This document shows positions 1 to 64,000 of a DNA stretch of 64,000 nt, piece after piece. This DNA is from a virus. The stretch is taken from IMG/VR virus record IMGVR_UViG_3300045988_156245; one strand, written 5' to 3'. The position numbers and the translations under genes were made by a program. The notes under the pieces are model-generated. The model had not been told where the DNA came from, did not search any database, and saw nothing but the letters and a program-made list of their open reading frames with translations. Every line of letters begins with the position of its first letter. The first letter of the stretch is position 1.

Positions 1-21
1 ATTTTTTTTGTTTAAAAAGGC

Positions 22-50
22 TTGACATCTAAAAATTTTTATGTTATAAT
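22..50 (+). promoter_or_regulatory. sigma-A-type promoter for resolvase gene
   Basis: ttgaca 22-27, 17-nt spacer, tataat 45-50 preceded by tgt; aggagg RBS 63-68. Confidence 0.6.
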
Positions 51-75
51 CTAGGTATAGATAGGAGGATTTTAG

Positions 76-567
76 ATGAAAAGACTAGCATTAGATTTAT
101 CTACTAAATCAAGCGGTTGGGCTGTTTTCGACGATGAAGAATTAGTAGATTATGGATGCATTACTGCATCTTCAAATGATTTAATCAAAAGAATACAAAA
201 AATTATATACGGTTTGGATGACGTATTAGAAAAATATAAAGTAGATAAAATTGTAGTAGAAGAAGTAAGACCTGAAACGGGCGTACAAAATATAAAAACA
301 CATAGAGCATTAATGTGGTTGCAGGGAGCTGTAGCAATCTTTGTACATGAAAAATGCGGGAAACTCGATATAGAATATTTATATCCAAGTCAATGGAGAA
401 AAATATGTGGAATAAAAACTGGTAGTGGCGTTCGCCGCACCTCTTTAAAACCAAAAGATATTGAGTTTGTAAAAAATAAATATAATATTACAGTTAATGA
501 TGATATAGCAGATGCTATTGGTATTGGATATGCTTCCGCAATGATTGATAAATTTAATTGGGAATAA
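76..567 (+). CDS. RuvC-like Holliday junction resolvase
   Basis: 163 aa; LALDLSTKSSGWAV (N-terminal catalytic Asp), VVEEV and DDIADAIGIG motifs typical of RuvC-fold resolvases; own promoter and RBS. Confidence 0.75.
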   Translation: MKRLALDLSTKSSGWAVFDDEELVDYGCITASSNDLIKRIQKIIYGLDDVLEKYKVDKIVVEEVRPETGVQNIKTHRALMWLQGAVAIFVHEKCGKLDIEYLYPSQWRKICGIKTGSGVRRTSLKPKDIEFVKNKYNITVNDDIADAIGIGYASAMIDKFNWE

Positions 568-571
568 AAAA

Positions 572-600
572 AAGAGAGATAGAACTTATCTATCTCTCTT
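572..600. terminator. bidirectional hairpin between convergent genes
   Basis: 11-bp stem aagagagatag/ctatctctctt (572-582/590-600), A-run before and T-run after. Confidence 0.6.
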
Positions 601-904
601 TTAAACTTTTAAAAAGGGCATTAGTAATATCTATGATTTCTTCTCCATATGTAGCAATTAAATCGGCAAATAATTCTTCTTGTTCTATTGATAAATCAAT
701 ACCATAAGAAAACATCGCTGCATGAGTAAGTTCATGGCATATTACTCTCTTTAAAAGAAAACCGTTAATATCATTATCTATATAAATAGTATGTGTATTA
801 TTATCGCAAACTCCGACTGTTTTTGTTTTATTGCTCCGTATTAATGCTTCATAATTAGAAGGCACAAATTTCAATTGCCATTCTATACCATTTATATTAA
901 ACAT
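590..904 (-). CDS. putative zinc metallopeptidase (HExxH; SprT/ImmA-like)
   Basis: 104 aa; VICHELTHAAM motif; last gene of the minus-strand operon. Confidence 0.55.
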   Translation of the reverse strand: MFNINGIEWQLKFVPSNYEALIRSNKTKTVGVCDNNTHTIYIDNDINGFLLKRVICHELTHAAMFSYGIDLSIEQEELFADLIATYGEEIIDITNALFKSLKER

Positions 905-1461
905 TAGGCTATCTTATTAGTTAGTTGAGCTAACTTTTGTTTTAATATTGTTTTTTCTTCAGTAGTTGCACCGCTTATCATTTCAGTAATATCTTCACTT
1001 AATTCTTTTAAGTATCTCTCTAATTCTTCTATCTGTTTTTCTTTTCCATGATGCATCTCTTTTGATTCCATATAATATTTTCTCATTACTGGACTTTTAC
1101 CTTCTCTTACGTCTCTCATTTCTGTAGGATAAGAAGTTGATGGAGTTGTATATCTACCATCATTATGTATCATATTACCATCGTGATAATACATTTTTCC
1201 ATAATCTCTATCCATATCTCTATATCTAGTATAATCTGGATAATGTACATAAGGTGTATAATATTTTCTACTGTATTTTTCTTCTTCTTCTCTTTCTTCC
1301 ATTGCTTTTGAAACATTGCAATAGTAAATAGCTTCAGACATATCTTTAATCATATCTATTGCTTCACCTAATTCTTTTGTATTTACTTCTTGCATGTTGC
1401 CATTAATTTGACTTTCAACGCAATTAACTAAATTCTCTTTTATTCTTTTTAATCTTTCCAT
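904..1461 (-). CDS. hypothetical protein, Tyr/Arg/Asp/Met-rich core flanked by coiled-coil-like ends
   Basis: 185 aa ORF, start overlaps the next gene's region; central YYTPYVHYPDYTRYRDMDRDYGKMYYHDG low-complexity segment. Confidence 0.55.
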   Translation of the reverse strand: MERLKRIKENLVNCVESQINGNMQEVNTKELGEAIDMIKDMSEAIYYCNVSKAMEEREEEEKYSRKYYTPYVHYPDYTRYRDMDRDYGKMYYHDGNMIHNDGRYTTPSTSYPTEMRDVREGKSPVMRKYYMESKEMHHGKEKQIEELERYLKELSEDITEMISGATTEEKTILKQKLAQLTNKIA

Positions 1462-1475
1462 TTCCTTATACCTCC

Positions 1476-1898
1476 TTAAGCAACCCTATCTACAATTAGA
1501 TTTGCATTTTGTACTAAAATTGCTTGAGTGCTTGTGTTTTCTACACTTATCTGGGCACAGCAGCATTTAGGCACATCAATATAAACACTACTTGCAACAT
1601 TGTTATATTGTTCTACTGCTGCAGGAGTTTCAATCATTGTAGTAGTAGCAATTGGCTCTCCATTTATAGCAATAGCTAATGAGATTGCTTCTGCTGTTCC
1701 TCCTGTCGGAACCGCAATATTTCCACCAAAAGTAACTTTAAACCTTGCGCGGCACTGTTGAGTAATGCCACGCAAAGTAACTAATCCACTACCTTCCCTA
1801 TGGATTATGGAGTTACTTCCTTTTACTGGCGTTGATGTTAATAAGACATTGTTATTTGCGTTTACAGTTTGAGCTGTATTTGCTGTATATTCTGCCAT
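1476..1898 (-). CDS. hypothetical small beta-rich protein (possibly TNF/C1q-like jelly roll as in BclA C-terminal domains)
   Basis: 140 aa; KCCCAQ triplet-Cys, C-terminal NANLIVDRVA; the fold assignment is only an impression from sequence style. Confidence 0.4.
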   Translation of the reverse strand: MAEYTANTAQTVNANNNVLLTSTPVKGSNSIIHREGSGLVTLRGITQQCRARFKVTFGGNIAVPTGGTAEAISLAIAINGEPIATTTMIETPAAVEQYNNVASSVYIDVPKCCCAQISVENTSTQAILVQNANLIVDRVA

Positions 1899-1936
1899 TT
1901 TTTATATCCTCCAATATAGTTTCTAGTTATTTTTTA

Positions 1937-2809
1937 TTAAGCTAATGTTCCGCAGCAATTACCATAGCTATATGCATTACCACAGTTGCAATATGGATTA
2001 GCTGTAATATATGCTGGGACTGGTGATGGTCTTAACTCATTTACTAAGTAAGCATTTTGTGCTGCCTGACTAGCTGCAAGATTAGCTGAAGTTAACTGAG
2101 CTGTAAGTTCAGTAATTTTATCCTGCATTGCATCTACCTTATTTTGCTGTATTGCTTCTAAAATTGCTCTTGTGTTTGAATTTTGAGAATCAATAATATC
2201 TCTTGTATTATTAGAAGCGTTAGTGTTAATAGCACATGTATCAGTTGCCATATCGTATCTAACCTGAGCAATAGCAGCTCTATTTTCACAGCAGCAATCT
2301 GCTAATTGAGATTGAAGTGCGTTAGTATTTTGCATATTTGCAACAGTGTTAGCATTAATATCCTGCTGAATAGCATTTGTATTCTGCATTGCCCCTACAT
2401 TAACACTATTTATTCCAGCTTGTGTTTGATAACCAAGAGAGCAAATAGCATTATCTACTCCTGAAAATCCTGTTGTTAATGTGTTTTGAACCCCTGCAAA
2501 TCCATTTAACATTCCTGTGTTCATTGCATAAAATCCATCACATAAGCCACTCTGAATACCTCTTACTCCATTTTCAAGCTGACCAAAATTCATATCCTGA
2601 CATAAATCAGCTCTAGTAATAGCACCTTCTACAGCACCTGCACCATTGCGGCCATATCCGAAGCCATTTCCGCCCCATCCACAAAATGCGAATAAGAATA
2701 AAATGATAATCCACCAAGCACCATTTCCGCCAAAGTTATCATCATTTCTGTCTCCAGTTGCAGCTGCAATATCTGATAAGCTGTATCCTGTTGTTCCATT
2801 ATTAAACAT
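1937..2809 (-). CDS. membrane-anchored Gly/Asn/Cys-rich repeat protein
   Basis: 290 aa; one TM segment AWWIIILFLFAFCGW flanked by GGNG runs, MQNTNA(I/L)Q repeats, DCCCEN, C-terminal NPYCNCGNAYSYGNCCGTLA. Confidence 0.6.
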   Translation of the reverse strand: MFNNGTTGYSLSDIAAATGDRNDDNFGGNGAWWIIILFLFAFCGWGGNGFGYGRNGAGAVEGAITRADLCQDMNFGQLENGVRGIQSGLCDGFYAMNTGMLNGFAGVQNTLTTGFSGVDNAICSLGYQTQAGINSVNVGAMQNTNAIQQDINANTVANMQNTNALQSQLADCCCENRAAIAQVRYDMATDTCAINTNASNNTRDIIDSQNSNTRAILEAIQQNKVDAMQDKITELTAQLTSANLAASQAAQNAYLVNELRPSPVPAYITANPYCNCGNAYSYGNCCGTLA

Positions 2810-2841
2810 TTCTGTTTCCTCCTTATAAAATTATTTATTAT

Positions 2842-3081
2842 TTACAATCCAAGAGTTTTCTTGAAATTGTTAAATTCAGTATCAAAATCTATTCCTTTTT
2901 CTTTTGCTAAATTACGAGCAATCTGTTCAATTTCGCCACTTTTATTTCCTTTTGCAAGCTGTAATAAATTTGCGGCAAATGGATTATTTTCTGTTTGTTG
3001 TTCCAACATACTTAATACCATTTGCTGAGGATTCCCGCCATTTTTCATCAAAGAAATAATTTGCATCATATTAGTAGGCAT
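2842..3081 (-). CDS. hypothetical protein (79 aa)
   Basis: start moved to the ATG at 3081, 9 nt after aaggagg; the ORF-track start is a GTG 6 nt upstream. Confidence 0.55.
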   Translation of the reverse strand: MPTNMMQIISLMKNGGNPQQMVLSMLEQQTENNPFAANLLQLAKGNKSGEIEQIARNLAKEKGIDFDTEFNNFKKTLGL

Positions 3082-3499
3082 TTGCACTTACCTCCTTTTT
3101 AGGTTGTTCAACTATTGGTGTTACTTCTTGTGGTGTTGTTTCTGGAATTTTAATAACATTATCTATTTTACTTTCTAGCTGATTTATACGCTCAAGAATA
3201 ACGTCAATAGGATTTTGCTCTGCCATAGGTTGGCTAGTATCTGGCTTAAAAGTTATGATATTTGTAGTCCCATTATTATTCCAAGATTTGATATAGATTT
3301 CACTTAAATCTGCTTTTGGAAAAATCCCATAACTTCCTATAGGTACATCAGTAACTTTTACAATATCCTTACTATCAACAATTTTACCATTTAATGCTTG
3401 TGTTTGAGTTTGCTGTGGTTGCATATTTTGATTATAAGGTATATTATAAGAATAACTTGGATTATAATAGTTGGGATTATAATTTGGATAATAATTCAT
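3071..3499 (-). CDS. hypothetical protein with Tyr/Asn/Pro-rich N-terminus
   Basis: 142 aa; MNYYPNYNPNYYNPSYSYNIPYNQN low-complexity head; first gene after the fibre terminator. Confidence 0.55.
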   Translation of the reverse strand: MNYYPNYNPNYYNPSYSYNIPYNQNMQPQQTQTQALNGKIVDSKDIVKVTDVPIGSYGIFPKADLSEIYIKSWNNNGTTNIITFKPDTSQPMAEQNPIDVILERINQLESKIDNVIKIPETTPQEVTPIVEQPKKEVSANAY

Positions 3500-3730
3500 A
3501 CTTTTTTGCTCCTTTCTTTTAAAAATTTATTTATATCCTTCGTTGTCATTAGTATATAAGTTTTTGCTAAAGATGAATTTATTAAAATGTCCTAAATTTT
3601 AATTAAAATTTATTAAAATCTTAAAATTTGGCATATAATGTAAAAAATAAAAAAGAGATAAGGATTTTATCATATTCGATAAGATTTTAGATGTTTTAAA
3701 ATATAAGAAAAGAAAATTTGCATAAAAAAA

Positions 3731-3755
3731 TAGAGAAGTCTTATAGACTTCTCTA
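3731..3755 (-). terminator. rho-independent terminator after tail fibre gene
   Basis: 10-bp stem tagagaagtc/gacttctcta; A7 at 3724-3730 gives a U-run on the minus strand. Confidence 0.7.
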
Positions 3756-3759
3756 TTAA

Positions 3760-6700
3760 TTATTTAAACAATATTTTAATAGTATTATCACTCACTCTTT
3801 CAAGTACAACCCAAGTATTTAAACCTTGTTGTTCTGCATAAGTTGCAATACCATTATTTGCACATTTACATAATTGACCTGGTAAGCAAGTTCCATCATC
3901 ACGAACGTACATCTGTCCTATTAAACCAACAGCAGACCATTCAGGTCTATCAGTTCTAGGTATATATGATTCAGCTTGCCCTATATCATATTCTTCTGAT
4001 ATTATATCATTCCCATTGTTATTTTTTAATCTTCTTCCTAAAGAATCTGTTTTATATTTTTTATGCCAGTCATTTAATGCATCTGGAGAACCTAAAATTC
4101 CATATGTTTCTGATGTTATACCTATTATATTATCATTAGGATTTGCTTTTTTTATTTTTTGATTATTTACAGTTACAAAATATCCTGTTCTATCTTCTTT
4201 ATTTAAATTATTATCATCCCAAGGGTAAATAAATTCAGCATAATCTGTTCCTTTAATAGACGTTTTTTTAGCAGATATTTGTCCTTGATAACCATCTACT
4301 AAAAAAGTCGTTTCTAATGAAGCTGTTCCCGATGTATTCAGAATTTGAAATTTTATAGTATCCTTATTTGGTGCGGAGTCACCAGAGCCCCAAGTTCCAG
4401 TTAAAGAACCATTTATGATTGCTAATCCAGAACCTAAAACTGTAGCAGAAACTTTATTAAAATTAGCATCCATATTTCCAGCTTTTAACTTATTTGTTCC
4501 AGATGTCATATTGTTCGGACCTAACTGAATATCTCCATTATAATCAACAACAAAAGCGTTATTTAATTTATTAGAGCTAGTCCCATTTCCTACAATAAAT
4601 AATGCATTAGCTGATGTTTTATTAAATTGTCCCACTACAGTTTGACAATTTCTATTAGTATTTAAACTTAGTCCATGTGCAAAACTATATCTATCATTTG
4701 CCAGTGTATTTAGTCCCCCTGCATGAGAAGCATCTCCATTTGCTAGTGTACAGTCTCCCTCTGCGTGAGAGTATTTTCCAATTGCTTGTGTGCCTCCTCC
4801 TTCTGCATGAGCGCCTTCTCCGCTTGCAATAGTTTGGCACTTATTTGCGTGATACTGTGATGTAGAACCCTCTGCATGAGCTCCTCTTCCAGATGCAATA
4901 GTAGCTACACCCTCAGCATGAGCGCCTATGCCACTTGCAGTAGTTGCAGCAGTATTACTAAAATAGTTTCCATGTTCGTCGTATCCAAAAATAATTCCTG
5001 TACAACCTTCAGTGTGAGAATAATCTCCAGATGCAATAGTAGCTTGCCCTTCAGCATGAGAAGCTTTACCCTCTGCTTTTAATGGATTAGCAATTGCAGT
5101 TTTTGTTGTATTTAATATTGATTCTCCCTCTACATGAGAATGAGTACCATAAGCCACTGTCCAATATCCCTCAGCATGAGAACCTTCTGCATCAGCAACA
5201 GTATGAATACCTTCTGCATGAGATGCAATCCCATTTGTTACAGTCTTCGTTCCTTCAACATGGGAATAATCATTCATCGCAGAGTTATCATATCCTTCAG
5301 CATGGGCTGCAACTGCCCATGCTTTAGTTGCCCAACCTTCTGCATGAGCATACTTAGCATCTTCAATGGTGCTAGTGCCTTGACCTTCTACATGTGAACT
5401 TTCTGCCTTTGCATAAGTCCCATTACCAAAAGATGAACTATTTAATCCTTCGGCATGTGCGGCATCTCCTACTGCAATTGAATTACTGCCAGAAGCCAGT
5501 GATTCTGTTCCTATTGAAGCACTATAAACCCCATGTTGCTTAGAACTGCTGCCTCCAAGGTCAATTTTATCATCTTGATACAAACTTCTTTCTGCTTTAT
5601 CTTCTAAAACAACTTGTACATTTTCATGTGTTCCATCATTATATTCTACAATTACATCTTCTGCATTTACGCTAATAGGATACTCAGGAGTTGTAGTCAT
5701 TTCATTAATTTTAATTTTAGCTTTTTTAATAGCATCTTTTTCAACTTCTATTTCTTTATAAGTATAAGTAAAAGAACTTACAGGCTGAGAGCCCACTCCA
5801 TTAACTAAAGAGTCAACTGCAATAACATATCTTCCACCATCTTTAAAATAATTATTATAATCAAAAGTATAGCTTGTATTTGTTAAATTATCTGCTATTA
5901 ATGTATTATTAATATATAATCTATATATAATTGTATATGAATACTGTATTTGTGGATTCCAAGAAAATGTAATTTGTTTACTTGTTCTATCTAAATTAGA
6001 AACTCGAATTCCAGTAATAGGTATTGGTCTATTAATATAAACACAAGGTGCTGAAGTAGCTACTCCCGCATCATTATTAGCAGTTACAGTAATATTAACC
6101 TGTCCTATATAATCTTTTAATGCCGTTTGCTTTAAATCATAAAAATTCTTTTCTGTACTGTAATTATTTCCTAAAATACTTACCACATATGAACTTGCAT
6201 TCTCAATAGCTCCCCAATGCAACACTTTATTTGTATCTATATACAAACCTGTTGGGGCTGCTGGTGCACGCCATTCGCTTAAAAAGAAAGTAGTCTGATT
6301 ACTTGTAGCAGTTTCAGTAATACCAGGGTCTGTGATAGTTCTTGAAGTCTCAACTATTGCTGTATAAGTATTATTTCCATCTAAATTATATTGTCCATCA
6401 TGGGGGAAAAAACTATCTGTATTAGATTTTAATACTTTAGTAAATTTTAATACTGACCCCTTATAAACCTTTAAGAGTTTATTAAAACTATTACTAGAAA
6501 CTTCATTATCATATACTAGTTTTATATTACATTGTTGTCGATATGTTTCATTTACTGTAATAGAAAAAGATTGAGGCTTTAAAGAAGGCCTAGTATCTGC
6601 CTCATATGTAGATGTAATAGATTGCTTAGCTGAATCATATATGTTAGCTCCAACTCTAATTCTATAGAAAAATTCAAACTTATATTCTCCCGCAGTAATT

Positions 6701-7251
6701 GCTCCATTAAAAATATTATATAAACTATAAAAAGCACCATTTTGAATATCTATAGTTTTTATCTCTTTTGTAGTTTTATTTTGAATTGTCATTTTGTATT
6801 CTAGATGATTTTCTAATAAAAAAACATTTTGAATAAGAGCAAAACCTACATTAAATAAAAAATTATTTCTATAACTTTGTTCTTTAGTGTTCGAAGGTGA
6901 ATCATAAAGATTAAACACAGTTCCTTGCACCTGCCCAATATCGGCGGGAGTTGTAAAAGAAATTTCATCACTTGTGCTATCAGCAACTTCTTCATTATCT
7001 TTCATTCCTGTTAATTTTAATTTATATTTTGTATTAGGTTTTATTCCATCTTGAAGTAAATATAAAGGAAGATTTGAAATTGAACTAGTTATTGCTTTTG
7101 TTACAGTGTTGACATAAATTCCACTGCTAGTCATAATTTTACATTGAATATGAGAATAATCTTTGGTACTTTCACCATTCCAAGAAACAGCCATATAATT
7201 TAACTCTTTTGCCTGCTCGGGATTTACTACAACGCCTATAATTTTTGACAT
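3760..7251 (-). CDS. tail fibre/appendage with Ig/FN3-like repeats, SHAEG-type beta-helix repeats and Peptidase_G2-like C-terminal chaperone domain
   Basis: 1163 aa; about 20 repeats of xxAxGxxSHAEG (aa ~560-800); C-terminal GTDYAEFIYPWDDNN...RTGYFVT...IIGITS matches the style of phi29 gp12-type IMC domains. Confidence 0.7.
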   Translation of the reverse strand: MSKIIGVVVNPEQAKELNYMAVSWNGESTKDYSHIQCKIMTSSGIYVNTVTKAITSSISNLPLYLLQDGIKPNTKYKLKLTGMKDNEEVADSTSDEISFTTPADIGQVQGTVFNLYDSPSNTKEQSYRNNFLFNVGFALIQNVFLLENHLEYKMTIQNKTTKEIKTIDIQNGAFYSLYNIFNGAITAGEYKFEFFYRIRVGANIYDSAKQSITSTYEADTRPSLKPQSFSITVNETYRQQCNIKLVYDNEVSSNSFNKLLKVYKGSVLKFTKVLKSNTDSFFPHDGQYNLDGNNTYTAIVETSRTITDPGITETATSNQTTFFLSEWRAPAAPTGLYIDTNKVLHWGAIENASSYVVSILGNNYSTEKNFYDLKQTALKDYIGQVNITVTANNDAGVATSAPCVYINRPIPITGIRVSNLDRTSKQITFSWNPQIQYSYTIIYRLYINNTLIADNLTNTSYTFDYNNYFKDGGRYVIAVDSLVNGVGSQPVSSFTYTYKEIEVEKDAIKKAKIKINEMTTTPEYPISVNAEDVIVEYNDGTHENVQVVLEDKAERSLYQDDKIDLGGSSSKQHGVYSASIGTESLASGSNSIAVGDAAHAEGLNSSSFGNGTYAKAESSHVEGQGTSTIEDAKYAHAEGWATKAWAVAAHAEGYDNSAMNDYSHVEGTKTVTNGIASHAEGIHTVADAEGSHAEGYWTVAYGTHSHVEGESILNTTKTAIANPLKAEGKASHAEGQATIASGDYSHTEGCTGIIFGYDEHGNYFSNTAATTASGIGAHAEGVATIASGRGAHAEGSTSQYHANKCQTIASGEGAHAEGGGTQAIGKYSHAEGDCTLANGDASHAGGLNTLANDRYSFAHGLSLNTNRNCQTVVGQFNKTSANALFIVGNGTSSNKLNNAFVVDYNGDIQLGPNNMTSGTNKLKAGNMDANFNKVSATVLGSGLAIINGSLTGTWGSGDSAPNKDTIKFQILNTSGTASLETTFLVDGYQGQISAKKTSIKGTDYAEFIYPWDDNNLNKEDRTGYFVTVNNQKIKKANPNDNIIGITSETYGILGSPDALNDWHKKYKTDSLGRRLKNNNGNDIISEEYDIGQAESYIPRTDRPEWSAVGLIGQMYVRDDGTCLPGQLCKCANNGIATYAEQQGLNTWVVLERVSDNTIKILFK

Positions 7252-7272
7252 TTATTTTCTCCTTTCTCTCTT

Positions 7273-7560
7273 TTAATTTAATAATATATCAACCAAAGTA
7301 TTATCTGATTGATTATAATTAAATTTTATATAATTTATTTTTATATTATCAAACTCTAAAACTCCAGTAGAACCAGTCTTAAAAACAACTTCATTACTTT
7401 CATTTTTATTTAAAGGTAATGCTATATATACAATTTGGTCTGCTAAAGTTTGTATTCTAAAATGTTTGATATTATAATTTTCTAAATCCGTAAAAATGAT
7501 ATCACCCGCTTTAAAAGGTCCTTGAACCTGAATGAAACCATTATTATCACCGTGTAACAT
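7273..7560 (-). CDS. hypothetical tail-module protein (95 aa)
   Basis: ORF tightly packed between baseplate-region genes, with RBS. Confidence 0.5.
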   Translation of the reverse strand: MLHGDNNGFIQVQGPFKAGDIIFTDLENYNIKHFRIQTLADQIVYIALPLNKNESNEVVFKTGSTGVLEFDNIKINYIKFNYNQSDNTLVDILLN

Positions 7561-7573
7561 TTTTTATACCTCC

Positions 7574-8263
7574 TTAATATTTATAATTCATAATAAAAGA
7601 GGTTTTTGTATTTTGTTGATTAAAAACAAAACCTATAAAACTAATATTGTAATCATCATAAATTTTATAATAATTACTAGGACCAATTTTAATATCTTCA
7701 TTATTTAAAACAAAAAAGATATTTTCATCTCCTTCAATAGTAAGCTCTCTAATTGAAGTCATTGTACTATCTCCAAGTACACTTCCTATTAAATTATTTA
7801 CTATTCTTATCTCTAAATTATCAATAGATAAAACATGAGAAACATAATTATTAGATGTTTCAACTTGAAAGATAACTTGATTACATGCTTTTTCTGGAGA
7901 AAAAATAATTTCATATTTTTTCACATTGTTAGTTTTATCTTGAATCCCACTTTCTAAATTTAATTTTCTAAAGATAATATCATTATCAGCTAATTCTCCT
8001 TCAGAATTATAACTTAATAATATATTTTTATCTGTATCAGATGGTACTAATTCAAAATAAAGATAATAACATTTACCAACTTCGAATTGCTTACCATTTT
8101 CTAGTTGAATAACTGTATAATATCCATTACTGTCTCTTGTGGTATTAATAATTTTATAATCTTCTAAAGCAATAGGCTTAGAATAATAATTATCTATATC
8201 TACTAAAGTATCATTATTAGTGCCTTGATATAAATGTTGTCCTATTTTATATGTTTTAGCCAC
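7574..8263 (-). CDS. hypothetical tail-module protein (229 aa)
   Basis: ORF in tail module; no recognisable motif. Confidence 0.5.
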   Translation of the reverse strand: MAKTYKIGQHLYQGTNNDTLVDIDNYYSKPIALEDYKIINTTRDSNGYYTVIQLENGKQFEVGKCYYLYFELVPSDTDKNILLSYNSEGELADNDIIFRKLNLESGIQDKTNNVKKYEIIFSPEKACNQVIFQVETSNNYVSHVLSIDNLEIRIVNNLIGSVLGDSTMTSIRELTIEGDENIFFVLNNEDIKIGPSNYYKIYDDYNISFIGFVFNQQNTKTSFIMNYKY

Positions 8264-8278
8264 TCCTTTTACTCCTTT

Positions 8279-10456
8279 CTAAATAGTATCCAATGCTCTA
8301 GTGCAAGATATAGACATTGTGCCTTCCGCTTCTAGAGGGATTGAATAAGATTCTATTATATAATCTCCATATATTTCACTCTTTTTATCTAAAACAGATA
8401 TACGAATATTTGGCTCAAGATAATAAATTGGAATACTTTCTATTTCAATACTCTCATTTAAACTTACGCATTGATATAATAAATCTCTAGCTGCATAAAA
8501 AGCACTATTCCAAATAGCACTTGTTTTAGATAAATTTTTATAAATAGATGAAGGAACCAATATATATCTTTGCCCAGTTAATAAGTAATCATCAATTTCT
8601 TTTTGAGTATCTTCTCCCACTGTATAATCTTCATTACATTCAATTAAAACATAATCAGGAATATCAGGTTCAAAAATACAATTAACTTTACTATCAGAAT
8701 ATGATTTAGTTCTTTTTCCAATATTATCTATACTATATTTAGCAACTTCTGTATTGCTATCTATAATATCTAAATAATATTTAACATTATACATATTAAT
8801 ATCTGTTTTTGCTATATATTTATTGTTTTCTATAGAATAAAATGCAGGCCACGCCTCTTCTAGTTCTATAAAATAATTATTAGTATCTCCGCCGGAACGA
8901 GTACCCTCAATCCCGCTTAAATATAAATCATCTCTCCAATTAGGTGGTGTTATAGTGTCTACTATTGTAGCATCTTTTAATATAACATAATCTTTAATTT
9001 TAGGATTCCATTGATAAAAAATATTAGTTGAAATATCTCTATAAACTAATTCATTCACTCCTATTTTAGGAAAATTATCATAATTAGAATAATCAATACT
9101 AACCAATAATCTATTATTTGTTTTATCATAAACAAAATTATTATATTTATGGTTACTCCAATTTGCGGGAATTGTATCAATAGCTAAATGATAACGTATT
9201 TGAGTAGCAGTTCCATCTATACCTTTCGCTTCGCCCCATACTATAAAATCATTCTTTATATTTTCCCATTTCGGAGAATTAGAATAAGAAATAAATAAAT
9301 CTGGATTATTAAATACATATGTAGCATTGCTTTTGCCTATTTCAGATAAATAAGCATCTTTTTCTAAATTTAATAATTTGTTTAAATCTCCCGTTGCTTT
9401 TGAAGTATTTAAGTAATTTTGAATTTCTCTAAATACAAAATTTCCATCTATATCATAAAAATATTCAAAATTGCCAAGTGTATCTTTTATTTTATCTAAG
9501 ATTGAAGTGATAGAATCTCCTGCATTTGCTTGTAATCCATTTGCATCATCTTCTGCGGGGTATACTAAATCTTCATAAAGACCACCAATATAATCTCCTT
9601 CAGAAAAGTATAAATTACCTAAACCATTAGTAGAGAAACTATATCCTGCAGCAGGTGGCGTTGGTACATCTTCTATTTTTTCAACAGTATCACCTAAATA
9701 ATAAATACCATTGTGGCTATCATTTTGAGCAAAATAAATTCCTTGTTTTTTCTCTTGTGTATTATTATTATTATTATCTTCACTTGTCGTAGTAGTTGTC
9801 ACTTTTTTCTTTTTCCACATCATTCCCATAATTGCGGTTTTAGGAACTCCATCAATAATAATTTTACTTAATTGCTCTCCACCCCAATGATTTACTAATT
9901 CAGTAATTAATTGATATATTGTTATTTGCTCTGTTACAATTGCTCCAGTAGCTTTATCAAGAGTATCAAAAGTATCTAAATATACAGAAGCGGGGAATGT
10001 GCCTCCACAATCGCCATTTAATAAACACATTTTATCTTGTAAATTCATTGATATTATTAAACCAGCTTCACTATTAGAAAAAGATGGAGACTGCATTACA
10101 TAAATACCTTGTGGAAACCATATATAATCATAATCAGCATATTGCGGATATTCTTTCTTTAAAGTATTTTTAATACCTATTTGTAAAGAAACCTTTCTAT
10201 TGATAACAAATAATTGCTTTAAATCCATGCTATCATAGTCTACAGTATCCGCAATAAATTCTAAACTAGCTGTTCTTCTCACGGTAGAGCTACCATCAAT
10301 ACTAATGCTACCGGAAGTAACCCTACCAGTTACTTCCGCAATAGCTCTTTCTTCTTTTGTTAAAACTATAACTTTTATAATCTTTGTTTTTATTTTTTCT
10401 AAATCCAACTGATGTAAAAACAAAGAATCAGATAAGTAAGAAAAATTATTTATCAT
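8279..10456 (-). CDS. large distal-tail/baseplate protein (Tal-like position)
   Basis: 725 aa from the ATG at 10456 (10 nt after ggagag); second large gene after the tape measure; poly-Asn/Thr linker. Confidence 0.45.
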   Translation of the reverse strand: MINNFSYLSDSLFLHQLDLEKIKTKIIKVIVLTKEERAIAEVTGRVTSGSISIDGSSTVRRTASLEFIADTVDYDSMDLKQLFVINRKVSLQIGIKNTLKKEYPQYADYDYIWFPQGIYVMQSPSFSNSEAGLIISMNLQDKMCLLNGDCGGTFPASVYLDTFDTLDKATGAIVTEQITIYQLITELVNHWGGEQLSKIIIDGVPKTAIMGMMWKKKKVTTTTTSEDNNNNNTQEKKQGIYFAQNDSHNGIYYLGDTVEKIEDVPTPPAAGYSFSTNGLGNLYFSEGDYIGGLYEDLVYPAEDDANGLQANAGDSITSILDKIKDTLGNFEYFYDIDGNFVFREIQNYLNTSKATGDLNKLLNLEKDAYLSEIGKSNATYVFNNPDLFISYSNSPKWENIKNDFIVWGEAKGIDGTATQIRYHLAIDTIPANWSNHKYNNFVYDKTNNRLLVSIDYSNYDNFPKIGVNELVYRDISTNIFYQWNPKIKDYVILKDATIVDTITPPNWRDDLYLSGIEGTRSGGDTNNYFIELEEAWPAFYSIENNKYIAKTDINMYNVKYYLDIIDSNTEVAKYSIDNIGKRTKSYSDSKVNCIFEPDIPDYVLIECNEDYTVGEDTQKEIDDYLLTGQRYILVPSSIYKNLSKTSAIWNSAFYAARDLLYQCVSLNESIEIESIPIYYLEPNIRISVLDKKSEIYGDYIIESYSIPLEAEGTMSISCTRALDTI

Positions 10457-13337
10457 TTTTTGCATACTCTCCTTTCTCTGTTTCATAAGTATAATTAATA
10501 TAAGCATTAATAGGTACTTTTGCAATTTGACTTTCTTTATCATAAGAATAAAATTTATCGTTCAAATATATATAATTTTCATATTCTGTATCTGTTGTCA
10601 TAATAAAATCTTGATAGTCTGTTCCTTTTTCAAGACCTTTTTTATCTAATAATGCTAAATTTTCTTTAGAAATACTATTTTTTATATCTTCTATGCTATC
10701 AAAATTACTTCCTATTAAATATTTAGTTGAAATTCTATAAATGCCATATTCAACAGGTTGAGATATTTCTGATAAAAAATTATAAATATTTTCATCTTCA
10801 TGGACTTTATTACTTGGAAGATATAATCCTCCAAAATAAGCATCTAAAATAACATACTGGTCATCATAAAAATCAAGTTTATTATTATTCCAAACAATGT
10901 GCTTATAATAATTATTATTGTCTGCGGAGTCTTTGACATATAAAACTGTACCAGCTTCCGCCTCTATTCCTAATCTATCAATAGATAATAACTTAATATA
11001 AAATCTTTTTGAACTAACTTGATATTTATTTCTTAAAATAGGTAATATATGCTCGTTATATCTAAATGTTCTTCTTTCTTGTCCTATACCTTTATAAGCA
11101 AAAATATTATTAATGATTTGATTATTTTTAATATTCTTCTCCATTGTAACAATATAATCAATTACAACTTTTGGTGTTTCATCATATAATTGATTAATTT
11201 TAGGAAAATATAATGAAGTAACTGGAGTATTAAAATCCGCTATTTCATAATAAGGAATATCTTTTGATACAAAAATATCTTTATTATTAATGTTAATAAT
11301 ATATCCTTTACCTACTTCTTTTGCATTAGCAAAATCTGTGCTTATAGAAGATAATTGTCCATCTTCTGAAGTATAAATAGTTTGAGCATCTGTTTCATTC
11401 ACAAATCTAATTTTTAGCCAATTAAAATTTTTAAAAGTATTAATTATATCTGATGCTCCTTCATAAGCATGCTTATTATTTACTTCTTCTATTATTTCAG
11501 TTGTTCCTGTAAAAGTTCCCATAATTTGTCCTACAAAATCTTCTGTAATAATATTTTGTGTGGTGTCTCCTATGTATTGTATTCCATATTTATCAATATT
11601 AGCAAGAGAATAATCAGAAACTTCTGTTACAGTGGCAGATAGATTATATACTAATCTACCTAATTGTTCTTCTGGAGTAATAGAAATTTCAGTAAATTTA
11701 ACTAACATATTTCCTTCAGGAGTTGAACGAAATAATTTTATATTATCTTCATGTAAAAAATCTAATACTTTTTCTCTAAAATCTCTTTCATAAATATAAT
11801 TATTTTGAGAAGTTATATGTTTAATATTATTAAAATTATCATACTCTTTTACTATATCAGAAGAAAAATACATATTATCTTTTGTTGTAAATAAATTTTC
11901 ATTTGTAAAAGTATTATGACCCTCTTCATCTATAGTTACCAGTTCATATTCATCACTAAAAAAAGATATTAAACTATTTAAAGTAAAACTTTTATAATTT
12001 ACAACTCCATTCTTTGTAATGAAAGGATACTTTGAACCAAGAGTAGAGGTAACTGACTCCATTACATTTCTTGTAAGAGAATCAATAGAAGAATTATATT
12101 TTAAACATAACATCTTCCCATCTCTAACTATATAAATATCATCTAAATAATTAATTGCGGAAATAGGGTTATCATTTTTATCTAACTCTTTTAATAAAAC
12201 TCCCCTTCTACCTAAATTATCAAATCTTTGAACTCCATATCTATAAAAAACTCCGCTCTTCGTTGTATAATCATACCAAGTATAATCTAAAGGAACTCCG
12301 TCTGATATATATACTCTATGTACATCTTCCCATACTGTATAATTACTTTCACTAGAAGTTCTTCTAAAATTTATAACGCCAATAAATCCCGATATATTAT
12401 CTTCTTTATGTCTTACATTAATTTTTATACGTCCTAAATCATTCTGAGCTTCCGTGGAAAGAATTGCGTTAAGCGAATTCCCGCCGCTTGTAATTATCTT
12501 TATATAAAAATCTTTTGACTCTTTATATTTAGTTATAGTAGTATAATCAAACCTAATTCTATAATTCATATCTTCACTAAATTGATAATTAAATGTATAT
12601 TTAAAAACATTAGGAGTATATTCATTAGCATAAAGAATACCAGAATCACTGATTAAAGTTTCTTCTTTATCATCAATATAAGCTCTTATACGGTAAGACT
12701 CTAATTTCTCTTGTTCTTGGCTATCTCTAAAAAGCAATTGACCATTTAAGTCAGTTAAATTTGAAACATAAAAAATGCTTGATAAAGCACCAGTTAAAGA
12801 TTCTTGATTTAATTCTGATATATAAATACTAGGTTGTGAAATAGGTCTTAATAAACAAACAGTTGACCATTCCGAAAAATTATTTATTTGTTCATTAAAC
12901 CAATCAATAGTTCCAATATTTTTTGCATTTGTCGCTTCGCCTTTTTTAGTGAAACGAATTTGAGCTTTCATATATTGATTTATTGTAAATTTTTTTTCAT
13001 TTTTATTATCAAGACTAATAAAGTCTTCTTCAGTTAATGTAATATAATATTTATTATTACCACTAACAGTTTCATCAATCCCAAATTTATCTTTATCTTT
13101 GCTAGTAAATACTTTTATGCCATTAGTTGCTTTTAATAAAGATTGATTAGTATATTGATTTCTAACTGTAACTTGAATACAATCTGAAATTTGTTCATAA
13201 CTATTATAGGCAGAAATGCCAAAATATATTCTAATAGTTGCTCTTTGTTTCTCTTCATTAAATTTATCATTTATAATAGGGAAAGCAGGCATATAAGTAT
13301 CTACTATTGGCGGATAAATATCTATTTTAAAAGCCAT
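10446..13337 (-). CDS. large distal-tail/baseplate protein (Dit-like position)
   Basis: 963 aa; first large structural gene downstream of the tape measure block. Confidence 0.4.
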   Translation of the reverse strand: MAFKIDIYPPIVDTYMPAFPIINDKFNEEKQRATIRIYFGISAYNSYEQISDCIQVTVRNQYTNQSLLKATNGIKVFTSKDKDKFGIDETVSGNNKYYITLTEEDFISLDNKNEKKFTINQYMKAQIRFTKKGEATNAKNIGTIDWFNEQINNFSEWSTVCLLRPISQPSIYISELNQESLTGALSSIFYVSNLTDLNGQLLFRDSQEQEKLESYRIRAYIDDKEETLISDSGILYANEYTPNVFKYTFNYQFSEDMNYRIRFDYTTITKYKESKDFYIKIITSGGNSLNAILSTEAQNDLGRIKINVRHKEDNISGFIGVINFRRTSSESNYTVWEDVHRVYISDGVPLDYTWYDYTTKSGVFYRYGVQRFDNLGRRGVLLKELDKNDNPISAINYLDDIYIVRDGKMLCLKYNSSIDSLTRNVMESVTSTLGSKYPFITKNGVVNYKSFTLNSLISFFSDEYELVTIDEEGHNTFTNENLFTTKDNMYFSSDIVKEYDNFNNIKHITSQNNYIYERDFREKVLDFLHEDNIKLFRSTPEGNMLVKFTEISITPEEQLGRLVYNLSATVTEVSDYSLANIDKYGIQYIGDTTQNIITEDFVGQIMGTFTGTTEIIEEVNNKHAYEGASDIINTFKNFNWLKIRFVNETDAQTIYTSEDGQLSSISTDFANAKEVGKGYIININNKDIFVSKDIPYYEIADFNTPVTSLYFPKINQLYDETPKVVIDYIVTMEKNIKNNQIINNIFAYKGIGQERRTFRYNEHILPILRNKYQVSSKRFYIKLLSIDRLGIEAEAGTVLYVKDSADNNNYYKHIVWNNNKLDFYDDQYVILDAYFGGLYLPSNKVHEDENIYNFLSEISQPVEYGIYRISTKYLIGSNFDSIEDIKNSISKENLALLDKKGLEKGTDYQDFIMTTDTEYENYIYLNDKFYSYDKESQIAKVPINAYINYTYETEKGEYAKNDK

Positions 13338-13368
13338 ATTATTTTCTCCTTTTTCTCTTTTATTTTTA

Positions 13369-13842
13369 TTATTCCGTTGGAGGGGTATTAGGCAATGCTC
13401 TTAAATCCTGCATTAATTTACCAATATAAGAATTACCATGTTCATCTCGATAATTTTTATATCTTCTCTCTATTCCTTCCAAACTGTAATCATCAATCCA
13501 TTTTTTTTCATAGCAAAAATAATGATGTTTTTCTGTTATCCACGTTTTTATATCATTTTTATCTGAATCAATTAACAAATCTACTTTATTAGCAATAATT
13601 GTTAAATACTCACAAATATGTTTTTGCTCTGCTGCTAAATCTTCTATTTTTTTATCTTCTTTTCTAATTTTTGCATATACATTTTCTCTTTCTTTATCTT
13701 CATTAAAACCTTTCTTAAAAAGTTGTCTTAATTTTGTCACAGCCCATTCTATAAAAGTAACAACCTCTTTAATGGCAATAGCTAACATAACAACAAACAT
13801 AAGTATTTCTGCTATAGAATATGTTGTTAATAGTTCTAACAT
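13369..13842 (-). CDS. membrane protein with one N-terminal TM segment
   Basis: 157 aa; ILMFVVMLAIAI TM then a charged coiled-coil-like region. Confidence 0.5.
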   Translation of the reverse strand: MLELLTTYSIAEILMFVVMLAIAIKEVVTFIEWAVTKLRQLFKKGFNEDKERENVYAKIRKEDKKIEDLAAEQKHICEYLTIIANKVDLLIDSDKNDIKTWITEKHHYFCYEKKWIDDYSLEGIERRYKNYRDEHGNSYIGKLMQDLRALPNTPPTE

Positions 13843-13958
13843 AATATCCTCCTTCGACTTTTCGCTATTTTATATAAAACTCTATTAGTTAAAATAAAAC
13901 AATTTAGTCCAAGCAATAAAAAAATAGGGATAGTTTAAAACTATCCCTATTATATTTA

Positions 13959-14318
13959 TTATTTTTGCTTACCAATAATTCCTTCAATAGTAGTAATAAC
14001 AAACTTTTCTATATCACCATAGTTATTTTGAATTGCGGAAGTTACTTTATCATTCATTAGATTTAAGGCTTGATTTTTAGCTTTTTCTAATGCTTTCTTT
14101 TGAGCCTCTAAAGTAAAGTCGCCATTCTTTTTTAGGTCATCAACATATGTCTGTTGAACTGAATTAACTGCTGTAGCAATAATATCTGCTGCTTTCTTTA
14201 ATTGCTCATTATCAACTTTTTCATCTACATATTTTTTTGCAAAATATGTTAATACTGAAATAGCAACAGGTATAACAATAGATATAATTGTTTGTAAAAT
14301 CATTAAAAATACTTCCAT
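13959..14318 (-). CDS. holin-like protein (LL-H family style)
   Basis: 119 aa from the ATG at 14318 (aaggagg + 5 nt); N-terminal TM ILQTIISIVIPVAISVLTYFA followed by a helical charged tail, as in Holin_LLH proteins. Confidence 0.45.
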   Translation of the reverse strand: MEVFLMILQTIISIVIPVAISVLTYFAKKYVDEKVDNEQLKKAADIIATAVNSVQQTYVDDLKKNGDFTLEAQKKALEKAKNQALNLMNDKVTSAIQNNYGDIEKFVITTIEGIIGKQK

Positions 14319-14328
14319 ATTTACCTCC

Positions 14329-14619
14329 TTAATCAAGAAAACAATTAGGTTCTGTAGAACCTAAAATAAATTTAGTTTCATTTATATCTCCATTTGTGAT
14401 TAAAACATAAACACCAACACCAGGTTTATATTTTTTATCTGTACTACTATAAGCAACAATAGAAGAATCTTGATAGGTAACTTTATATTGATTACCTTCA
14501 ATGTTTTCTTCTATTATTCCATATATAGTTGTGTTAAAATTACTTGTTTCTAATCTTCTATTAATTAAAATATCAATAGCATTTAGAATTGCATTATTAA
14601 TTTCTTTTTCTCTCTTCAT
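14329..14619 (-). CDS. hypothetical protein (96 aa)
   Basis: ORF immediately downstream of the tape measure. Confidence 0.5.
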   Translation of the reverse strand: MKREKEINNAILNAIDILINRRLETSNFNTTIYGIIEENIEGNQYKVTYQDSSIVAYSSTDKKYKPGVGVYVLITNGDINETKFILGSTEPNCFLD

Positions 14620-14713
14620 AACATATTCTCCTTTTTTCTCTATGATTAAAATAAAAATTAATATAATAATATTAATTTATTTTAACCAGCGGAAGCGGGG
14701 TTGCCGCCATCCG

Positions 14714-17700
14714 CTATCTTCTTTTAGTAGAATATGCTTTTTGAGTTGCCATATTTTCTAACGAATTAAATGCTTTTTCAATTTCTTTTGCATTTGATAC
14801 TCCAGGGAAGTCCGCATTTATAGTAACATTTTGGTCTATAGTTAATTCATCATTTGAAACGCCTTGCTTCATAGATAATTGACTTTGAAGAACAAAATCT
14901 TTTTTGATATTTTGCATATTACTATATAAAGTATCTATAATTTGTTGAGCAATTAAAGAAGATAAATCTAAACTTTGAGTATTTATTTCTCTAACGCTAT
15001 CAACAATTTTCAGCATATTTGCAGTATCTTCTTTATTAAGAACTAATTCTTTTTCATGCAACATAGCAATTTTACCTTCTGAAGAGTTCCAATCTCCAGT
15101 ATATCCACCAGTATCAAAACCTGAGAATCTATTATAAAAAGTTTTTGCTGAAATCCAACCTGAATACTCAAATGGTTGAACATTACCTGACCCATGAGTA
15201 TCACCAGCAAAAGGTAACACAGAAAATTGAATTTTTACTGCTCCATTTTTTTCATCATATTTTAATACTTTTACTTTACTATGTAAAACGTTTTCTGTAT
15301 AGCCTTCATTTGCTTTATGTACCTTTACAATACTTTTTGCATTTTTACTTCTATCGCCTATTGCTTCTTTTTTTGTATTCCATAAATCAAATTCCACATG
15401 TTTTTTCCCATCACTATGGATTCCATTATTAGTCCATGAAACTTTATCCCCTTTTTCTATCTGATTGTTAACTGAAGCTTTTGCTTTTGGAAGATGATTT
15501 TTAGTTTTCTTTATTTTTGTTGGAGAAGCTTTACCAGGGTTATTACCACCCCCACCGCCACCACTAGGGTTTCCTGATGTAACATATCTAGTTGTAACTG
15601 TAATAGTTTTACCCTTTAAAGCATCGATAGCATTCTTTAAATTTCCTGCTTTTTCAGTAGCAGTATCTAAAGAATTATATAAATTTATGATTGGTTGTTT
15701 TACTGCATTTAAACTTTTTTCTAATGCTGATATACGTTTGTCATCATTAACCGCTTTTTCATATGCTTCATAATTTTCTAAAACTTTTTCCCACTGTTTC
15801 TTAACTCCTTCTACTTTATCTTTGTGAGTATTAATAATTGTATTAACAGCTGGAATTTGAACGTTAGCTTCATTTTTTAATGTTTCAAATCCATTTTTAT
15901 ACGCTACCATTGCATTGTTACAATTTCTCCAGACTTCTGTAACTGCTTCTTCCATATGTTGAGAATCTTGAGTAACACCAGTATAATATTCTTTAAAAGC
16001 ACTGCCTAATTTAGGTAAAGTATCTTTTATCCAACGTTGTTTTTCATCATCAGATAATTGTTGCCAAACTTTATCAGTTTTTCCTGACTGAACCATTGCA
16101 ATTGTATATGCGGCTTCCGCATAATCATTCTGAGCTTGCAAATAATCATTATAAGCAGCATCATATTCTGTCTTCCAATTAGTATAATAATCTCCTACAT
16201 GGTTTTGCATCCATGTTTCTATTTCTTGTTGAGATAAGGTATCTATATTTTCAAGACCTTCAGATTCAGCTTTAGCTTTTAAATCTGTTACTAATGAACT
16301 AATTAAACTTGCAGACTTTTCATATGTTGACATACGTTGGTCTTTTGTAATTTTATACCATTCATTATTAGCATCATTAAGTTCACTTCTTGCTTTATTT
16401 ATATCATTATTATTAGCAGTGTATTGATAAGTATAATTACCTTGAGAGTTTCTTCTTAATCTTAAAGATGTTTTCTTATCTTGAGCCTCTTGTAAGGCAA
16501 TTTGTTTCTTTAAAACATTATACTTTGCTTTTGCTAATTTAAAATCATATTCACTTAAATATGCTTGATTTTTTAATTGTTTTTCTTGTTCGTCTCTAAA
16601 TTGTGCTAATTTTTCTTTTATTGCATCAGAAGATGCTTCATCAATATCCATATCAATAGATAAAGTAAAATCTTTTAAATTAAGGTCTTTTTCAATATTA
16701 TCATACCAATTATTAATATAATCTTTATCTAAAGACCAAAGTTTATTAGCCCAATCAAAACCTTTTCCATCAGTCATTTCGTTTTCAAAATCTTGAAAAG
16801 CTGCTTCAATAGAATACTTAAAAGCGTCTTGGTATGCTTTTAACGAATTTAATGAAGCCTGTTGAGCATTGTTTTGTGCTATTTCAGAATTTTTAATTGC
16901 TTCATCTCTTAAATTTTCTAACTCTTCAATACTATTTTTAGTTGTCTGTAATTCTTGTTTTGCTTGTTTTTTGGCTTTTTTAGTTTTAGCATTTTTAACT
17001 TTATCTTCTAATTTATCTCTTTCTTTTTGTTTTTTATTAATTCTCTTTTGATAATTATCTTCTATTTTATCCCATTTATCCTGTTCTTTATAATAGTATT
17101 TAGTTTGCTCAGCATACTCATTCCCTTGTTGAGTAGATAGTTGTGCTTGTTCAGCTTTATTACTACCATGAATTAAATTTAATAAATCTGCATAATATTT
17201 AGTTTCATCTGTAATATTCTTTAATTTATTTTGTACGTCATCAAAATCTGATTTAAGTGAAGACATCCATTCTTTCATAGTGCTATAATAATTTTTTATA
17301 GCTTCTTGTATAGATTTTGCTGATTCAGCAGCTTTATCAGTATAATTTTTATAAGCATCCATTGCTGCTTGAGAATCAGTACCATATGTTTTATCTTTTC
17401 CACCTTTAACAATCTTATTATAAGCTTTTTTTGCTTTTTCAGCATTTTTTATATAAGTTTGCATCTCTTTTGATTGAGTATAACTTAATCCTTTTGCAAT
17501 ATTAGTTTGCAATTTAGTAAAATAATCTGAATCAGATGCCATTGATTCTTTAAACTCTTGAAGATTTCTAATAGCCTCTCCAGTATCTACCCTAACAGTA
17601 ACCTCAGCCTCAATAGCTTTAATATTATTTTCAACTTTTTGATATATTAATTCTTGCTGCTTAGCTAAATTATCTCCGGCTTCCTGTAATGCTTCATTAT

Positions 17701-20700
17701 ATTTACCATAAGCATCTTCATAATCTTCAAATTCTTGCTTAGCTTTTTCATAAGTTTTCTCTTTTCCTGATGCTGCGGCCTTATTAACTTTAGCCTTTAA
17801 TTTTTCCCACACTTGCTGATGGTTTGATACTGTTCCATCTTCTCCAAAATTAGCTCCATAATGAATTAATTTACTACCTTGTCTATTAATATCTTTTTGA
17901 ATTAGCTTATCTTTTTGTTTATATAATTTTAATTGAGCATCAAGTATTTTATTTTCTTCTTTAATTCCTTGTATTTTAGTTAAACCATATGTATGCTCTA
18001 TTAAAGTGTTTATTCTATCATAATGATTTTCTTGAATTTCTAATTGGTTATTAATATTTTCTAATAAGTCAAATTCATCAGTTATTGGCTCTAAATCAGT
18101 GCTATCTTTATCTTTGTCCTTATCTCCACTAGCACCTTTCCCCTTTTTAACATTACTAGCGGCAACATTAGATGCATTTAATTTAGCTCTTATACCTTGA
18201 GCTTCGCTAAAGGCTGTATTTGCAGCTTGTTGTTCACTTTCAGCTTTTGCCTTATATTCTTGAGCTAAATCACCTAAATCTTCTTTAGTTGCTTTTTCTA
18301 TATCAGGAATTTCTGAAACAGTAGTTGTACTTCCTTCCGCTCCTTCATAATGAGGTACAATATTCTTTGTTTCAATTTTTCCATCTCCAGTTGCAGCTTC
18401 ATTATTGGCTTTTGCAACGGCAGCAAACTCTGCAGAATTTAAAGCAGCTGATTGATAAGCTTCAGCCCAGTTTGAAGCTAAAATACCACCATTTTCTTGT
18501 GAAGAATCTGCTAATTTCTTTTGATTAGTAATTTCTGTTTCTTTTAACATTTTATTATTGTTAGCCTGAACATCTATTGCTTTTGCTAACAATTTATTTT
18601 TAGCATCTTCTATACCAATTTCGTTATTAGCTGCTTGTTGAGCTATTTCCGCCATACTTCCATATAAAGTTGCTTGAGCTGAATGATATTCTGCCTCTGT
18701 CTCTAATTTTGTGGCAGTTTCTTCTACTTTAGTTTTGATAGATTGTCTAGCTGCATCAATAGAAGATTGAATTGCTTCTTTATTTAATTTTACAGTTCCA
18801 TCAGACATATACTGCATTTGCTGTAGAACACCAGGAATTGCCTCACCAATAGCTGTAACATCATCAGCAGCAACAATATAATCTTCACCAATTTTTTCAA
18901 CTGCTTCATCTATATTATCTAACTGACCTGTTAAACTAGTAAAATCTTGATGCCCTTCAGCTCTAATTTTTACAGATACGCTATAAGAATCATTTAATAA
19001 ATCATCCATTTTATCAGTAAATTCTTGAGTATTAGCATCTATATTTACTGAAAAATCTTCTTGTCTATATTTTAAAAGAACTTCCTCTAAATTATCATAA
19101 GCTGTTGTATTAGCCTGAGAAATTTGAATATTCTCCATTTTATCTTGAACTTCATCAAGAGCATCATACCATGCTTGAGTACCAATAAGAGCAGTATTAT
19201 TAACAATATTGATTTCATTTTCTAATTTTGGATAAATTTCACTTGCTGATTCTAATTGTTTCTGATATGATTTAAATTCATCTGAAATATTATCAGGAGT
19301 TAAATCCCCAGATAAGGCTTGACTCATTGCATCTTTCCCACCCGATACAACATCATCAATACCTTTTTCAAAAGTTTTTCTAATTGTATCCATGCTAGAA
19401 TCAATAATATATTCTGCTGCTTTATTTGCACTATCTGCATTATATATCTTTTCCCAATCTTCTTGATTGAAAACACTTAAATCAACATAAGACATTAAAT
19501 TAGTATCATCTAATGCATTAACAATATCTTTGTTTGTATTTTTTCTATGTTTAATTAATTTTTGAAAATCTTCATCCTGTTTTTGGGCTTCATTCCATCC
19601 ATAGTCTTCGACACCATAAGTTTTCTTAACGGCATTTCCCATAGCCATTCTTTGAGATTCTCTATTTTGCTCTGCTTCATATTGAGCTTGAATATCAGTA
19701 GAACCATAAGCATAAATATCACTTTTGAATCTATCTTCATAATAAGCTTTTGCATCTCCTGATGCCTCTGCTGCTTTTTTAATATAATCATTATCCTTAT
19801 AGGCATTAATCATATTAGTTTTATATGCTTCATAATCTTTACGATTATTCATTTCATCATCTGCATCAGTTGTATTTGTAGCGAAAACACCAGCAGAATA
19901 ATACTCACTTAAAGTTTCTAATTGTTCTCTATAAGCTTGAGTAGCTTCATCTAATTGTTGATATTGAGCACTTAAACTAGAATAAGTTTCAGTTGTTTGT
20001 TTACCGTCTTTTTCTAAGTCTTTTAAAGCTTTTTCTAACGCTTGCATTGCAACTACAGACTCTTCAGCATTTAAGTTTTCAAAATTCATTACAAAATCAG
20101 AAGCTCTATCATGGTCTACAATTTGCGCCCATTTATCCCAGTTAGTTTGTATTGCACTACCATAATCAGATAAAGTATCTTCTATTATACTAACAGCGTC
20201 AGATTCTTCTTGACTAGTAAAAGTCATTCCATAAGTATGTTCCCCTTCAGCACTAGCTGCATGATATGCGTCTCCAGTAATTAAAGTAGCTAAATCTTCT
20301 AATCCGGTAAAACCAAGAGTACTAACAAAACCAGCTAATTCAGCACCGGTTTGGCTCCAAAAACCTGCTTTATCTTCACTTGCATCTTCTTGGTTTTGCA
20401 ATGATACATTTCTTCCAGCTGCTTCATAACTTTTAATTAAATTAGTTGCATCTGTATTTTTTATTTGTAATCTTGTAGCTAATACTTCTTTTAATTTATC
20501 ATTAAATAAAGAATAGTTATCTATTACACTTAATAAAGCAGTTCCTTCATCTCCTAATTTATCAATTAAATTTTGAGAAGCTGTAACTAATTCACTTTTT
20601 CCCTCGCCAGTTTCTTTATATTTATTATAAGCTTCATTATATGCTTTTGCATTTTCAGAAATAGCATCTTTTTCATCTTTTAAAGCTTGATTTCCTTCTA

Positions 20701-23401
20701 TAATTTTATTATTAGTCTCAATTTTTGCTTGTCTTGCTTCTGAAGCTCTTCTTGTTAAAATAGAATAAGCAGTAACTAAAGTTAAAATTGCTGTAACAAC
20801 AGCCACTATAACATTTGTATTCATTGCTGTATTTAAAGCTGTTTGTGCAATGGCAGCTCCTTTGGCAGATGGAATAAATTTTAAAATCGCTGCATTTAAA
20901 AATTCTTGCGCAGCTGCTCCAATAGTCGTTTGACTAATACTAATCGCTTGTATAGCATTTAATGATGTATAAGCACTATATAACATTGGTAAAATAAAGG
21001 CTAATTGAGTAAAAATTTGTAATATTTTTTCTCCACCCGATATATCTTTATTAAAAACAGTATCTAAAATACTATTTACACCACCAAGAGTCATTGCAAG
21101 AGAAGATGCAGCTCCTATCATTCCTTGAATATTTTGTGTTTTTTCCTGGTCTTCTTTTCTATTATTTACATTTTGTTTTACTCTATTTTCAGTATTAGCT
21201 TGTTGCTCTTTCCATTCTGCTTCTTGTTTGTCTTGTTTTACAATTTCTTTTGCTAATTCCAATCTTTCTTTATTTCGATTAACTATAACTTCCGCAGTGG
21301 CTTTACTGTCTTTACTATATCCAGCTTCTACTTTTAATTTTTGAATTTGTTTTTCTGTTAATTTATTACCTTCGTTTTTTAATCTATTTGCTGCTTCTAA
21401 TCTTTCTTTTTGTTTTTTTAAAAATGTATCGCCTGCTAATTCTACATTTGCACCAGGTGTATTTTTTGCATTTTGGTATTCTTGATAAGCATCACCCTGC
21501 TGAAAAGCAAATAAAGTATTACTTTCTTTTTTAGAAATAGCTTGTTGTTCTTTTAAAATTGCTAACTTCTTTTCTAAAATTCCAACTTCTTGTTGTTGGG
21601 CTACTAATGAATTATATTCTTCTTCTGTTAAACTTTTTCTAATTGAATCTATTTCTTTAGCAATTGCAGCTTCTTTTTCAAAAGCACTAATATTGCCAGC
21701 TTGATTTGCTGTTAATTGTTGTGTATTCCCATTGGTATCTGTTGCTTGCCATTTTCCATTTGAAAATTCAGGGGTTCCATTTATATTTTTTAAATTTTGT
21801 CCTGCTAAATAAGTTTCTTTTTTCCCTTGAATAACAGCTTGATTATAATCATCTAACCTTTTATTTTCAAAATGTTTTAATAACCCTTTTCCAATTTGAT
21901 TTTTAAATAAATTAGCTATAATAGTCATATAGCCAATCATAGATTTAAAACCACCACCCATTCCATTTGTAAATTGAGTTACAACAGTCATTAATTCTGT
22001 TAATCCATCTACTAGGTTATTAACTTCTTGGCCATCACCAATTAAAGCGCTATAAAAAGCTTCAGTTTGAGTTGAAAGTCGTTGCTGTTTAGCAGCCATA
22101 CTTTCCATATAAGTATTTTGTTGCTGTTGTAATGTGCCTAAAGAATCTTTAGAAACTTCTAATTCTTTATTATATTGATTCCAATTTTCAAAAAGAGCAA
22201 ATAAGTTATTGTACTGTCTCTTACCAGCCATAGCAATTGCGGCAGCCTGTTTCTGTTCTCTAGTCCATCCTTGCCATTTTTGACCAACCTCTTCAATTAC
22301 GTCTCCCATGTCACGCATTGAGCCAGTTTCATCTAAAATACTAACACCCATTGATTGCATTTGAGAAGTAATATCCCCAAGAGACACTCCAAATTCATCT
22401 GTACCATCTGCCTCTAAATCACCCATACGAGCATAAATTGTTTTTAAAGCAGTACCAACCGTTTCTGGTGCTTGTCTTGTAGTAGAAATAATAGTTGAAA
22501 TTTGTGCGTTCAAACTATCTACATCTACACCCATTGCATTAGCTGAAGATGCTACTTTAGACATAGCAGTTGATAATTCTTCCAAGTCTGAAGCTGAATC
22601 TGCAGCCACTGCTGCCAATTTATCTACATATTTTTCAGTATCTTGTGCTTGTACTTTATAACCATTCCATACAGCAGTTAATTCTTCTGATGTAGTAGAG
22701 GTAGATTGACCCGTAACATTTGCAGTTTTTAAAGTTGTTTCAGTTCTAGCTTTAACTTCATCATCCTTCAAGCCCTGCTGATAATAAATTAAAGATGCTT
22801 CAGTATAATCTCTTGTACTTTTACCTAAGCTTTTTGCTGCTTTATTTGCCTCTACTGAAAAATCTTTCATACTATCAGCTGATTTATTAGTTACAATACG
22901 AATATCATTTAATGATTTATCTAATTTTTCAACATAAGCATAAGCTTCTCTTACAGATTGAGTTATTGTATTAAAAACTCCAGATGCGATACCCCATTTT
23001 ACAGTATTTGCCATAGTCGTAGCCATCTGGTCTAATAAAGTATTACTCTCTTTTATTTGAATTTTAGTATTTAGAATGCTACTGCCCAATGTTGCAAAAG
23101 TATTTTGACCTACTGAACCAGCAGAATAAAATCCAGTTCTTAATTGTTGCATAGAAATGCCTGCTTGATTTAATCCTTGAGTAAATTTACCAATATTAAT
23201 TTGTCCAAAATCATAATTAAAAGATTCTCTTAATATTGTCCCTACTTGTTGAGCCATAGCGCCAGCTTCTTTTAATTGCTTAGTAGCTCCAGGCATTTGA
23301 CTTAACGCAGTAACTTTATTAAAATTTTCATTTAATTGAGTAAAACCAGTTTTATCTATATTAAAACCGATAGTAAAGTCAATTCTATTACTACCTGCCA
23401 T
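14714..23401 (-). CDS. tail tape measure protein (2895 aa)
   Basis: N-terminal TP901-type core (KSLGKSTRDYTEASLIYYQQG...TANVTGQSTSTTSEELTAVWNGYK), internal TM cluster (aa ~790-890), very long coiled coil, C-terminal GFDTGGYTGDW...MLHEKELVLN motif. Confidence 0.9.
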   Translation of the reverse strand: MAGSNRIDFTIGFNIDKTGFTQLNENFNKVTALSQMPGATKQLKEAGAMAQQVGTILRESFNYDFGQINIGKFTQGLNQAGISMQQLRTGFYSAGSVGQNTFATLGSSILNTKIQIKESNTLLDQMATTMANTVKWGIASGVFNTITQSVREAYAYVEKLDKSLNDIRIVTNKSADSMKDFSVEANKAAKSLGKSTRDYTEASLIYYQQGLKDDEVKARTETTLKTANVTGQSTSTTSEELTAVWNGYKVQAQDTEKYVDKLAAVAADSASDLEELSTAMSKVASSANAMGVDVDSLNAQISTIISTTRQAPETVGTALKTIYARMGDLEADGTDEFGVSLGDITSQMQSMGVSILDETGSMRDMGDVIEEVGQKWQGWTREQKQAAAIAMAGKRQYNNLFALFENWNQYNKELEVSKDSLGTLQQQQNTYMESMAAKQQRLSTQTEAFYSALIGDGQEVNNLVDGLTELMTVVTQFTNGMGGGFKSMIGYMTIIANLFKNQIGKGLLKHFENKRLDDYNQAVIQGKKETYLAGQNLKNINGTPEFSNGKWQATDTNGNTQQLTANQAGNISAFEKEAAIAKEIDSIRKSLTEEEYNSLVAQQQEVGILEKKLAILKEQQAISKKESNTLFAFQQGDAYQEYQNAKNTPGANVELAGDTFLKKQKERLEAANRLKNEGNKLTEKQIQKLKVEAGYSKDSKATAEVIVNRNKERLELAKEIVKQDKQEAEWKEQQANTENRVKQNVNNRKEDQEKTQNIQGMIGAASSLAMTLGGVNSILDTVFNKDISGGEKILQIFTQLAFILPMLYSAYTSLNAIQAISISQTTIGAAAQEFLNAAILKFIPSAKGAAIAQTALNTAMNTNVIVAVVTAILTLVTAYSILTRRASEARQAKIETNNKIIEGNQALKDEKDAISENAKAYNEAYNKYKETGEGKSELVTASQNLIDKLGDEGTALLSVIDNYSLFNDKLKEVLATRLQIKNTDATNLIKSYEAAGRNVSLQNQEDASEDKAGFWSQTGAELAGFVSTLGFTGLEDLATLITGDAYHAASAEGEHTYGMTFTSQEESDAVSIIEDTLSDYGSAIQTNWDKWAQIVDHDRASDFVMNFENLNAEESVVAMQALEKALKDLEKDGKQTTETYSSLSAQYQQLDEATQAYREQLETLSEYYSAGVFATNTTDADDEMNNRKDYEAYKTNMINAYKDNDYIKKAAEASGDAKAYYEDRFKSDIYAYGSTDIQAQYEAEQNRESQRMAMGNAVKKTYGVEDYGWNEAQKQDEDFQKLIKHRKNTNKDIVNALDDTNLMSYVDLSVFNQEDWEKIYNADSANKAAEYIIDSSMDTIRKTFEKGIDDVVSGGKDAMSQALSGDLTPDNISDEFKSYQKQLESASEIYPKLENEINIVNNTALIGTQAWYDALDEVQDKMENIQISQANTTAYDNLEEVLLKYRQEDFSVNIDANTQEFTDKMDDLLNDSYSVSVKIRAEGHQDFTSLTGQLDNIDEAVEKIGEDYIVAADDVTAIGEAIPGVLQQMQYMSDGTVKLNKEAIQSSIDAARQSIKTKVEETATKLETEAEYHSAQATLYGSMAEIAQQAANNEIGIEDAKNKLLAKAIDVQANNNKMLKETEITNQKKLADSSQENGGILASNWAEAYQSAALNSAEFAAVAKANNEAATGDGKIETKNIVPHYEGAEGSTTTVSEIPDIEKATKEDLGDLAQEYKAKAESEQQAANTAFSEAQGIRAKLNASNVAASNVKKGKGASGDKDKDKDSTDLEPITDEFDLLENINNQLEIQENHYDRINTLIEHTYGLTKIQGIKEENKILDAQLKLYKQKDKLIQKDINRQGSKLIHYGANFGEDGTVSNHQQVWEKLKAKVNKAAASGKEKTYEKAKQEFEDYEDAYGKYNEALQEAGDNLAKQQELIYQKVENNIKAIEAEVTVRVDTGEAIRNLQEFKESMASDSDYFTKLQTNIAKGLSYTQSKEMQTYIKNAEKAKKAYNKIVKGGKDKTYGTDSQAAMDAYKNYTDKAAESAKSIQEAIKNYYSTMKEWMSSLKSDFDDVQNKLKNITDETKYYADLLNLIHGSNKAEQAQLSTQQGNEYAEQTKYYYKEQDKWDKIEDNYQKRINKKQKERDKLEDKVKNAKTKKAKKQAKQELQTTKNSIEELENLRDEAIKNSEIAQNNAQQASLNSLKAYQDAFKYSIEAAFQDFENEMTDGKGFDWANKLWSLDKDYINNWYDNIEKDLNLKDFTLSIDMDIDEASSDAIKEKLAQFRDEQEKQLKNQAYLSEYDFKLAKAKYNVLKKQIALQEAQDKKTSLRLRRNSQGNYTYQYTANNNDINKARSELNDANNEWYKITKDQRMSTYEKSASLISSLVTDLKAKAESEGLENIDTLSQQEIETWMQNHVGDYYTNWKTEYDAAYNDYLQAQNDYAEAAYTIAMVQSGKTDKVWQQLSDDEKQRWIKDTLPKLGSAFKEYYTGVTQDSQHMEEAVTEVWRNCNNAMVAYKNGFETLKNEANVQIPAVNTIINTHKDKVEGVKKQWEKVLENYEAYEKAVNDDKRISALEKSLNAVKQPIINLYNSLDTATEKAGNLKNAIDALKGKTITVTTRYVTSGNPSGGGGGGNNPGKASPTKIKKTKNHLPKAKASVNNQIEKGDKVSWTNNGIHSDGKKHVEFDLWNTKKEAIGDRSKNAKSIVKVHKANEGYTENVLHSKVKVLKYDEKNGAVKIQFSVLPFAGDTHGSGNVQPFEYSGWISAKTFYNRFSGFDTGGYTGDWNSSEGKIAMLHEKELVLNKEDTANMLKIVDSVREINTQSLDLSSLIAQQIIDTLYSNMQNIKKDFVLQSQLSMKQGVSNDELTIDQNVTINADFPGVSNAKEIEKAFNSLENMATQKAYSTKRR

Positions 23402-23447
23402 AATCCTTTTCCTCCTTATTTTCCGTTCATATTTATATGTAAAAAAA

Positions 23448-23486
23448 TATAACCCTTACTATCATTGTATGATAATAAGGGTTATA
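23448..23486 (-). terminator. hairpin plus U-run between chaperone-position gene and tape measure
   Basis: 11-bp stem tataaccctta/taagggttata with an inner 5-bp stem; A7 at 23441-23447 gives a U-run on the minus strand. Confidence 0.5.
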
Positions 23487-23508
23487 ATATTAATTTATTT
23501 TGTCCGTT

Positions 23509-24084
23509 CTATTCTGTAATATCTCTTCCACCATTTGCCGCTTTAGCAAATTCAACTACATTACTATAATCTTCTGGGTTAAAATCTTTTAAAGATTGTA
23601 ATAAATTTTGCATTTCTTCTTGCTTAGGTAATTTTTTACTTATCTGTTCAATAGCATTTGCAATACCATAAGATACACTCTTTCTTTCACTTACGTATTC
23701 TTCTTTATTAGATACTAATGAAGAATATAATGTTGCATATTCATCATCAGGAATCACATCAATAATCATGTCTAACAAACCGCTAGTTTTGAATTTATCA
23801 TATAAATCTGATAATTCCATATCTTGTTCTTCTTCTGAAAAAACAATATTAGTATATGCAATAGCCAAATTAATATTAAAGAACATATCTAATTTATATT
23901 CATTAATAATAACAGTATCATCTATACTTTGTAATAAAGTTGTATTTAATAAGTTATATTTTTCAATAGATGGAAGATATTTTAATACTTTTATTTCTTT
24001 ATCTTTAAAAGTAATAACTGTATATTTATCAGTATCTTCCTGTTTAAAATCTAAATCTGAATAATTTATAAATGTTTCTGACAT
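23509..24084 (-). CDS. tail assembly chaperone-position protein
   Basis: 191 aa acidic protein directly upstream of the tape measure; no slippery site identified. Confidence 0.4.
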   Translation of the reverse strand: MSETFINYSDLDFKQEDTDKYTVITFKDKEIKVLKYLPSIEKYNLLNTTLLQSIDDTVIINEYKLDMFFNINLAIAYTNIVFSEEEQDMELSDLYDKFKTSGLLDMIIDVIPDDEYATLYSSLVSNKEEYVSERKSVSYGIANAIEQISKKLPKQEEMQNLLQSLKDFNPEDYSNVVEFAKAANGGRDITE

Positions 24085-24141
24085 TCCTTTTATCTCCTTT
24101 TATATTTCTTAATTCTAGTATATCATAAAATTTTTTAATTG

Positions 24142-25347
24142 TCAAGAAAGTTCCCAATCTGCAAGAATCTTTTTGAGGTTTTCATCTAAAGCCTCTCTAA
24201 CTGTATCTTCTAAATCTTCTCTTATATGATTTCTTAATCCTCTATTTTGTTCAGCAAAATTACCAGTTGTCATTCTTTCTCTTACAATCAATTCTAACAT
24301 TTGTTTTCCATTCATACTTTTTCCTTCTGTTAACACTTTATCTATTAATTTTTTGACTTGCGGAAGACCAAATAAATCAGCCTTGTTTGATTTTGCAGAA
24401 TAGGCTAATCCATTATTTAATTCTATATCACTACCATATAAACCTGAAGTTTGGTCAACTGTTCCAACGCCTTTTTGCATAAATTGTCTAACTCTATCTT
24501 CTTCTGCTATTGCAGTTAAAGCTGCTCTTTTAAAATAGAAAACTTGATAACCTTCTGCAATATCTCCTGAATTACTTACTGACATATAATTATATTTCTG
24601 ATTTTCTTTCCAAAATACAAGATAAGGAGCATTATCTTTTAAGTTCTTTGACTTATTAAAACGATATATAACTTCTTTATATGTTTCATTTAATTTAGTT
24701 AATTCTGCTTCTTCTAAATTACTATTTAATATTTTTAAAGAATTATTTTGAGAAACAGCCTTCAATGTCATTTTTAATGCATTTTGTCCAGAATTATAAG
24801 CTAATGAAACCCATTTATTAATTTTTTGACTTGTATTCAAGTCTAATTGATAAATAACTGGTTTATTATTCTTTTCAAATAAATAAGTTATTTTTTCTGA
24901 CCAGCCTTGCATTTCTAGTACTGCTTGTTGAAATCTTAAAACTTTTGCTCTTAAATCATATAAAACTTCTCTTTGACTCTCTGCCTTAATTTTATTAACT
25001 ATAGTATCTTTTTGTTCTTGTAATGACGAAATAATGTTATCAACCTTAATTTCATCGTCTGTATAAGATAATTCTTTTAAAGCCTCTTTTCTTGCTTTAA
25101 TTTGGCTGTTAATACCTGTTTTTGTTCCAATTTGCCCACGCATCTTTTCTATACCTTTGTAAACATAGCCACTCATAATTGAATTTACATCTTCCGCAGT
25201 CTTTATAACTTTTTGTCTTAACTGCTCTAAATCTGAACCATTTTTCTTTAATATTTCTAAACTTCGTTCTATAGTCTCTTGTGTCTGTTCTTCTATAGTT
25301 TTTTCACTAACTTTAACTTCTCCAACTTGAACATTAGCTTTTGCCAT
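24142..25347 (-). CDS. hypothetical protein (401 aa) between tail tube and chaperone
   Basis: start moved to the ATG at 25347 (ggaggaattaaat ATG); coiled-coil-rich N-terminal half. Confidence 0.55.
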   Translation of the reverse strand: MAKANVQVGEVKVSEKTIEEQTQETIERSLEILKKNGSDLEQLRQKVIKTAEDVNSIMSGYVYKGIEKMRGQIGTKTGINSQIKARKEALKELSYTDDEIKVDNIISSLQEQKDTIVNKIKAESQREVLYDLRAKVLRFQQAVLEMQGWSEKITYLFEKNNKPVIYQLDLNTSQKINKWVSLAYNSGQNALKMTLKAVSQNNSLKILNSNLEEAELTKLNETYKEVIYRFNKSKNLKDNAPYLVFWKENQKYNYMSVSNSGDIAEGYQVFYFKRAALTAIAEEDRVRQFMQKGVGTVDQTSGLYGSDIELNNGLAYSAKSNKADLFGLPQVKKLIDKVLTEGKSMNGKQMLELIVRERMTTGNFAEQNRGLRNHIREDLEDTVREALDENLKKILADWELS

Positions 25348-25523
25348 ATTTAATTCCTCCTTTCCCCAAAAATAAAAAAAATGAGGAGAGTTACCTCTCC
25401 TCATTAAATTACTTTATTAAAATTGATTTTTCATCAATATTAATATCATCTAATCCATCATTAACAGTATCAGATTTTAATGAATCAGTTTTTGCTTCAT
25501 TTTTTATGTCTGTACTGTCTGTG

Positions 25524-26465
25524 CTAGGGTGTCACACTGTCTTCAAATTCAGCTTTTTCGTCATCAACAACTTTTTCACCTTCGGCATGGCTCATTACCT
25601 GTTGTCTGCTTGTTGAAGCAGCATTTCTATCAATAATCTGCATTACACATAATACCTTTTTCTTTCTATTGAAATAAGTATAACCTGGCATAGCATCCAT
25701 TGTGAATGTAAATGTTGATGGGTCTCCAGTTGGAGCCATTGTAAATGTAAAGTTAGACTGGATTTTAACATTAGGGAATGTTAATTCAGCTGGCATATCT
25801 TTACCGTTCTTTTGCTTTCTAAATAATGTACTAGCTTCTACATAGTAGTATCCTGCAAAGTTTTCTGCATCAATTACTAATTCTGAAACTGTTTCACCTT
25901 TCTGTAATATATAATAATCTACAATTACAGTAGTTCCTTCAGCAGGAATAGTATCCCCAGTGATTGTAACACTATTCTTTGTAGCTGTTGCTGTATAAGA
26001 TTTACCTGTAACTTCTCCACCTTCTTCTTCTAATACGAAAATAGGAGCAGTTGTACAAACTTCATCACCAGCTTCTAATGCATCTGCTAAATTAATAAGA
26101 CCACTTGCACCAACTGTTGTTTCAGTTGAAGTATGAACATGAACCTTTTCAGCACCGTCTCCTGCAGTACCGCCAAATAAACCAGCACCTGATAACATTG
26201 CAAAACTTATTGGAGATAAAAGAGCATCTTCAACAGTAAATGTTAAAGTTTTTTCACCTTCCCAAGCAATTAAGTTTGTATTACCTTTACCACCCTGAGC
26301 ATATACTGTTGTAGCAGCTTCTTCCATTGTAGAAGTTTTAGCTGAATCAATATATAATACAGGTTGTCCTGGCTTAAAAACGTACTTAGAATTAGCATCA
26401 CCTAATCTAATAGTTGATTTAGCTTTAAATACAACATCACATATTTCTCTTACACCAAATCTCAT
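25524..26465 (-). CDS. major tail (tube) protein
   Basis: 313 aa; position and MRFGVREICDVVFKAK...YAQGGKGNTNLIAWEGEKTLTFTVEDA pattern resemble siphovirus major tail proteins. Confidence 0.55.
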   Translation of the reverse strand: MRFGVREICDVVFKAKSTIRLGDANSKYVFKPGQPVLYIDSAKTSTMEEAATTVYAQGGKGNTNLIAWEGEKTLTFTVEDALLSPISFAMLSGAGLFGGTAGDGAEKVHVHTSTETTVGASGLINLADALEAGDEVCTTAPIFVLEEEGGEVTGKSYTATATKNSVTITGDTIPAEGTTVIVDYYILQKGETVSELVIDAENFAGYYYVEASTLFRKQKNGKDMPAELTFPNVKIQSNFTFTMAPTGDPSTFTFTMDAMPGYTYFNRKKKVLCVMQIIDRNAASTSRQQVMSHAEGEKVVDDEKAEFEDSVTP

Positions 26466-26500
26466 GTATAGTTTCCTCCTTAATTTTTTGTCTTATCTTT

Positions 26501-27259
26501 TTATATATCATCATGAATATCATCCATCCAATACTTACCATCTTGTAAATCTTTTGCTCCTGCTAATCGAGCTTTAAAAGTATAATCAAAATTTTGTTTC
26601 AATAAAAATCTTTCATATTCATCTCTAATTTGATAAATAGTATACTCTAATAAAGTATTTATATCCTTATGCTCTCCAACAGCTAAAATAGAAACATATT
26701 TACTTAAAATGTTTACTTTAACCCGTTCTCCTTTTGCTTCAGCCGCCCTTTGACGACCTTTTTTAAGTTTTTCCGCAATTCTTCGAGCTTGCTCATTTGC
26801 AGGATTAAATTCTTGACCTTCTTCTTGTTGAAAGGTTAAACAAAATATTATATTTAATATTTCTTTAAAATCTTCAAAATTATCTTCATTAATAGAACCT
26901 ACTAATTGTTCTTCTTGAAAAAAGTCAATTGAGTTTGTTTGAATAGTATATTCATATCTTGGAAACAATAGCATAAAAATCATATTAATACTCTCTTTAC
27001 CTACCTGTATTTCATGGTTTTTATCATCGCTATCATTTTCATTCATTATTGACATTATTATTTCAAAATTTGTTTTATTTCCTAAAAGAATTTTGTCCTG
27101 CTCTAACAAAATATCTTTAGAAAATTTTAATAATTCACACCCCATATAGAAGTTTTCTTCTCCTATAAAAGCAATTTCTTTTAAAGAAGGCTGATGAATA
27201 ACTATACCGGCTTGAATAAAAGGAATATCATTTCCAGATATTAATAATAATTCATCCAT
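26501..27259 (-). CDS. hypothetical head-tail region protein (252 aa)
   Basis: ORF in the morphogenesis operon. Confidence 0.5.
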   Translation of the reverse strand: MDELLLISGNDIPFIQAGIVIHQPSLKEIAFIGEENFYMGCELLKFSKDILLEQDKILLGNKTNFEIIMSIMNENDSDDKNHEIQVGKESINMIFMLLFPRYEYTIQTNSIDFFQEEQLVGSINEDNFEDFKEILNIIFCLTFQQEEGQEFNPANEQARRIAEKLKKGRQRAAEAKGERVKVNILSKYVSILAVGEHKDINTLLEYTIYQIRDEYERFLLKQNFDYTFKARLAGAKDLQDGKYWMDDIHDDI

Positions 27260-27261
27260 AA

Positions 27262-27843
27262 CTATTCATCATTTTCTATTTTATCATCAGTACCATGAAT
27301 AGCTTCATATACTAATGTATAGCCGGATAATTGTTCATTTAATATAAGCTCATTTGCAGTTAAAAATTGTAATGTTCCTATACCTGATAATTTAGAATTA
27401 TTTAAAATTCCATCTATATATCCTGCTATTTTTAAAGGCCTTAATCTATAATCACCTAAATCCCAATAGTCAGTATGACATATAATATCAAAATGAACAA
27501 AACAATCTCTAAATTGCGGATTGTTTGCATTTGGTGTAAAATTATCAAATGAAATAATAATATATGCTTTTACTTCTTCATTCTCTGGAAATTTAATTTT
27601 TGGAACATTTCTGATATATCCTTCTTTTATTAATTTTCCAATAGACATTTCTTGAATTTTTTTCTTATAAACTTCATTGTCAAGATTATCTAAACAATCT
27701 TTAGCGTTTATAACTAATAATCTTTTCAATTCATCACAATAAGGTTTGCTTTCTATAAAAAGTTTACGCAAAATTTTTTCTGTATCATTTTCACATGAAA
27801 GAAAAGATGATTGAAAATCTTTCATTATTAAATCTTTTCTCAT
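27262..27843 (-). CDS. hypothetical head-tail region protein (193 aa)
   Basis: ORF in the morphogenesis operon. Confidence 0.5.
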   Translation of the reverse strand: MRKDLIMKDFQSSFLSCENDTEKILRKLFIESKPYCDELKRLLVINAKDCLDNLDNEVYKKKIQEMSIGKLIKEGYIRNVPKIKFPENEEVKAYIIISFDNFTPNANNPQFRDCFVHFDIICHTDYWDLGDYRLRPLKIAGYIDGILNNSKLSGIGTLQFLTANELILNEQLSGYTLVYEAIHGTDDKIENDE

Positions 27844-27859
27844 ATTCCTTTTATCTCCT

Positions 27860-28813
27860 TTATAAAGAAGTTATCGTAATTGGTAATACTATATCTTCTT
27901 CATTATCTTTTTTATACAATAAATTAAAAGAACCGCTTTTCCCAGTTGTAACTTCAAGAGTAACAATATTATCTTCAAGTTCTATAATTTTTACTTTATG
28001 ACTATCAACGCTCCATACTCCACCTGTGGTTCCAGCAATAGAATAACTAACAATATCATAAGGCTGGATAGTTGCGGGACCGTCGATATAAATTGCGCCA
28101 TGTTCAGGTTTATCCGGATTAATCGGCTCCTCCGCATTTTCCATACTATTTTGATAATATTCTTTTGCTGTAATCATTATAATACCTTTGCCATAATATG
28201 GATTCGCCGCTTGAACTTGCCAAATTTTTCCATCAAACTCTAATTTAGCAAAACGTTTTAAATATTCTAAAGTATATTCATTTTTAGGTATATACATAAC
28301 TAAAGTATAATTAGGGGTATTCCAAACTATATTATTCTTTTGATTCCAAGGAATTGTAGTTTCAATGGGCCCTCTAACATACCCTTTATACTTTTTACCT
28401 TGTAAATTTATTTCTGCAGTTTGACAAGCTCTACATTCAGCTCTAAAATAGGCTTTTTCTTCTGGATAAGGAAGATAAACTATCCAATATGTATTATCAT
28501 CCACCCATTTAAAAATATCACCTGAGTTAATTCCTATCTCTTCTTCTCCTGCACTAGTTTTACCAAATCTTTTTTTATTTAAACATATGTCTTTAAAAGG
28601 TATTGATAAAATTTTATTATCATAATCTGGTTTTAATTTATCTGGGTTAATCAACGCTCTAAACTGTCTACCATCCGCTAATTCAATAGTAGCAGATTGA
28701 TATGAGTATAATAAAGCTTTTTTTAAACTTCTTAACTTATCTAGATTCATTCGACCTTGTTGATTTCCACCTTGATAACTTAATCTTAATTTTAAATTAT
28801 CTAATCCTGACAT
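27860..28813 (-). CDS. structural protein with C-terminal Ig-like (Big_2-style) domain
   Basis: 317 aa; C-terminal IDGPATIQPYDIVSYSIAGTTGGVWSVDSHKVKIIELEDNIVTLEV resembles bacterial Ig-like domains. Confidence 0.45.
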   Translation of the reverse strand: MSGLDNLKLRLSYQGGNQQGRMNLDKLRSLKKALLYSYQSATIELADGRQFRALINPDKLKPDYDNKILSIPFKDICLNKKRFGKTSAGEEEIGINSGDIFKWVDDNTYWIVYLPYPEEKAYFRAECRACQTAEINLQGKKYKGYVRGPIETTIPWNQKNNIVWNTPNYTLVMYIPKNEYTLEYLKRFAKLEFDGKIWQVQAANPYYGKGIIMITAKEYYQNSMENAEEPINPDKPEHGAIYIDGPATIQPYDIVSYSIAGTTGGVWSVDSHKVKIIELEDNIVTLEVTTGKSGSFNLLYKKDNEEDIVLPITITSL

Positions 28814-29130
28814 TGTTCTCTTAAATTACTTACTAAATTTAAACTTTCAAAAATTGTTCTTCTAAATAATTGAAAATCTTCATCTAAAATAAGTAATCCT
28901 TCCAATTTACATAATAAAGAAAATAAAATAGTATGTTGGTCGATTAACAAACTATCCATTCCTGATAATTCTTCTATAAGAGTAATAAGTGGTTTTTTCC
29001 ATTCGCCGCCTTCTTCTCTTACAGGAAGTAATCTATATATTTGGTTTGTAATTCTCTTCAAATTATCATCAATAGCGGAATTATTTATAATAGCATTATA
29101 TTTTAAATACACGCTGCTTTTTGTATCCAT
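28801..29130 (-). CDS. hypothetical protein (109 aa)
   Basis: start set to the ATG at 29130 (ggaaag + 8 nt); the longer ORF-track start would overlap the upstream gene by 140 nt. Confidence 0.4.
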   Translation of the reverse strand: MDTKSSVYLKYNAIINNSAIDDNLKRITNQIYRLLPVREEGGEWKKPLITLIEELSGMDSLLIDQHTILFSLLCKLEGLLILDEDFQLFRRTIFESLNLVSNLREQCQD

Positions 29131-29662
29131 CTGTAGAACTTTCCATAATTTCACCAAAAGTAGAAACAATGTTTCCTTTTTTATCCACTTTTCTTCTTTT
29201 GTATAGTCTCTGCAAATGGAAGCCCTCTCTTTCATAATCTTTTTTCAAAGTTTGTATTTTTGCCATATGATTAGCTTGAGAAGTAAATTTAAAATCAGTT
29301 CCGCTATATTTCATTCTTGTGTTTTCAACACTTGCTAATTGTTGACCAAACCATTCAACAATCATATAAGTAGAAAGAATATTAATTTCTTCTTCTGTCA
29401 AATCTTCGTCAAAAGCTCCACCCATATATAAAAATGCGGGAACCTCTACATTATCACTTTCTACTCCTTTATAACTATCTACATCTTCATAACTTAATTC
29501 ATAATTACTTAAATTAATTCTTGGAAATTCAAATTTCTGAATTGCCGCCTTTAAAAAATCTTCTAATAATCTAAAAGTGTCTAATTCAGTCATTTCCATA
29601 TACATATCATCTGTTACTTTTGATAGAAAACTATCATATATTTTTGTAAAAGAAGTACCCAT
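29096..29662 (-). CDS. head-tail connector-position protein (188 aa)
   Basis: position after the capsid genes. Confidence 0.4.
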   Translation of the reverse strand: MGTSFTKIYDSFLSKVTDDMYMEMTELDTFRLLEDFLKAAIQKFEFPRINLSNYELSYEDVDSYKGVESDNVEVPAFLYMGGAFDEDLTEEEINILSTYMIVEWFGQQLASVENTRMKYSGTDFKFTSQANHMAKIQTLKKDYEREGFHLQRLYKRRKVDKKGNIVSTFGEIMESSTDGYKKQRVFKI

Positions 29663-29677
29663 GTTTACTCCTTTCTA

Positions 29678-30256
29678 TTATTTACTTACTGATGTTACTT
29701 TATAATTAGGAACACGTCTTTGAGGTTGTTGTTCCTTTTTTTCTTCTAATGTAATTGGAGAAGTACGTCTATTTATTTTTTCAGATGCTTCTTCTACATC
29801 AGTTTCTTCATTTATTTCAATAGCTTTTGATACATTAAAACCAGTTTTTGCTAATATAGCATCTCTTTTACTAACATCATTTAATTTAATTTTTACTGCA
29901 ACATCTTTAATAATGTCAATAACTCCTTCTGGAGCAAAATCTAAACAATCCAATAATTGGTCTAATGTACCAGTTTCTAATAATGTTCTAACTTCAACTT
30001 CTGTATAATAATATTCTGGCTCTGGTCTAGTAGAAAATAACTCTTTTACAGCTTCTTCATTTTTAATTACTAACAAATTAGTAAAAATATATTCTCCACC
30101 TACTTGATATAATAATTTTCTTATCTCTTCAAAAGGAATTTTTTTCTTTTCTCTTTTTTGAAAAGTTCTAATTAAACCATTAGAATCTGGAATTTCATAA
30201 CCAACTCCACCAGAACTTCTATTTATAACCTCTATTAAATCTGTATCTTTTAGCAT
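29678..30256 (-). CDS. hypothetical protein (192 aa)
   Basis: ORF after the capsid gene. Confidence 0.5.
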   Translation of the reverse strand: MLKDTDLIEVINRSSGGVGYEIPDSNGLIRTFQKREKKKIPFEEIRKLLYQVGGEYIFTNLLVIKNEEAVKELFSTRPEPEYYYTEVEVRTLLETGTLDQLLDCLDFAPEGVIDIIKDVAVKIKLNDVSKRDAILAKTGFNVSKAIEINEETDVEEASEKINRRTSPITLEEKKEQQPQRRVPNYKVTSVSK

Positions 30257-30295
30257 ATTTTTATTCTCCTTTTATCTCTATATTTACAAATAATC

Positions 30296-30319
30296 GGGGA
30301 GTTTAATAAAAAACTCCCC
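30296..30319 (-). terminator. hairpin after capsid gene (possible attenuator)
   Basis: 8-bp stem ggggagtt/aactcccc; weak U-run on the minus strand. Confidence 0.35.
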
Positions 30320-30330
30320 ATTTATTTTTA

Positions 30331-31380
30331 CTAACCTTCAGGGTTAATTTTATGTTCAATCTTTAAATCTGAGTTTTCATAAATACAAATATTATTTGTA
30401 ATTAATGTTGCTACACCAAATTTCTTATAAACTTGAACTTCTTTTGACATATCAGCATTATCAATGTCTCTAACAATTGTTTGACCTTCAAAAGCAACCT
30501 TTACAGGCTTATTTGCTCCTGTTGGAATAATATAAGCATAAGCTGGGTCAATAACTTTAGTTGTATTTGTTTCATCTTCAAAAGACTGTGGTAAAATAAT
30601 TACCTTATGACCTTTATAATTTCCAAGATAACCAGTATTCCATCTCTGGTCTTTCATTGCATCTGAAATCCATCCTTCATTAGGAATCATAGTTGATGCA
30701 AATTCAAAAGTACAATAAATTGTAGACTGACCATATGAATCTGCTGTTGCTAATAATCTATCCATAACATCTTCATTGAAACCTTTAAAGCTGTATTTAT
30801 TAGCTGTTTGTAAACTTGTATAAGCTTTCTTTAAAGCTTTTGCAATTTCTCTATAAACTGATTCATCAAGACCTTCCATAATAATATCTAATACATCAGC
30901 CATATTAACTCTACCATCTAAGAATTCTTCAAATCCAATTTGAGCTGCGCCACCAAAAGCTTCAGTAGGAACTTCTAATGTCTTTCCATCTAATTTGAAT
31001 ACTTCATAGATACCAGCTAAACCAACTTTTGTTACAAACTGTTTTCCACGTCTCTTTGCTGCAGAAGTAATTCTCTGTACAAATACTGGCTTATCACCTT
31101 GTTTAAAAGTCTTAACTTCAGCAAACTGTCCGTATGCTTCTAAAACCTTTTTAGGTAACACATCATCAATAATTTCTTCCATTAATGAGAAGATAGTATT
31201 TTTATTTTCTCTAAATAAAGCATATGTGCTTGAAATTTCTAATAATTCATCTCTGAATGTATCATTAAGCTGTTCATAGCTAAAGTTTTCTCCGTTGTAG
31301 GCAAATGCTGTTGCTACAGAAGGATTAGCAGAAGCTACTTTTTTACCTAATGCAATTAAATCTTTTTTACTTAATGCCAT
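30331..31380 (-). CDS. major capsid protein (by position and size)
   Basis: 349 aa, follows the scaffold-like gene and a 176-aa gene, followed by a hairpin; no motif-level proof. Confidence 0.55.
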   Translation of the reverse strand: MALSKKDLIALGKKVASANPSVATAFAYNGENFSYEQLNDTFRDELLEISSTYALFRENKNTIFSLMEEIIDDVLPKKVLEAYGQFAEVKTFKQGDKPVFVQRITSAAKRRGKQFVTKVGLAGIYEVFKLDGKTLEVPTEAFGGAAQIGFEEFLDGRVNMADVLDIIMEGLDESVYREIAKALKKAYTSLQTANKYSFKGFNEDVMDRLLATADSYGQSTIYCTFEFASTMIPNEGWISDAMKDQRWNTGYLGNYKGHKVIILPQSFEDETNTTKVIDPAYAYIIPTGANKPVKVAFEGQTIVRDIDNADMSKEVQVYKKFGVATLITNNICIYENSDLKIEHKINPEG

Positions 31381-31393
31381 TTTTAAATCCTCC

Positions 31394-31924
31394 TTATTTA
31401 ATTCTCTGAAGCTTTACAGCTGGCTGTCCATCTGCCATAGTGTAAACTTTTACTACTTGCCATAGTAGACCTTCATCAGTTTCTTCGCCTTTTACAAGGT
31501 AACCTGTTGTATCTACCTTTAAAATATCTGTTTCTTGTAATTCAATACCTGCATATGTTGCCTTACCTGAAGTATTTGGACCACCTACGCAATTAGTTGT
31601 GTAAATATCTCCAACATTAGTCTTTATAACTCTTGGAACCATTTCTCCATCAACATAGTTTTCTTTAACCATTGCGAAATCTTTATATGATTCTCTCCAA
31701 TCATCATATAATTTAATTTCATTGAAAACCATCATCCATTCACCTTTGCCAGTAAAATCAACTTTTCCTGCAGCATAATCATATTTTACAAACTGACCAT
31801 TTTCAAGAATATTGATTGAACCATCAGCTGGTAACTGAGCATAAATCTGAGATGTTCTCTGAGCTGAAAGATGATTTGGTTCAACTTGACCAAAACCAAC
31901 TCTACTGATTGTTGTTGTTGCCAT
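31394..31924 (-). CDS. hypothetical head protein (decoration/auxiliary position)
   Basis: 176 aa between the scaffold-like and capsid genes. Confidence 0.4.
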   Translation of the reverse strand: MATTTISRVGFGQVEPNHLSAQRTSQIYAQLPADGSINILENGQFVKYDYAAGKVDFTGKGEWMMVFNEIKLYDDWRESYKDFAMVKENYVDGEMVPRVIKTNVGDIYTTNCVGGPNTSGKATYAGIELQETDILKVDTTGYLVKGEETDEGLLWQVVKVYTMADGQPAVKLQRIK

Positions 31925-31950
31925 CTGTCTATTTCCTCCTTGATTTTTTC

Positions 31951-33291
31951 TTATTTATGATTTTGTATAGCTTTTATCCAAGCTGGAACAGAATCTCCTG
32001 CATTTTCTAAATTAAATGTTGTAACAGGATTTTCTTCTTCTGTTTTATTTTCATTTTTAGATGTATCGTCTAAATCAAAATTAACCTTTTTTCTTACACA
32101 AATTACTGATAATTTTGCTTCAATATCATCTAAAGAATATTCATCAATGTGAGCAACCACATCTTTTTTATCTTCATCTGAAAGCATATAGAATCCACCA
32201 ATTAATTCTTCTTTTTGCTGCTTTTCAACATTCTTTTTGAAAGCAACCAAATCTTCATACTTTGCAGATAAATCATTATACTTAGTTTCTAATTCTGAAT
32301 ACATTAAAGCATAATCTTTTTTATCTTTATCTTCTTTTTCCTCTTTCTTCTCTTCTGCTGGAGTCTTTGTTTCTTCCTTCTTTTCTTCAGGTTTCTTATC
32401 TTCCGCAGAAGTTGGATTATCTTCTTTTTCTTCTTTCTTATCTTCTTCCTTTGTATAGTTCTTTTTCTTATCTTCTTCTTCTTTATTATCCTTTTTTGTT
32501 TCAGTATCTTTAACTTCTTCTGTAGTTTTATCAGTTTTATTTTCTACAGTTTCATTAGTTTTGTCCTTTTTTTCTTCATCTACTTTTGCCATGTTTCCTC
32601 CTTCTAATGCAAATTTTAAATCTTGCATCATACTAAATAATGTTTGCTTAAAGTTATCATCTACTTTACTGAAATTAGTACTTACATTAGGAGCTGTTAC
32701 ACTTGAACCTTCAAAACAAGGTTCTACATCATCACCTAAAATACATAATTTAGAAAAAATTGCATCATTAACAATAAACAATTCCATTTTTGTATTAACA
32801 TTTTCTGACCAATAACCATCTAAGGTATCTTTATCTAATTCCATAGAATGAGGACGTCCTTGTTCAGTAGCTAACTTAGCCTCTTCAAATTGTCCTGTCC
32901 ATAGAAAACCTGTAGTCATTAAATATTCTCTAACTATTTTGTTTCCAAAATCATCTGTATCTTCAAATTTTTGAAACCAAACTTTAGCATCTGGAGAAAC
33001 AAAACCATATGGCTTAGTAAGACATTTAAATTGAATCCCTTTTTCATCAATAATAATCTGGTCGCCATGGTCTCTAAAATCTTGATTTTCTTCTTTATAA
33101 TATCCAACAATAGGAGCGCCACGCAATGTCTTAGACATTTCTGTGGCAACATCTTTTGTTATGAAAGAATGATTTCTATTCTCTCCAATATACAAAACTT
33201 TAATTTCACATTTAGACATCAAAGGATTAATATCTAAAGGTTGAAGATTTATAAATTCCGGAGAATCAATAGTTGCAACTGATTGATGCAT
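31951..33291 (-). CDS. scaffolding / prohead protease-like protein
   Basis: 446 aa; follows the portal; long Lys/Glu/Asp-rich low-complexity centre (KKDKTNETVENKTDKTTEEVKD...EEKKEEKEDKDKK). Confidence 0.5.
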   Translation of the reverse strand: MHQSVATIDSPEFINLQPLDINPLMSKCEIKVLYIGENRNHSFITKDVATEMSKTLRGAPIVGYYKEENQDFRDHGDQIIIDEKGIQFKCLTKPYGFVSPDAKVWFQKFEDTDDFGNKIVREYLMTTGFLWTGQFEEAKLATEQGRPHSMELDKDTLDGYWSENVNTKMELFIVNDAIFSKLCILGDDVEPCFEGSSVTAPNVSTNFSKVDDNFKQTLFSMMQDLKFALEGGNMAKVDEEKKDKTNETVENKTDKTTEEVKDTETKKDNKEEEDKKKNYTKEEDKKEEKEDNPTSAEDKKPEEKKEETKTPAEEKKEEKEDKDKKDYALMYSELETKYNDLSAKYEDLVAFKKNVEKQQKEELIGGFYMLSDEDKKDVVAHIDEYSLDDIEAKLSVICVRKKVNFDLDDTSKNENKTEEENPVTTFNLENAGDSVPAWIKAIQNHK

Positions 33292-33364
33292 AATTGTTTT
33301 TCTCCTTTCTAATTTTGACTATTATATTATAAAAAACTTCTTTATGAAATTAATTACGTTTGTC

Positions 33365-34957
33365 CTAATTCATACTTTCACGATTAGCTATGGTTTTTTC
33401 TGATTTTTCATCATCAGCTAATTCCTTGCGGCCTGCGCCCTCTTTCTCGCTACCATTACTCTGGTTTGCCGCATTTTGATTTGTCTTTAAAGCATCAGCG
33501 TTCATCGTAGAACTCATTAACGGTGGAATAAATACATTAAATAATTCTAATACATCATTTTCAAAATAAGCTGTAGCTAAAATAGAACTTTGTGATTGAC
33601 CAAGAGCAATCTGAGGTAGCATTTTGGAATATCCTAATTGAGTTTGTTCTTTGTATAATTTTGCCATGTCTTTATAATTATAAATAGTCGTTGTCAAAAT
33701 TTGAACTTTATATTTTAATTTTTTAGGATTTTTATTAAAAGGTTCTATTATCATATTTAGAAATGATTCAAATTGTAAAATTAAATTATATAAAGAAGCC
33801 TCATCATTTAAAATAGACTTCTCTAATGCAATATTACCGTCTGTATTAAATAAATTTTGAGCTGTACCAGATTCGTTAAATACTGTTCTTTCAACTTTTT
33901 CTAATTCGTCTATTGTAGTGGAACTATTCTTATCAGCCAAATCCGCCACATCTACATCAGCAAAAGTTGTCAATACATCTACGCCAATCGCTTTACCTAA
34001 CATTTGAACAGCGTTATTATGTAATTCTTTTGCTTCATCAACATCAAATATTAAATCACCATTCTTATCTAAAGGCATTTTTTGAATGATAATTTTTAAT
34101 AACTGCTGTTGCATCTTTTTTCTATCTAATCCTTGAGCTTCATTTAAGTCTATGATTGCAGGGATTACTGAAATGAAAACAGGAAAATCGTCTCCATTAA
34201 TATTAAATTTAATTGTATTTTTAATATCTAGTAAGTACCATCCTGAAGTATCTCCTAAAAAGTCTGGTTGTAATTTTCCTTCTTTATATAAAATATAGCC
34301 CTTTTTAAATTCAGAAGGAAATAAATTTAATATTTTCATTTTTTGAGTAGTATCTCTAAAAGTATCATCAAAAAACTTCATATTAAATTCTACAGCCGGA
34401 CGCCCATTAACACTAAATCTTGAACGACAATAATTAGGCGGAAGCTCTTGAATACACATTCTATCTTTTTGAGGAATTAAATATCCATAATAACAACCAT
34501 ACTTTAGAACTTTTAAGGCTGTGTCACCAAAAAATTTTTTTATTTCAAAATTATCTAAATAGGTTAAAACATTATTAAAACCGCTTAATATTTTATCACT
34601 TTTAACGCTTTCTGAATTAATATAAGGTGTTACTAACCAATCATATCTATATAAATTAGCCATATATCTACATAATCTAGAATAAATACCGCTAGTTTTA
34701 TAGAAAAATTCTGATATATCTCTCATCGTTTCTTCATCATTTTCATGTATTGCTCTTAATACTTCTTTTTTATCAGCTAGTCTATCATCTATTTGTTTGT
34801 AATCACCTACATTAACAATAGCATCATCTAATGTTTTTAATCCAACTTTAATTTTTGAAAAGTTTGGGTCCATAGAAGGACTATACTTCTCTCTGGTGTC
34901 TCGCATAGGACTCATTCGAAAACCTTTTTCTCTAATTTGTTCTTGTCTATTAATCAA
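33365..34957 (-). CDS. portal protein
   Basis: 530 aa, downstream of the terminase (separated by a small nuclease gene), acidic C-terminus. Confidence 0.6.
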   Translation of the reverse strand: MINRQEQIREKGFRMSPMRDTREKYSPSMDPNFSKIKVGLKTLDDAIVNVGDYKQIDDRLADKKEVLRAIHENDEETMRDISEFFYKTSGIYSRLCRYMANLYRYDWLVTPYINSESVKSDKILSGFNNVLTYLDNFEIKKFFGDTALKVLKYGCYYGYLIPQKDRMCIQELPPNYCRSRFSVNGRPAVEFNMKFFDDTFRDTTQKMKILNLFPSEFKKGYILYKEGKLQPDFLGDTSGWYLLDIKNTIKFNINGDDFPVFISVIPAIIDLNEAQGLDRKKMQQQLLKIIIQKMPLDKNGDLIFDVDEAKELHNNAVQMLGKAIGVDVLTTFADVDVADLADKNSSTTIDELEKVERTVFNESGTAQNLFNTDGNIALEKSILNDEASLYNLILQFESFLNMIIEPFNKNPKKLKYKVQILTTTIYNYKDMAKLYKEQTQLGYSKMLPQIALGQSQSSILATAYFENDVLELFNVFIPPLMSSTMNADALKTNQNAANQSNGSEKEGAGRKELADDEKSEKTIANRESMN

Positions 34958-34983
34958 AGTGACACCTCTTTCTTTCTTTTATT

Positions 34984-35340
34984 TTAATAGCCCGCCGCCT
35001 TCATAATATAATCATAATTTACACGACCTTCATCCCAATAGGGAATAGCAATAAGAGTAATTCCATGCTTTGCACAGAACTCTCTTTTTTTCATATCATT
35101 ATATTGCTGTTTCCTTAAGCCACTCAAACCACCAAATTTACTTTTTGGTTCATAATGTTGAACGCCTTGGTATTCTATTAAAAAATCTAAATCATTATTA
35201 TCATCAAAGACAGCAAAATCAAATCTTAGAGGTCTACCATTTGTACTAACTAATTCTGGAAAAATATATTCTTCTTTAAAATTTAAACCAGCTTCTTTTA
35301 AAATTTCTTCTATTTTTATCTCTCCTCGACTTGCTCGCAT
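34984..35340 (-). CDS. PD-(D/E)XK-like nuclease fold protein
   Basis: 118 aa; RPLRFDFAVF...DFLIEYQGVQH arrangement (D...ExQ/K plus QH) as in Vsr/DUF559-type endonucleases; inserted between terminase and portal. Confidence 0.4.
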   Translation of the reverse strand: MRASRGEIKIEEILKEAGLNFKEEYIFPELVSTNGRPLRFDFAVFDDNNDLDFLIEYQGVQHYEPKSKFGGLSGLRKQQYNDMKKREFCAKHGITLIAIPYWDEGRVNYDYIMKAAGY

Positions 35341-35411
35341 ATTTTGCCTCCTTTTTTACACAATATATTTCAAAAAAACTTTTATTCTAATAATTAAAAA
35401 TACCCAATCTT

Positions 35412-37154
35412 TTAATTCATAAACATAAAATCACTAATATGTCTTTTTCTTCTTTTTCTTTTATTATCTTCTTCTTGCTTTATATAATATAAACCATAAA
35501 TAAAAGCAGAAAACTTATCTTTCTTAATACTCTTAGAAGACTGTTCTAATATAATATTGACACCTGAATTTTTTTCAACCAAATTTAACATTTGTTCTCT
35601 CAATATAGAAGTTAAAGTAAAAGGCTTTAAAAATTCATTTCTCTTATCACTATCCATATTTTGTCCAACTTTTGTAGACATTAATTTAGTTTTAGCCATT
35701 GATTCATCTATTAAGAATTTAATTTTTCCACTAGATAATTGAGTTTGAGCATAAGAATATGCTTCTGTGTTAATTGGTGCATTAGCTTTAATTAAATAAA
35801 GTGCATTTTCTTCTACATCCGCACCTTTTATTTTTTTATAAGGCTCAACAGCATCTTCTGAGGTTCCGCCTTCAACACCAAAAGGAGGTAAAGAATCTCC
35901 ACTTTCTGGATCTACTTGAGATTTTACCATAAAATCAACTAAACCAATACCTAAACCATTAGCATCAATAGAAATAACTCTTGCTTTATATTTATAATAC
36001 AATTTTTTAATATGAATAGCTTGGTCTTCAAAATGTTCTGCTTCATATGTATAAATATGAACTAAACTTTTCAATGATGTTCCTTGCGGTTGCGGCGTCA
36101 CCTTAAATACACAAACTTCAGTTGTACATCCGATACGACCGACGTCCACGCCAAGAACATAATAAGCATTTTTAGAACTTCTGCCGCTATATTCATATTC
36201 TGGTTGTAATAACACTCTATGTTTATCAAATTTTTCTGAAGAATAAAATGCATTTTCTGCATCTCCGCTCCATAAACTTCTATATTCTCTATCAAAAGAC
36301 TCTTCTTTAAATGTGCCTTGAAGTTTCAGCTGGTCTACAAAGTCTTCATCCAAAAGTCCTTCTGTAACAGGTGTTTCATAAGTTCCACCCATAATCATAA
36401 CTCTATCAGGTTCAATTACTGATTGTATCAAAAGCTCTATCAGTTTATCATATGCAAAAGAATTTTTCCATCCAGCAGTTGTAATATATATTTGACTTTT
36501 ATTAATTACTTCTTCTTTATGTCTTGTTCCGTCTGGTAATAATCTATCTACGTTTGTTGTAGGAATAATAACTTCATTAAGAATATCTCCATCAATTAAT
36601 ACACATTCTTCCATTAAGCCTCCGGTTCTACGTTGTCCTCTTGATGACTGCTTTGCCGCTAAAATATCAATAGAAGAACTATTCTTGAAAATATATTTTA
36701 CATCATCTTTAGATTTTTTTGATGCCCCTCTGGTCCAATCAATCTCATTATTCAATGAAGGAATTAGTTTACAAATTTCTTCTATTTTCGCAATCGTAAT
36801 ACTTGCCGCTTGCTCTTTACCACCAGTAGTTACAAACAAATGTGAGTTAGGATAAAGAATACATCTTATCATTAAAACCATCATAGATAAAAATGATTTA
36901 GAATAAGCACGCGGGAATGTAGCATATACATATCTGTGTCGCATAACTATTCTTAAAAATACTCTTTGATAAAAATAGAAATTAAAGGTACTATCTGGAC
37001 CTTTCATAAAATCTATCAAATAGTCAGGATATTCTCTATAAAAAGAAACTAAATTTCTTAAATGAGGCAATTGAGCTTTTAATCTTTCTTCTGATAAGCC
37101 CTGCTTTTTTAAACCTCTTGAATCGGATAAATCTAATAAACTTTGTAAACTCAT
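35412..37154 (-). CDS. terminase large subunit
   Basis: 580 aa from the ATG at 37154 (gaggagga + 8 nt); deviant Walker A FPRAYSKSF, GGLMEE Walker B-like, nuclease-half motifs VLGVDVGR and ISIDANGLG. Confidence 0.75.
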   Translation of the reverse strand: MSLQSLLDLSDSRGLKKQGLSEERLKAQLPHLRNLVSFYREYPDYLIDFMKGPDSTFNFYFYQRVFLRIVMRHRYVYATFPRAYSKSFLSMMVLMIRCILYPNSHLFVTTGGKEQAASITIAKIEEICKLIPSLNNEIDWTRGASKKSKDDVKYIFKNSSSIDILAAKQSSRGQRRTGGLMEECVLIDGDILNEVIIPTTNVDRLLPDGTRHKEEVINKSQIYITTAGWKNSFAYDKLIELLIQSVIEPDRVMIMGGTYETPVTEGLLDEDFVDQLKLQGTFKEESFDREYRSLWSGDAENAFYSSEKFDKHRVLLQPEYEYSGRSSKNAYYVLGVDVGRIGCTTEVCVFKVTPQPQGTSLKSLVHIYTYEAEHFEDQAIHIKKLYYKYKARVISIDANGLGIGLVDFMVKSQVDPESGDSLPPFGVEGGTSEDAVEPYKKIKGADVEENALYLIKANAPINTEAYSYAQTQLSSGKIKFLIDESMAKTKLMSTKVGQNMDSDKRNEFLKPFTLTSILREQMLNLVEKNSGVNIILEQSSKSIKKDKFSAFIYGLYYIKQEEDNKRKRRKRHISDFMFMN

Positions 37155-37155
37155 A

Positions 37156-38373
37156 TTAGTTATCCTCCTCTGTGTAGACCTTCGCATCAGCCTCTTTTTG
37201 TTCTGCTATATCATCATAATACTCTTTATAGTGTTCGTCTTGTAATTCTACTTCTGATAACCCCTGTTTCTTTGCTTCTTCTCTATCTTTCTTCATGCTT
37301 TCCGCATTTTCTCTGTTCTTAATATAGTTTTCTATCTGTTGAGCTAACGCTTTATCTTCATAAATTAAAGACCTATTATACTCTTTTAAATCAGCAATAA
37401 CTTTATCAACTATATCATTTGGAACTTTAATTTCATATCTAGGAATTTCTCCGCCATTTTTTTCGCAATAGGCAACCATCTCGCCAATACAATCAACAAA
37501 GTCATTCTTTTGTTCCTTATTTTGAGCGGCTGTAAATTTTGCGGATTTTCTTAAAGTATCATAAACCCTAGATAATTTCTGGAAACCATCAACATCTCCG
37601 CAATCAAGAGCCTGATTCATTTTTAAATACGTTTTACAAGTTAAAATTAAAGTACCAATAGTATCGGAATCTTGAATATCAAATGAGTTCATCATCTCAT
37701 TATATTTTGTTTCTAATTCTACCCATTCACCAGGTTGATAAGTTCTACCCCATTTCATTGCTAAATAAATTTTATCTTCTTTTGTTAATTCTGAAGCAGG
37801 GTCATTTAATTCTTCTTCTGGAATAAAATTATTTTCCATAAAAGGGTTAGAACCTGGTGCATAATTATTAGCACCATCTGTCCCACTAACATAGGCGGGT
37901 GGTAGCTGATTATTCAATTCAGTTGTACTCATAAAAGTATTATATTGAGCTTCAGAAATATCTCCTCTACGAAATTGCATCTGTAATTGAGCTTCTCTTG
38001 CCGCAAGTTCAGGATGGTCTTCTAAATATAATTCTCGTTTCTTGTCATCTTCCGCCTTTAATTTTTCTGTATCTGACCAATGGTAATCTTTCCATTGTCT
38101 TAATTTCATTTTAGATAAATATTTACCAAAAACTGACATACCATTCATTTTTCTAGGGTCTTTAGCAAATGCTTTATCTCTTAAGCTATTCCATTCTGAA
38201 GGGACGTAAGGTACATCCATTTTTTCCAATAGCCAAACATAAGTGTCTGGATTAAAATTATCTATATGCATAGTTAAGCATTTCTTACATAATTCAACTT
38301 TACTTCCATCTCTATATGTGTAAAATTGACTTTCATCCATGCTCTTCCCGCATTTTTCACAATAACAATTCAA
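37156..38373 (-). CDS. zinc-ribbon protein upstream of TerL (possible small terminase/DNA-recognition role)
   Basis: 405 aa; N-terminal CEKCGK...CKKC; function inferred from position only. Confidence 0.35.
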   Translation of the reverse strand: MNCYCEKCGKSMDESQFYTYRDGSKVELCKKCLTMHIDNFNPDTYVWLLEKMDVPYVPSEWNSLRDKAFAKDPRKMNGMSVFGKYLSKMKLRQWKDYHWSDTEKLKAEDDKKRELYLEDHPELAAREAQLQMQFRRGDISEAQYNTFMSTTELNNQLPPAYVSGTDGANNYAPGSNPFMENNFIPEEELNDPASELTKEDKIYLAMKWGRTYQPGEWVELETKYNEMMNSFDIQDSDTIGTLILTCKTYLKMNQALDCGDVDGFQKLSRVYDTLRKSAKFTAAQNKEQKNDFVDCIGEMVAYCEKNGGEIPRYEIKVPNDIVDKVIADLKEYNRSLIYEDKALAQQIENYIKNRENAESMKKDREEAKKQGLSEVELQDEHYKEYYDDIAEQKEADAKVYTEEDN

Positions 38374-38523
38374 ACATTTTCACCTTCCTTTTATTCTATT
38401 GTAAATATAAAGCAAAAATAAATCATCAAACTTAATTATTTTTGACCAGGTTTCTTTAAAAAATCCGGCGTCATTTTTATATTTGAAGTCCATCCATATT
38501 TTTATTTAACCTTTGGTCAGAAA

Positions 38524-39636
38524 TTAAGATTTTTTAGCTGGCTTTTTGTTACGGCATACCTTGCATATACTATAAAAGCCGTCACGACTCGTTTTATTTT
38601 TAGAAAAGAATTTATTATGAGCTAATTTAATTTCTCCACATCTTGAACATTTTTTCCATTGACCTTTTTCTTCTTCTGTATAATGCCAGATTAAATAATC
38701 TTCTACCGCCTTCTCCGCAATTAATTTTGGAATTTTATTTCTCCATAAAGATGATAAATATTCAACAGTATAAGTCATATTGTATTTTTCTTGTAACAAT
38801 TGTTGTATTTCTATATTCTGTTTACCATCTATTTTATATATCATTAAATCATAATATAGGGGATAATCAAATTTTAGAGTTCTGTCAACTAAATCTTCTA
38901 AGTCTTTCATTAAATAATAAGAATCACTGCTAAATTTATCAAAACAATCTTCTTTTAATTTACCATAATTGCACAATAATGCAGAAATATGTTTTGGATT
39001 AAAAAATGAAATTAATCCATCATTATGAGGTATACCATTCTCATCTATTGAAAATTTATCACTAAAATCTATTTTACTAAAACTTTTAATAGCATTAACA
39101 CTATACATTGGTGGTTTATATGCATTTTTTATTACGTATTGGTCTTTACGCATTTCTATAATTTGCTTTTTTAATAAATATTTTTTCTTACCTCTTGCAT
39201 TTTTAGCTTTTTCTTCTACTTTTTCTATTGCATCTCTAAGGTCTTTTAAAGCGGGGATTTCCGCCACATCTTTCTCTGTAATTTCAAATTTTGGTTTAAA
39301 AATAATATTTTTATCATTTGCAATAATATTATAGATACCATCTTCGCCATTTTCAAATTTACCTACAAGTCCTTCAAAAGACATCTCTCTTTCATTTACT
39401 GTTACCATTCTATTGTCAGTTAATATCTTTTTCTTTTTTCTTTCTTCTTTATCCATTGCAAATACTATATAATCTGTTAATATACTTATATATCTTTTTG
39501 AAAGTTTTTCAGGAGGCGTTTCAGCTATAATCTTTTTTACTAATTCATTGCGGGCTTCCGGTGTTTCAAGCGTATAATCTAGCTTTAATCTGCCATCATC
39601 GGCCACCGCCGCATTTTCATACATTGTCTCTGTCAT
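38524..39636 (-). CDS. hypothetical protein with C-terminal zinc ribbon; first gene of late operon
   Basis: 370 aa; C-terminal CSRCGEIK...DGFYSICKVC motif common in phage DNA-binding/HNH-associated zinc ribbons. Confidence 0.5.
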   Translation of the reverse strand: MTETMYENAAVADDGRLKLDYTLETPEARNELVKKIIAETPPEKLSKRYISILTDYIVFAMDKEERKKKKILTDNRMVTVNEREMSFEGLVGKFENGEDGIYNIIANDKNIIFKPKFEITEKDVAEIPALKDLRDAIEKVEEKAKNARGKKKYLLKKQIIEMRKDQYVIKNAYKPPMYSVNAIKSFSKIDFSDKFSIDENGIPHNDGLISFFNPKHISALLCNYGKLKEDCFDKFSSDSYYLMKDLEDLVDRTLKFDYPLYYDLMIYKIDGKQNIEIQQLLQEKYNMTYTVEYLSSLWRNKIPKLIAEKAVEDYLIWHYTEEEKGQWKKCSRCGEIKLAHNKFFSKNKTSRDGFYSICKVCRNKKPAKKS

Positions 39637-39704
39637 TAAGCTCTCCTCTATCTTTTTATATTCAATAGACTACTAAATGTAATCTATTTTTCTCATCTAT
39701 AATA

Positions 39705-39733
39705 ATTATAACACAAAATTTTTTCTTTGTCAA
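39705..39733 (-). promoter_or_regulatory. consensus promoter of the minus-strand structural operon
   Basis: reverse complement reads TTGACA-aagaaaaaattttgtgt-TATAAT (N17, TGn). Confidence 0.6.
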
Positions 39734-39828
39734 ACTCGTTTAATATTCTTTAATTTGATTTTATAAAAAATTTATTATATTATATTTATATAAAGAAAAT
39801 AATAAAATTAAAAATAAAGGAGATATTT

Positions 39829-40258
39829 ATGGTTTTATTTATTATAGTATGTATAATAGCTTGGGGGTGTTTGTCGTTTTAAAAAAGTAGATTTTTTAAG
39901 TACTCTTTTTATAGGTTTTCTAATTGGAATTGCATCTATATTTATTTCTGGATTTATAGGTCTTTGTGCTGCTTCATTAACACAAACGAAAGTAAAAACA
40001 GAAACTTATAAAAATGTAAATTATTATATTTCACATGGAAAATTATTCGCCTATAGTAAAGAAAATGTTTATATTACCGCGGCGACTGAAGATGATAGTT
40101 ATACTGATTTTTCTATTGTCAAGAAACAAGATATGGCGGAAGGAGAAAATATTTTAGTTAAAGAAACTTATCAAGGGGCTTTAAAAAATTATAGCTGTCT
40201 TTTTCTTGGTGCTGATTGGAAAACAACTAAATATATTATTTATGAGAAAGGAGAATAA
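39829..40258 (+). pseudogene. two-TM membrane protein gene interrupted at a G5 run (paralog of next gene)
   Basis: the ATG 39829 frame stops at 39880; removing one G of ggggg (39863-39867) gives a 142-aa ORF ending at 40258 with the same TM-TM-soluble layout as 40261-40659. Confidence 0.5.
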
Positions 40259-40260
40259 TT

Positions 40261-40659
40261 ATGCTAGTAATGCTTATATGTATGATAGTAGGAGCTATGT
40301 TTTTTAGATGGCTACAAGATGAAGATTATATGAAGAATTTTGGTGCAATGATAGGTTCGTTTACAGGATTTATCATTGGATTACTCCTTTCTATTGCTAT
40401 TGGATTGGCGGTAGTGCCTACAACAACAACTAAAATTGAAGAATATAATATAACTAAATATTATATTGATGATAATAAATTATATTATGTAGGCGAAGAT
40501 GGAACTATGGGAAGAATTGATATAGATAATGGAAATATTAAAACGGGTAATAAAACTTATATTGAGAAAAGATATTATAAAGTAAATAAAAGAATGAATT
40601 TTGTTGTATTTTGTGCGAATGGAATGGAAGAAACACTTTATTTGAAAGGAGCGGACTAA
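40261..40659 (+). CDS. membrane protein (2 TM)
   Basis: 132 aa; MLICMIVGAMFF and FTGFIIGLLLSIAIGLAVV segments. Confidence 0.6.
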   Translation: MLVMLICMIVGAMFFRWLQDEDYMKNFGAMIGSFTGFIIGLLLSIAIGLAVVPTTTTKIEEYNITKYYIDDNKLYYVGEDGTMGRIDIDNGNIKTGNKTYIEKRYYKVNKRMNFVVFCANGMEETLYLKGAD

Positions 40660-41057
40660 TGGTTTTAAGTGGAGCAAATGCCGCAATTTTTGTAGCAGAA
40701 CTAGAGAATCCTTATCCAACACCCCCAAGAATTACTGTTTCTTGGGAAAAAGCCACTGATGTACAAAAAGAAAAGCTAAATTGGTTTACGGTAAATGGGA
40801 AGAAGATGGCATTTGAAGCAATAAGTGAAACATATAGACAAGAAATAGAAAAAGAACATTTAGAAAAAGTTTATAATTTTTTATTAGAGTGTGATAGTGG
40901 AATATATGCTCTTGAATATTATAATAGAAATAAAGACAACTTTGAAAAATATGGGGCGGAAGTAAACTTGAATATTCCTATATGTAAATATGAAGAAGAC
41001 CATCAATGCAGATTTGACTGTCCTATTTTTGGGGTATGTGAAAAAAATCCGTGTTAA
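40659..41057 (+). CDS. hypothetical protein (132 aa)
   Basis: start set to the ATG overlapping the previous stop (taATGg) with gaaaggag RBS. Confidence 0.5.
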   Translation: MVLSGANAAIFVAELENPYPTPPRITVSWEKATDVQKEKLNWFTVNGKKMAFEAISETYRQEIEKEHLEKVYNFLLECDSGIYALEYYNRNKDNFEKYGAEVNLNIPICKYEEDHQCRFDCPIFGVCEKNPC

Positions 41058-41105
41058 GAATTTAAAAATACTTTTGAGCGTTTTCTGAATTTAAAAATAC
41101 TTTTG
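41058..41105. repeat. 19-bp direct repeat x2 upstream of promoter
   Basis: gaatttaaaaatacttttg at 41058-41076 and 41087-41105. Confidence 0.7.
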
Positions 41106-41114
41106 GAGAAAGTT

Positions 41115-41143
41115 TTGACGAGGCAATATCATTTTTCTAAAAT
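41115..41143 (+). promoter_or_regulatory. promoter without downstream ORF
   Basis: TTGACG-N17-TAAAAT. Confidence 0.45.
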
Positions 41144-41149
41144 CAAATA

Positions 41150-41312
41150 TTTTTTCTCCCGAAATACACCCCCCATCAATAGTTAAACAAGAGATAAAAG
41201 AATAAGATAAAATTTTTCTTTCAGTTTTCAAATGAGAAAAATATTTTTAGTACGTCTGCGTAGTCACAAAGATTTGCAGCGGTCGAGGTTGGATGGTCAT
41301 CCCCGCTCTTTT
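41150..41312 (+). ncRNA. candidate structured non-coding RNA
   Basis: about 160 nt downstream of the promoter, no RBS-led ORF; long-range pairing caagagataaaagaata (41188-41204) with tattctttatctcttg (41315-41330); GC-rich hairpin plus ctttttat at 41278-41314. Confidence 0.3.
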
Positions 41313-41462
41313 TATATTCTTTATCTCTTGATAGGTAAGATGATACCATAGAGACAGATAGTATAAGTGTTTGTAATTATATATAAATAATATGATATGA
41401 TAATAATGTTATCTATATACTGTTCAGAATAAAAGAACAAATGCTATATATAGCTATTGCGT

Positions 41463-41502
41463 CGGGCCGTGGACATTGTTCCTTGTTCCTGTCCACGGGC
41501 CG
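41463..41502 (+). other. conserved GTGGACA hairpin, copy 1
   Basis: stem ccgtggaca/tgtccacgg plus basal cgg/ccg, 14-nt loop ttgttccttgttcc. Confidence 0.7.
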
Positions 41503-41520
41503 TCTTTACCATAGGTAAAA

Positions 41521-41753
41521 TTGCACAAAAATTTTTGAATTGAAACGTTTTTATTTGTGCAATATGCACAATTCCCACAAAGAACATACGTTTGTCAATA
41601 GGCAAATTGCACAAAAATGTGGGGATAAAAACGTTTCAATCCTGTGCAATTTGTACAAATTGCACAAAACAGTTTTAGTGCAATTTTACCAACTTCCGGC
41701 ACTTTGCACAAAAAGTATCAAAAGCTTTAGAGTTATTTTTGTGCAATTTGCAC
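41521..41753. repeat. cluster of at least 8 TTGCACAAA / TTTGTGCAA boxes
   Basis: forward copies at 41521, 41607, 41659, 41704; reverse at 41554, 41644, 41738; variant ttgtacaaa at 41650. Confidence 0.75.
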
Positions 41754-41827
41754 TCTTGACAAAGCCAAAGGTTTGGTTCTAAGGCTAAGATTAAGCACTC
41801 AAGAGCAGAGCAATACACTACATCACA

Positions 41828-41856
41828 TTGACAAGAACCACAAGAAGTATTATAAT
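41828..41856 (+). promoter_or_regulatory. perfect consensus promoter
   Basis: TTGACA-N17-TATAAT. Confidence 0.65.
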
Positions 41857-41889
41857 AAAAGAAAAGGAATAGAGAGGAGTGACAACATT

Positions 41890-42114
41890 ATGATAACTTT
41901 ACAATTTACACTATTCAGTACAACAGGTAAATACAAACCAGTAACTACTTTAATAAAGGTTGATAGTGTGCAACAGTACAATGAGAATAAACATAAATAT
42001 CAACAAAGAGCAATCACTAAAATGTGTGCAGAAAAACATACTACTTGGTGGGCATTAAAGAGCAACGGTTTTACAAAATTAAAAGTAAGGGTTTATCCTA
42101 AAAATAATAGTTGA
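41890..42114 (+). CDS. hypothetical protein (74 aa)
   Basis: ATG after gagaggag RBS, downstream of the promoter at 41828. Confidence 0.55.
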   Translation: MITLQFTLFSTTGKYKPVTTLIKVDSVQQYNENKHKYQQRAITKMCAEKHTTWWALKSNGFTKLKVRVYPKNNS

Positions 42115-42139
42115 CAGTTTTAAAAATGTATGATAAAAT
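42111..42139 (+). promoter_or_regulatory. promoter
   Basis: TTGACA-N17-TAAAAT with TGn. Confidence 0.55.
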
Positions 42140-42176
42140 AAGGTATACTCAAAAAGGAAAGAGAGGTAATAAGGTT

Positions 42177-42491
42177 ATGAGTAGAACAAGACAGAATAGA
42201 AGAAGTAAGAGAGAAGAGTGTGTGATTAATGGGTGCATTTGTTTATTAATTGCTATTATATTGTATGGTTCAATGGGTGCTATTGATTACATTGAAACAC
42301 ATTACAACAGATTAGCAATAGTGACAGAATGTAAAGATGACAATATTATCACTAAAGACAAGCAAGGTAATCTATTCGCTTTTGAGGGCGATGGCTTTAA
42401 GGTAGGCGATGAAGTAGTGCTTGAAATGTATACTAATCATACAGACAATACAATCAAAGATGATGAAATTTTAAATGTAAAATTAAAATAG
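42177..42491 (+). CDS. membrane-anchored small protein (104 aa)
   Basis: basic N-terminus then TM CICLLIAIILYGSMGAI. Confidence 0.55.
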   Translation: MSRTRQNRRSKREECVINGCICLLIAIILYGSMGAIDYIETHYNRLAIVTECKDDNIITKDKQGNLFAFEGDGFKVGDEVVLEMYTNHTDNTIKDDEILNVKLK

Positions 42492-42494
42492 TAA

Positions 42495-42573
42495 AAAGTA
42501 AATGGCTACCTTTGTAGGGTACTACAAAGGTAGCACAATATTAAGAGAACAGACCAGAACGTCCGTTCGGGTC
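42495..42573 (-). ncRNA. candidate antisense small RNA a
   Basis: starts about 7 nt after the minus-strand promoter 42580-42609; GC-rich cggacccgaacggacguuc head; ends at the 13-bp hairpin 42505-42534 followed by uuuuu on the minus strand. Confidence 0.35.
42505..42534. terminator. 13-bp hairpin shared by the plus gene end and antisense RNA a
   Basis: gctacctttgtag/ctacaaaggtagc; the U-run is only on the minus strand. Confidence 0.55.
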
Positions 42574-42579
42574 CGAAAT

Positions 42580-42609
42580 ATTATACCACAAAGTATGTGG
42601 TGTTGTCAA
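42580..42609 (-). promoter_or_regulatory. antisense consensus promoter a
   Basis: reverse complement TTGACA-acaccacatactttgtgg-TATAAT (N18, TGn). Confidence 0.6.
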
Positions 42610-42707
42610 GACTTTTTTTAAAATTTTTTTAAAAAATTTTAAAAATCCTGAAATAAAACTGGTTAAAAAACATCAAGGATTTTAATAAAAGAGGTTAAAA
42701 AACATCA

Positions 42708-42735
42708 TTGAATTGTTCTGTTATTTTGATATAAT
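42708..42735 (+). promoter_or_regulatory. promoter with conserved ATAAGATAAAG leader
   Basis: TTGAAT-N16-TGaTATAAT; leader acataagataaaggaaagg then hairpin 42760-42776. Confidence 0.55.
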
Positions 42736-42790
42736 GTATACATAAGATAAAGGAAAGGACAACATCAAAGATGTTGAAAGGTAAAGTAAA

Positions 42791-43006
42791 ATGAGATTTT
42801 TTGTACAAGACACAGAGGAATTTGAAAATAATGGAATTGAATACAAGAGTTTAGATAAAGCAATTGAAGCTTGTTTAGAAGCAAAAAATAAAGCTTATCT
42901 TATTCATATAGGTTATTGGAATTTAGATTATTATAAAAAAGGTGACACATTCGAAAGTCTAAAGGCTAGATGTGAAAACATCATAAAAGAAAATAATCTC
43001 AAGTAA
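42791..43006 (+). CDS. hypothetical protein (71 aa)
   Basis: ORF behind the conserved leader. Confidence 0.6.
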   Translation: MRFFVQDTEEFENNGIEYKSLDKAIEACLEAKNKAYLIHIGYWNLDYYKKGDTFESLKARCENIIKENNLK

Positions 43007-43057
43007 TTGAGATTATTTTCAAAAAAGACTTGATAAACTGTATAATTACTAAAATAA

Positions 43058-43147
43058 AGAAAAAAGGGGGGCAACCCCTTTTTATTATTTTAAAAGAAGG
43101 CGAACACCGTTCGAACAGGTGTTCACCCCGAATTCGCAAGGGCACCC
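43058..43147 (-). ncRNA. candidate antisense small RNA b
   Basis: minus-strand promoter 43154-43182; RNA contains the gaacacc/ggtgttc hairpin and ends at the aaaaagggg...ccccttttt hairpin with a U-run. Confidence 0.35.
43061..43086. terminator. bidirectional G/C hairpin with flanking A/T runs
   Basis: aaaaagggggg caa cccctttttatt. Confidence 0.6.
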
Positions 43148-43153
43148 CATTCA

Positions 43154-43182
43154 AGTATATCATATTTCAAAAAGTTTGTCAA
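43154..43182 (-). promoter_or_regulatory. antisense consensus promoter b
   Basis: reverse complement TTGACA-aactttttgaaatatga-TATACT (N17, TGn). Confidence 0.6.
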
Positions 43183-43352
43183 GACTTTTTTTGAAAAAAT
43201 CCTGAGAAAAATTGCACAAAAAAGATACTGAATTTTTGTTACTATTTGCTATTGATTTTAAAAGTCAATAGTAAATATTAACAAAAATTTTGCTGTAAAC
43301 TTTATCTGTTTTTGTGCAAATTGCTAAAGTTAAAAAACTTTTGTAAAAACTA

Positions 43353-43381
43353 TAGACAAAACCAAAAAAAAGCTGTATAAT
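43353..43381 (+). promoter_or_regulatory. promoter with conserved leader
   Basis: TAGACA-N17-TATAAT; leader acataagataaagaaaggg plus hairpin 43405-43422. Confidence 0.5.
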
Positions 43382-43437
43382 GTTTACATAAGATAAAGAA
43401 AGGGAGCGACCAAGGGGTCGCTGATAGGTAAAACAAA

Positions 43438-43713
43438 ATGATGAATCTTACAGAAAGAATTAAAAAAGTTGAAGAAATTAGCAGACAGTTACAAATAGCA
43501 TACCCACAATATAGTAATAAAGATATTGAATCATTTAATTTGAATTGTATAAAATCAATTGGAGATTTTGCTTTTATTGCTATTTTTGCTAATGTAGACT
43601 GTTATACAATAACTTTATATAACTCAATAGGGTTTAAAAAAATAGAAATAGAAAAAAATGATATTGATTTTCAATACCTTTATAAAATAATAGAAATATT
43701 TATGGAAAGATAA
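43438..43713 (+). CDS. hypothetical protein (91 aa)
   Basis: ORF behind the conserved leader. Confidence 0.6.
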   Translation: MMNLTERIKKVEEISRQLQIAYPQYSNKDIESFNLNCIKSIGDFAFIAIFANVDCYTITLYNSIGFKKIEIEKNDIDFQYLYKIIEIFMER

Positions 43714-43723
43714 AAAGAGGTAA

Positions 43724-43736
43724 GGGGGGGGGGGGG
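43724..43736 (+). repeat. G13 homopolymer tract
   Basis: 13 consecutive G immediately 5' of the ATG at 43737. Confidence 0.9.
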
Positions 43737-43774
43737 ATGAAAAGCCCCCACACAATAAAAAAGAGGTGTTTAAA

Positions 43775-43912
43775 ATGAAACAAAAATATTTTGAAATAGG
43801 TAACCGACTAACAACTGGCTTAGGACTTGAAAATAAAACAGTGATTAAATACTGGAAAGCATACGAAAAAAATAATTTTTTTGTCTGCTGGCTAATATCT
43901 AAAGTGGCATAA
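43775..43912 (+). CDS. small ORF (45 aa) coupled to a 13-codon leader ORF
   Basis: leader ORF 43737-43778 (MKSPHTIKKRCLK) ends in ATGA overlapping the ATG at 43775; aagaggtg RBS; terminator follows. Confidence 0.4.
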   Translation: MKQKYFEIGNRLTTGLGLENKTVIKYWKAYEKNNFFVCWLISKVA

Positions 43913-43964
43913 ATGCCACTTTTTATTTTTGTGCGTTCGGTCTACCCGAACGTACGTTCGGAGC
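43900..43964 (-). ncRNA. candidate antisense small RNA c
   Basis: minus-strand promoter 43971-43999; RNA begins ggcuccgaacguacguucggguagaccgaacgc with mutually exclusive CCGAAC/GUUCGG pairings. Confidence 0.3.
43903..43930 (+). terminator. rho-independent terminator
   Basis: agtggcat/atgccact stem followed by tttttattttt. Confidence 0.6.
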
Positions 43965-43970
43965 CGAAAA

Positions 43971-43999
43971 ATTATATCATATATGTGTCAAGTTGTCAA
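43971..43999 (-). promoter_or_regulatory. antisense consensus promoter c
   Basis: reverse complement TTGACA-acttgacacatatatga-TATAAT (N17, TGn). Confidence 0.6.
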
Positions 44000-44056
44000 G
44001 AGAAAAAAATGAAATTTTTTCAATTAAATAATTTTATCCCAAAATTAAAAAGGTGC

Positions 44057-44085
44057 TTGACTATTCGGTTATTATACTGTATAAT
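44057..44085 (+). promoter_or_regulatory. promoter
   Basis: TTGACT-N17-TATAAT. Confidence 0.6.
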
Positions 44086-44121
44086 TGTATACAGATAGAG
44101 AGATATAGGAGGCTTAATAAT

Positions 44122-44430
44122 ATGATTAATATTAGAACAATTAAAAAGTTACAAAATAATGACGGATTAACATTAAAAGGTGGTAAGTGTATCACTTATA
44201 AATCAGGTTATCAGGTAGCAACAGAGGGAATCGAAACAACAAACCCTCAAGAGGCTATACAAGCCGTTAGGGCATACGGCGGGAATTGCGGTGTATGGTT
44301 TGAAAATGGTATCTATTATATAGATAAAAGCCACAGAGTAACCACAAAAAAAGACGCTTTACAGTTAGGGAGAGAAAAAAATCAAATAAGCATTTTACAA
44401 TGGCGAACAATGAAATTAATATATTGTTAA
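44122..44430 (+). CDS. hypothetical protein (102 aa)
   Basis: ATG after the aggagg RBS. Confidence 0.6.
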   Translation: MINIRTIKKLQNNDGLTLKGGKCITYKSGYQVATEGIETTNPQEAIQAVRAYGGNCGVWFENGIYYIDKSHRVTTKKDALQLGREKNQISILQWRTMKLIYC

Positions 44431-44448
44431 AAAGGGGAAACCCTTTTT
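44429..44448 (+). terminator. short terminator hairpin
   Basis: aaaaagggg aaa cccttttt. Confidence 0.45.
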
Positions 44449-44460
44449 AACTTTTTGTTG

Positions 44461-44740
44461 TGACTAACAGAAGTTAGTCTTGACTAACTGTTATTAGTAT
44501 TATCTAACTATAGTTAGTTTAGTCTAATTTTAATTAGTGATGTCTAACTATGGTTAGTCTAGACTAACTGAAGTTAGAAGTGTCAAACTTTAGTTACTAT
44601 AGGCTAACTTTGATTGGTTGTTTGAAACTCAGGTTAGTATAGGCTAACCGCAGTTAAGTGTTTGAAACTCTTGTTAGGTGTAACTAACCAGAGTTAGTAT
44701 AGGCTAACTCAAATTAGTTATTTGAAACTCTTGTTTTATT
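44461..44740. repeat. array 1: 14 phased 20-bp units with CTAAC-N4-GTTAG palindromes
   Basis: exact 20-bp register from 44461; arms conserved, centres and spacers variable; 40-bp super-period in the right half. Confidence 0.9.
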
Positions 44741-44743
44741 AAG

Positions 44744-44783
44744 CGGACCGTGGACATTGGACCTTATTTTTGTCCACGGTCCG
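44744..44783 (+). other. conserved GTGGACA hairpin, copy 2
   Basis: 13-bp stem cggaccgtggaca/tgtccacggtccg, 14-nt loop ttggaccttatttt. Confidence 0.75.
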
Positions 44784-44793
44784 TCTGGTCCAG

Positions 44794-44814
44794 CCGAACA
44801 TACGTTCGGGTTTT
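44794..44814 (+). terminator. CCGAAC-atac-GTTCGG terminator
   Basis: 6-bp GC-rich stem plus tttt; identical copy at 49289-49309. Confidence 0.6.
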
Positions 44815-44998
44815 AAACTGATTAAAAAACATCAAGTTGATTGATGTTTTTTATCCCATAAAATAAATCAAGTTAGTTGATGTTTTTTAATCAGTAAAAT
44901 ATATCAAATTCCTTGATATATTTTAATTTGAAATATTTTTATTTATTTTTGTGCAAATTGTACAAAAATTCAATGTAAATTTTGTGCAATATTCCCCC

Positions 44999-45027
44999 TT
45001 GCAATTATACACCGTAGGGTGTATAAT
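44999..45027 (+). promoter_or_regulatory. promoter with conserved leader
   Basis: TTGCAA-N17-TATAAT; leader acataagataaagaaagg plus hairpin 45052-45068. Confidence 0.55.
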
Positions 45028-45083
45028 GTATACATAAGATAAAGAAAGGAACACCCCACAAGGGGGTGGAAAGGTAAAACATT

Positions 45084-45368
45084 ATGAACAAAAATTATTC
45101 AATTGAAAAAGACAATCCATATTACAGGGAGATAGTCTGCCTTGAGATAATAGGCGAGCATATCGACGAATCCGACAAGTGTTTCTTATGTTATCAGAGA
45201 AAAGTATGGGAAGAAGTTGAGGATGGAGAAATAGAACATATGGGATTTGAACCTATTTGTTCATTAGATGAACCAATACCTAACAAAAATATTCCAACCC
45301 TCACTGTTAGTAGTAGTGAAATTGAGGATATTGAAGAAAATGATAAATATGTATGGGTAGCAAAATAA
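45084..45368 (+). CDS. hypothetical acidic protein (94 aa)
   Basis: ORF behind the conserved leader. Confidence 0.6.
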   Translation: MNKNYSIEKDNPYYREIVCLEIIGEHIDESDKCFLCYQRKVWEEVEDGEIEHMGFEPICSLDEPIPNKNIPTLTVSSSEIEDIEENDKYVWVAK

Positions 45369-45419
45369 TAAAATAAAGATAAAATCCTAGCCCTATATGG
45401 GCTAGGTAGGAGGTTTAAT

Positions 45420-45674
45420 ATGAGAACAATTACAGTTGAAAAAATAGAAGTAATAAGTTGTGTAATCGCAGTCAGTGCAAATGATAATATATATGAAGCT
45501 TGGCTTGAAGTGTTTGGTATGATTAAAGATTTTGAAACAATAGTCAATAATACAGATATATGCGAAAAACTTATAGAGATTATTAATAAGGGACTTGCAA
45601 CTGATGACTTTTTCAAAGAAGAATTATTTGAAACTTTGAGAAAAATGGGCGAAAATATTGAAAATTGGTTATAA
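45420..45674 (+). CDS. hypothetical protein (84 aa)
   Basis: aggagg RBS; preceded by the intercistronic hairpin 45386-45406. Confidence 0.6.
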   Translation: MRTITVEKIEVISCVIAVSANDNIYEAWLEVFGMIKDFETIVNNTDICEKLIEIINKGLATDDFFKEELFETLRKMGENIENWL

Positions 45675-45724
45675 AATAAAATCCTGCCCCTTGAAAAAGG
45701 GGTGGGTAGAAAAGAGGTTTTAAT

Positions 45725-46183
45725 ATGAAAGTTATAGTTTTTGATATGGACGGTACAATAGCAGACTTATATGGCTATCCAAATTGGCTAAAAGCATTAA
45801 GAAATGAGGATGAAACACCATATTCAGGTTGTAAGCCTTTGGTTGATATGCGTGAGTTATATAAAGTTTTAATGGCTTTAAAAAAAGTTGGCTATAGGAT
45901 AGTTGTAACAAGTTGGCTATCAAAAGATAGTTCAAAAGAATATAAAAGTAAAGTCAGAAAAGCAAAAAAAGATTGGCTAATAACAAGAGGTTTTCCTTAT
46001 GATGAAGTTCATTTAGTACAATATGGTACAACAAAAGCCGATTGCACTAGAAAATTAGGTGGGTTTCAGATTTTAGTTGATGATGATGAAAAGGTCTTAA
46101 AAGGTTGGCATTTAGGTGCGACTATCAACGCAAAAAGTGATATTATAAAAGCACTTTATAGGCTTTTAGAATCTGAATATTAG
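45725..46183 (+). CDS. HAD-superfamily hydrolase, 5'(3')-deoxyribonucleotidase-like
   Basis: 152 aa; motif I VFDMDGTIAD (DxDxT), VVTSW motif II-like, ILVDDD motif IV-like. Confidence 0.6.
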   Translation: MKVIVFDMDGTIADLYGYPNWLKALRNEDETPYSGCKPLVDMRELYKVLMALKKVGYRIVVTSWLSKDSSKEYKSKVRKAKKDWLITRGFPYDEVHLVQYGTTKADCTRKLGGFQILVDDDEKVLKGWHLGATINAKSDIIKALYRLLESEY

Positions 46184-46240
46184 AATGATAAATACCCCTA
46201 TACGGCATTGAAAAATAAGTAAATGAAATGCTGTATAGGG

Positions 46241-46270
46241 TTGACAAAATAAAAAAAATTATTATATAAT
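46241..46270 (+). promoter_or_regulatory. promoter with conserved leader
   Basis: TTGACA-N18-TATAAT, then gtataagataaagaaagagg. Confidence 0.55.
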
Positions 46271-46302
46271 ATATGTATAAGATAAAGAAAGAGGTATTAG
46301 AT

Positions 46303-46566
46303 ATGAATAAAATGAATTATTTACAATATAGCACAGCAATAGACGTAGTAGCAAATATGACAAATGTTGACAATGAAGTTGCAATTAAGACAGTTGGTGC
46401 ATTATGCCAAATTTTTGATTTGCAACCAGAAGAAAATCTTGATGATATTACTAAAGCATTAGTTGACTCATTAGAAAAAGCTGGTATTTTTACAGAAGAA
46501 GAAATTGAAATGGTTAAGAATGGCGAAACTAATGAAGAAATCATAGATAAAATAATGAATATGTAA
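46303..46566 (+). CDS. hypothetical acidic protein (87 aa)
   Basis: ATG 46303 after the agagg RBS. Confidence 0.55.
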   Translation: MNKMNYLQYSTAIDVVANMTNVDNEVAIKTVGALCQIFDLQPEENLDDITKALVDSLEKAGIFTEEEIEMVKNGETNEEIIDKIMNM

Positions 46567-46631
46567 TTTTATTATATATATCAAGAGTATGAAAAACTAA
46601 AGACAATAAAATATATGAAAGGAGTAAACCA

Positions 46632-46799
46632 ATGTCACAAAATCTTAATGAAATTGCGGCGATGGCACTCATTGGCGAATTTGTTTCCGTCAAAGAATTA
46701 CTCACCGCCGCAATGAAAGGTTTTGCAGAAGATGAAGATATTAAATCACAAGAAAATGCTGATTTATGTTTTAAGGCTTTGCAAACATTCCTAAAGTAA
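46632..46799 (+). CDS. small ORF (55 aa)
   Basis: aaaggag RBS 8 nt upstream; below the ORF-track length cutoff. Confidence 0.45.
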   Translation: MSQNLNEIAAMALIGEFVSVKELLTAAMKGFAEDEDIKSQENADLCFKALQTFLK

Positions 46800-46919
46800 T
46801 TAGGGAGCTACCGAAAATGGTCGTTGGTGGCTCGGTTCACTCCATAGCACCCATAAAGCAAGGTTTTTTAAATGAAAATTCAGAAATAAAGAAAAAATAA
46901 AGTTTCCTAAAATAAACAG

Positions 46920-46948
46920 TTGACACAGCCCCTTTTATATGATATAAT
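46920..46948 (+). promoter_or_regulatory. promoter
   Basis: TTGACA-N17-TGaTATAAT. Confidence 0.6.
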
Positions 46949-46979
46949 ATATGTATCAACAGAAAGAGAGGATATATAA

Positions 46980-47126
46980 ATGAAAAAAAGATTTACTTTA
47001 GTTATAAGAAATAAAAAATATAATATGATAGACCTTGATACACACGATTTATATATAGGACTTTGGCAGATATTCAAAGCCTTATGGAAAAATAGAAAAA
47101 ATTACACACTATATATAAATAAATAA
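46980..47126 (+). CDS. small basic ORF (48 aa)
   Basis: agagagg RBS; terminator 47141-47192 follows. Confidence 0.45.
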   Translation: MKKRFTLVIRNKKYNMIDLDTHDLYIGLWQIFKALWKNRKNYTLYINK

Positions 47127-47140
47127 AATAGACAAATCCC

Positions 47141-47192
47141 GATAGCAGAAACACCCTTTCCTTTTTTACCTTAAGTTTCTGCTATCTTTTTT
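47141..47192 (+). terminator. rho-independent terminator
   Basis: 12-bp stem gatagcagaaac/gtttctgctatc then tttttt. Confidence 0.65.
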
Positions 47193-47204
47193 ATAAAAAA
47201 ACTA

Positions 47205-47233
47205 TTGACAATCATTTAGTTTTGATGTATAAT
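47205..47233 (+). promoter_or_regulatory. promoter with conserved leader
   Basis: TTGACA-N17-TATAAT then atatacataagataaaggaaagg. Confidence 0.6.
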
Positions 47234-47267
47234 ATATACATAAGATAAAGGAAAGGAAGTAAATGAT

Positions 47268-47705
47268 ATGAGAAAAGTACTTGACAGACAAACTTATGTA
47301 AGAGCAATAGGAGAGAAAGAGTGGCACAGAACTTCAATTTTTAAACATTTATCCTATCAAGAGGAAAAAGAAATTACAATTAAAATAATACAGTATGATA
47401 ATTTTAAAGACACATTAAGATACGTAGAAACAGATGAAATTTATAATGCAGAAATTGATTATACTTTATTTAGAAATAAGCCTTATATTAATATTTATCA
47501 CGCACCTAAATATTCATTAATGGAACGCTCTTACTTCAAAATTACAGAAAAGAATTTTGTTCCTATAGAATTTAAAATTGAATATGAAGAGTGTGAAGAT
47601 ATAAGCCTAGATGCTCTTAAGAGATTACTTACTGCCAAAGAATATTGTGATTTTATAAATGATAATTTAGATACAAAAGTAAAAAATATGTTGTTGAGGG
47701 GTTGA
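47268..47705 (+). CDS. hypothetical protein (145 aa)
   Basis: ORF behind the conserved leader. Confidence 0.6.
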   Translation: MRKVLDRQTYVRAIGEKEWHRTSIFKHLSYQEEKEITIKIIQYDNFKDTLRYVETDEIYNAEIDYTLFRNKPYINIYHAPKYSLMERSYFKITEKNFVPIEFKIEYEECEDISLDALKRLLTAKEYCDFINDNLDTKVKNMLLRG

Positions 47706-47731
47706 CAAAAACCCCTCCCCTATGTTATAAT
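47702..47731 (+). promoter_or_regulatory. promoter of candidate small RNA
   Basis: TTGACA-N18-TGtTATAAT overlapping the stop codon of the 145-aa gene. Confidence 0.55.
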
Positions 47732-47737
47732 TAATAA

Positions 47738-47858
47738 TGGGAATGGAATTTGAATGTAGCAAAGAACAATCTGTTTTTAATTGGTCGGCTCGTGGACATT
47801 GCACCTTATTTCTGTCCACGAGCCGAATTGTGCGTCAGAGTGACGCTTGAAACGTTTT
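47738..47858 (+). ncRNA. candidate small RNA ending in GTGGACA hairpin copy 3
   Basis: no RBS; 14-bp stem tcggctcgtggaca/tgtccacgagccga (47785-47826, loop ttgcaccttatttc), second hairpin gcgtca-gag-tgacgc (47832-47846), U-run 47855-47858. Confidence 0.4.
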
Positions 47859-47953
47859 ATCTTAAAATAAATCAATTTGCTTGACCTTTTTTAATCCCGA
47901 AAAAGTGGTTAAAAATAATCAAGGATTTTGGTAAAAAAGGATAAAAAATATCA

Positions 47954-47981
47954 TTGTATTATTTTGTTATTTTGATATAAT
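47954..47981 (+). promoter_or_regulatory. promoter with conserved leader
   Basis: TTGTAT-N16-TGaTATAAT then agacacataagataaaggaaagagg. Confidence 0.5.
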
Positions 47982-48014
47982 AGACACATAAGATAAAGGA
48001 AAGAGGTAATTAAT

Positions 48015-48266
48015 ATGAGAGAAAAAAGATTAGCAGTAATGCACAATGTAGTAGTAGGATATGCAGATGATTATGCTTTAAATAATTGGTTGTCTGTAAT
48101 ACCAGATGGTGAAACTCCAGAATGTTTTGCAGAAATCGCCGCAGATGATGAACTATATCACGAGGCTTGGCAAGTGTTTAGTGAAATAATCAAGAGAGAT
48201 AGAACTGTAGCATTACAGTATATCGCAGAAATTGATAAAATGATTGAAGAAGATTATCAAATCTAA
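48015..48266 (+). CDS. hypothetical acidic protein (83 aa)
   Basis: ORF behind the conserved leader. Confidence 0.6.
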   Translation: MREKRLAVMHNVVVGYADDYALNNWLSVIPDGETPECFAEIAADDELYHEAWQVFSEIIKRDRTVALQYIAEIDKMIEEDYQI

Positions 48267-48325
48267 ATAAAAATAAAGGGTGCTATAAGCACCCTTTGAA
48301 ATCAAAAGAAAGAGAGGTAAATAAT

Positions 48326-48571
48326 ATGGAAGTAAATTGTAAGAATATACTAGAAAATAATGAAGATTTAACAATCCACGGAGAGGGACTAAATGACGGA
48401 GATACTTTTGCTTTTAAAGATGAGCCAACAACAATTTATATGATTGCAGATGGATTGTCTCAAATTTTTAATATTGAGACGGGCGAAACTTTTACATTAC
48501 AAAGAAAAGATTATGAAAAACCAATTAATATAGTATATGGTAAATTTCAAATTATATCAATACAAAGATAA
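48326..48571 (+). CDS. hypothetical protein (81 aa)
   Basis: ATG 48326 after the agagagg RBS. Confidence 0.55.
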   Translation: MEVNCKNILENNEDLTIHGEGLNDGDTFAFKDEPTTIYMIADGLSQIFNIETGETFTLQRKDYEKPINIVYGKFQIISIQR

Positions 48572-48583
48572 GGGGGCGATAAT

Positions 48584-48886
48584 ATGCTAAAAAAAGGTAC
48601 AAGAGTAAAAATAGCAGATAAACATTTAAAAAGTAATGGCAGATTAGGTACATTTGTAGGATTAAATTCACAAGATTATTATAAAATTTATCTTGATGAA
48701 CCCATTGGTAAAAATGTATATTTAGTTACATTAAGAGATATGGAATCATTTGAGATTGCGTGGGAAGAAATGGAGCCTGATGTAGTAAAAGCAGAATGTT
48801 TTGAATGGGTTAAAAATAGAGTATCAAGTTTAACCTCTCAACTAGACGCAGTAACTAAAGTTATAAAAAGGTGGAGTGATGAATAA
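48584..48886 (+). CDS. hypothetical protein (100 aa)
   Basis: gggggcg RBS-like sequence; KOW/SH3-like KKGTRVKI start. Confidence 0.55.
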   Translation: MLKKGTRVKIADKHLKSNGRLGTFVGLNSQDYYKIYLDEPIGKNVYLVTLRDMESFEIAWEEMEPDVVKAECFEWVKNRVSSLTSQLDAVTKVIKRWSDE

Positions 48887-48914
48887 TTAAATAATCAAAA
48901 GAAAGGATTTAAAA

Positions 48915-49122
48915 ATGAAAACAGTAGATTTATACAAAGAGATTCAGAATATAGCAGATAGACTTGAAGATATTAGGATGTTACTTTATAATAGTGCAGA
49001 ACATAGGGGGTAACTTTGAAGAAGATTTTCAAAATTTTGATGATGATATGTTTCGTTTGCAAAGTGAGTTAAGAAATTTAGTTTCTGATGAATTAGAACT
49101 TTATGATAATGAAGAAGATTAA
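48915..49122 (+). pseudogene. small acidic ORF interrupted at a G5 run
   Basis: the ATG 48915 frame stops at 49011-49013 right after ggggg (49006-49010); removing one G gives a continuous 68-codon ORF ending at 49122. Confidence 0.45.
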
Positions 49123-49136
49123 TAAAAAATCAATAG

Positions 49137-49167
49137 GCAAGTTGCACAAAATGTGACTTGCTTTTTT
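49137..49167 (+). terminator. terminator
   Basis: gcaagt/acttgc stem (loop carries a TTGCACAAA box) then tttttt. Confidence 0.5.
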
Positions 49168-49182
49168 GTGCAAAATTACTAC

Positions 49183-49211
49183 TTGACAAAGTGCGGCGGA
49201 TGTGCTATAAT
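49183..49211 (+). promoter_or_regulatory. promoter of candidate small RNA
   Basis: TTGACA-N17-TATAAT; the -10 context atgtgcTATAAT is identical to the promoter at 53770. Confidence 0.55.
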
Positions 49212-49217
49212 AAAATG

Positions 49218-49309
49218 GGACTCTATAGACTCATATATTTCAGATGTTTGTCGGCTCGTCGATGGTTGAGACGAGCCGAGTTGTCAAGCCGAACATACGT
49301 TCGGGTTTT
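49218..49309 (+). ncRNA. candidate small RNA with hairpin variant copy 4 and CCGAAC terminator
   Basis: 10-bp stem tcggctcgtc/gacgagccga (49251-49279), then ccgaac-atac-gttcgg plus tttt (49289-49309); no RBS. Confidence 0.4.
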
Positions 49310-49385
49310 AAATTGATTAAAATACATCAAGAACCTTGACTTATTTTATCCCATAAAAAACATCAAGTTGATTGATGTATTTTAA

Positions 49386-49640
49386 TCTAACAAAAGTTAG
49401 ACACAACTAATTCTAGTTAGGCTTGACTAACCCCAGTTAGCCTAAACTAACTAAAGTTAGTTACTATTAATTTAAGTTAGCTGTAACTAACTTTTGTTAG
49501 CCACCTCTCATTAAAGTTTTGTTAAACTAATTTTAGTTAGATTGCCCCTAATTCAAGTTAGTTATAACTAACGCAAGTTAGACTTCACAAATAAAAGTTA
49601 GTTAAAACTAACAGCAGTTAGATTAAACTATCGTCATTTT
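49386..49640. repeat. array 2: 13 phased 20-bp units with CTAAC-N4-GTTAG palindromes
   Basis: left arms at 49387, 49407, 49427, 49447, 49467, 49487, 49507, 49527, 49548, 49568, 49588, 49608, 49628; GTTAG arm nearly invariant; alternate units read aACTAAY. Confidence 0.9.
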
Positions 49641-49747
49641 GCACAAAATTTTCAATTGAAAAATTTTGTATGATTGCACAAAAAATAATATCCCCAACCC
49701 CGCATTTTTGTGCAATCTGCTAAAGTTAATTAAAATGATAACAAAGT

Positions 49748-49775
49748 ATTGTTTTTTGTAACGCATTTGATATAA
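49748..49775 (+). promoter_or_regulatory. promoter (weak -35, extended -10)
   Basis: TTGTTT-N16-TGaTATAAT; 75-nt leader with hairpin gtgctt/aagcac 49781-49800. Confidence 0.45.
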
Positions 49776-49849
49776 TAGACTTGTGCTTGATAAATAAAGC
49801 ACTTGAACATTTACAATTTAATATTTTAAGAGAAAGGTGGTAATATTTT

Positions 49850-50332
49850 ATGATTATCGAATTTGCAACTATTATCTTTTTTATTTGTAGTTTAATCAAT
49901 GTAATGTTATCTACATTAAAAACCATTTTAACAGTTAAAGCGTCAAAAGGTGTGGCAACCATTATTAATGCAATAACTTATGGCTTTTATGCTATTGTAG
50001 TAAAACAGTTAGCAAGTTTAGACTTAATAACTACTGTTACAGTTACTATTGTAACTAATATAATAGGGGTGTATGTTTCAATGTGGTTATTAGAAAAAAC
50101 AAAAAAAGATTGTTTATGGAAAATATCCGTTACTACTAAAGATAATACTTTAGTAGAAAAATTAGAAAAGTTTAGTATTTCTTATGTAATGAACCCAGTT
50201 CAGTATAAAAAACAAACTTATTATAATATTGATGTTTTTAGTGAAAATCAAAAGGATAGTTCTATTATTGAAAACATACTAAAAGAATATAAAGTAAAAT
50301 ACAATATTACAGAAATTAATAAAAAATTTTAA
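49850..50332 (+). CDS. UPF0316 (YebE-like, DUF5698/DUF2179) membrane protein
   Basis: 160 aa; 3 TM N-terminal half with LSTLKTILTVKASKGVATIINAITYGFYAIVV resembling B. subtilis YebE, small soluble C-terminal domain. Confidence 0.55.
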   Translation: MIIEFATIIFFICSLINVMLSTLKTILTVKASKGVATIINAITYGFYAIVVKQLASLDLITTVTVTIVTNIIGVYVSMWLLEKTKKDCLWKISVTTKDNTLVEKLEKFSISYVMNPVQYKKQTYYNIDVFSENQKDSSIIENILKEYKVKYNITEINKKF

Positions 50333-50349
50333 AAAAATTAAAAAAGTGC

Positions 50350-50378
50350 TTGCAATTCCTCGCAAGATATGATAATAT
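50350..50378 (+). promoter_or_regulatory. promoter (TTGCAATTCC class)
   Basis: TTGCAA-N17-TGaTAATAT; paralogous to 51466-51493, both followed by gtcaagRg...ttgcaacYcca. Confidence 0.5.
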
Positions 50379-50459
50379 TAATATTGTCAAGAGGCACAAG
50401 GGATTGCAACTCCACTTTTGACAATGTACATTTATAAATTAATAAAGAGAGGTAACAAA

Positions 50460-51437
50460 ATGAACAAGAAATTTTATTTAACAGTAGACACCGAAACGGC
50501 AACAATTCCATTTGCAAATCAGATTTGCAAAAATGCTAATCAAAAACAGAAAATTGCGATTGCTAAACCTTTAGTATATGATATTGGTTGGAGCATTACC
50601 GACAGACAAGGTAATATCGTAAAAACAGAAAACTTTTTAGTTCAGGAAACGTTCTTTGTTCCTAACGTTTTCAATACTGCTTATTACAGAGATAAAAGAC
50701 CTATTTATATGGAATTGTTAGAAAAAGGCGAGATTAAAGTTGATTGCTGGAATAACATTATGAAGTTATTCATCGCAGACCTTGAAAAAGTTGATATTTC
50801 AACTGCCTACAATGCGTGTTTTGATTTTAAAAAGGCAATACCATTTACTGAACGTTATATCAAGGCTTTATATTCAAGTGACTATCAAAAATGGGAAGAT
50901 AGACAAAAAAAGAGTTGTGAGGACATTCTTAATAATCGCAGTAATGCTAAAAATGAAGAATATCTAAATCCATATTTTGAATTAAGGGGCGTACAGTACC
51001 CTATAGCCGACTTATGGTGTATTGCTTGTGAACGTTTAATAAACATCAATAAATACAGAAACTTTTGTCTTGATAGAGGTTATGTAACAAACAGTGTAGT
51101 ATTTTTCAAATCATCAGCCGAAACATCATTTCAATATTTAATGAACAACTATGATTTTATCGAGGACCACACCGCATTATCGGACGCACTAATTGAAAGC
51201 CAGATTTTAACAAAAGCCTTGAAAAAGGGCAAAATTGAGCCTACATTATATGCGTTTCCGTTTAGGGATTTAGGTTCAACTATAGATTATGCAATAGACA
51301 CAAACCATAAATATATTGAGCCATTATACGAATTGTTATTAAAATATATTGAAAATAATGATGGTTTTGACAAAGGTGGGGCATATTGGAAGAAGATTAT
51401 GAAAGAACTTGAAAAACTTGAAAATGCAAACTTTTAA
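50460..51437 (+). CDS. DEDDh (DnaQ-like) 3'-5' exonuclease
   Basis: 325 aa from the ATG at 50460; ExoI LTVDTETA, ExoII YNACFDF, ExoIII HTALSDA. Confidence 0.7.
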   Translation: MNKKFYLTVDTETATIPFANQICKNANQKQKIAIAKPLVYDIGWSITDRQGNIVKTENFLVQETFFVPNVFNTAYYRDKRPIYMELLEKGEIKVDCWNNIMKLFIADLEKVDISTAYNACFDFKKAIPFTERYIKALYSSDYQKWEDRQKKSCEDILNNRSNAKNEEYLNPYFELRGVQYPIADLWCIACERLININKYRNFCLDRGYVTNSVVFFKSSAETSFQYLMNNYDFIEDHTALSDALIESQILTKALKKGKIEPTLYAFPFRDLGSTIDYAIDTNHKYIEPLYELLLKYIENNDGFDKGGAYWKKIMKELEKLENANF

Positions 51438-51465
51438 AAAAAATAAAAAAATTTAATAAAAAGGG

Positions 51466-51493
51466 TTGCAATTCCATTTCAAAGTGCTATAAT
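51466..51493 (+). promoter_or_regulatory. promoter (TTGCAATTCC class)
   Basis: TTGCAA-N16-TGcTATAAT. Confidence 0.5.
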
Positions 51494-51559
51494 AGATAGT
51501 GTCAAGGGAATGGAGTTGCAACCCACCAAATAAAAAATTAAGAAAAGAGGTAATGTATT

Positions 51560-51931
51560 ATGACAAACAAAAAAATGACAAAGAGAGATTATTTTAACGG
51601 ACTTTTAGGAGTGATTGAAAATCACAAAGATAGCATTGAGAATTATGAAGATTTTAAGGCTTTCATTGAAAGAGAGATTGAATTACTTAATAAGAAACGT
51701 AGCAATTCAAAACCAACAAAGACACAGATTGAAAATGAAAAAATCAAAGAAAAAATTCTTGAGGTTTTAACAGATGTAAATGAAGTTATGACAATTTCTG
51801 AATTAATGACTGCTGACGGTTTAGAAAATTATTCAAATCAGAAACTTTCAGTTTTATGTCATCAGTTAGTAAATGAGCATAAGGTAGTCAATACCAAAGT
51901 AAAAAAAGTTTCATATTTCAAAATTGCCTAA
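51560..51931 (+). CDS. hypothetical winged-helix-like protein, paralog A
   Basis: 123 aa; shares EIELLNKKRS..KPTKTQIENEKI...MTI.E(L/M)M....L..YSNQKLS.LC with 53238-53633. Confidence 0.6.
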   Translation: MTNKKMTKRDYFNGLLGVIENHKDSIENYEDFKAFIEREIELLNKKRSNSKPTKTQIENEKIKEKILEVLTDVNEVMTISELMTADGLENYSNQKLSVLCHQLVNEHKVVNTKVKKVSYFKIA

Positions 51932-51993
51932 AGGCTATGGGGATAGCCACAAAGGTTATCCCCTTAAAATCTTAAAAAAGGAGTTGATAAAAA

Positions 51994-52362
51994 ATGACTA
52001 AGGCAGAAGAAAAAGCCAAAGAAATTAAAGGTTTAATGGAACGTCATTCTTTAACATTGGAAGAAGCCACCCAACTATGGGAAGAAGATAATTCAGACTA
52101 CTGTAATGAAGAAATGGCAGAAATGGAGAATAAGGCTAAAGCCTTAAAACGCAGGTATGAGAAAGATTTAACAAAAAAACGCAAGCCTACCGAAAGGGAA
52201 CGCAAAGTTGATACAGAAAAACTTGAAATTTTAAATTTAATAGTTCCAACATTACAAACAATTAGTGACAATGTGGAACGCAAGAATGAAGTTGAGTTAC
52301 ATTTTACAAAAGGTGGTAATGATTACACGATTAAATTAATCAAACATCGTAAAAAGAAGTAA
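51994..52362 (+). CDS. hypothetical charged protein (122 aa)
   Basis: aaggag RBS; strong terminator follows. Confidence 0.6.
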   Translation: MTKAEEKAKEIKGLMERHSLTLEEATQLWEEDNSDYCNEEMAEMENKAKALKRRYEKDLTKKRKPTERERKVDTEKLEILNLIVPTLQTISDNVERKNEVELHFTKGGNDYTIKLIKHRKKK

Positions 52363-52372
52363 TGACAACGAG

Positions 52373-52413
52373 TGCAAGTAGTATTCAATACTACTTGCAT
52401 TTTTTATTTTTTT
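52373..52413 (+). terminator. strong rho-independent terminator
   Basis: tgcaagtagta/tactacttgca stem then tttttattttttt. Confidence 0.75.
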
Positions 52414-52580
52414 CAATGTTACATATTGTATGAGTGCGGGGGAGCCGGTATTAGTGACTTTTACCTAAATACAATATGTGATATGTCACGTACTATGTTA
52501 CATATTATAATATGTGATATATCACACGCAAGGTCACATATTACAATATGTGATATGTTACATACAATATGTGACCTTAA
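52405..52580. repeat. cluster of ATATGTGAT / ATCACAT direct and inverted repeats with 7-bp phasing
   Basis: acaatatgtgatatgt(c/t)ac at 52471, 52543, partial 52564; tgtgatatatcaca palindrome 52513-52526; tcacatatt-ac-aatatgtga palindrome 52534-52553. Confidence 0.8.
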
Positions 52581-52590
52581 CAGGACTCAT

Positions 52591-52617
52591 CGCAGCGTTT
52601 CCGGTTGAAACGCTGCG
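52591..52617. other. GC-rich 10-bp hairpin
   Basis: cgcagcgttt/aaacgctgcg, loop ccggttg; lies at the 5' end of the transcript predicted from the antisense promoter 52635-52663. Confidence 0.6.
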
Positions 52618-52634
52618 TGTTTGGGTAATATTTT

Positions 52635-52663
52635 ATTATACCACTTTTTCACTCCGATGTCAA
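52635..52663 (-). promoter_or_regulatory. antisense consensus promoter d
   Basis: reverse complement TTGACA-tcggagtgaaaaagtgg-TATAAT (N17, TGn). Confidence 0.6.
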
Positions 52664-52712
52664 TAGTAATTTTGCACAAAAATTTTTTCCCAAAATTGTG
52701 AAATTTTACTAA

Positions 52713-52741
52713 TTGTAATTATTAAAATATTATGCTATACT
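52713..52741 (+). promoter_or_regulatory. promoter
   Basis: TTGTAA-N17-TGcTATACT; leader atacatagataagagatagag plus hairpin 52767-52805. Confidence 0.5.
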
Positions 52742-52834
52742 ATATACATAGATAAGAGATAGAGTTCTTTACAAGGGCTTAACAAAGGGTTAGGTTCTTG
52801 TAAAGGTCTATCGCCAAAGAAAGGAGATATTAAT

Positions 52835-52936
52835 ATGTGGAATAAAGAAAAACATTGGAAGCACGACGTATTAAAATTGCATAGAAAATATGAAAAAGAA
52901 AGAAAAAAAGTGCTTGACAAAAAAGTAAATAAGTAG
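52835..52936 (+). CDS. small basic ORF (33 aa)
   Basis: aaaggag RBS; the next promoter is embedded in its 3' end. Confidence 0.35.
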   Translation: MWNKEKHWKHDVLKLHRKYEKERKKVLDKKVNK

Positions 52937-52942
52937 TATAAT
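52914..52942 (+). promoter_or_regulatory. promoter
   Basis: TTGACA-N17-TATAAT. Confidence 0.6.
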
Positions 52943-52976
52943 GATTATATCAAAAGAAAGAGAGGAGGATAAAAAA

Positions 52977-53114
52977 ATGTATTTTGAAGTAAAAGAAAAT
53001 GAGAATGAACCTGTATATTTAACAAAAGTAAGTCTATACCATGGGGTGATAATGCTATTATGTAACTATGATTTTTATAAATTTGTCCCATGGTGGCGTG
53101 TTAAAAAAGTATAA
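52977..53114 (+). CDS. small ORF (45 aa)
   Basis: agaggagg RBS 7 nt upstream. Confidence 0.45.
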   Translation: MYFEVKENENEPVYLTKVSLYHGVIMLLCNYDFYKFVPWWRVKKV

Positions 53115-53174
53115 TAAATAAGAAAGTAGGTGTTATTATGAGAAGTCCACCAAAATAAAAAAATAAAAAAACTA

Positions 53175-53203
53175 TTGACAAAATAAAATAAAAATGATAT
53201 ACT
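53175..53203 (+). promoter_or_regulatory. promoter
   Basis: TTGACA-N17-TGaTATACT. Confidence 0.6.
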
Positions 53204-53237
53204 AAAAAAGTAATAAATAAGAAAGAGGTGTTTTAAT

Positions 53238-53633
53238 ATGGAAAAGATGATAAAGAGAACTAAAAGAGCAATGTATGAAGAAATTATGAAAATGGTAGAG
53301 GGCAAAGAAAGAGTTGCAACCGAAGAAGAAATTATTGCTTTCTGCGAACACGAAATTGAACTCTTAAACAATAAGAGAAGTGGCTCAGGTAAACCAACAA
53401 AGACACAGATTGAAAATGAGAAAATTATGGAAACTATCTATTCAGTTCTTGAAAATGCGGGTGTCGGAATGACAATTACAGAAATGATGAAAACTGATGA
53501 ATTAAATGCTTATTCAAATCAGAAATTATCTGCTCTTTGCAAGAAAATGTATGAAAATGAGAAAATTCAGAAGAAAATCATCAAGAAAAAGTCATTTTTC
53601 GCTGTAAAAGGTGTAGAAATCACTGAAAAGTAG
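53238..53633 (+). CDS. hypothetical winged-helix-like protein, paralog B
   Basis: 131 aa; paralog of 51560-51931. Confidence 0.6.
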   Translation: MEKMIKRTKRAMYEEIMKMVEGKERVATEEEIIAFCEHEIELLNNKRSGSGKPTKTQIENEKIMETIYSVLENAGVGMTITEMMKTDELNAYSNQKLSALCKKMYENEKIQKKIIKKKSFFAVKGVEITEK

Positions 53634-53769
53634 TATAAAAGGGCGAAAAGGGGGCAACATCCTCCCCTTTTTGCCCAAATTGTTTAAAAAATATAAAAAA
53701 ATTAGTAGAAATGCACAAAAATTGTTAAAAAAATACAGTTTTTGTGTATTTTTTTGTGAAAATTTACTA

Positions 53770-53798
53770 TTGACAAATAGTAACAAATGTGCTATAAT
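53770..53798 (+). promoter_or_regulatory. promoter of candidate GC-rich RNA
   Basis: TTGACA-N17-TATAAT (atgtgcTATAAT). Confidence 0.6.
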
Positions 53799-53803
53799 TG
53801 TCG

Positions 53804-53968
53804 GAGCCTGAGCGAGCGACAGGCTCCGAGTCCCAGTCCCATACTCTATATGGCGAATTTTTCTGAGTGTTTGAACTTGCATATTTTTTTCTACCGCGTC
53901 CCGAAATCCTTTACCGGCATCTCCGCATATGGCCGCCAATTCTGAGTGTTTTGAGTCCCCTATTTTTT
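53804..53968 (+). ncRNA. candidate structured non-coding RNA (GC-rich island)
   Basis: about 165 nt, visibly GC-rich against the AT-rich background; 5' hairpin cggagcctg/caggctccg (53802-53828); internal duplication atatggc(c)g..aatt(t)tctgagtgttt(t)ga at 53848 and 53927; ends in tattttttaa; no plausible ORF on the plus strand. Confidence 0.4.
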
Positions 53969-54060
53969 AATTTGATTTTTATAAAAAAATATGATATAAT
54001 AATAAAAAAAGACTAAAATATTCCCGCTGCCTTTCTCCGCCTTATTATAATATTTCTAAT

Positions 54061-54292
54061 GTCTTTTCCATAAAACTATATTTCTAACATTTCCTGCCCG
54101 TTTATCAATAGAATAATATAGCAAAAACTTTTTCTCTCACTTCATTTTTCAGTGTTTATTTTTTCAAGAGTGCAACTTAACAATTTAAGCCTAAAAAATT
54201 TTAGCATTTTTGCTTACTCTAAGTCTTATTCATAAAACTTATATTCTAACATTTTCCGCCAAATCAATAGCACAATAATATAACAAAATTCA
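54061..54292. repeat. pair of ~68-bp imperfect direct repeats in a 350-bp ORF-free gap
   Basis: gtcttttccataaaactatatttctaacatttcctgcccgtttatcaatag... (54061-54128) versus gtcttattcataaaacttatattctaacattttccgccaaatcaatag... (54223-54292). Confidence 0.75.
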
Positions 54293-54310
54293 GTCCACTC
54301 TTCCCAATTG

Positions 54311-54336
54311 AATTTTATAAAAATTTTTAGTATAAT
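54311..54336 (+). promoter_or_regulatory. AT-rich class B promoter with conserved leader
   Basis: ttttataaaaatttttagTATAAT then atatatataagataaagaaag. Confidence 0.5.
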
Positions 54337-54375
54337 ATATATATAAGATAAAGAAAGAAATAAGAGGTAATAAAA

Positions 54376-54777
54376 ATGGTAAAAGATATTTCAACTATGA
54401 TAGCAGAAGGTGCAACAAGAGCAGAAATTATGGCAGTTATTGATGAACAGATTGCCGCACGTGATAGTAAGAGTAAGCGTGCAGAGAATAAGAAAGACAT
54501 TTGTGATATGATGACATCTCTTGAAAACATTTTAGTAAGAGAAGGTATTATTACTGAGGCGGAAAGAACTGACTTTGCGAATGACCCTATAATGGACACC
54601 ATGACTAATGCTTTTATTGAAGCTATGAGAGAAGAAAGAGCATCAGGAAGCTTTATTCCAAAGGTTGGATTTGCTTCTGCTGAAAAACCAAGAGTAAGAG
54701 TAAAAAGAAGTGAAAATAATGAACCTGAAGATATTGATGCGGCAATCAATGACTTCTTAAAGCACTTAAATGATTAA
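54376..54777 (+). CDS. hypothetical acidic protein (133 aa)
   Basis: ORF behind the conserved leader; terminator follows. Confidence 0.6.
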   Translation: MVKDISTMIAEGATRAEIMAVIDEQIAARDSKSKRAENKKDICDMMTSLENILVREGIITEAERTDFANDPIMDTMTNAFIEAMREERASGSFIPKVGFASAEKPRVRVKRSENNEPEDIDAAINDFLKHLND

Positions 54778-54826
54778 ATAGATAGCCTGCATTTTGCAGA
54801 CTATCATATCAAGAGCTAAAGAATTT

Positions 54827-54856
54827 AAGAACTCTAGAAATAGAGTTCTTTTTTTA
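54827..54856 (+). terminator. rho-independent terminator
   Basis: aagaactcta/tagagttctt stem then ttttttt. Confidence 0.7.
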
Positions 54857-54935
54857 TGTTTATATGTGCGGATAACGATGAGGGTAGCGGTAACAAGAGA
54901 AGATGAAAGTGATATAGGTCGGGTCCCGTGCCACC

Positions 54936-55140
54936 CACTCTACTTAATTTCACTTAATTTTATATAATTCTACTCAATTTTACTCAGTTTTATTTATTTT
55001 CTGCTCAAATTTTATTTAATCTTTACTTAATCTTACTTATTTTCCACTCAATTTTTTATTTACCTTCACTTAATTTTATCTTATCTACTCTACTTAATTT
55101 AACTTACTTTAATTTTATCTTATCTTTATCCCACTTTCCC
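54936..55140. repeat. degenerate array of about 11 (C/T)ACT(T/C)AATTTTA-like direct repeats
   Basis: ctctacttaattt, cacttaatttta, tactcaatttta, actcagtttta, gctcaaatttta, tacttaat, cttacttatttt, cactcaatttttt, cacttaatttta, tacttaattta, cttactttaatttta at 10-22 bp intervals. Confidence 0.7.
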
Positions 55141-55161
55141 TTATCATTTTATAATTATTTT

Positions 55162-55383
55162 TTATTCCTGACATCTGCTATCTTCATAAACTTCCATCGC
55201 CCTTCTCAGCCCTCTCACTCTTTTATTCTTCCTTTTTTCCCAAATGGTTCTACTATTTTCTCTTATAAATATCTCTCTTACCAATACTCCATTAACAAAA
55301 ACTATACCTTTATCACATTTCCATTTAAAAACTGGCTGTTCCATTTGGTCCAAATCAGTTTTCTGTAGTTTCCTTTTCATCAC
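55162..55383 (-). CDS. hypothetical basic protein (73 aa)
   Basis: ORF; start overlaps the end of the 58-aa ORF. Confidence 0.5.
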   Translation of the reverse strand: MMKRKLQKTDLDQMEQPVFKWKCDKGIVFVNGVLVREIFIRENSRTIWEKRKNKRVRGLRRAMEVYEDSRCQE

Positions 55384-55531
55384 TACCTCCCGTTACTTTA
55401 TCTAAATCTTCCAAAATTTTTTCCAATTTCATTTGCAATTCTTTTTTCTGTCTCCTAGCTTCTTGCTCTGCGGCAGTTGCTTCCATTTGATTTTTTCGCA
55501 AATTTTTAACCAAACTTTCTTTTTTATTCAT
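55355..55531 (-). CDS. small coiled-coil ORF (58 aa)
   Basis: MNKKESLVKNLRKNQMEATAAEQEARRQKKELQMKLEKILEDL...; ggaagga RBS; below the ORF-track cutoff. Confidence 0.4.
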   Translation of the reverse strand: MNKKESLVKNLRKNQMEATAAEQEARRQKKELQMKLEKILEDLDKVTGGSDEKETTEN

Positions 55532-55573
55532 AATCTCATCTTCCTTCCGCCATTAAGCCCAAAATTCTCATAA

Positions 55574-55624
55574 GGTTAATTTCAAATCAGCTGAGCGAAG
55601 CGAAGCTAAGATTTGAAATTAACC
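55574..55624. other. perfect 15-bp-stem hairpin
   Basis: ggttaatttcaaatc/gatttgaaattaacc with a 21-nt GC-rich loop. Confidence 0.7.
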
Positions 55625-55681
55625 GTTCATACTATTTTTTAATAGCCTCTATTTTTCAAAAAATCTATTACTATTATTAAG

Positions 55682-55799
55682 GGTAACACTTCATTAACAT
55701 TTTTAATTAAACTTGGTACACTTTATTAACAATCATTTAAGCAAAGTTGGTACACTTTTTTAACATTTATTTAAAATTTTTTGGTACACTTTATTAACA
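55682..55799. repeat. four 17-18-bp iteron-like direct repeats, 33-34 bp phasing
   Basis: ggtaacacttcattaaca 55682, ggtacactttattaaca 55715, ggtacacttttttaaca 55749, ggtacactttattaaca 55783. Confidence 0.85.
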
Positions 55800-55805
55800 T
55801 TTTTC

Positions 55806-56432
55806 TTAAATAATTTTTGTTTTAACTTCTTCTTCATTAAAATTTAAAGTATTATTAACACTGTCTAAATAATATTTAGTTTTATTGCCTTCCATTTGAG
55901 CATGGTATTCAATTAAATCTAATTTTTTTAAAACAAAAAGTATATCTAATATAGTTTGATTACTAGCCCCTTTATTTTTAGTACTTAAACCTAAAATAGC
56001 TTTAATATAGCTTAAAGAAAAAGGTCCAGATTTTTCTTCGTTTTTATACCATATCTTAATTAAAATTGCTAATACAGATAAACTTCTTTCTTTTAATGTA
56101 TTAACTAAAACCCTAACAGTATTAATAGGCAATAGAGTAGCAATATTACTATCTAATACAACTAATTCATACATCTTTACTTCTTCATTATAAATAATAA
56201 GACCACTATCTAATAAATTATGAAAATTTTTTGATGCAGTTTGTCTTGTTATTCCTAATCCTTCTGCAAGATTAACAAATTTACAATCTTCCTTTTTTAC
56301 AAATCTAGCTTCCATATCTGGAAAAGTTACAGAAATAGATTGCAAATAACCATACATTCTGTCTGAATAGGTTCTACTAGATAAATAATGCTTATCACTA
56401 GGCATTTGTCTTGAATTTTTTTCTATTTTCAT
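55806..56432 (-). CDS. double winged-helix DNA-binding protein (RepA-like initiator or repressor candidate)
   Basis: 208 aa; two wHTH-like segments NLAEGLGITRQTASKNFHNLLDSGLIIY and YIKAILGLSTKNKGASNQTILDILFVLKKLDLIEY; flanked by inverted iteron arrays. Confidence 0.45.
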   Translation of the reverse strand: MKIEKNSRQMPSDKHYLSSRTYSDRMYGYLQSISVTFPDMEARFVKKEDCKFVNLAEGLGITRQTASKNFHNLLDSGLIIYNEEVKMYELVVLDSNIATLLPINTVRVLVNTLKERSLSVLAILIKIWYKNEEKSGPFSLSYIKAILGLSTKNKGASNQTILDILFVLKKLDLIEYHAQMEGNKTKYYLDSVNNTLNFNEEEVKTKII

Positions 56433-56534
56433 ATAAATAATCTCCTTTCACCTTTATATAAAAATAGTCCAAATACTGTTTTTAACTTTTGTCCTATGTT
56501 TATTAACGCTTTTATTATCTTTAAATATTTTATT

Positions 56535-56621
56535 AAAAATGTTAGCAAAAAATGTTAATAAAGTGCACCACTTAACAGTTTATCCAAAAATGTTAATAAA
56601 AAATGTTAATAAACTGCACCA
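56535..56621. repeat. iteron copies in opposite orientation upstream of the wHTH gene
   Basis: tgttaataaagtgcacc 56553-56569 and tgttaataaactgcacc 56604-56620, each preceded by an aaaaatgtta half repeat (56540, 56591). Confidence 0.8.
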
Positions 56622-56814
56622 TTCTTATTAAAAATGCGGGAAGGCTGCCTTTATGTTGCCATTAATCAAGAACATCCGCATTATTATACGATTCTTAGCA
56701 TTTTTATTAAAACTCGTAACGATTTTGCTTGATTTCTTATCAAGAGCCAAAAATCATCCAAATTTTCACTATTCTAATAAAGTGCTTTCTACACTACCTA
56801 GTTTATATATTGCG

Positions 56815-57117
56815 TCAGGACCCCTCCCTATCTTCACTAGTAGGACTCCCCGCCTTTTCAGACTCTCTTGGAGTCTCTTGAAGTGTTTCCTCACATAATT
56901 CTCGCTCACATTCAACTTCATCGCCACTTCCGCACTCGTCATAATCTACCTCCACTATAGTTGGCTTTTGTTTTAATCTATCATCAACAGGCATCATATA
57001 TCCACGCACTACCTGATTAAAAAATATACATTGTCCATTTCTAATTGGCACTAAAGGTTTACTACAATCTGTATTAATATTCCATGGACAATTCATCATA
57101 TCACATTTAACTATCAT
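56815..57117 (-). CDS. Cys-rich small protein with acidic tail (100 aa)
   Basis: own consensus promoter 57148-57176 and a ggaaagg leader similar to the plus-strand leaders. Confidence 0.55.
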   Translation of the reverse strand: MIVKCDMMNCPWNINTDCSKPLVPIRNGQCIFFNQVVRGYMMPVDDRLKQKPTIVEVDYDECGSGDEVECERELCEETLQETPRESEKAGSPTSEDREGS

Positions 57118-57147
57118 AATATTTATCCTTTCCTTATTTATATAAAT

Positions 57148-57176
57148 ATTATATCAAAATTTTAGAGAATTATCAA
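57148..57176 (-). promoter_or_regulatory. promoter of the minus-strand regulatory cluster
   Basis: reverse complement TTGATA-attctctaaaattttga-TATAAT (N17, TGn). Confidence 0.6.
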
Positions 57177-57214
57177 GTGTAAATACATCATCGCCGCCTT
57201 TAAAAACTACTTCA

Positions 57215-57243
57215 TTTATTTTTTATAAAATTTATTATATAAT
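57215..57243 (+). promoter_or_regulatory. AT-rich class B promoter
   Basis: ttttttataaaatttattaTATAAT then atttatataagatatgaaaagg. Confidence 0.5.
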
Positions 57244-57276
57244 ATTTATATAAGATATGAAAAGGAGTGAATAAAT

Positions 57277-58386
57277 ATGACAACTATTATACAAACTGGA
57301 ACTAAATATGATTTATATGATTCAAGTATACAGACACATCAGTCTTTACCTGCGGGAATCTATAAGGTAACTTTTAACCCTCAGTCAGGACATCAATTAT
57401 TATATGTTGCGGATAAGAATGATATTAAAGAAAAAATTTATGGCGTTCATACAAAGAAAGTTGAAAAAGTATTAAATACATTTCGTAACTTCAATAGAAG
57501 CGAAGGAGTGTTATTAAGCGGCGATAAAGGTATTGGTAAATCTTTATTCACTAAATTATTAACAAATGCGGTAATTGATATGGGATTACCAGTTATTTAT
57601 GTTAATGAAGCTAGTCCAAATTTAGGGGATTATATTGATAGTATTCCTACTGAATGTATGATTTTATTTGATGAATTTGATAAAACTTTTAGTTCTCCTT
57701 ATGAACAAAATGATTTATTATCACTTTTTGACGGAACTTCTCGTAATAAAAAGTTATTTGTAATTACTTGTAATAATTTAGATAGCCTTAGTTCATTTTT
57801 GGTAAATAGACCAGGAAGATTTCATTATCATATCTGCTTTAAATATCCTACATCAGAAGATATTGTAAAATATTTAAAAGATAAGTTAGATGAAAAATAT
57901 TGGGGCGAGATACCAAAAGTAGTAAAGCGAGCAACCGCAATTAAAACAAACTATGATACTTTAAGAGCAATAGCTTATGAACTTCAGCAAGGTTGGTCTT
58001 TTGAAGAAGCAATAGAAGATTTAAACATTGATAAAGGTAATAAAACAATTTATTTTAATATATGCTATACGCAAAAAAATAAAGAACGTCATAGTCTTAA
58101 AGTACCATTTGTTCCTTCTAAAGTAGAAGCGGAAAAGGTAAAATTATCACTTACAGATAAATTGGGAAATTTTATTGGTGAAGCAATATTTTCTACTGAT
58201 GATTTTTACTTTGATATAAATGATAATGATTTTAAACTTAATATAGAAAAAGCAACTTATCAGTTTAGCACAATTAAACGTGGTATATATATGTCACAGG
58301 ATGGAGAAGAAATTGTAACTGACAAAGACAAAGAAAATGCAGTTATCACTGAAATTGTTATTACCAATATATCAGAAGATTTTTGA
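57277..58386 (+). CDS. classic-clade AAA ATPase
   Basis: 369 aa; Walker A LLSGDKGIGKS, Walker B MILFDEFD, sensor-1 VITCNN, SRH NRPGRFHY; about 130-aa C-terminal domain of unknown type. Confidence 0.75.
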   Translation: MTTIIQTGTKYDLYDSSIQTHQSLPAGIYKVTFNPQSGHQLLYVADKNDIKEKIYGVHTKKVEKVLNTFRNFNRSEGVLLSGDKGIGKSLFTKLLTNAVIDMGLPVIYVNEASPNLGDYIDSIPTECMILFDEFDKTFSSPYEQNDLLSLFDGTSRNKKLFVITCNNLDSLSSFLVNRPGRFHYHICFKYPTSEDIVKYLKDKLDEKYWGEIPKVVKRATAIKTNYDTLRAIAYELQQGWSFEEAIEDLNIDKGNKTIYFNICYTQKNKERHSLKVPFVPSKVEAEKVKLSLTDKLGNFIGEAIFSTDDFYFDINDNDFKLNIEKATYQFSTIKRGIYMSQDGEEIVTDKDKENAVITEIVITNISEDF

Positions 58387-58405
58387 TAATCATAAAAAAA
58401 TATTA

Positions 58406-58462
58406 TATAATATATATAGAAAGTAAAAAAGAAAAGCAGTTTTACCAAAAAGGTAAAACTGC
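58406..58462 (+). promoter_or_regulatory. class B promoter plus 5'-UTR hairpin
   Basis: tattaTATAAT (58406-58411); 11-bp stem gcagttttacc/ggtaaaactgc 58436-58462 ahead of the RBS. Confidence 0.5.
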
Positions 58463-58490
58463 TAATAAAAATTAGAGAGAGGTGTTTTAT

Positions 58491-58796
58491 ATGATTATGA
58501 ATAAGAAATTATATGAAGAAGTTTTCAAGACAGTTGTTGATGCTTTTGAATTTGAGCAAATTCTTATGGACAATGCAACAATAGATAGAAGAATAACAGA
58601 CTGGTATAATCATACAGATTACACTGATGTAGAAACTTTGGCGGCGTTAGTTATGGGAAGTGAATATAGAGCATCTATAACTTGTGATGAAGTTGAAGAA
58701 ATGAAAGAGTTTTTCTTTCCATCTCACCCTCATTTTGAGTTATCTATTGCTGAAATAGAAATGGCTTTGCATGATTATGATTTTTTATTTGAGTAG
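58491..58796 (+). CDS. hypothetical acidic protein (101 aa)
   Basis: ATG 58491 after the agagagagg RBS. Confidence 0.55.
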   Translation: MIMNKKLYEEVFKTVVDAFEFEQILMDNATIDRRITDWYNHTDYTDVETLAALVMGSEYRASITCDEVEEMKEFFFPSHPHFELSIAEIEMALHDYDFLFE

Positions 58797-58809
58797 GGAG
58801 GAATAAGTT

Positions 58810-58959
58810 ATGTTTGAATATATAAAATTAGCAATGTTACCTTTATCATCTAGTACAGCTTATACTTTAATCAATAGACTAAGTAATAAAGGTAAGGCGG
58901 CGGTTGCCTGTCTTTATGCAGCATGTAGTTTGGGTATAGTGTTTTTAGGGGGTGTATAA
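58810..58959 (+). CDS. small ORF (49 aa), hydrophobic C-terminus
   Basis: gggagga RBS; below the ORF-track cutoff. Confidence 0.4.
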   Translation: MFEYIKLAMLPLSSSTAYTLINRLSNKGKAAVACLYAACSLGIVFLGGV

Positions 58960-58960
58960 A

Positions 58961-59167
58961 ATGCACCCTTTTAAGAAGATTTTAATTTACTTACTTTTAA
59001 CAATAATAACAATTTTAGTTACTATATTAGGTGGTCTTATGTTTGCCGCTTTATTTAGTATACCATTTTTTATAGGTGTTTTAATTTTTATAGCTGTGAT
59101 ATTAATTTGTGAATTTATTATAGTAAAAATAGAAATAAGTATTTATGAGAAAAAAGATGAAGAATAA
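58961..59167 (+). CDS. small membrane protein (68 aa, 2 TM)
   Basis: ILIYLLLTIITILVTILGGLMFAALFSIPFFIGVLIFIAVILI. Confidence 0.55.
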   Translation: MHPFKKILIYLLLTIITILVTILGGLMFAALFSIPFFIGVLIFIAVILICEFIIVKIEISIYEKKDEE

Positions 59168-59256
59168 CTCTTCATCTTTTATTTTATATAAAAATTATTA
59201 TATAATATATTTATAAAGATATAAAAAGAGTAAGTATTAAAAGGAGTTGATACAAT

Positions 59257-59820
59257 ATGACTAAAGCAGAATGGTTAGAAAAACATGGGTTTAATACAGA
59301 CGGAGTAACTTATTGTATATATGGAGAAGATACATACGCTATTAAAGACTGGTTAAAAGAACAAGGAGCTAAATATAATCCAATATTAAAGTGGCATATT
59401 CCAAATAAAATTGAATTATCTGAAGATTTTACATTAATTCCGATTACTTTTGATGAAATTTATGGTTGGGATGAAGAATGTGAAGAAGCTTGTTTCTTTG
59501 AAAAATCAAAACAGATTATTGATAAGAAATTTGCGGAAGCTGCAGGTCCATCTTTATCTGAGTATGTAGGAGAAATAGGTGAGCGTCTCCGCAATTTAAC
59601 AGTAGTATATCATTCAACTCGTGGTTTTAATGGTAATTATGGTTATACCTATATCCATACTTTTTATCATGGCGAAGATTGCTTGGTATGGTTTACTCAG
59701 AAAGAATTATTTTTAGATAAAGGCTCTGTTGTTGATTTAACTGGAACGGTGAAAAAATTTGAAGAATTTAGAGGAGTAAAGACAACTCAGCTTTCAAGAT
59801 GTATTATAAAGGAGATTTAA
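59257..59820 (+). CDS. hypothetical protein with OB-fold-like C-terminal half
   Basis: 187 aa; GERLRNLTVVYHSTRGFNG.YGYTYIHTF...VWFT...GSVVDLTGTVKKFEEFRGVKTTQLSR pattern resembles nucleic-acid-binding OB folds. Confidence 0.4.
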   Translation: MTKAEWLEKHGFNTDGVTYCIYGEDTYAIKDWLKEQGAKYNPILKWHIPNKIELSEDFTLIPITFDEIYGWDEECEEACFFEKSKQIIDKKFAEAAGPSLSEYVGEIGERLRNLTVVYHSTRGFNGNYGYTYIHTFYHGEDCLVWFTQKELFLDKGSVVDLTGTVKKFEEFRGVKTTQLSRCIIKEI

Positions 59821-59822
59821 TT

Positions 59823-60083
59823 ATGGAGGGATATATTATTCCAGCAAAAGAAGCAAAAGAAATTACAGCTGCAGCAAAAGATAGAGCTAGAGAATTAAAA
59901 AAAGTTATGACTGAAATCAATATTGGAATAGGTGAAAGAGCTAAGCAAGGTTATAGTAGCTATCAACCTCAAATACCAATATTTTTTACAAAAGAAATTC
60001 AAGAAATATTACAAAAATTAGGCTATGAAATAACATATTCAATTTCTAATGAAGAAGAAATTGTTTGTATCTATTGGAAATAA
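59823..60083 (+). CDS. small protein, tandem paralog 1 of 3
   Basis: 86 aa; ends ...LQKLGYEITY...IYWK. Confidence 0.55.
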   Translation: MEGYIIPAKEAKEITAAAKDRARELKKVMTEINIGIGERAKQGYSSYQPQIPIFFTKEIQEILQKLGYEITYSISNEEEIVCIYWK

Positions 60084-60101
60084 AAAAGGAGTGAAATATA
60101 A

Positions 60102-60374
60102 ATGAAATATAATATGCCTAAAACACCAAAAGAAAAATTAATGCAGCCGGAAGAATTAAAAGCTTTAACTAAAGAATCTTATGAAGAAGGATATAAAGAA
60201 TTAGTTCGATTATTAAATCTTGAATTTAAAAAGGCGGCGACCTCAGGAAAATTTATGATAACTATTACAACACCTCCTCTTTTTAAAAAAGATATAATAC
60301 CACAGCTAGAAGAAATGGGATATAAAGTAGAAGAGAGTCCTTGTTTTAGTCTGTTTGAAATTTCTTGGAAATAA
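60102..60374 (+). CDS. small protein, tandem paralog 2 of 3
   Basis: 90 aa; ends ...LEEMGYKVEE...ISWK. Confidence 0.55.
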   Translation: MKYNMPKTPKEKLMQPEELKALTKESYEEGYKELVRLLNLEFKKAATSGKFMITITTPPLFKKDIIPQLEEMGYKVEESPCFSLFEISWK

Positions 60375-60394
60375 GATAAAAAGGAGAAGTAAGA

Positions 60395-60682
60395 ATGAGC
60401 ATTATATCTACATTAGAACAAGAAGAACCAATTTTAGTTACCGCAAAAGAACTAAGAAAAATAGTTACTATTGAAAATGATAAAGATTATTATCATTTTT
60501 TAAGAAATGCTAATGAAGCTTTAAAAAACTCTGCTAAACATGGGCGTTTAGCAGGTGAATTTAGCATGCCACCTCAATTTATTGATAGGTTTGCAAAAGA
60601 ATTAAGAAATAATGGTTTTAAAGTTACTATAATGGGTCAAGAGCAGATACGTATTGATTGGAGGAGTGAAGATAATGATTAA
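60395..60682 (+). CDS. small protein, tandem paralog 3 of 3
   Basis: 95 aa; ends ...LRNNGFKVTI...IDWR. Confidence 0.55.
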   Translation: MSIISTLEQEEPILVTAKELRKIVTIENDKDYYHFLRNANEALKNSAKHGRLAGEFSMPPQFIDRFAKELRNNGFKVTIMGQEQIRIDWRSEDND

Positions 60683-60845
60683 AAGATTTTGTGATAGATG
60701 CGAAACTGAGCTTTCAAAAGGCGATTATATTCACCTTAGTATGAATGGGTACGGTCTAAATAAATATAATAATAAATATAATAGTAAAGACGCACAACTT
60801 TGTCATAAATGTGCAAAACTTATATTAAAAATTTTAGAAAGATAG
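60675..60845 (+). CDS. zinc-ribbon mini-protein (56 aa)
   Basis: CDRC...CHKC; ATG after ggagg. Confidence 0.5.
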   Translation: MIKRFCDRCETELSKGDYIHLSMNGYGLNKYNNKYNSKDAQLCHKCAKLILKILER

Positions 60846-60919
60846 TATTTTATTGAATTTTAATAAAAAATATTATATAATATAATTATAAAAGATATAA
60901 AGAAAAGAGGTATTAGATA

Positions 60920-61546
60920 ATGAAGAATATTTTTAAAAATTTTGATTTTGGAGCAATTAAAGACGGACATTTAAGTCATTTAGGTATCGCTATTAAAAAT
61001 AAAATGGGCGAAATGGTATCATATGATACTGATAAAGATGAAATCGTAAATGTAGATTTAATTGATATAGATGCTAAGGGTATGATTTTTAAAATGCCTT
61101 GTGCTATTAAAGATATTAAAAAGGGTGATATTATTATGCATAATGGGGTACCAGTATTCGTAACATCAACAGAAAATGGTATTCAGGTAACTGATGTTGC
61201 GGCAGGTGAAAAGAAAACAATCCTTCCTACAAAATCTATGTTCGGATTTGATTTTGTAACAAAAGTAGTATCAATGATTGACTTTACAGGAATAACTGCA
61301 TCTGAAGATAATCCATTTGGTAATCTTATGCCTCTTATGTTAATGTGCGGCGATGGCGGTTTAAAGGAGAATCTTATTCCGATGATGTTTTTAATGAATC
61401 AGACTAATGGAGAAGATAAGGGAGTTTCCGCATTTGATATGAGCAACCCTTTACTTTTGATGGCTTTAATGCAGGATAAAGGAGGAAGCGAAAGCAATGA
61501 TTTTTTTACAATGATGATTCTTGGTCAGATGATGAAGTCGAAATAG
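60920..61546 (+). CDS. hypothetical protein (208 aa), Met-rich C-terminus; zero-frame product of a possible frameshift gene
   Basis: class B promoter (-10 at 60876-60881); T7 slippery run 61501-61507 lies 13 codons before its stop. Confidence 0.55.
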   Translation: MKNIFKNFDFGAIKDGHLSHLGIAIKNKMGEMVSYDTDKDEIVNVDLIDIDAKGMIFKMPCAIKDIKKGDIIMHNGVPVFVTSTENGIQVTDVAAGEKKTILPTKSMFGFDFVTKVVSMIDFTGITASEDNPFGNLMPLMLMCGDGGLKENLIPMMFLMNQTNGEDKGVSAFDMSNPLLLMALMQDKGGSESNDFFTMMILGQMMKSK

Positions 61547-61935
61547 AACTAAAAAAATCAGATAAATTTGACCCGCATATACTAGACCCTTCTGCAGCTT
61601 GCAAAGAGGGTTATGATATTGAGCCTAGTCATTCAGTAAATTTACGCACTCAAAATTTTATAAATTATTATGATGAAAATGGTTATTTTCCTGATATGAT
61701 TATTGCTGATAGAGTAAGACTTAGCGAAAGACCTAAATATCATCAGATGAAAAGATATAAGGATTATATTATTTTTGACCCTCAAAATAAACAGTTTGAT
61801 TGTTCGATTGAGTTTATTGTTCCGTCTGAAGATACTAAATCATATTATGCTTATGTAAAAATTCGTATAAATACTGCTACTACAATAGAATATTTGTACG
61901 GGTATATTAGTCTTAATTCAGATGCTATTTTATAA
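61501..61935 (+). CDS. -1 frame extension open from 61501 (no start codon before 61696)
   Basis: 144 sense codons FFYNDDSWSDDEVEIELKK... in the -1 frame relative to 60920-61546; the ORF track lists only 61696-61935. Confidence 0.4.
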   Translation, partial: FFYNDDSWSDDEVEIELKKSDKFDPHILDPSAACKEGYDIEPSHSVNLRTQNFINYYDENGYFPDMIIADRVRLSERPKYHQMKRYKDYIIFDPQNKQFDCSIEFIVPSEDTKSYYAYVKIRINTATTIEYLYGYISLNSDAIL

Positions 61936-62044
61936 TATTTTAATTTTATAATTAAAGAAGTAGAACATTTTCTACTTCTTTAATTTTTTATAAAAATTTG
62001 TTATAATATTATTATAAAATAAAAAAAGAAAGGCGTTTTTATTT

Positions 62045-62743
62045 ATGACTAATAATGATTTCTTAAAGATTTTTCAAGATTGTGATTTTACAGATATAGG
62101 ACTTGATGAACAAGGTGAAATGTGTTATATAAATGAAAAAATATTTGAAAAACTGAACATTCCTAAAGGAGTAGATTATGAACATTATTGTGGAGCTAGT
62201 AAATTAGTATTTATATTCTGGGATTCAAAAGAGAAGAACACAACGGTTATTAAAATCCCATTTCAAGGAGAATATCATTATATTTATGATACTGAATCAG
62301 AAAATTATGATAAATTAATATTTGAACGTTTTAGTGGAAGTGATACTGATAATGGATGGGACTATTGTGAAAAAGAAGTTGAAAATTATAAAATTGCTGA
62401 AAAAGAAGGTTTATCTTTTCTTTTTGCTAAAACTGAATTTATTGGAACAGTAAATAAATATCCTATTTATAAACAAGAATATGTAGAATATACAAATGCA
62501 GATGATGAAACTTATGATTCTAAAGAGATTAATAAAAAAACTGGTACTATTTGTGAAAAAAAGAACTTTTTCAATATAGCAGAAAACTGGTTAAGAGGCG
62601 TTTGCCTTTATTATGGCGGTGATATATTAGAAAAATTAATTGATTTTATTACAGATAATTGTATTTATGATTTACATGAAGCAAATATAGGATATAATAA
62701 CGGAGCACCTATTATTTTTGATTACAGCGACTTCAACTCTTAA
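62045..62743 (+). CDS. atypical protein-kinase-like fold protein (candidate)
   Basis: 232 aa; GASKLVFIF...TVIKIP (Gly-rich loop plus Lys), CEKEVENY (helix-C Glu), YDLHEANIGY (D-x-H-x-x-N catalytic loop), IIFDYSDF (DFG-like Asp). Confidence 0.4.
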   Translation: MTNNDFLKIFQDCDFTDIGLDEQGEMCYINEKIFEKLNIPKGVDYEHYCGASKLVFIFWDSKEKNTTVIKIPFQGEYHYIYDTESENYDKLIFERFSGSDTDNGWDYCEKEVENYKIAEKEGLSFLFAKTEFIGTVNKYPIYKQEYVEYTNADDETYDSKEINKKTGTICEKKNFFNIAENWLRGVCLYYGGDILEKLIDFITDNCIYDLHEANIGYNNGAPIIFDYSDFNS

Positions 62744-62760
62744 AGAAAGGGGAGATAATT

Positions 62761-62958
62761 ATGGCAAAAGATAGAGAAATTACTTGTATACACTACAAAT
62801 ATGAAGGATGTTGTGACTTAGGTCACGAAGGAACTTTTCGTAAAGCGTGTCAAAAATGTAAACAATACAAGGCATTAAAAGGCGGGAAGCCAGCACGCCG
62901 CAATTTAAAAAGAGAAAAGAAAGAAAAATTTGAAAAAGATAGGAGGAATTGGATATAA
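62761..62958 (+). CDS. Cys-rich zinc-binding mini-protein with basic tail
   Basis: 65 aa; CIHYKYEGCC...HEG...CQKC then KPARRNLKREKKEKFEKDRR. Confidence 0.5.
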   Translation: MAKDREITCIHYKYEGCCDLGHEGTFRKACQKCKQYKALKGGKPARRNLKREKKEKFEKDRRNWI

Positions 62959-63395
62959 TGATTACATCTTTTGAAGGAAAATATAGTTTTTTATCAAATT
63001 TTTATGCATGTCAGACAGAGTATCATAATGTAAAATATCCTACTTCTGAACATGCATATCAGGCTGCAAAAACAAGTAACCCAATACAGAAAGAAGCAAT
63101 TAAAAATGCAGATACTCCAGATGATGCAAAACGAATGGGAAGAAGAGTAGAGATAAAAAGCAATTGGGATGAAATAAAAGATGAAGTGATGTATGAAATT
63201 GTTTCAAATAAGTTTAAAAACAAAAGGATGCAGGCTAAATTATTAGCAACAGAGAATGAACAGTTAGTAGAAGGTAACTATTGGCATGATAATCATTTTG
63301 GTTCTTGTTATTGTAAAAAATGTTTACAATTACCAAAAGAAAATGTTTTAGGTAAGATTTTAATGAGAGTTAGAGAAGAATTAAAAGAAGCATAA
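62958..63395 (+). CDS. NADAR (YbiA/DUF1768) family protein
   Basis: 145 aa from the ATG at 62958 (TAATG overlap, aggagga RBS); FLSNFY, YPTSEHAYQAAK, AKRMGRR, NWDEIKDEVMYEIVSNKF, LLAT...LVEGN.WHDN.FG match E. coli YbiA motif for motif. Confidence 0.8.
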   Translation: MITSFEGKYSFLSNFYACQTEYHNVKYPTSEHAYQAAKTSNPIQKEAIKNADTPDDAKRMGRRVEIKSNWDEIKDEVMYEIVSNKFKNKRMQAKLLATENEQLVEGNYWHDNHFGSCYCKKCLQLPKENVLGKILMRVREELKEA

Positions 63396-63435
63396 TATAC
63401 AGGACTTTTATGGCATCATAAAAGTCCTTGTTGTT

Positions 63436-63459
63436 TTTTTAGAAAAAATATTATATAAT
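63436..63459 (+). promoter_or_regulatory. class B promoter with conserved leader
   Basis: tttttagaaaaaatattaTATAAT then atttatataagataaagaaaggg. Confidence 0.5.
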
Positions 63460-63492
63460 ATTTATATAAGATAAAGAAAGGGAGTGTTGTTT

Positions 63493-63903
63493 ATGATATA
63501 TAAATACAAAAAGAAACTCCAAAGAAAAATGAATCGAGATATTAAAAGAGCAAACCAGATTATTAGAGAAGATGATTTATGGAGAGGTAGATTTGAAATC
63601 CGCCAAATAAAAGATAGTTACTGTTCTTTTAAAGATGGAAGTGGCGGTATCTTAGCAGTAAAAATTAGAATGATAGATAAAAAGTCTAGAAAGTGGGCGG
63701 ATTGTACTCTTACTTACTCACATCATTTTAATCTTAGTCATCTTTTAGATGCTTTAAATTATTTTATTGTAGAATATATTGATGTTTGGACTAATGAAAC
63801 AAGAGATTCAATCTATAGCAGAGAAGATTTTTGTAATGTAGAAGGAGATTATCATTTAGATAGACCTACTGATTGGGAACATTTTATTAAATTAAGATAT
63901 TAA
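63493..63903 (+). CDS. hypothetical protein (136 aa)
   Basis: ATG 63493 after the aagggag RBS. Confidence 0.55.
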   Translation: MIYKYKKKLQRKMNRDIKRANQIIREDDLWRGRFEIRQIKDSYCSFKDGSGGILAVKIRMIDKKSRKWADCTLTYSHHFNLSHLLDALNYFIVEYIDVWTNETRDSIYSREDFCNVEGDYHLDRPTDWEHFIKLRY

Positions 63904-63920
63904 GATAAGGAGATAAAAAT

Positions 63921-64000
63921 ATGTTTGGAATGGGAATGGGATTTGATTTATATGCAATGGATAAAGAAGGAGTTTTTGATTCAGAAAGAGAAAAGGCTAT
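63921..64000 (+). CDS. partial ORF running off the window
   Basis: aaggag RBS; MFGMGMGFDLYAMDKEGVFDSEREKA... Confidence 0.4.
   Translation, partial: MFGMGMGFDLYAMDKEGVFDSEREKA

What the first reader, a model, noticed from the sequence alone, without database searches (positions are those of the whole stretch)
52405..52663. Heptad-phased ATGTGAT/ATCACAT repeat cluster between two terminators, read through by a fourth antisense promoter
The stretch 52466-52580 can be parsed in 7-nt register: acaatat gtgatat gtcacgt ... tgtgata tatcaca ... atgtgat atgttac atacaat atgtgac. It contains the perfect palindromes TGTGATATATCACA (52513-52526) and TCACATATT-AC-AATATGTGA (52534-52553). Four heptads match WATCACW, the unit bound cooperatively by the ribbon-helix-helix omega protein of inc18 plasmids (pSM19035), where heptad arrays act as operators and centromeres. 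The tract is ORF-free; the 78-aa ORF in the track is just the repeats. It lies between a strong terminator (52373-52413) and a GC hairpin (52591-52617). It is also downstream of a consensus minus-strand promoter (52635-52663). The tract could therefore be either a protein-binding array or the body of a repeat-containing antisense RNA of about 200 nt.
Basis: partly seen in the sequence, partly recalled or inferred. Interest (0 to 1): 0.65.

Follow-up and report, generated by a model that had tools for sequence, protein, structure and literature searches.

The report
Repeated protein-binding sites in gut phage
A non-coding stretch of a common human-gut phage carries a tandem array of short palindromic sites, with a 36-base period rather than the reported 7, that most likely binds one of the phage's own small DNA-binding proteins and is also transcribed; it is a real but fairly ordinary kind of regulatory element whose exact job is unknown.

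Summary
The repeats, both palindromes, the flanking terminator, the GC hairpin and the minus-strand consensus promoter are all real. The heptad phase is not. The array is a 36-nt tandem unit (2.7 copies here, 2 to 5 in relatives) built from a ~10-13-nt half-site, TAYAATATGTGAY, in both orientations. The four WATCACW matches lie in three registers, never more than two contiguous, and no ribbon-helix-helix protein was detected. The omega/inc18 reading is therefore not supported.

Across 20 natural variants the half-site is conserved, while spacing, copy number and spacers change. The array lies just 3' of a conserved gene pair: an uncharacterised winged-helix protein (P123, with paralogue P131 downstream) and P122. 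Related phages carry ATGTNA-type arrays at the same place.

The minus-strand promoter hexamers are invariant and the hairpin keeps its pairing. A distant relative shows the same layout of promoter, 5' GC hairpin, array and terminator.

Best reading (about 0.45): a cluster of binding sites for the phage winged-helix protein inside a small non-coding transcription unit, probably gating antisense transcription.

Rivals: a structured or tandem-repeat RNA, or a replication origin.

It is a new member of a known kind, of moderate interest.

The parts
51560..51931 (+). P123: 123-aa winged-helix protein, the candidate binder of the array
   Evidence: AlphaFold2 pLDDT 91.8: three N-terminal helices plus a C-terminal winged helix. 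The fold resembles small winged-helix domains with target-normalised TM about 0.8 but weak E-values. The family has about 1876 50%-identity clusters and no name. The recognition helix SNQK-x-S is nearly invariant.
51994..52362 (+). P122: 122-aa partner protein of unknown fold, always next to a P123-like gene
   Evidence: A P122 homologue lies near a P123-like gene in 7 of 7 bacterial-genome loci, directly downstream in most. The family has 1095 hits and no Pfam or PHROG function. AlphaFold2 pLDDT 75, with no structural match.
52370..52413 (+). Intrinsic terminator of the P123-P122 operon. Its 13-bp perfect stem is also the only hairpin that could stop the leftward RNA.
   Evidence: (I10). Conserved in all relatives.
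52416..52430 (-). Isolated reverse half-site ATGTTACATATTGTA
   Evidence: Conserved in all variants, with one substitution in some.
52432..52459 (.). Conserved G+C-rich box GAGTGCGGGGGAGCCGGTATTAGTGAC, function unknown
   Evidence: Almost invariant in 20 variants.
52470..52578 (.). Core array of 36-nt tandem units. Forward half-sites AATATGTGAY lie at 52473, 52509, 52545 and 52566. Reverse half-sites lie at 52498-52506 and 52534-52542. Degenerate inverted copies (ATRTYAC) directly follow each of the first three forward sites.
52591..52617 (.). G+C-rich hairpin (11-bp stem, 5-nt loop) at about +10 to +37 of the leftward transcript. It is not followed by a T-run on either strand.
   Evidence: One G:C to A:U compensatory pair appears in 3 sequences and the loop varies freely. 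The stem is re-registered but kept in L036.
52635..52663 (-). Consensus sigma-A-type promoter with extended -10, firing leftward into the hairpin and array. The start near 52627 is inferred.
   Evidence: The -35, -10 and TG are invariant in 13 distinct sequences while 5 of 17 spacer positions vary.
53238..53633 (+). P131: paralogue of P123 (48% identity) with the same recognition helix

Best explanation
The tract is a tandem array of binding sites for a sequence-specific double-stranded-DNA-binding protein. The unit is 36 bp, with 2.7 copies here and 2 to 5 in the natural population.

Each unit carries a strong forward half-site (TAYAATATGTGAY). A degenerate inverted copy abuts it, giving the 14-bp palindrome TGTGAYATRTYACA. 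A second reverse half-site forms a 22-bp palindrome with the next unit.

The most likely binder is the phage's own winged-helix protein P123, encoded 0.5 kb upstream, and/or its paralogue P131, binding as dimers and probably cooperatively. The array is the cis-acting end of a conserved module: P123-like gene, P122-like gene, terminator, ATGTNA-type array, G+C hairpin.

The array is also the body of a small non-coding transcription unit. It is driven leftward by a conserved consensus promoter whose RNA starts with a stable hairpin.

Proposed role (inferred): the protein-loaded array acts as a gate or roadblock. It decides whether this strong leftward transcription stops or runs antisense into the P122-P123-exonuclease operon, coupling the amount of P123 to expression of its own early operon.

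Shown: repeat anatomy, enrichment, population variation, motif conservation, synteny, promoter and hairpin conservation, and the winged-helix fold.

Inferred: that a protein binds, that it is P123 or P131, and the gating role.
For: Anatomy and enrichment.

Twenty natural variants (19, L036) keep the half-site: AATATGTGA is essentially invariant in forward sites. The number of units (-36, +36, +72 nt), non-unit insertions (+20, +23 nt), spacing and the 5-6-nt spacers all change. This pattern is expected for binding sites and not for one fixed RNA fold.

L036, whose P123 is 86% identical, keeps the motif in yet another arrangement.

Synteny: a P122 homologue accompanies a P123-like gene in 7 of 7 loci. 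Clusters of the core ATGTRA lie just 3' of these genes in several lineages, 4 to 8 sites per 150 bp against a background of 0.2-0.8: L037 and L038, L043 and L044, L045, L047, and L039. The half-site drifts (ATGTGAY, ATGTAAA, TGTCAA) while the protein's SNQK recognition helix stays nearly invariant.

P123 is a confident winged-helix model.

The array is the only such cluster in the roughly 83 kb examined.

The promoter hexamers are invariant and the hairpin keeps its pairing. The same layout of promoter, hairpin, array and terminator occurs in L045.
Against: No binding data exist. The link to P123 rests on proximity and on a shared core motif.

Three distant P123/P122 loci (L040, L042, L046) show no array directly after P122, and L041 has only a two-copy GTGA-N8-TCAC repeat.

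The array does not overlap the -35 or -10 of any strong promoter, so it is not a classical operator.

A dedicated strong promoter with a 5' stabiliser-like hairpin suggests that the RNA product itself may matter.

The relatives are few and partly close, so motif conservation could partly reflect shared descent and gene conversion between units; in L001 and L027, units 1 and 2 are identical.

The gating role is a model only. The leftward RNA meets no canonical terminator, but read-through was not measured.
Confidence: 0.45

Rival explanations
1. The functional product is the RNA. A stable non-coding RNA of about 250 nt is made from the minus-strand promoter. It has a 5' hairpin followed by a series of imperfect hairpins or 36-nt tandem units. 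It would act as a protein sponge, an RNase III substrate, or a decoy resembling the 36-nt-repeat ToxI antitoxins of type III toxin-antitoxin systems that some phages mimic.
For: The consensus promoter has invariant hexamers and a conserved 5' hairpin. The same layout of promoter, GC hairpin, array and T-run occurs on the other strand in the distant relative L045, and a minus-strand promoter reads into sites in L047. The unit length is 36 nt and copy number varies from 2 to 5, as recalled for ToxI and the pseudo-ToxI expansion in phage PhiTE (own knowledge, not checked in a paper here). Both strands fold far better than shuffles, with z of -6.1 and -7.2.
Against: The conserved entity is the 10-13-nt half-site, not the 36-nt unit. 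Non-unit indels (+20, +23 nt) and rearranged spacings of 55, 47 and 32 nt occur. Arrays in related lineages are irregular. A direct-repeat array with the same core and no hairpins occurs in L044. No strand is consistently the better folder over 18 variants. No Rfam family is matched, ToxI included. No toxin gene lies downstream. Palindromic DNA sites give stable folds automatically.
Confidence: 0.2
2. The array is a replication origin. Iterons would be bound by an initiator (P123, possibly with P122), next to a G+C-rich hairpin and an A+T-rich stretch, and activated or primed by transcription from the minus-strand promoter.
For: The array lies directly 3' of a DNA-binding-protein gene in an early operon that also encodes a DnaQ-like exonuclease. 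It is a single locus in about 83 kb. Copy number varies by whole units. A G+C hairpin, an A+T-rich flank and an inward-facing promoter are present, as recalled for lambda ori, RSF1010 oriV and pAMbeta1 (own knowledge). The phage encodes its own Pol III alpha.
Against: A more canonical origin-like locus lies 3 kb away. It has 34-nt direct repeats flanking a two-winged-helix gene, 10-nt phased A/T tracts and an AAA+ ATPase. Cumulative GC skew has no minimum at 52.5 kb; the minima are near 40 and 58 kb. DnaA-box-like sites are not enriched and none lies in the array. Some relatives have two or more such arrays within 1-2 kb. P123 has no recognisable initiator, helicase or primase domain.
Confidence: 0.15
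3. The array is an omega-type (inc18) ribbon-helix-helix operator or centromere made of phased WATCACW heptads.
For: Four perfect WATCACW matches occur in 115 nt. One abutting inverted pair, TGTGATA|TATCACA, lies at 52513-52526.
Against: The matches fall in registers 2, 3, 3 and 4, with at most 2 contiguous. The perfect pair is absent in most relatives, which have TGTGATATGTCAC or TGTGATATGTTAC. The period is 36, not 7. Indels are not multiples of 7. The pSM19035 centromere needs at least 4 contiguous heptads without gaps (PMC9499535). No ribbon-helix-helix or Omega_Repress hit was found in 38 small ORFs, and no ParA-type ATPase was seen among the proteins scanned.
Confidence: 0.03
4. The array is a cluster of weak tandem promoters, or terminators, on the plus strand. 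It would make a short RNA ending at the 52591-52617 hairpin, convergent with the minus-strand RNA.
For: TAYAAT is embedded in the forward half-sites, and -35-like hexamers lie 17 nt upstream: ATGTCA-17-TATAAT at 52483-52511 and ATTACA-17-TACAAT at 52540-52568. In related lineages the half-site is literally TTGACA or TTTACA, and some palindromes are flanked by A-runs and T-runs.
Against: Conservation centres on AATATGTGA, not on the -10 hexamer. The key A2 of the hexamer is G in 4 of 16 distinct forward sites. The -35 matches are poor, whereas every other promoter in this phage is near consensus. The hairpin lacks a T-run.
Confidence: 0.07

Closest known systems
F-plasmid sopC-type centromeres and other tandem arrays of palindromic binding sites lying 3' of the binding-protein gene (own knowledge)
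   Same: Tandem units of a few tens of bp, each containing an inverted repeat. The array lies downstream of the gene for the DNA-binding protein. Copy number is variable.
   Different: No partition NTPase was found nearby. The unit is 36 bp rather than 43 bp. The candidate binder is a 123-aa winged-helix protein, not a ParB. The array is transcribed from its own promoter. The phage is SPbeta-like and nothing shows that it is a plasmid.
Lambda-type and plasmid iteron origins (lambda ori, RSF1010 oriV; own knowledge)
   Same: Repeated sites with internal dyad symmetry, an adjacent G+C-rich palindrome and A+T-rich DNA, a nearby promoter, and a position next to a DNA-binding-protein gene.
   Different: There is no initiator or helicase-loader signature in P123 or P122. 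GC skew gives no support. A better origin candidate lies at 54.9-56.7 kb. Relatives carry several arrays.
Omega (ParB of pSM19035) heptad operators and parS of inc18 plasmids (PMC9499535)
   Same: An ATCAC/GTGAT core and mixed orientation of the repeats.
   Different: Omega sites are contiguous 7-bp repeats: 7-10 in natural sites (own knowledge), at least 4 without gaps for function (PMC9499535), bound by a ribbon-helix-helix dimer per heptad. Here at most 2 abut, the period is 36 bp, the conserved motif is 10-13 bp, and no ribbon-helix-helix protein was found.
SPBRE/MrpR operators of phage SPbeta (PMC10516654)
   Same: A repeated intergenic element in an SPbeta-like phage, bound by a phage-encoded regulator.
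   Different: SPBRE is a single 15-bp site scattered over about ten promoters. This element is one dense cluster outside any promoter. The SPBRE-like role is better matched by the TTTTGCACAAAA motif next to many early promoters in this window.
ToxI and pseudo-ToxI RNAs (type III antitoxins; own knowledge)
   Same: A 36-nt tandem unit, non-coding, transcribed, with copy number variable between strains of a phage.
   Different: The units are palindromic and only 75-78% alike in the window. Relatives show non-unit indels. There is no toxin gene, no Rfam match, and the related arrays are irregular.

Membership tests
Omega/inc18 ribbon-helix-helix heptad operator or centromere | Contiguous 7-bp WATCACW repeats without gaps (at least 2 for binding, at least 4 for centromere function) | tested here: not met
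   The longest contiguous run is 2. Perfect heptads lie in registers 2, 3, 3 and 4. The requirement is taken from PMC9499535.
Omega/inc18 ribbon-helix-helix heptad operator or centromere | Heptad register and heptad sequence conserved in relatives | tested here: not met
   Indels are -36, +20, +23, +59 and +72 nt. The perfect diheptad TGTGATATATCACA is replaced by TGTGATATGTCAC or TGTGATATGTTAC in most variants.
Omega/inc18 ribbon-helix-helix heptad operator or centromere | A ribbon-helix-helix binder (and a ParA partner) encoded by the element | tested here: inconclusive
   No ribbon-helix-helix, Omega_Repress, Arc, CopG or ParG hit at E<=0.05 in 38 small ORFs; only winged-helix or HTH families were hit. 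Profile searches can miss very short ribbon-helix-helix proteins. Only 64 of about 130 kb was searched.
Iteron-type replication origin | Repeated initiator-binding sites adjacent to the initiator gene | tested here: inconclusive
   Repeats lie next to a DNA-binding-protein gene, but P123 and P122 have no initiator signature.
Iteron-type replication origin | DnaA boxes, or a skew minimum at the site | tested here: not met
   TTWTNCACA gives 13 hits against 11 expected, none in the array. Cumulative GC-skew minima lie near 40 and 58 kb.
Iteron-type replication origin | Origin activity | not testable with these tools
   Needs marker-frequency analysis or a replication assay.
Type III antitoxin RNA (ToxI-like) | Tandem direct repeats of about 34-50 nt transcribed from an upstream promoter | tested here: met
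   36-nt unit with 2 to 5 copies. A consensus promoter reads into it.
Type III antitoxin RNA (ToxI-like) | Near-identical units of fixed length, and a match to a known family | tested here: not met
   Units are 75-78% alike in the window. Relatives show non-unit indels and spacings of 55, 47 and 32 nt. There is no Rfam hit.
Type III antitoxin RNA (ToxI-like) | A terminator followed by an endoribonuclease toxin gene (or a cognate host toxin) | tested here: not met
   Only the antisense of P122 lies downstream on the minus strand, with no credible ORF. Host loci could not be searched.
Binding-site array for a phage winged-helix protein (the class under which it is filed) | A short motif conserved while number, spacing and orientation vary, with strong local enrichment | tested here: met
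Binding-site array for a phage winged-helix protein (the class under which it is filed) | Conserved linkage to the gene of the DNA-binding protein in independent lineages | tested here: met
   Arrays lie 3' of P123-like and P122-like genes in the window/L036, L037/38, L043/44, L045, L047 and L039 lineages. They are absent or minimal in L040, L041, L042, L046 and L048.
Binding-site array for a phage winged-helix protein (the class under which it is filed) | Direct protein-DNA binding | not testable with these tools
   Needs EMSA, footprinting or ChIP.

The most novel reading that the evidence does not exclude
The array is expressed as a stable tandem-repeat RNA: consensus promoter, 5' hairpin, then 2 to 5 units of 36 nt. 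This RNA would act as a decoy or antitoxin mimic against a host abortive-infection nuclease, like pseudo-ToxI. Alternatively it would sponge the phage's own winged-helix proteins. Copy-number variation in the gut population would then reflect an arms race with host defence.
Probability: 0.08. Interest if true: 0.75.

Novelty: new member of a known kind. Interest (0 to 1): 0.38.

Why it matters
The phage is very common in human gut metagenomes: the exact P123 sequence occurs on 188 contigs, and genomes are about 130 kb. It belongs to a poorly studied SPbeta-like group.

The work defines a conserved, uncharacterised module consisting of a winged-helix protein, a partner protein, and a transcribed array of palindromic sites. 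The two protein families have roughly 1900 and 1100 members and no annotation.

The array gives a concrete, testable DNA (or RNA) ligand for these families. It is also an entry point into early-gene control in these phages.

The copy-number polymorphism could serve as a strain marker.

It does not reveal a new principle unless the RNA-decoy reading proves true.

Tried and rejected
- **Rfam and tRNA scans** of the window and six relatives found nothing.
- **Synteny in the nearest cultured relatives.** The region downstream of the exonuclease gene in Enterococcus phage H1 has no comparable array.
- **DNA similarity to plasmids and phages.** Only the unannotated MT835855 matched.
- **Motif-pair scan of IMG/VR.** Only the same phage lineage carries true arrays.
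- **G:U wobble strand asymmetry as a test for an RNA on one strand.** The plus strand folds better in most of the 18 variants, but the minus strand folds as well or better in L003, L027 and L036, so the result is not decisive and could reflect mutation bias.
- **Z-alpha analogy for P123.** The fold hits are generic winged helix, the profile E-values are 0.3, and the Z-DNA contact residues (Tyr, PPxW, recalled) are absent. Rejected.
- **TubR/ParB-like partition.** No TubZ, ParA or ParM was found among the proteins scanned.
- **Resolvase res or six site.** No recombinase is nearby.
- **pac or genome end.** Two metagenome contigs end inside the array (L025, L029), but this is what assemblers do at variable tandem repeats.
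- **P122 structure search** found nothing.
- **First homologue search for P123** returned only near-identical sequences and was uninformative.

Full report
**Context**

The window is A+T-rich (about 29% G+C). It comes from a large siphophage.
- The minus strand from 1 to 39.6 kb carries a 2,895-aa tape-measure protein, a portal and a large terminase.
- The terminase is 44-47% identical to those of the roughly 135-140-kb Enterococcus phages EF1 and H1, Geobacillus E3 and Phass-1. It also matches SPbeta-type YonF proteins.
- Just left of the window lie RuvC, dUTPase, NrdD/NrdG and a 1,317-aa Pol III alpha.
- The plus strand from 40 to 54 kb holds many small early-type genes behind near-consensus sigma-A promoters.
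- The phage is very common in human gut metagenomes. The exact P123 protein occurs on 188 contigs, and the longest contigs are about 128-132 kb.
- One related contig is binned with an Oscillospiraceae genome.

**Check of the observation**

- The two perfect palindromes are there.
- The terminator lies at 52370-52402 with its T-run, and the 11-bp-stem hairpin at 52591-52617.
- The minus-strand promoter TTGACA-17-TGgTATAAT lies at 52663-52635.

The repeats are highly non-random.
- A 17-nt degenerate pattern gives 5 hits against 0.24 expected.
- Seven of the nine ATATGTRAY sites in 64 kb lie within 160 bp.

The claimed 7-nt phase does not hold.
- Tandem Repeats Finder gives period 36, 2.7 copies.
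- Autocorrelation peaks at lag 36 (z=8.2). Lag 7 (z=4.0) is about as strong as lags 2, 5, 12 and 19 (z 3.1-3.5).
- The GTGA cores shift by one position per unit, because 36 = 5x7+1.
- The four perfect WATCACW heptads lie in three registers, with at most two abutting.
- WATCACW occurs 45 times in the window.
- The heptad impression comes from a local duplication, ATATGTG-ATATGTC, inside each unit.

**Anatomy of the unit**

Each 36-nt unit has four parts.
- A strong forward half-site, TAYAATATGTGAY.
- After AT, a degenerate inverted copy. Together these form TGTGAYATRTYACA.
- A variable spacer of 5-6 nt.
- A reverse half-site, GTYACATAYT, which forms a 22-bp palindrome with the next unit.

The core-to-core spacings are 8, 12 and 16 nt. 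An extra reverse site at 52416-52430 and an invariant G+C-rich box at 52432-52459 precede the array.

**Population and comparative evidence**

I collected 20 distinct versions of the locus: the window, MT835855, IMG/VR contigs, metagenome contigs and L036.
- Array length changes by -36, +36 (together with +23), +72, +20 and +23 nt. This corresponds to 2 to 5 units plus non-unit insertions that carry their own sites.
- The 78-aa ORF is therefore not maintained.
- The forward half-site AATATGTGA is essentially invariant. The spacers and the degenerate copies vary.
- The perfect palindrome TGTGATATATCACA is present in only some variants.
- This is the pattern expected for a set of protein-binding sites. 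It is not the pattern expected for one conserved RNA fold or for a heptad lattice.

**Link to a gene module**

The array lies directly after the terminator of a two-gene unit.
- P123 (51560-51931) is a confident winged-helix protein (pLDDT 91.8). It belongs to a large unnamed family of about 1,876 clusters at 50% identity, with uniform lengths around 120 aa and a nearly invariant SNQK-x-S recognition helix. There is no Pfam or NCBIfam name.
- P131 (53238-53633) is a 48% paralogue.
- P122 (51994-52362) belongs to a second unnamed family and has no structural match.
- A P122 homologue lies near a P123-like gene in all seven bacterial-genome loci found.
- In several lineages, clusters of an ATGTNA-type half-site follow these genes. 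The half-site is ATGTAAA/TTTACAT in L037, L038, L043 and L039, and TGTCAA/TGTAAA in L045 and L047. Their arrangement differs every time and a G+C-rich hairpin is usually alongside.
- Other loci (L040, L042, L046, L048) lack a clear array, and L041 has only a two-copy repeat. The linkage is therefore frequent but not universal.
- In the window lineage the cluster is unique within the roughly 83 kb examined.

**Transcription**

- In 13 distinct sequences the -35, the -10 and the TG of the minus-strand promoter are invariant, while five spacer positions vary.
- The hairpin at about +10 to +37 of the predicted RNA keeps its pairing. One G:C to A:U double change appears in three related sequences, probably a single event. 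L036 has a re-registered stem. The loops vary freely.
- The hairpin has no T-run on either strand, so it is not a terminator.
- The leftward RNA contains no credible ORF. It would cross the array and reach the back of the 52370-52402 hairpin.
- L045 shows the mirror image on the other strand: a 12/12 promoter, a G+C hairpin at about +3, an array of about 130 nt, then a T-run.
- In L047 a consensus minus-strand promoter, read by eye from the sequence, points into sites next to the 3' end of a P123-like gene.
- The array is therefore very probably transcribed, and an RNA-level role cannot be dismissed.

**Interpretation**

The best-supported reading, at about 0.45, is a cluster of binding sites for the phage's winged-helix protein or proteins, embedded in a small non-coding transcription unit.

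I propose, as inference only, that the loaded array gates the strong leftward transcription. Unchecked, that transcription would run antisense into the P122-P123-exonuclease operon.

Rivals:
- An RNA product with its own function, including a ToxI-like 36-nt-repeat decoy: 0.2 in total, of which about 0.08 is the decoy version.
- A replication origin: 0.15. This is weakened by a more canonical iteron-like locus at 54.9-56.7 kb, by the GC skew, by the lack of DnaA boxes, and by multiple arrays in relatives.
- A promoter or terminator cluster: 0.07.
- The omega-type heptad operator: 0.03. It fails on contiguity, on register, on conservation and on the absence of a ribbon-helix-helix protein.

**Verdict**

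This is a real, selected cis-element whose description needed correction: 36-bp units of palindromic half-sites, not heptads. It belongs to the familiar class of repeated binding-site arrays. It is attached to an uncharacterised but widespread phage gene pair. Its function is unproven and its interest is moderate.

Noticed in passing
window 44460-44720 and 49383-49630; also L036 1749-2045 and L040 584-829: Two large arrays of about 12 units each with a 20-nt period, made of AGTTAG...CTAACT palindromes. They flank a 4.7-kb block of early genes. The same motif arrays occur in a relative whose P123 homologue is only 35% identical, so this is a second, more widely conserved repeat element.
   Followed up: partly
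window 54941-55125, 55686-55819, 55806-56432(-), 56535-56621, 57277-58386: A locus that looks like an iteron replicon. About 14-18 copies of a 10-nt phased TACTTAATTT tract are present. 34-nt direct repeats (TTGGTACACTTTATTAACATTT, 3.4 copies) start just 3' of a 208-aa two-winged-helix (ScpB/MarR-like) gene and overlap its last codons. Inverted copies lie in that gene's promoter region. A divergent AAA+ ATPase (DnaC/clamp-loader-like) follows. This is a better origin candidate than the finding.
   Followed up: partly
window 44941-44990, 49140-49180, 49636-49715, 52669-52682, 53709-53760; also L036 5139-5166, L041 4840-5040, L042 2117-2212: A recurrent palindromic motif, TTTTGCACAAAA/TTTTGTGCAAAA, lies next to many early promoters and is conserved in distant relatives. 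It may be the counterpart of the SPBRE operator of SPbeta, and it also fits the relaxed DnaA-box pattern TTWTNCACA.
   Followed up: partly
window 49183-49312 and 44730-44817: A candidate small RNA. A 12/12 promoter (49183-49211) is followed by G+C hairpins and the terminator CCGAACATACGTTCGG plus T-run. The terminator module is duplicated at 44792-44817. A similar GTCGGCTCG...CGAGCCGA hairpin follows a consensus promoter in L048.
   Followed up: no
window 42609-42580, 43182-43154, 43999-43971 (all minus strand): Three more consensus antisense promoters lie in the early region. Two are followed within about 100 nt by minus-strand terminators; the third is followed only by a hairpin called on the plus strand. 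They suggest short antisense RNAs. The fourth, in the finding, differs in having no canonical terminator.
   Followed up: partly
window 52763-52779 (5' leader of the 33-aa ORF at 52835-52936): The hairpin AGTTCTT-TAC-AAGGGCT has two T:G positions. In MT835855 these become C:G and T:A (AGTCCTT-TAC-AAGGACT). This fits an RNA structure on the plus strand.
   Followed up: no
window 53641-53770; L036 5993-6053: The P131 paralogue is followed by a strong terminator and by its own short repeats: AAATTGTTKAAAAAATA, with a 21-nt period and 2.9 copies in L036. The second winged-helix gene may therefore also have a downstream site cluster, with a different motif.
   Followed up: no
L044 4226-4390: A direct-repeat array of about 8 copies of CTCACATT(C/T)CT, with the same ATGTGA core read on the other strand. 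It sits in a minus-strand intergenic region of a related phage. It shows the core motif used without palindromes.
   Followed up: no
window 51560-52362 versus relatives (alignments A4, A6): P123 and P122 share a basic segment, KPTKTQxEN / KKTQKER, just before a helix. It is the most conserved part of both families. It may be a shared DNA-contacting arm or a partner-binding motif.
   Followed up: no
window 62958-63395; L050 10895-20558: A NADAR-domain protein lies in the window. Beyond its left end lie anaerobic ribonucleotide reductase, dUTPase, guanylate kinase, a GIY-YIG homing endonuclease and Pol III alpha. This is a nucleotide-metabolism and replication set of SPbeta type in a phage of strict anaerobes.
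   Followed up: no

What the first reader, a model, noticed from the sequence alone, without database searches (positions are those of the whole stretch)
53770..53968. GC-rich ~165-nt transcription unit with internal duplication and no ORF
A perfect TTGACA-N17-TATAAT promoter is followed by a segment that is conspicuously GC-rich for this genome. Its -10 context atgtgcTATAAT is identical to that of the small-RNA promoter at 49183. The segment has a 9-bp 5' hairpin cggagcctg/caggctccg and repeated gagtccc. It also has a duplicated block, atatggcgaatttttctgagtgtttga (53848) and atatggccgccaattctgagtgttttga (53927), and then a T-run. The only long ORF over it (115 aa, minus strand) runs through the promoter and the preceding terminator hairpin and looks spurious. 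This is a candidate structured RNA of unknown class. It is followed by 350 bp of additional ORF-free DNA containing a class B promoter-like element and two ~68-bp direct repeats (54061-54128 and 54223-54292).
Basis: seen in the sequence. Interest (0 to 1): 0.65.

Follow-up and report, generated by a model that had tools for sequence, protein, structure and literature searches.

The report
Conserved noncoding RNA leader in gut phage
A strong early promoter in an uncultured gut phage drives a conserved, non-protein-coding, cytosine-rich RNA segment that starts with a stable hairpin; it is a real element of no described RNA family, but it has no conserved end of its own and its job is still unknown.

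Summary
The sequence features are all present: a perfect TTGACA-N17-TGnTATAAT promoter, a GC island (41-49% against 20-30%), a 10-bp hairpin at the predicted 5' end, a duplicated block, and no credible ORF.

The window is an SPbeta-like phage of a gut Firmicute. The element occurs in about 20 near-identical metagenomic relatives and in a diverged second lineage (L054, L095, L100, L101, L120). There the hairpin keeps pairing through three compensatory changes and one G.U. Module spacing (69 nt and 19 nt) is identical in both lineages, and the block duplication persists. The flanking genes differ, and the downstream proteins share no BLASTP similarity.

Within the window's lineage the first ~80 nt are about five times less polymorphic than codon third positions. 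The 3' half evolves at roughly that third-position rate, and the T-run tail is hypervariable and absent in L095. So this is not a terminator-bounded 165-nt gene. It is the conserved 5' module of an untranslated, pyrimidine-rich early transcript that runs into two further promoters.

No Rfam family matches. Best reading: a hairpin-capped, C-rich regulatory RNA, either UCCC-type pairing or a cis leader. The mechanism is inferred, and my target tests were negative. It is one of at least seven such noncoding units in this early region.

The parts
53641..53676 (+). Intrinsic terminator of the upstream 131-aa gene. It insulates the unit from upstream transcription.
   Evidence: 14-bp stem, 8 G-C pairs. 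Its position is conserved in both lineages.
53709..53761 (.). Operator-like TTTTGTGCA-type motifs just upstream of the -35: 53711-53720 (-), 53740-53749 (+), 53752-53761 (+). They form inverted repeats.
   Evidence: (I3, I4, I14). Fifteen exact TTTTGTGCAA copies all lie in 41.5-52.7 kb next to promoters. The same motif abuts the -35 in L054, L095 and L100.
53770..53798 (+). Promoter P1, TTGACA-N17-(TG)TATAAT.
   Evidence: Both hexamers and the TG are kept in nearly all relatives and in the second lineage (L109 reads TATCAT).
53801..53829 (+). 5' hairpin: 10 bp (53801-53810 with 53820-53829) and a 9-nt loop. It starts about 3 nt from the predicted transcription start.
   Evidence: three pairs with compensatory changes between lineages, one G.U in L095 and L101, 98.9% of cells paired. 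pi = 0 among 8 relatives.
53830..53847 (+). Unpaired C-rich linker GUCCCAGUCCCAUACUCU. The core UCCC-R-Y-AC is kept in both lineages.
   Evidence: Predicted unpaired probability is 0.79-0.98 in the window, L054 and L100, and 0.40-0.59 in L119.
53846..53855 (+). 5' strand of the long-range helix (CU-AUAUG-(G)-CG). It overlaps the start of block 1.
   Evidence: it pairs with 53924-53932. One compensatory pair (C-G to A-U), 93.8% of cells paired. The centre is the self-complementary CAUAUG.
53848..53876 (+). Block 1: ATATGGCGAATTTTTCTGAGTGTTTGAAC, first copy of the internal duplication.
   Evidence: D2. The words ATATG, TTTTTC and TGTTTGAA are invariant in both lineages. pi for linker plus block 1 is 0.010.
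53899..53906 (+). Nearly invariant word UCCCGAAA, at a fixed distance from the hairpin (69 nt) and from block 2 (19 nt).
53924..53932 (+). 3' strand of the long-range helix (CG-CAUAU-GG).
53927..53954 (+). Block 2: ATATGGCCGCCAATTCTGAGTGTTTTGA, second copy. In the second lineage its TGTTTGA is the -35 of the next promoter.
53955..53970 (+). Tail with the T-run. It is not conserved and is not a terminator.
   Evidence: pi = 0.14 with indels. Absent from the second lineage; L095 has no T-run. No terminator call.
53972..54000 (+). Promoter P2, TTGATT-17-(TG)TATAAT, directly after the element.
   Evidence: D3: P2 and P3 are 73% identical copies. Present in the second lineage.
54001..54307 (+). ORF-free, pyrimidine- and C-rich spacer. 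It holds two 66-nt direct repeats (54061-54126, 54223-54288) and a third half-copy of the block (54143-54157).
   Evidence: (GC skew down to -0.6).
54308..54375 (+). Promoter P3 (TTGAAT-17-TATAAT) and a polypurine leader AUAAGAUAAAGAAAGAAAUAAGAGG.
   Evidence: six near-exact copies of the leader word elsewhere in the window; this one is a looser variant. pi = 0.007.
54376..54777 (+). Downstream early gene (133 aa, no family match). The first intrinsic terminator after P1 follows it at 54827-54850.
   Evidence: There is no BLASTP similarity to the gene at the same position in L054.

Best explanation
The segment is a non-coding RNA element. It is the conserved 5' module (about 53800-53950) of an untranslated early transcript. 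Host sigma-A RNA polymerase makes it from a consensus promoter that is probably repressor-controlled.

The RNA has these parts:
- A 10-bp GC hairpin within about 3 nt of the predicted 5' end. I infer it works as a 5'-end protective cap against 5'-dependent decay, as in Firmicute mRNAs and sRNAs.
- A 17-20-nt unpaired C-rich tract (core UCCC-R-Y-AC) directly after the hairpin.
- A helix formed by two CAUAUG-containing repeat blocks. It closes a ~70-nt pyrimidine-rich loop that carries the invariant UCCCGAAA.

The mechanism I consider most likely is that the exposed C-rich tracts base-pair with G-rich sequences, such as Shine-Dalgarno regions, of host or phage mRNAs. This is how the UCCC-class sRNAs of Firmicutes (RsaE/RoxS, RNAIII) work.

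The element has no terminator of its own. The active species would be either a processed or prematurely ended 5' fragment, or the long leader itself.

Shown:
- promoter;
- non-coding status;
- conservation and purifying selection on the 5' 80 nt;
- hairpin covariation;
- fixed spacing;
- independence from neighbouring genes.

Inferred:
- transcription start;
- stabiliser role of the hairpin;
- pairing function and targets.
For: - Promoter: perfect with an extended -10, kept in both lineages.
- Conservation outlasts the neighbours.
  - Model R1 finds L054 at 46 bits, E 8e-8, and L095, L100, L101 and L120.
  - The downstream proteins share no BLASTP similarity.
  - The gene immediately upstream is of a different kind.
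- Spacing is identical in both lineages: hairpin to UCCCGAAA 69 nt, UCCCGAAA to CAUAUGG 19 nt.
- Hairpin: three compensatory pairs plus one G.U. In all, 96.5% of cells pair against 85% in shuffles and 23-44% when partners are slid.
- Polymorphism (pi):
  - hairpin 0;
  - linker plus block 1 0.010;
  - codon position 3 of the flanking genes 0.05-0.06;
  - 3' half 0.046-0.056.
- Not coding: start codon lost in L001, frameshifting indels in L005 and L098, frame not conserved between lineages, no Shine-Dalgarno sequence.
- The C-rich tracts are predicted unpaired in both lineages, less clearly in L119.
- The + strand here is pyrimidine-rich, while the surrounding + strand genes are purine-rich. 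That argues for selection on the transcript rather than on double-stranded DNA.
- Published precedent: a 5' hairpin plus unpaired UCCC motifs that target Shine-Dalgarno sequences (PMC2790875).
Against: - There is no conserved terminator or defined 3' end.
- UCCC counts are not enriched beyond local composition (P = 0.05, 0.13 and 0.73 in three sequences).
- The linker pairs with phage translation-initiation regions no better than shuffled linkers do.
- The whole W-lineage RNA is not more stable than shuffles.
- There are effectively only two independent lineages, so the covariation rests on few events.
- The centre of the long-range helix is a self-complementary word that would also be conserved as a DNA site.
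- The host and host targets are unknown. There are no expression data.
Confidence: 0.4

Rival explanations
1. It is a purely cis-acting leader. P1, P2 and P3 are three tandem promoters for the downstream early gene. The element is the head of a ~570-nt untranslated, C-rich, G-poor, unstructured leader. That leader sets mRNA stability through the 5' hairpin. It may also serve as a Rho loading (rut-like) region, so that P1 transcripts are attenuated before the gene unless conditions change.
For: - No intrinsic terminator lies between P1 and the end of the gene in either lineage.
- The layout P1-element-P2-spacer-P3-gene is kept in both lineages.
- In the second lineage the P2 -35 overlaps block 2.
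- C is 26-31% against G 12-17% after the hairpin, and mostly unpaired. GC skew falls to -0.6 downstream.
Against: - The regulated gene is not detectably the same in the two lineages.
- The leader does not pair with its own translation-initiation region better than shuffles do.
- Purifying selection is concentrated in the first 80 nt rather than along the leader.
- P3 already has its own short polypurine leader.
- The Rho dependence of this host is unknown.
Confidence: 0.27
2. It is a DNA-level regulatory array. The palindrome at +3 to +30, the two CATATG-containing blocks and the TTTTGTGCA motifs are binding sites for phage or host proteins that control the tandem promoters. In this reading the palindrome is an operator placed like the LexA boxes behind other promoters in this region, and the RNA is incidental.
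For: - LexA-type boxes sit in the same promoter-proximal position in three other units.
- TTTTGTGCA motifs flank P1.
- CATATG is a palindrome.
- Block 2 overlaps the P2 -35 in the second lineage.
- Fixed spacing suits a nucleoprotein complex.
- Arm covariation is also what an evolving palindromic operator would show.
Against: - The related hairpins differ.
  - U4 has 13-bp arms and a 16-nt loop.
  - U5 has 9-bp arms and a 9-nt loop.
  - The L lineage can extend to 13 bp with a 3-nt loop.
  - The arm geometry and loops differ while complementarity is kept, which is hairpin behaviour and not fixed half-site spacing.
- A G.U variant is tolerated.
- The strong strand asymmetry in composition is unexplained by double-stranded DNA sites.
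Confidence: 0.2
3. It encodes a small peptide: 31 aa MANFSECL... from 53850, or the 115-aa minus-strand ORF.
For: ORFs exist. The second lineage has a 36-aa ORF starting at the equivalent ATG, with M-x-x-F-x-x-C-L in common.
Against: - There is no Shine-Dalgarno sequence.
- The start codon is ATG to CTG in L001.
- 1-nt indels occur in L005 and L098.
- The conserved TCCCGAAA is read in different frames in the two lineages.
- The minus-strand ORF has no counterpart of 50 aa or more in L054. It overlaps a terminator and a promoter.
Confidence: 0.03
4. It is a decaying remnant or selfish fragment with no present function, carried along by recent common descent.
For: Most relatives are 96-100% identical overall, and only two lineages are known.
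Against: - The 5' 80 nt are about five times less polymorphic than codon third positions in the same genomes.
- The element survives, with exact spacing and compensatory changes, in a lineage where the neighbouring genes are unrecognisable.
Confidence: 0.1

Closest known systems
UCCC / C-rich-region sRNAs of Firmicutes (RsaE/RoxS, other Rsa RNAs, RNAIII loops)
   Same: - A hairpin at the 5' end.
- C-rich (UCCC) tracts in unpaired regions.
- Firmicute sigma-A promoter.
- About 100-170 nt and no ORF.
- PMC2790875 describes exactly this signature and its pairing with Shine-Dalgarno sequences.
   Different: - No match to any Rfam family, RsaE included, even in the permissive E-value scans (E up to 10 for the window, up to 1 for L054).
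- No classical 3' terminator.
- UCCC is not enriched beyond composition.
- It is phage-borne.
- No targets were found.
5'-terminal stabiliser hairpins of Bacillus mRNAs, and the 5' stabiliser of phage SP82 early RNA (own knowledge)
   Same: A strong GC hairpin a few nucleotides from the predicted 5' end of a phage early transcript. Polypurine leader words follow other early promoters in the same genome.
   Different: - A stabiliser role does not explain the conserved linker, the blocks or the fixed spacing.
- The related hairpins in U4 and U5 lie 40-55 nt inside their units.
- The 5' end is not mapped.
Promoter-proximal antitermination RNAs of lambdoid phages (lambda nut boxA/boxB, HK022 put) (own knowledge)
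   Same: A hairpin-containing RNA element directly downstream of early promoters, with C-rich untranslated RNA nearby (as with the rut sites around nutR). It would act in cis on a long early transcript.
   Different: - No sequence or structure match.
- The loop sequence is not conserved (AGCGAGCGA against GCCGAUGGU), which argues against a boxB-like protein-recognition loop.
- No N-like or Q-like gene was identified.
- No downstream terminators to override were found before the gene.
Rho-dependent leader attenuators (rut sites)
   Same: Untranslated RNA with C greater than G, weakly structured, longer than 80 nt and with no intrinsic terminator.
   Different: There is no evidence for Rho action. 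The conserved words and helices are not features of rut sites.

Membership tests
RsaE/RoxS (Rfam RsaE) and other described RNA families | Match to the family covariance model | tested here: not met
   Rfam 15 at gathering thresholds gives 0 hits in the whole window. E-value mode on 53600-54400 and on L054 5400-5950 gives only chance-level hits outside the element.
UCCC-class base-pairing sRNA (functional class) | C-rich/UCCC motif in an unpaired, conserved region | tested here: met
   The linker UCCC-R-Y-AC and UCCCGAAA are kept in both lineages. Unpaired probability is mostly 0.5-0.98, with 0.40 for one linker motif in L119. The motif count is not above composition.
UCCC-class base-pairing sRNA (functional class) | Complementarity to Shine-Dalgarno regions of target mRNAs | tested here: inconclusive
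   Phage translation-initiation regions pair no better than with shuffled linkers. The host genome is unknown, so host targets could not be tested.
Stand-alone sRNA gene | Own promoter | tested here: met
   12/12 consensus with TG, conserved.
Stand-alone sRNA gene | Own intrinsic terminator or defined 3' end | tested here: not met
   There are no terminator-like sites at 53700-54820 on the + strand, or at L054 5457-6393. The T-run is variable and absent in L095.
Structured RNA | Conserved secondary structure with covariation | tested here: inconclusive
   The hairpin is well supported. The long-range helix has one clear compensatory pair. There are only two lineages. The overall fold z is +1.1 for the window and -3.0 for L054, the latter mostly from the hairpin.
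5'-terminal stabiliser hairpin | Stem within a few nucleotides of the actual 5' end of the RNA | not testable with these tools
   The predicted start, 6-8 nt after the -10, would put the stem 0-3 nt from the end. No transcription-start data are available.
Protein-coding small gene | ORF, start codon and frame conserved among relatives | tested here: not met
   Start codon lost in L001, frameshifts in L005 and L098, and the frame differs between lineages.
LexA-regulated unit (like neighbouring units U1-U3 and U5) | CGAAC-N4-GTTCG box near the promoter | tested here: not met
   Five boxes occur in the window (42556, 43112, 43947, 44795, 49290). None lies in 53700-54400.

The most novel reading that the evidence does not exclude
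The element is one member of a previously undescribed set of at least seven small noncoding transcription units in the early region of gut SPbeta-like phages. All are driven by consensus host promoters. Several are gated by LexA boxes, and all lie near a shared TTTTGTGCAA operator. Together they would form an RNA-based layer of host takeover or lysis-lysogeny control. Within it, this unit would act as a phage-made mimic of the C-rich RsaE/RoxS-type riboregulators, or as a decoy for a C-rich-RNA-binding host factor such as Rho. Either way it would reprogramme host translation or termination early in infection.
Probability: 0.15. Interest if true: 0.7.

Novelty: new member of a known kind. Interest (0 to 1): 0.4.

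Why it matters
Regulatory RNAs of phages that infect gut Firmicutes are almost unexplored. These phages are known only from metagenomes. This element is a clean candidate. It has a consensus promoter and is provably non-coding. It is under purifying selection and is more conserved than the genes around it.

If it is a pairing regulator or an attenuator, it would show how an abundant class of large temperate gut phages controls early expression or manipulates its host. The covariance model and the set of sister units give a concrete starting point for metatranscriptome mapping and for experiments once a host is found.

If it is only a leader, it is an ordinary, if neatly conserved, piece of phage promoter architecture.

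Tried and rejected
- **Rfam.** Gathering mode on the whole window, and E-value mode on the element, on L054 and on 42.3-49.5 kb, gave nothing credible. There are no tRNA or tmRNA genes.
- **Global thermodynamic structure.** Not better than shuffles on either strand in the window.
- **Trans targets among phage genes.** The linker pairs with 97 translation-initiation regions no better than shuffled linkers do (minimum energy P = 0.13; mean no different).
- **Cis anti-Shine-Dalgarno pairing.** The 534-nt leader against the initiation region of the downstream gene was not better than shuffles in the window (0.24) or L054 (0.75) (one search timed out).
- **UCCC enrichment over dinucleotide shuffles.** Weak or absent.
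- **Pairing with the 49183 unit.** GAGUCCCA in U7 is complementary to UGGGACUC at the 5' end of the 49183 unit. This is only 8 bp, the word count is not significant, and no 49183-unit homologue was found in the second lineage to test co-variation.
- **A third lineage.**
  - A CCGCCTCCCC match in 15 other phage loci proved to lie in generally C-rich DNA with many ORFs, judged from one locus (L058). It is not homologous.
  - Three further pattern scans of viral contigs and model R3 over about 80 related loci found no third lineage.
  - Chance hits L080 and L096 were discarded.
- **Terminator-antiterminator switch.** The block 2 hairpin CAUAUGGC/GCCGCAUG plus U-run is plausible in L054. It is absent in the window's lineage and weakened in L100.
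- **Blocks as a minus-strand promoter (TCAAAC-N17-CATATR).** Poor hexamers, and the spacing is not kept in the U5 copy.
- **Other identities considered and dropped:** CRISPR-like mini-array, ToxI-like repeats, retron or bridge RNA, attP. There are no partner genes nearby and the repeat geometry is wrong.
- **Neighbouring proteins.** PHROGs, Pfam and PDB sequence searches were uninformative.
- **Host.** An exact-protein look-up found only metagenomic runs. The MAG labels disagree (Oscillospiraceae for L119, Erysipelotrichaceae for L120), and both contigs are short.

Full report
**What the window is.** The window is an AT-rich (about 30% GC) phage genome segment.
- Its large terminase is 47% identical to that of Enterococcus phage H1. 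It also resembles the SPbeta/YonF-type terminases of Bacillus, Geobacillus and Brevibacillus phages.
- The only GenBank phage records that match at the DNA or near-identical protein level are unannotated human-faecal scaffolds.
- Genes from about 40 to 54.8 kb are small, lie on the + strand, and mostly have no family match. They are preceded by consensus sigma-A promoters. This is an early region of an SPbeta-like phage of a gut Firmicute.

**Checking the observation.** Every listed sequence feature is present.
- The promoter TTGACA-17-TATAAT at 53770-53798 is a 12/12 match with a TG extended -10.
- Its atgtgcTATAAT context equals that of the 49183 promoter.
- GC rises to 0.41-0.49 over 53750-53950, against 0.18-0.30 around it.
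- The inverted repeat is 10 bp with a 9-nt loop (53801-53810 / 53820-53829).
- The internal duplication is 42 nt at 71% identity (53848-53889 and 53927-53968).
- The downstream 66-nt repeats are 73% identical.
- The 115-aa minus-strand ORF overlaps the upstream terminator (53641-53676) and the promoter.

Three points weaken the stated picture.
- The word GAGTCCC is not statistically unusual.
- No terminator-like hairpin precedes the T-run.
- The 165-nt RNA does not fold better than shuffles on either strand (z +1.1 and +0.5).

**Known families.** Rfam 15 gives no hit at gathering thresholds anywhere in the window, and only chance-level hits around the element in permissive mode. There are no tRNA or tmRNA genes.

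**Relatives.** The downstream protein and the exact hairpin recover six IMG/VR contigs plus MT835855. In these the element is nearly invariant.

I then fetched 80 loci around relatives of the nearby AAA ATPase (57277-58386) and searched them with a covariance model of the element (R1).
- One diverged homologue appeared: L054 5506-5670, 46 bits, E 8e-8.
- Patterns built on words shared by the two versions then found L095 in IMG/VR.
- They also found ten more close relatives plus L100 and L101 in metagenomes, and L119 and L120 in GTDB MAG contigs.
- All other pattern hits were chance matches.
- Further scans and a two-lineage model (R3) found no third lineage.

**What the two lineages share.** The order of parts is the same in both:
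1. a terminator;
2. a TTTTGTGCA-type motif abutting the -35;
3. a perfect P1 with the junction TATAAT-TGTCGG;
4. a hairpin;
5. CCGA(G/A)UCC and a C-rich linker with the core UCCC-R-Y-AC;
6. block 1, (Y)AUAUG...UUUUUYS...RUGUUUGAA;
7. a pyrimidine-rich stretch with the nearly invariant UCCCGAAA;
8. block 2, CAUAUGGCCGC...UGUUUGA;
9. a second promoter P2;
10. a 170-300-nt C/U-rich spacer;
11. a third promoter P3 with a polypurine leader;
12. a small gene.

The distance from the hairpin to UCCCGAAA (69 nt) and from there to CAUAUGG (19 nt) is identical in both lineages, although much of the intervening sequence differs.

The neighbouring genes are not conserved to the same degree.
- The downstream proteins share no BLASTP similarity.
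- The gene immediately upstream belongs to a different family in the two lineages.

So the element is more conserved than its neighbours.

**Structure.** RNAalifold on nine representative sequences predicts two helices.
- The hairpin has three pairs with compensatory double changes (A-U/C-G, C-G/G-C, G-C/C-G) and a G.U in L095 and L101.
- The second helix joins 53846-53855 to 53924-53932. It is built around the two self-complementary CAUAUG words, with one clear compensatory pair (C-G to A-U).
- Counted on the alignment, 96.5% of cells pair. This compares with 85% in column shuffles (0 of 500 reach it) and 23-44% when partners are slid.
- There are effectively two lineages, so these are few independent events. 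I rate the hairpin as established and the second helix as plausible.
- Loop sequences are not conserved (AGCGAGCGA against GCCGAUGGU). That argues against a loop-specific protein site.
- The same hairpin type, with the flanks TTG(G)TCGG...CCGA(G/A)T, recurs at 49244-49288 and 47777-47835 with different stem and loop lengths. That is hairpin behaviour, not fixed-spacing operator behaviour.

**Selection.** Pairwise diversity (pi) was measured among eight close relatives.

| Region | pi |
|---|---|
| hairpin | 0 |
| linker + block 1 | 0.010 |
| middle | 0.056 |
| block 2 | 0.046 |
| tail with the T-run | 0.14 (with indels) |
| codon position 3 of the flanking genes | 0.05-0.06 |

The first ~80 nt are therefore constrained. 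The 3' half evolves at about the rate of codon third positions. The supposed 3' end is the least conserved part: it is missing from the second lineage, and L095 has no T-run at all.

**Coding potential.**
- The 31-aa ORF from 53850 has no Shine-Dalgarno sequence.
- It loses its start codon in L001 (ATG to CTG).
- It is frameshifted by 1-nt indels in L005 and L098.
- It reads TCCCGAAA in a different frame from the 36-aa ORF at the same place in L054.
- The 115-aa minus-strand ORF has no counterpart of 50 aa or more in L054.
The element is non-coding.

**Boundaries.** No intrinsic terminator lies between P1 and the terminator after the downstream gene (54827-54850; L054 6394-6420) in either lineage. 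P1 transcripts therefore probably run on through P2 and P3, unless they are processed or ended by a factor. In the second lineage the TGTTTGA of block 2 is itself the -35 of P2. The element is best described as the conserved 5' module of a long, untranslated, pyrimidine-rich early transcript, not as a 165-nt gene.

**Mechanism.** These points are shown:
- a consensus host-type promoter with operator-like motifs upstream;
- a covarying hairpin at the predicted 5' end;
- an unpaired C-rich tract (unpaired probability mostly 0.5-0.98, lower in L119);
- strand-specific pyrimidine richness, opposite to the purine-rich coding strand around it.

These features match the signature that Geissmann et al. 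described for staphylococcal sRNAs: a 5' hairpin for stability and unpaired UCCC motifs that bind Shine-Dalgarno sequences (PMC2790875). I therefore rank a hairpin-capped, C-rich pairing RNA first (0.4).

My own tests do not support it further.
- UCCC is not enriched beyond composition.
- The linker pairs with phage initiation regions no better than shuffled linkers do.
- Host targets cannot be tested without a host genome.

The rivals, in order:
- A purely cis-acting leader (stability, or Rho-type attenuation) is nearly as good (0.27). It explains the missing terminator and the conserved three-promoter layout. It does not explain why the regulated gene is interchangeable. Leader-to-initiation-region pairing is also no better than chance.
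- A DNA-level operator array is the third option (0.2). It is suggested by the LexA boxes that occupy the same promoter-proximal position in sister units.
- A peptide, and junk, are unlikely.

**Comparison with known systems and novelty.** It works most like the UCCC-class sRNAs or like a promoter-proximal phage leader. It is not a member of RsaE/RoxS or of any Rfam family. It fails the terminator criterion for a stand-alone sRNA gene. I class it as a new member of a known kind (phage noncoding regulatory RNA or leader), found so far in two small lineages of uncultured gut phages.

Interest is moderate (0.4). The element is real and under selection, and it belongs to an intriguing set of at least seven promoter-driven noncoding units. 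But there is nothing mechanistically unprecedented yet, and there are no expression data.

Noticed in passing
window 42556-42569, 43112-43125, 43947-43960, 44795-44808, 49290-49303: Five Gram-positive LexA (Cheo) boxes CGAAC-N4-GTTCG: three exact and two with one mismatch, against 0.1 expected. Three sit 5-40 nt downstream of perfect minus-strand promoters (42609, 43182, 43999). One forms the terminator-like hairpin of the 49183 unit. This suggests SOS-gated small transcripts.
   Followed up: partly
window 42495-42609(-), 43055-43182(-), 43900-43999(-), 47702-47860(+), 49183-49310(+), 52370-52663(-): Six further short ORF-free units lie directly behind perfect or near-perfect TTGACA-N17/18-TATAAT promoters. 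The four minus-strand ones run antisense into the bidirectional terminators of + strand genes. The units at 47702 and 49183 share the hairpin type TTG(G)TCGGCTCGT...ACGAGCCGA(R)T with the finding. There are no Rfam matches.
   Followed up: partly
window 41521-41746, 43212, 43310, 44947-44989, 49142-49715, 52672 (variants 53711, 53752): TTTTGTGCAA occurs 15 times exactly. All copies lie within 41.5-52.7 kb, often as inverted pairs next to promoters. Three noncoding-unit promoters share TTTTTGTG(C/A)AAA(A)TTACTA directly upstream of the -35. This is probably the operator of a phage master repressor, comparable in idea to the SPBRE repeats of SPbeta.
   Followed up: partly
window 49383-49630 and 44472-44696: Two arrays of 20-nt iterons built on AACTAAC...AGTTAG (about 4-7 copies each; 40-nt and 80-nt higher-order periods at 44.5 kb). 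They look like replication origins. The 49183 unit fires directly into the first array.
   Followed up: no
window 52470-52580: 2.7 copies of a 36-nt unit full of ATATGTGATAT/TCACATAT palindromes, inside the minus-strand unit that starts at 52663. It looks like a multi-site operator.
   Followed up: no
window 54941-55130 and 55686-55819: A 10-11-bp periodic TACTTAATTT array (about 14 copies) lies between convergent genes. Three 34-nt repeats TTGGTACACTTTATTAACA... lie upstream of the 208-aa HTH/ScpB-like gene (55806-56432, minus strand). These may be bent-DNA, partition or binding sites.
   Followed up: no
window 55575-55625; L004 about 2900-2960 of alignment A3: A long AT-rich hairpin whose loop is GCTGAGCGAAGCGAAGCTAA. 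It contains the GCGAAGC word known (own knowledge) to form an extra-stable DNA mini-hairpin. A different stem carries the same loop in relative L004. The loop of the finding's hairpin (GAGCGAGCGA) is similar.
   Followed up: no
window 42742, 43388, 45034, 47240, 47988, 63466 (looser variant at 54345): The polypurine leader word ATAAGATAAAG(G/A)AAAG follows many early promoters: 6 matches against 0.05 expected. It is reminiscent of the polypurine 5' stabiliser of phage SP82 early RNA (own knowledge).
   Followed up: partly
window 51560-52362 and 53238-53633; L054 3222-4062 and 4400-5393: Paralogous small-gene modules precede the noncoding units at 52663 and 53770 in both lineages. Each has an HTH-like protein with the motif KPTKTQ(I/K)EN. 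All but the window's second module (53238-53633) also carry a protein ending KHRKKK. They are possible partners of the hairpins or palindromes. There are no family or PDB matches.
   Followed up: partly
window 43723-43740: A homopolymer run of about 13 G lies just before a start codon (aggtaaGGGGGGGGGGGGGatg). It could be a slippage-prone tract affecting the next gene.
   Followed up: no

What the first reader, a model, noticed from the sequence alone, without database searches (positions are those of the whole stretch)
55682..56621. Double winged-helix gene bracketed by inverted iteron arrays: a plasmid-RepA-like replicon or autoregulated switch inside the phage
The 208-aa minus-strand protein (55806-56432) shows two winged-helix-like segments. 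Downstream of it are four copies of GGTA(A)CACTT(T/C)(A/T)TTAACA at 55682, 55715, 55749 and 55783, phased 33-34 bp apart (about three helical turns). Upstream, in its promoter region, the same 17-mer occurs twice in the opposite orientation (TGTTAATAAAGTGCACC at 56553-56569 and TGTTAATAAACTGCACC at 56604-56620). Each upstream copy is preceded by an extra AAAAATGTTA half-site, and a further variant lies at 56774-56785. An initiator gene flanked by iteron sets is the organisation of iteron plasmids and of the P1 plasmid-prophage replicon (repA between incC and incA). The window contains no integrase. The cluster (57117 down to 55162) is the only minus-strand island in the early arm. It is followed by an A/T-rich phased repeat tract (54936-55140) and a perfect 15-bp-stem hairpin (55574-55624). 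Together this suggests an origin/copy-control module and possibly an extrachromosomal (phage-plasmid) lifestyle. The CTAAC arrays would then be candidate centromeres. The alternative is a repressor with distributed operators.
Basis: partly seen in the sequence, partly recalled or inferred. Interest (0 to 1): 0.8.

Follow-up and report, generated by a model that had tools for sequence, protein, structure and literature searches.

The report
Iteron-flanked double winged-helix phage module
A gut phage gene for a two-winged-helix DNA-binding protein sits between arrays of its own binding sites, next to an A/T-rich stretch and a hairpin; this layout recurs in hundreds of related uncultured phages and most likely marks a previously undescribed type of replication origin, though a local gene switch is not excluded.

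Summary
All six 17-mers in the 64-kb window flank the 208-aa gene (0.5 expected), and the protein models confidently as two tandem winged helices (pLDDT 96).

The module is conserved far beyond this phage. About 450 protein clusters form an unnamed family. PHROGs labels it "ScpB", a label that only its fold supports. More than 20 divergent lineages share one layout: repeat array, gene, repeat array, three or four A/T-rich boxes, then a long hairpin. In 16 of 23 lineages the hairpin region carries a C-GAA-G motif, always on the antisense strand.

The repeats are bipartite: a conserved TGTTAA half plus a lineage-specific half. Both halves co-vary with the two recognition helices, so direct binding is well supported.

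I found no detectable homology to Rep_3/RepA. A 7-kb plasmid carries the module alongside its own Rep_3 initiator. In TAG-recoded relatives the gene is full of in-frame TAGs, so the host's standard code cannot translate it. A P1-like plasmid-prophage replicon is therefore not supported in general, although one member sits in a 93-kb Clostridium perfringens phage-plasmid.

Best reading (about 0.45): an iteron-type origin with its binding protein, resembling IncQ oriV in layout. Main rival (about 0.33): a local, autoregulated transcription switch.

The parts
55806..56432 (-). Gene for the 208-aa tandem winged-helix (WH1 about residues 43-102, WH2 about 103-192) iteron-binding protein. It has a conserved N-terminal arm, NSRQxP...YxDxLYGYLQ.
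   Evidence: ORF. AF2 pLDDT 96.4. Family of 448 clusters at 50% identity. PHROG 3396 at E 4e-9, full length. Only sub-threshold generic wHTH Pfam hits.
55682..55799 (-). Downstream iteron array: four copies of TGTTAATAAAGTGTACC (read on the gene strand), 33-34 bp apart. The copy nearest the hairpin is degenerate.
   Evidence: An equivalent downstream array of 2-4 copies occurs in more than 20 lineages.
56535..56620 (+). Upstream iterons: two full copies (56553-56569, 56604-56620), inverted relative to the downstream array. Each is preceded by a solo conserved half-site AAAAATGTTA (56535, 56586).
   Evidence: In all other lineages the upstream array (3-8 copies) is in direct orientation.
55625..55681 (-). 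A/T-rich spacer with four AATAG boxes. It also holds a sigma-70-like match, TTGAAA-17-AATAGT (55659->55631). I read it as a candidate DNA-unwinding element and/or promoter.
   Evidence: Three or four A/T-rich boxes of 10-14 bp follow the iterons in every lineage examined, including plasmid pRGI00117 and the C. perfringens loci.
55572..55626 (.). Long hairpin: a 15-17-bp A/T-rich stem with a GC-rich apex. The apex reads GCGAAGCGAAGC on the + strand (antisense to the gene), giving two overlapping GCGAAGC mini-hairpin motifs. No U-run follows.
   Evidence: 17 of 19 lineages have a hairpin with a stem of at least 13 bp within 320 nt downstream. CTTCG on the sense strand outnumbers CGAAG 26 to 1. 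Stems are unrelated in sequence between lineages.
56629..56710 (-). Promoter-like TTAATA-16-TATAAT (56710->56683), followed by an imperfect hairpin (56629-56686). It lies upstream of the upstream iterons.
   Evidence: This is a consensus match only.
56769..57117 (-). Upstream genes of the island: a 100-aa 4-Cys protein (56815-57117) and an overlapping 57-aa HTH ORF (56769-56942). The island promoter TTGATA-17-TATAAT lies at 57176->57148.
   Evidence: The 4-Cys ORF also lies upstream of the homologue in L008, L007 and L024.
55162..55531 (-). Two small co-oriented ORFs (58 aa and 73 aa) after the hairpin. This cargo is variable and not conserved between lineages.
   Evidence: In recoded relatives the co-oriented downstream ORFs also carry in-frame TAGs.
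54941..55115 (.). 10-bp-period A/T-rich tract (TACTTAATTT x about 13.6) at the end of the island, next to a bidirectional terminator at 54827-54850. Whether it belongs to the module is uncertain.
   Evidence: It is conserved at 83-90% identity in close relatives. Only weak, short equivalents occur in distant lineages.

Best explanation
This is a self-contained cis/trans module built around a sequence-specific tandem winged-helix protein of a new family.

Binding (supported by covariation): each protein molecule reads one bipartite repeat of about 17-20 bp. WH1, with recognition helix ...SRQT.SK..., reads the conserved half TGTTAA. WH2 reads the lineage-specific half, GTGTACC in this phage. The assignment of each domain to each half is inferred. 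The protein loads side by side on the arrays that bracket its own gene.

Function (inferred): the downstream unit is an iteron-type replication origin. It consists of four iterons, about 55 bp of A/T-rich DNA with four AATAG boxes, and a long hairpin. Iteron loading would open the A/T-rich boxes. The hairpin apex forms the very stable C-GAA-G DNA mini-hairpin on the strand antisense to the gene, and could then extrude as a single-strand priming or loading signal.

The upstream sites would autoregulate the gene or pair with the downstream array, by analogy with the operator inverted repeats of iteron plasmids and with P1 incC/incA. In other lineages an inverted repeat of the conserved half-site lies at the gene's promoter.

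The module works during lytic growth. It is not a lysogenic plasmid replicon.
For: 1. The sites are strictly local and non-random: 6 hits against 0.5 expected, all flanking the gene.

2. The array-gene-array layout recurs in more than 20 lineages at 27-82% protein identity. Each has its own repeat, often at the 22-bp phase typical of iterons: L006, L011, L029-L036, L040 and L041.

3. Protein and DNA co-vary. WH1 helix SRQT pairs with TGTTAA, HRQT with TGTCGA, SRKT with TGGTCA (five extra loci), DRGT with TGTGGA and KRLT with TGTTCA. Within the HRQT clade, the one member with TRQT keeps TGTTAA. WH2-helix groups track the variable half.

4. The model is a confident two-WH fold. That is the fold known iteron initiators use, one WH per iteron half, as in RepE (review PMC4980987).

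5. Inverted repeats of the conserved half-site lie just before the RBS in L025, L019, L010, L007, L022 and L014. This matches the operator layout of iteron plasmids (from my own knowledge).

6. The order iterons, three or four A/T-rich boxes, hairpin is conserved even on plasmid pRGI00117 and in C. perfringens loci.

7. The hairpin region carries GCGAAGC or CCGAAGG on the antisense strand in 16 of 23 lineages, with a strand bias of 26 to 1. These motifs are documented at priming sites of G4 ori and RSF1010 ssiA (PMC13037366).

8. Viral fold neighbours include a 'Replication initiator protein' at TM 0.54. Single-WH matches include lambda O N-terminus, a replisome organizer, RepL and Replication protein C.

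9. In the circular phage-plasmid pCP_P201 the gene sits at the point where the two long gene arms diverge.
Against: GC skew follows transcription only, and its main switch is at about 40 kb, not at this locus.

There is no sequence homology to any known initiator family. The Rep_3 profile comparison is inconclusive at 33%.

Plasmid pRGI00117 has its own Rep_3 gene and iterons, so the module is not needed as that plasmid's replicon.

The last, degenerate iteron lies a constant 20 nt or so upstream of a -10-like box, and the hairpin begins about where a transcript would start. Co-oriented ORFs always follow. All of this fits a regulated promoter equally well.

In recoded relatives the gene is TAG-dense while neighbouring early genes are TAG-free, so it is not an immediate-early product.

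The Enterococcus phage homologues have no flanking arrays.

No helicase, primase or polymerase gene lies beside the module in the window.
Confidence: 0.45

Rival explanations
1. A local, autoregulated transcription switch. The tandem-WH protein binds the arrays to repress or activate two promoters on its own strand: its own, and the one just downstream whose transcript starts with the hairpin as a 5' stabiliser. This would time the expression of a small, variable cargo of island genes after the early phase.
For: A degenerate iteron sits a constant 19-21 nt upstream of a -10-like box (TATAAT, TAATAAT or TATAAA) in nearly all lineages, and the hairpin starts 3-8 nt after that box.

The window has TTGAAA-17-AATAGT at 55659->55631.

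In L011 four iterons at 22-bp phase are followed, in the next slot, by a perfect TTGACA-17-TATAAT. L015 repeats a 35-nt 'iteron plus TATAAT' unit before two different hairpins.

Co-oriented ORFs always follow. In recoded relatives they share the TAG-dense class of the WH gene, in contrast to the TAG-free early genes around them.

The module coexists with a Rep_3 replicon on pRGI00117.

The best sequence hits are MarR, ArsR, TrmB and Crp-type wHTH regulators.
Against: Arrays of up to 8 direct repeats at 22-28 bp phase, plus a second array, are far more than a local operator needs.

A monomeric tandem-WH protein on asymmetric direct repeats is atypical for wHTH regulators, which are dimers on palindromes.

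Three or four tandem A/T boxes between site and hairpin have no role in a simple promoter.

The downstream ORFs are not conserved, whereas the cis elements are.

The hairpin apex is conserved as C-TTC-G on the sense strand. That is not a special RNA loop. Its complement is the known hyperstable DNA mini-hairpin.

AATAG boxes are not a general promoter signal in this phage.
Confidence: 0.33
2. A centromere-like or DNA-organising module. The protein coats the two arrays and pairs them, to segregate, tether or compact phage or phage-plasmid DNA. Single-protein (pSK1 Par-like) or TubR/ParR-type centromere-binding proteins are the model.
For: Arrays of direct repeats that flank and autoregulate the gene of a small wHTH protein are the layout of parC/ParR, tubC/TubR and pSK1 par (from my own knowledge).

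PDB sequence hits include the archaeal partition adaptor AspA at E 1e-3.

The best PDB fold hit is the tandem-WH condensin subunit ScpB.

Family members occur on a small plasmid that already has a Rep, and on a phage-plasmid.
Against: No ParA, ParM or TubZ partner lies next to the gene in the window. The neighbour is an AAA (PF00004) ATPase that is not conserved in other loci.

pCP_P201 has a separate TubZ gene, with a small adjacent ORF I take to be TubR, 5 kb away.

Most carriers are large phages with no sign of lysogeny.

A TAG-dense gene cannot be made under the host code during plasmid carriage.

The conserved A/T boxes and hairpin are not centromere features.
Confidence: 0.1
3. A P1-type plasmid-prophage replicon: a true RepA/Rep_3 homologue with incC/incA-like copy control, maintaining the phage as an episome in lysogens.
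For: A gene between two iteron sets, as with P1 repA (from my own knowledge).

No integrase in the window.

One relative lies in a circular 93-kb C. perfringens phage-plasmid.
Against: No Rep_3 signal, while a real Rep_3 scores 1.6e-33 in the same test. hhalign gives only 33%.

Three family queries against 72,556 plasmids gave only two weak hits, and one of those plasmids has its own Rep_3.

Two motif-limited scans of 185,579 species genomes returned nothing and then three loci. At least one of the three lies in phage-derived DNA.

Recoded relatives cannot translate the gene under the host code, whereas integrases in such phages avoid recoded stops (bioRxiv 10.1101/2021.08.26.457843).

No partition genes lie nearby.

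pCP_P201 itself carries an integrase.
Confidence: 0.05

Closest known systems
IncQ (RSF1010/R1162) oriV with RepC
   Same: The same order of cis elements: a few direct iterons of about 20 bp, an A/T-rich segment, then a hairpin carrying a C-GAA-G mini-hairpin. ssiA contains CCGAAGG (PMC13037366), and the same two variants, GCGAAGC and CCGAAGG, occur here. One weak viral fold neighbour is annotated 'Replication protein C'.
   Different: No sequence match to RepC or any IncQ protein. There is one hairpin on one strand, not an ssiA/ssiB pair. No dedicated primase or helicase genes lie alongside. Iterons lie on both sides of the gene. The host element is a large tailed phage. The RSF1010 oriV layout itself is from my own knowledge, not tested here.
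Rep_3 iteron initiators (F RepE, R6K pi, pPS10 RepA) and the P1 repA-incC/incA replicon
   Same: A tandem winged-helix protein. Asymmetric direct iterons, often at 22-bp phase. In several lineages an inverted repeat of one iteron half lies at the gene's promoter. Iteron sets lie on both sides of the gene, as in P1. Monomers binding iterons through WH domains are described in PMC4980987.
   Different: No Pfam Rep3_N or Rep3_C hit. The profile-profile comparison gives 33% over one WH only. No RepE or pi among the top PDB fold hits. No DnaA boxes were identified. The family is a lytic-phase phage family, not a plasmid family. It coexists with a genuine Rep_3 replicon on pRGI00117.
Phage origin-binding proteins (lambda O, SPP1 G38P 'replisome organizer')
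   Same: A phage-encoded winged-helix protein that binds an iteron cluster next to A/T-rich DNA. Lambda ori also has a palindrome beyond the A/T-rich region (from my own knowledge). Weak single-WH fold matches to lambda O N-terminus and a replisome organizer.
   Different: In those phages the origin lies inside the initiator gene, and the protein has a C-terminal helicase-loader-binding domain. Here the iterons flank a compact 200-aa two-WH protein, and there is no Pfam Phage_rep_O or Phage_rep_org_N hit.
ScpB (the PHROG 3396 label)
   Same: A tandem winged-helix fold. ScpB is the best PDB fold hit (3w6j_E, prob 0.94, E 8e-3, TM 0.25-0.30).
   Different: No ScpB Pfam or NCBIfam hit. No ScpA or SMC partner. 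ScpB is not a sequence-specific repeat binder. The label reflects fold only.
T4 MotA-dependent middle promoters that double as origins (oriF/oriG)
   Same: An activator box centred near -30 replaces the -35 element upstream of a sigma-70-type -10 box, next to an unwinding element. That would reconcile the promoter-like and origin-like features seen here (analogy from my own knowledge).
   Different: MotA boxes are spread over many promoters, whereas these sites are confined to one locus. No MotA or AsiA homology was found. There is no evidence here for an R-loop primer.

Membership tests
Rep_3 / RepA-RepE-pi iteron initiators | Sequence match to Pfam Rep3_N (PF01051) and Rep3_C (PF21205) | tested here: not met
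   None of 95 family members hits Rep3. Positive control: the pRGI00117 Rep scores 1.6e-33 and 1.8e-17.
Rep_3 / RepA-RepE-pi iteron initiators | Remote homology by profile-profile comparison | tested here: inconclusive
   hhalign of A2 against a 39-sequence Rep_3 alignment: probability 33.5% over 49 columns, family WH2 against Rep_3 WH1. Against a single Rep_3 sequence: 2.9%.
Rep_3 / RepA-RepE-pi iteron initiators | Two winged-helix domains in one chain | tested here: met
   AF2 model with pLDDT 96.4 and two WH units. However, no RepE or pi structure is among the 50 best PDB fold hits.
Rep_3 / RepA-RepE-pi iteron initiators | Direct iterons next to the gene, plus an inverted repeat of half an iteron at the gene's promoter | tested here: inconclusive
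   Direct arrays occur in all lineages. Half-site inverted repeats occur before the RBS in L025, L019, L010, L007, L022 and L014, but not clearly in the window, where the upstream full sites are inverted instead.
Rep_3 / RepA-RepE-pi iteron initiators | Gene plus iterons support autonomous replication | not testable with these tools
   This needs cloning into a non-replicating vector in the (unknown) host.
P1-type plasmid-prophage replicon | Adjacent partition system and episomal lysogen | tested here: not met
   No ParA, ParB or TubZ in the window ORFs scanned. Episomal carriage is not testable here. Relative pCP_P201 is a circular 93-kb element, but with a separate TubZ gene and an integrase.
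P1-type plasmid-prophage replicon | Expressible in the lysogen, under the host genetic code | tested here: not met
   This applies to the recoded relatives only: 3-11 in-frame TAGs in the gene, against none in the flanking early genes. The window phage itself uses the standard code, so the point is indirect.
IncQ-type oriV | Iterons, then an A/T-rich segment, then an ssi hairpin with a C-GAA-G mini-hairpin | tested here: met
   Met in layout only. The motif's link to priming sites comes from PMC13037366.
IncQ-type oriV | RepC, RepA-helicase and RepB'-primase homologues | tested here: not met
   No such Pfam, NCBIfam or PHROG hits for the family or its neighbours.
ScpB (segregation and condensation protein B) | ScpB sequence family membership and an ScpA/SMC partner | tested here: not met
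   Only PHROG 3396 (E 4e-9) carries the name. No Pfam or NCBIfam ScpB hit. The fold hit is weak, TM 0.25-0.30. No kleisin gene lies nearby.
MarR/ArsR-type wHTH repressors | A single wHTH with a dimerisation element, palindromic operators, and a score above the family threshold | tested here: not met
   All hits fall below the curated cut-offs and cover only residues 45-90 or so. The protein has two WH domains and asymmetric direct repeats.
Centromere-binding proteins (ParR, TubR, pSK1 Par) | Repeat array at its own promoter, plus a cognate NTPase or a coiled-coil segregation domain | tested here: inconclusive
   Arrays are present. There is no conserved NTPase neighbour and no coiled-coil in the model. 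Segregation activity is not testable here.

The most novel reading that the evidence does not exclude
The module is a portable origin of a new class whose initiator is unrelated to known Rep families. It couples origin firing to the infection programme. In recoded phages the initiator can only be made after the TAG-to-Gln code switch, so DNA replication from this origin, or a late replication mode, is gated by the genetic-code change. The same module on small plasmids such as pRGI00117 would let them be amplified by, or interfere with, an infecting phage. The strand-specific C-GAA-G-tipped hairpin would be the priming signal.
Probability: 0.15. Interest if true: 0.8.

Novelty: new variant of a known kind. 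Interest (0 to 1): 0.6.

Why it matters
Replication origins and origin-binding proteins are unknown for most uncultured gut phages. This family covers about 450 clusters at 50% identity. It spans standard-code and TAG-recoded phages of 45-200 kb, a C. perfringens phage-plasmid and a small plasmid.

The cis/trans unit is compact and easy to recognise. Its DNA-recognition code can be read from sequence: recognition-helix residues pair with iteron half-sites.

If it is an origin, it provides:
- an anchor for annotating these genomes;
- a way to build shuttle replicons or phage-dependent vectors for gut Firmicutes;
- a test of how replication is timed relative to the code switch.

If it is a switch, it defines a post-early expression class embedded antisense in the early arm.

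In either case the PHROG 'ScpB' label, which is propagating into GenBank phage records, has only fold-level support and should be reconsidered.

Tried and rejected
- GC skew as an origin indicator. It only mirrors transcription direction: the switch is at about 40 kb, with a local inversion over the island.
- Rfam. It found nothing relevant.
- The hairpin as an intrinsic terminator. No U-run follows it in any of 13 lineages.
- The hairpin as part of a general class in this phage. The other early-arm hairpins are T-run terminators or other repeat families.
- AATAG as a phage-wide promoter signal. It is not enriched elsewhere in any informative way.
- A genome terminus at the A/T tract. Contig L001 ends inside the small ORFs, not at the tract.
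- The giant 2895-aa ORF as an N4-like virion RNA polymerase that might use hairpin promoters. It is a tape-measure protein.
- A second paralogous module in the same phage. There is one copy per locus.
- The Enterococcus phage homologues as a model. They have no flanking arrays.
It is not within 3 mismatches.
- Literature searches for a described equivalent. None was found.
- ScpB, MarR, Rep_3 and partition-protein memberships. See the membership table.
Full report
**Observation**

The 17-mer TGTTAATAAAGTGYACC, allowing up to 3 mismatches, occurs six times in the 64-kb window against 0.5 expected, and no shuffle reached six. All six copies flank one gene.
- Four copies lie downstream on the gene's strand at 55683-55799, spaced 33-34 bp. 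The first has a 1-nt insertion.
- Two copies lie upstream in the opposite orientation, at 56553-56569 and 56604-56620.
- The half-site AAAAATGTTA occurs 7 times against 1.9 expected, with six copies in this locus.
- The proposed variant at 56774-56785 is not within three mismatches and is not supported.

The other elements are also real. The hairpin at 55574-55624 has a 15-bp perfect stem. The A/T-rich tract is a 10-bp-period array, TACTTAATTT x13.6. GC skew is negative only at 54-58 kb within the plus-strand arm, consistent with a lone minus-strand island. Otherwise skew just follows transcription.

**The protein**

ORF 55806-56432(-) encodes 208 aa.
- By sequence, Pfam, NCBIfam and PDB see only a generic, sub-threshold winged helix-turn-helix at residues 45-90 or so.
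- PHROGs places it full-length in phrog_3396, annotated 'ScpB'.
- An exhaustive profile search found 448 clusters at 50% identity, nearly all about 200 aa and matched end to end.
- With a 95-sequence alignment, AlphaFold gives pLDDT 96.4 and pTM 0.91. The model has a conserved N-terminal arm and two winged-helix units.
- No solved structure matches well. The best is ScpB at E 8e-3 and TM 0.25-0.30, and RepE and pi are not among the top 50.
- Among predicted viral structures there are good full-length neighbours (TM up to 0.76). One is annotated 'Replication initiator protein' (TM 0.54). Weaker single-domain matches include lambda O N-terminus, a replisome organizer, RepL and Replication protein C.

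**Test against Rep_3**

A genuine Rep_3 protein from plasmid pRGI00117 scores 1.6e-33 and 1.8e-17 on Pfam Rep3_N and Rep3_C. No family member hits these models. A profile-profile comparison with a 39-sequence Rep_3 alignment gives 33% probability over 49 columns of one WH domain. This is a new family with the fold class of iteron initiators but without demonstrable homology to them.

**Comparative anatomy**

I fetched more than 35 loci from viral, metagenomic and genome collections. Conserved neighbours show that most belong to one broad group of phages. In that group the gene forms an opposite-strand island inside an arm of small early genes. The layout recurs in more than 20 lineages at 27-82% protein identity:
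- 3-8 direct repeats upstream;
- the gene;
- 2-4 repeats downstream;
- three or four A/T-rich boxes of 10-14 bp (AATAG-type, CTTAATCTAT, TAAATCATAT);
- a long hairpin.

Several lineages have the 22-bp phase typical of iterons: L006, L011, L029-L036, L040 and L041. Only the window clade has the upstream copies inverted.

The repeats are bipartite: a conserved half, TGTTAA(A/T)AAA, plus a lineage-specific half. Solo conserved half-sites are interspersed among them. In six lineages an inverted repeat of the half-site (for example TGTTAAggggTTAACA) lies just before the RBS.

**Protein-DNA covariation**

Aligning recognition helices with repeats gives several matched changes.

| WH1 recognition helix | Conserved half-site |
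|---|---|
| SRQT | TGTTAA |
| HRQT | TGTCGA |
| SRKT | TGGTCA |
| DRGT | TGTGGA |
| KRLT | TGTTCA |

- Within the HRQT clade, the one member with TRQT keeps TGTTAA.
- The SRKT-TGGTCA pairing was confirmed in five further loci.
- Groups of WH2 helices track the variable half.

Together with the strictly local distribution of sites, this makes direct binding, with one WH per half-site, the best-supported step of the mechanism. Which domain reads which half is inferred.

**The hairpin**

- 17 of 19 lineages have a hairpin with a stem of at least 13 bp within 320 nt downstream. The background is about 0.6 per kb in the whole window, and about 1.2 per kb (my estimate from the list) in the early arm.
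- Stem sequences are unrelated between lineages, but the apex is conserved.
- CTTCG on the gene's sense strand occurs 26 times against 1 for CGAAG, in 16 of 23 lineages. The antisense strand therefore reads GCGAAGC or CCGAAGG.
- These are the known hyperstable DNA mini-hairpins, documented at priming sites of phage G4 and at RSF1010 ssiA (PMC13037366).
- No U-run follows the hairpins, so they are not intrinsic terminators.
- The other hairpins in this phage's early arm are of different types.

**Evidence bearing on lifestyle**

- Three family queries against 72,556 plasmids gave two hits.
- pRGI00117 (7.2 kb) has its own Rep_3 gene with three 22-bp iterons. Separately, it carries the family gene followed by three of its own repeats, three CTAATAG boxes and a hairpin. 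There the module is a second unit, not that plasmid's Rep.
- pCP_P201 is a circular 93-kb C. perfringens element. It encodes a full virion, TubZ, a DnaB-like helicase, a Pol III alpha-like protein and an integrase. The family gene lies where its two gene arms diverge.
- Scans of 185,579 species genomes with two narrow motifs returned nothing and then three loci. One of the three lies inside phage-derived DNA in C. perfringens.
- Many relatives recode TAG as Gln. In every such locus the flanking early genes have no in-frame TAG, whereas the WH gene has 3-11 and its co-oriented neighbours have them too.
- Borges et al. report alternative code in structural and lysis genes, variable use in replication genes, and avoidance by integrases. 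The island is therefore a post-switch product. In those phages it cannot serve lysogenic plasmid maintenance.

**Interpretation**

What is well supported: a new tandem-WH family binds lineage-specific bipartite iterons that bracket its own gene, and a conserved A/T-box-plus-hairpin element is part of the unit.

What is inferred is the process served. I favour an iteron-type origin (0.45). The order iterons, A/T-rich boxes, strand-specific C-GAA-G hairpin matches origin architecture, IncQ oriV most closely. The fold class, the large phased arrays and the half-site inverted repeats match iteron initiators.

The main rival (0.33) is a local transcription switch. A degenerate iteron sits a constant 20 nt or so before a -10-like box, the hairpin starts about where a transcript would, and co-oriented genes always follow. 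The two readings are not exclusive, since some origins are activated by transcription.

A centromere or DNA-organising role (0.10) and a true P1-like plasmid replicon (0.05) are less likely.

**Novelty**

I found no description of this family or module. I rate it a new variant of a known kind: an iteron module with an unrelated binding protein.

Noticed in passing
window 41521-53761 (for example 41521-41746, 43212/43309, 44946-44989, 49142/49163, 49639-49715, 53711/53761): TTGCACAAAAA with up to 1 mismatch occurs 26 times against 6.1 expected. Most copies are inverted pairs 20-40 bp apart in intergenic DNA of the early arm. This looks like a separate, genuinely distributed operator system for another regulator.
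   Followed up: partly
window 44472-44611 and 49394-49611: Two 20-bp-period arrays built from CTAAC/GTTAG units, with 7 and 10.9 copies. They have no link to the WH iterons.
   Followed up: no
window 41463-41502, 44743-44784, 47784-47827: Three copies of a GC-rich hairpin family, GGNCCGTGGACAttg...TGTCCACGGNCC, lie between early genes.
   Followed up: no
window about 43722-43737: A run of about 14 G lies immediately before an ATG. It could be a slippage-prone tract or an assembly artefact.
   Followed up: no
L006, L010, L018, L020/L021, L024, L028-L036: These relatives read TAG as an amino acid. TAG aligns with the near-invariant Gln31 (Gln in >=90% of family members). Within each locus the early-arm genes are TAG-free, while the WH island genes carry 1.4-4.7 TAGs per 100 codons.
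   Followed up: yes
NZ_CP143272.1 (L038/L039): The C. perfringens 'plasmid' pCP_P201 is a complete 93-kb phage genome. It encodes TubZ (6322-7380), a small adjacent ORF that is probably TubR, an integrase, gyrase-like subunits, a sigma factor and MazF. It is an apparent phage-plasmid.
   Followed up: partly
HG796263.1 (L037): The 7.2-kb plasmid pRGI00117 carries a Rep_3 replicon (iterons at 1186-1251, rep at 1335-2099). It also carries the phage-type WH module (5963-6601, with its array at 6629-6692). This could be a phage-interacting or satellite-like plasmid.
   Followed up: partly
window 56769-57117; L008 154-381; L007 525-749; L024 4239-4559: A small 4-Cys protein (pattern V.C..(2-4)C...C...G.C) recurs just upstream of the WH gene in four lineages. 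In the window its 3' part overlaps a 57-aa HTH ORF in another frame.
   Followed up: partly
L033 1-20: A stray iteron of another specificity, TGTTAAAATTTTAGACATC (the L018/L019 type), lies about 300 bp upstream of a TGGTCA-type module. No second family gene is present in the locus.
   Followed up: partly
L018 about 5690-5790; L015 5650-5870: L018 has four consecutive CTTCG-tipped hairpins after the downstream array. L015 repeats a 35-nt 'iteron plus TATAAT' unit before two different hairpins.
   Followed up: no
window 54941-55115: A 10-bp-period A/T-rich tract (TACTTAATTT x13.6) lies between the island's last ORF and a bidirectional terminator (54827-54850). The helical phasing suggests bent DNA or a one-face binding array. 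Distant lineages have only weak equivalents.
   Followed up: partly
window 38524-39636: A 370-aa protein matches a phage 'sigma factor' PHROG at E 9e-46 and has a C-terminal zinc-ribbon-like segment. Pfam sees nothing. It may define phage-specific promoters.
   Followed up: no
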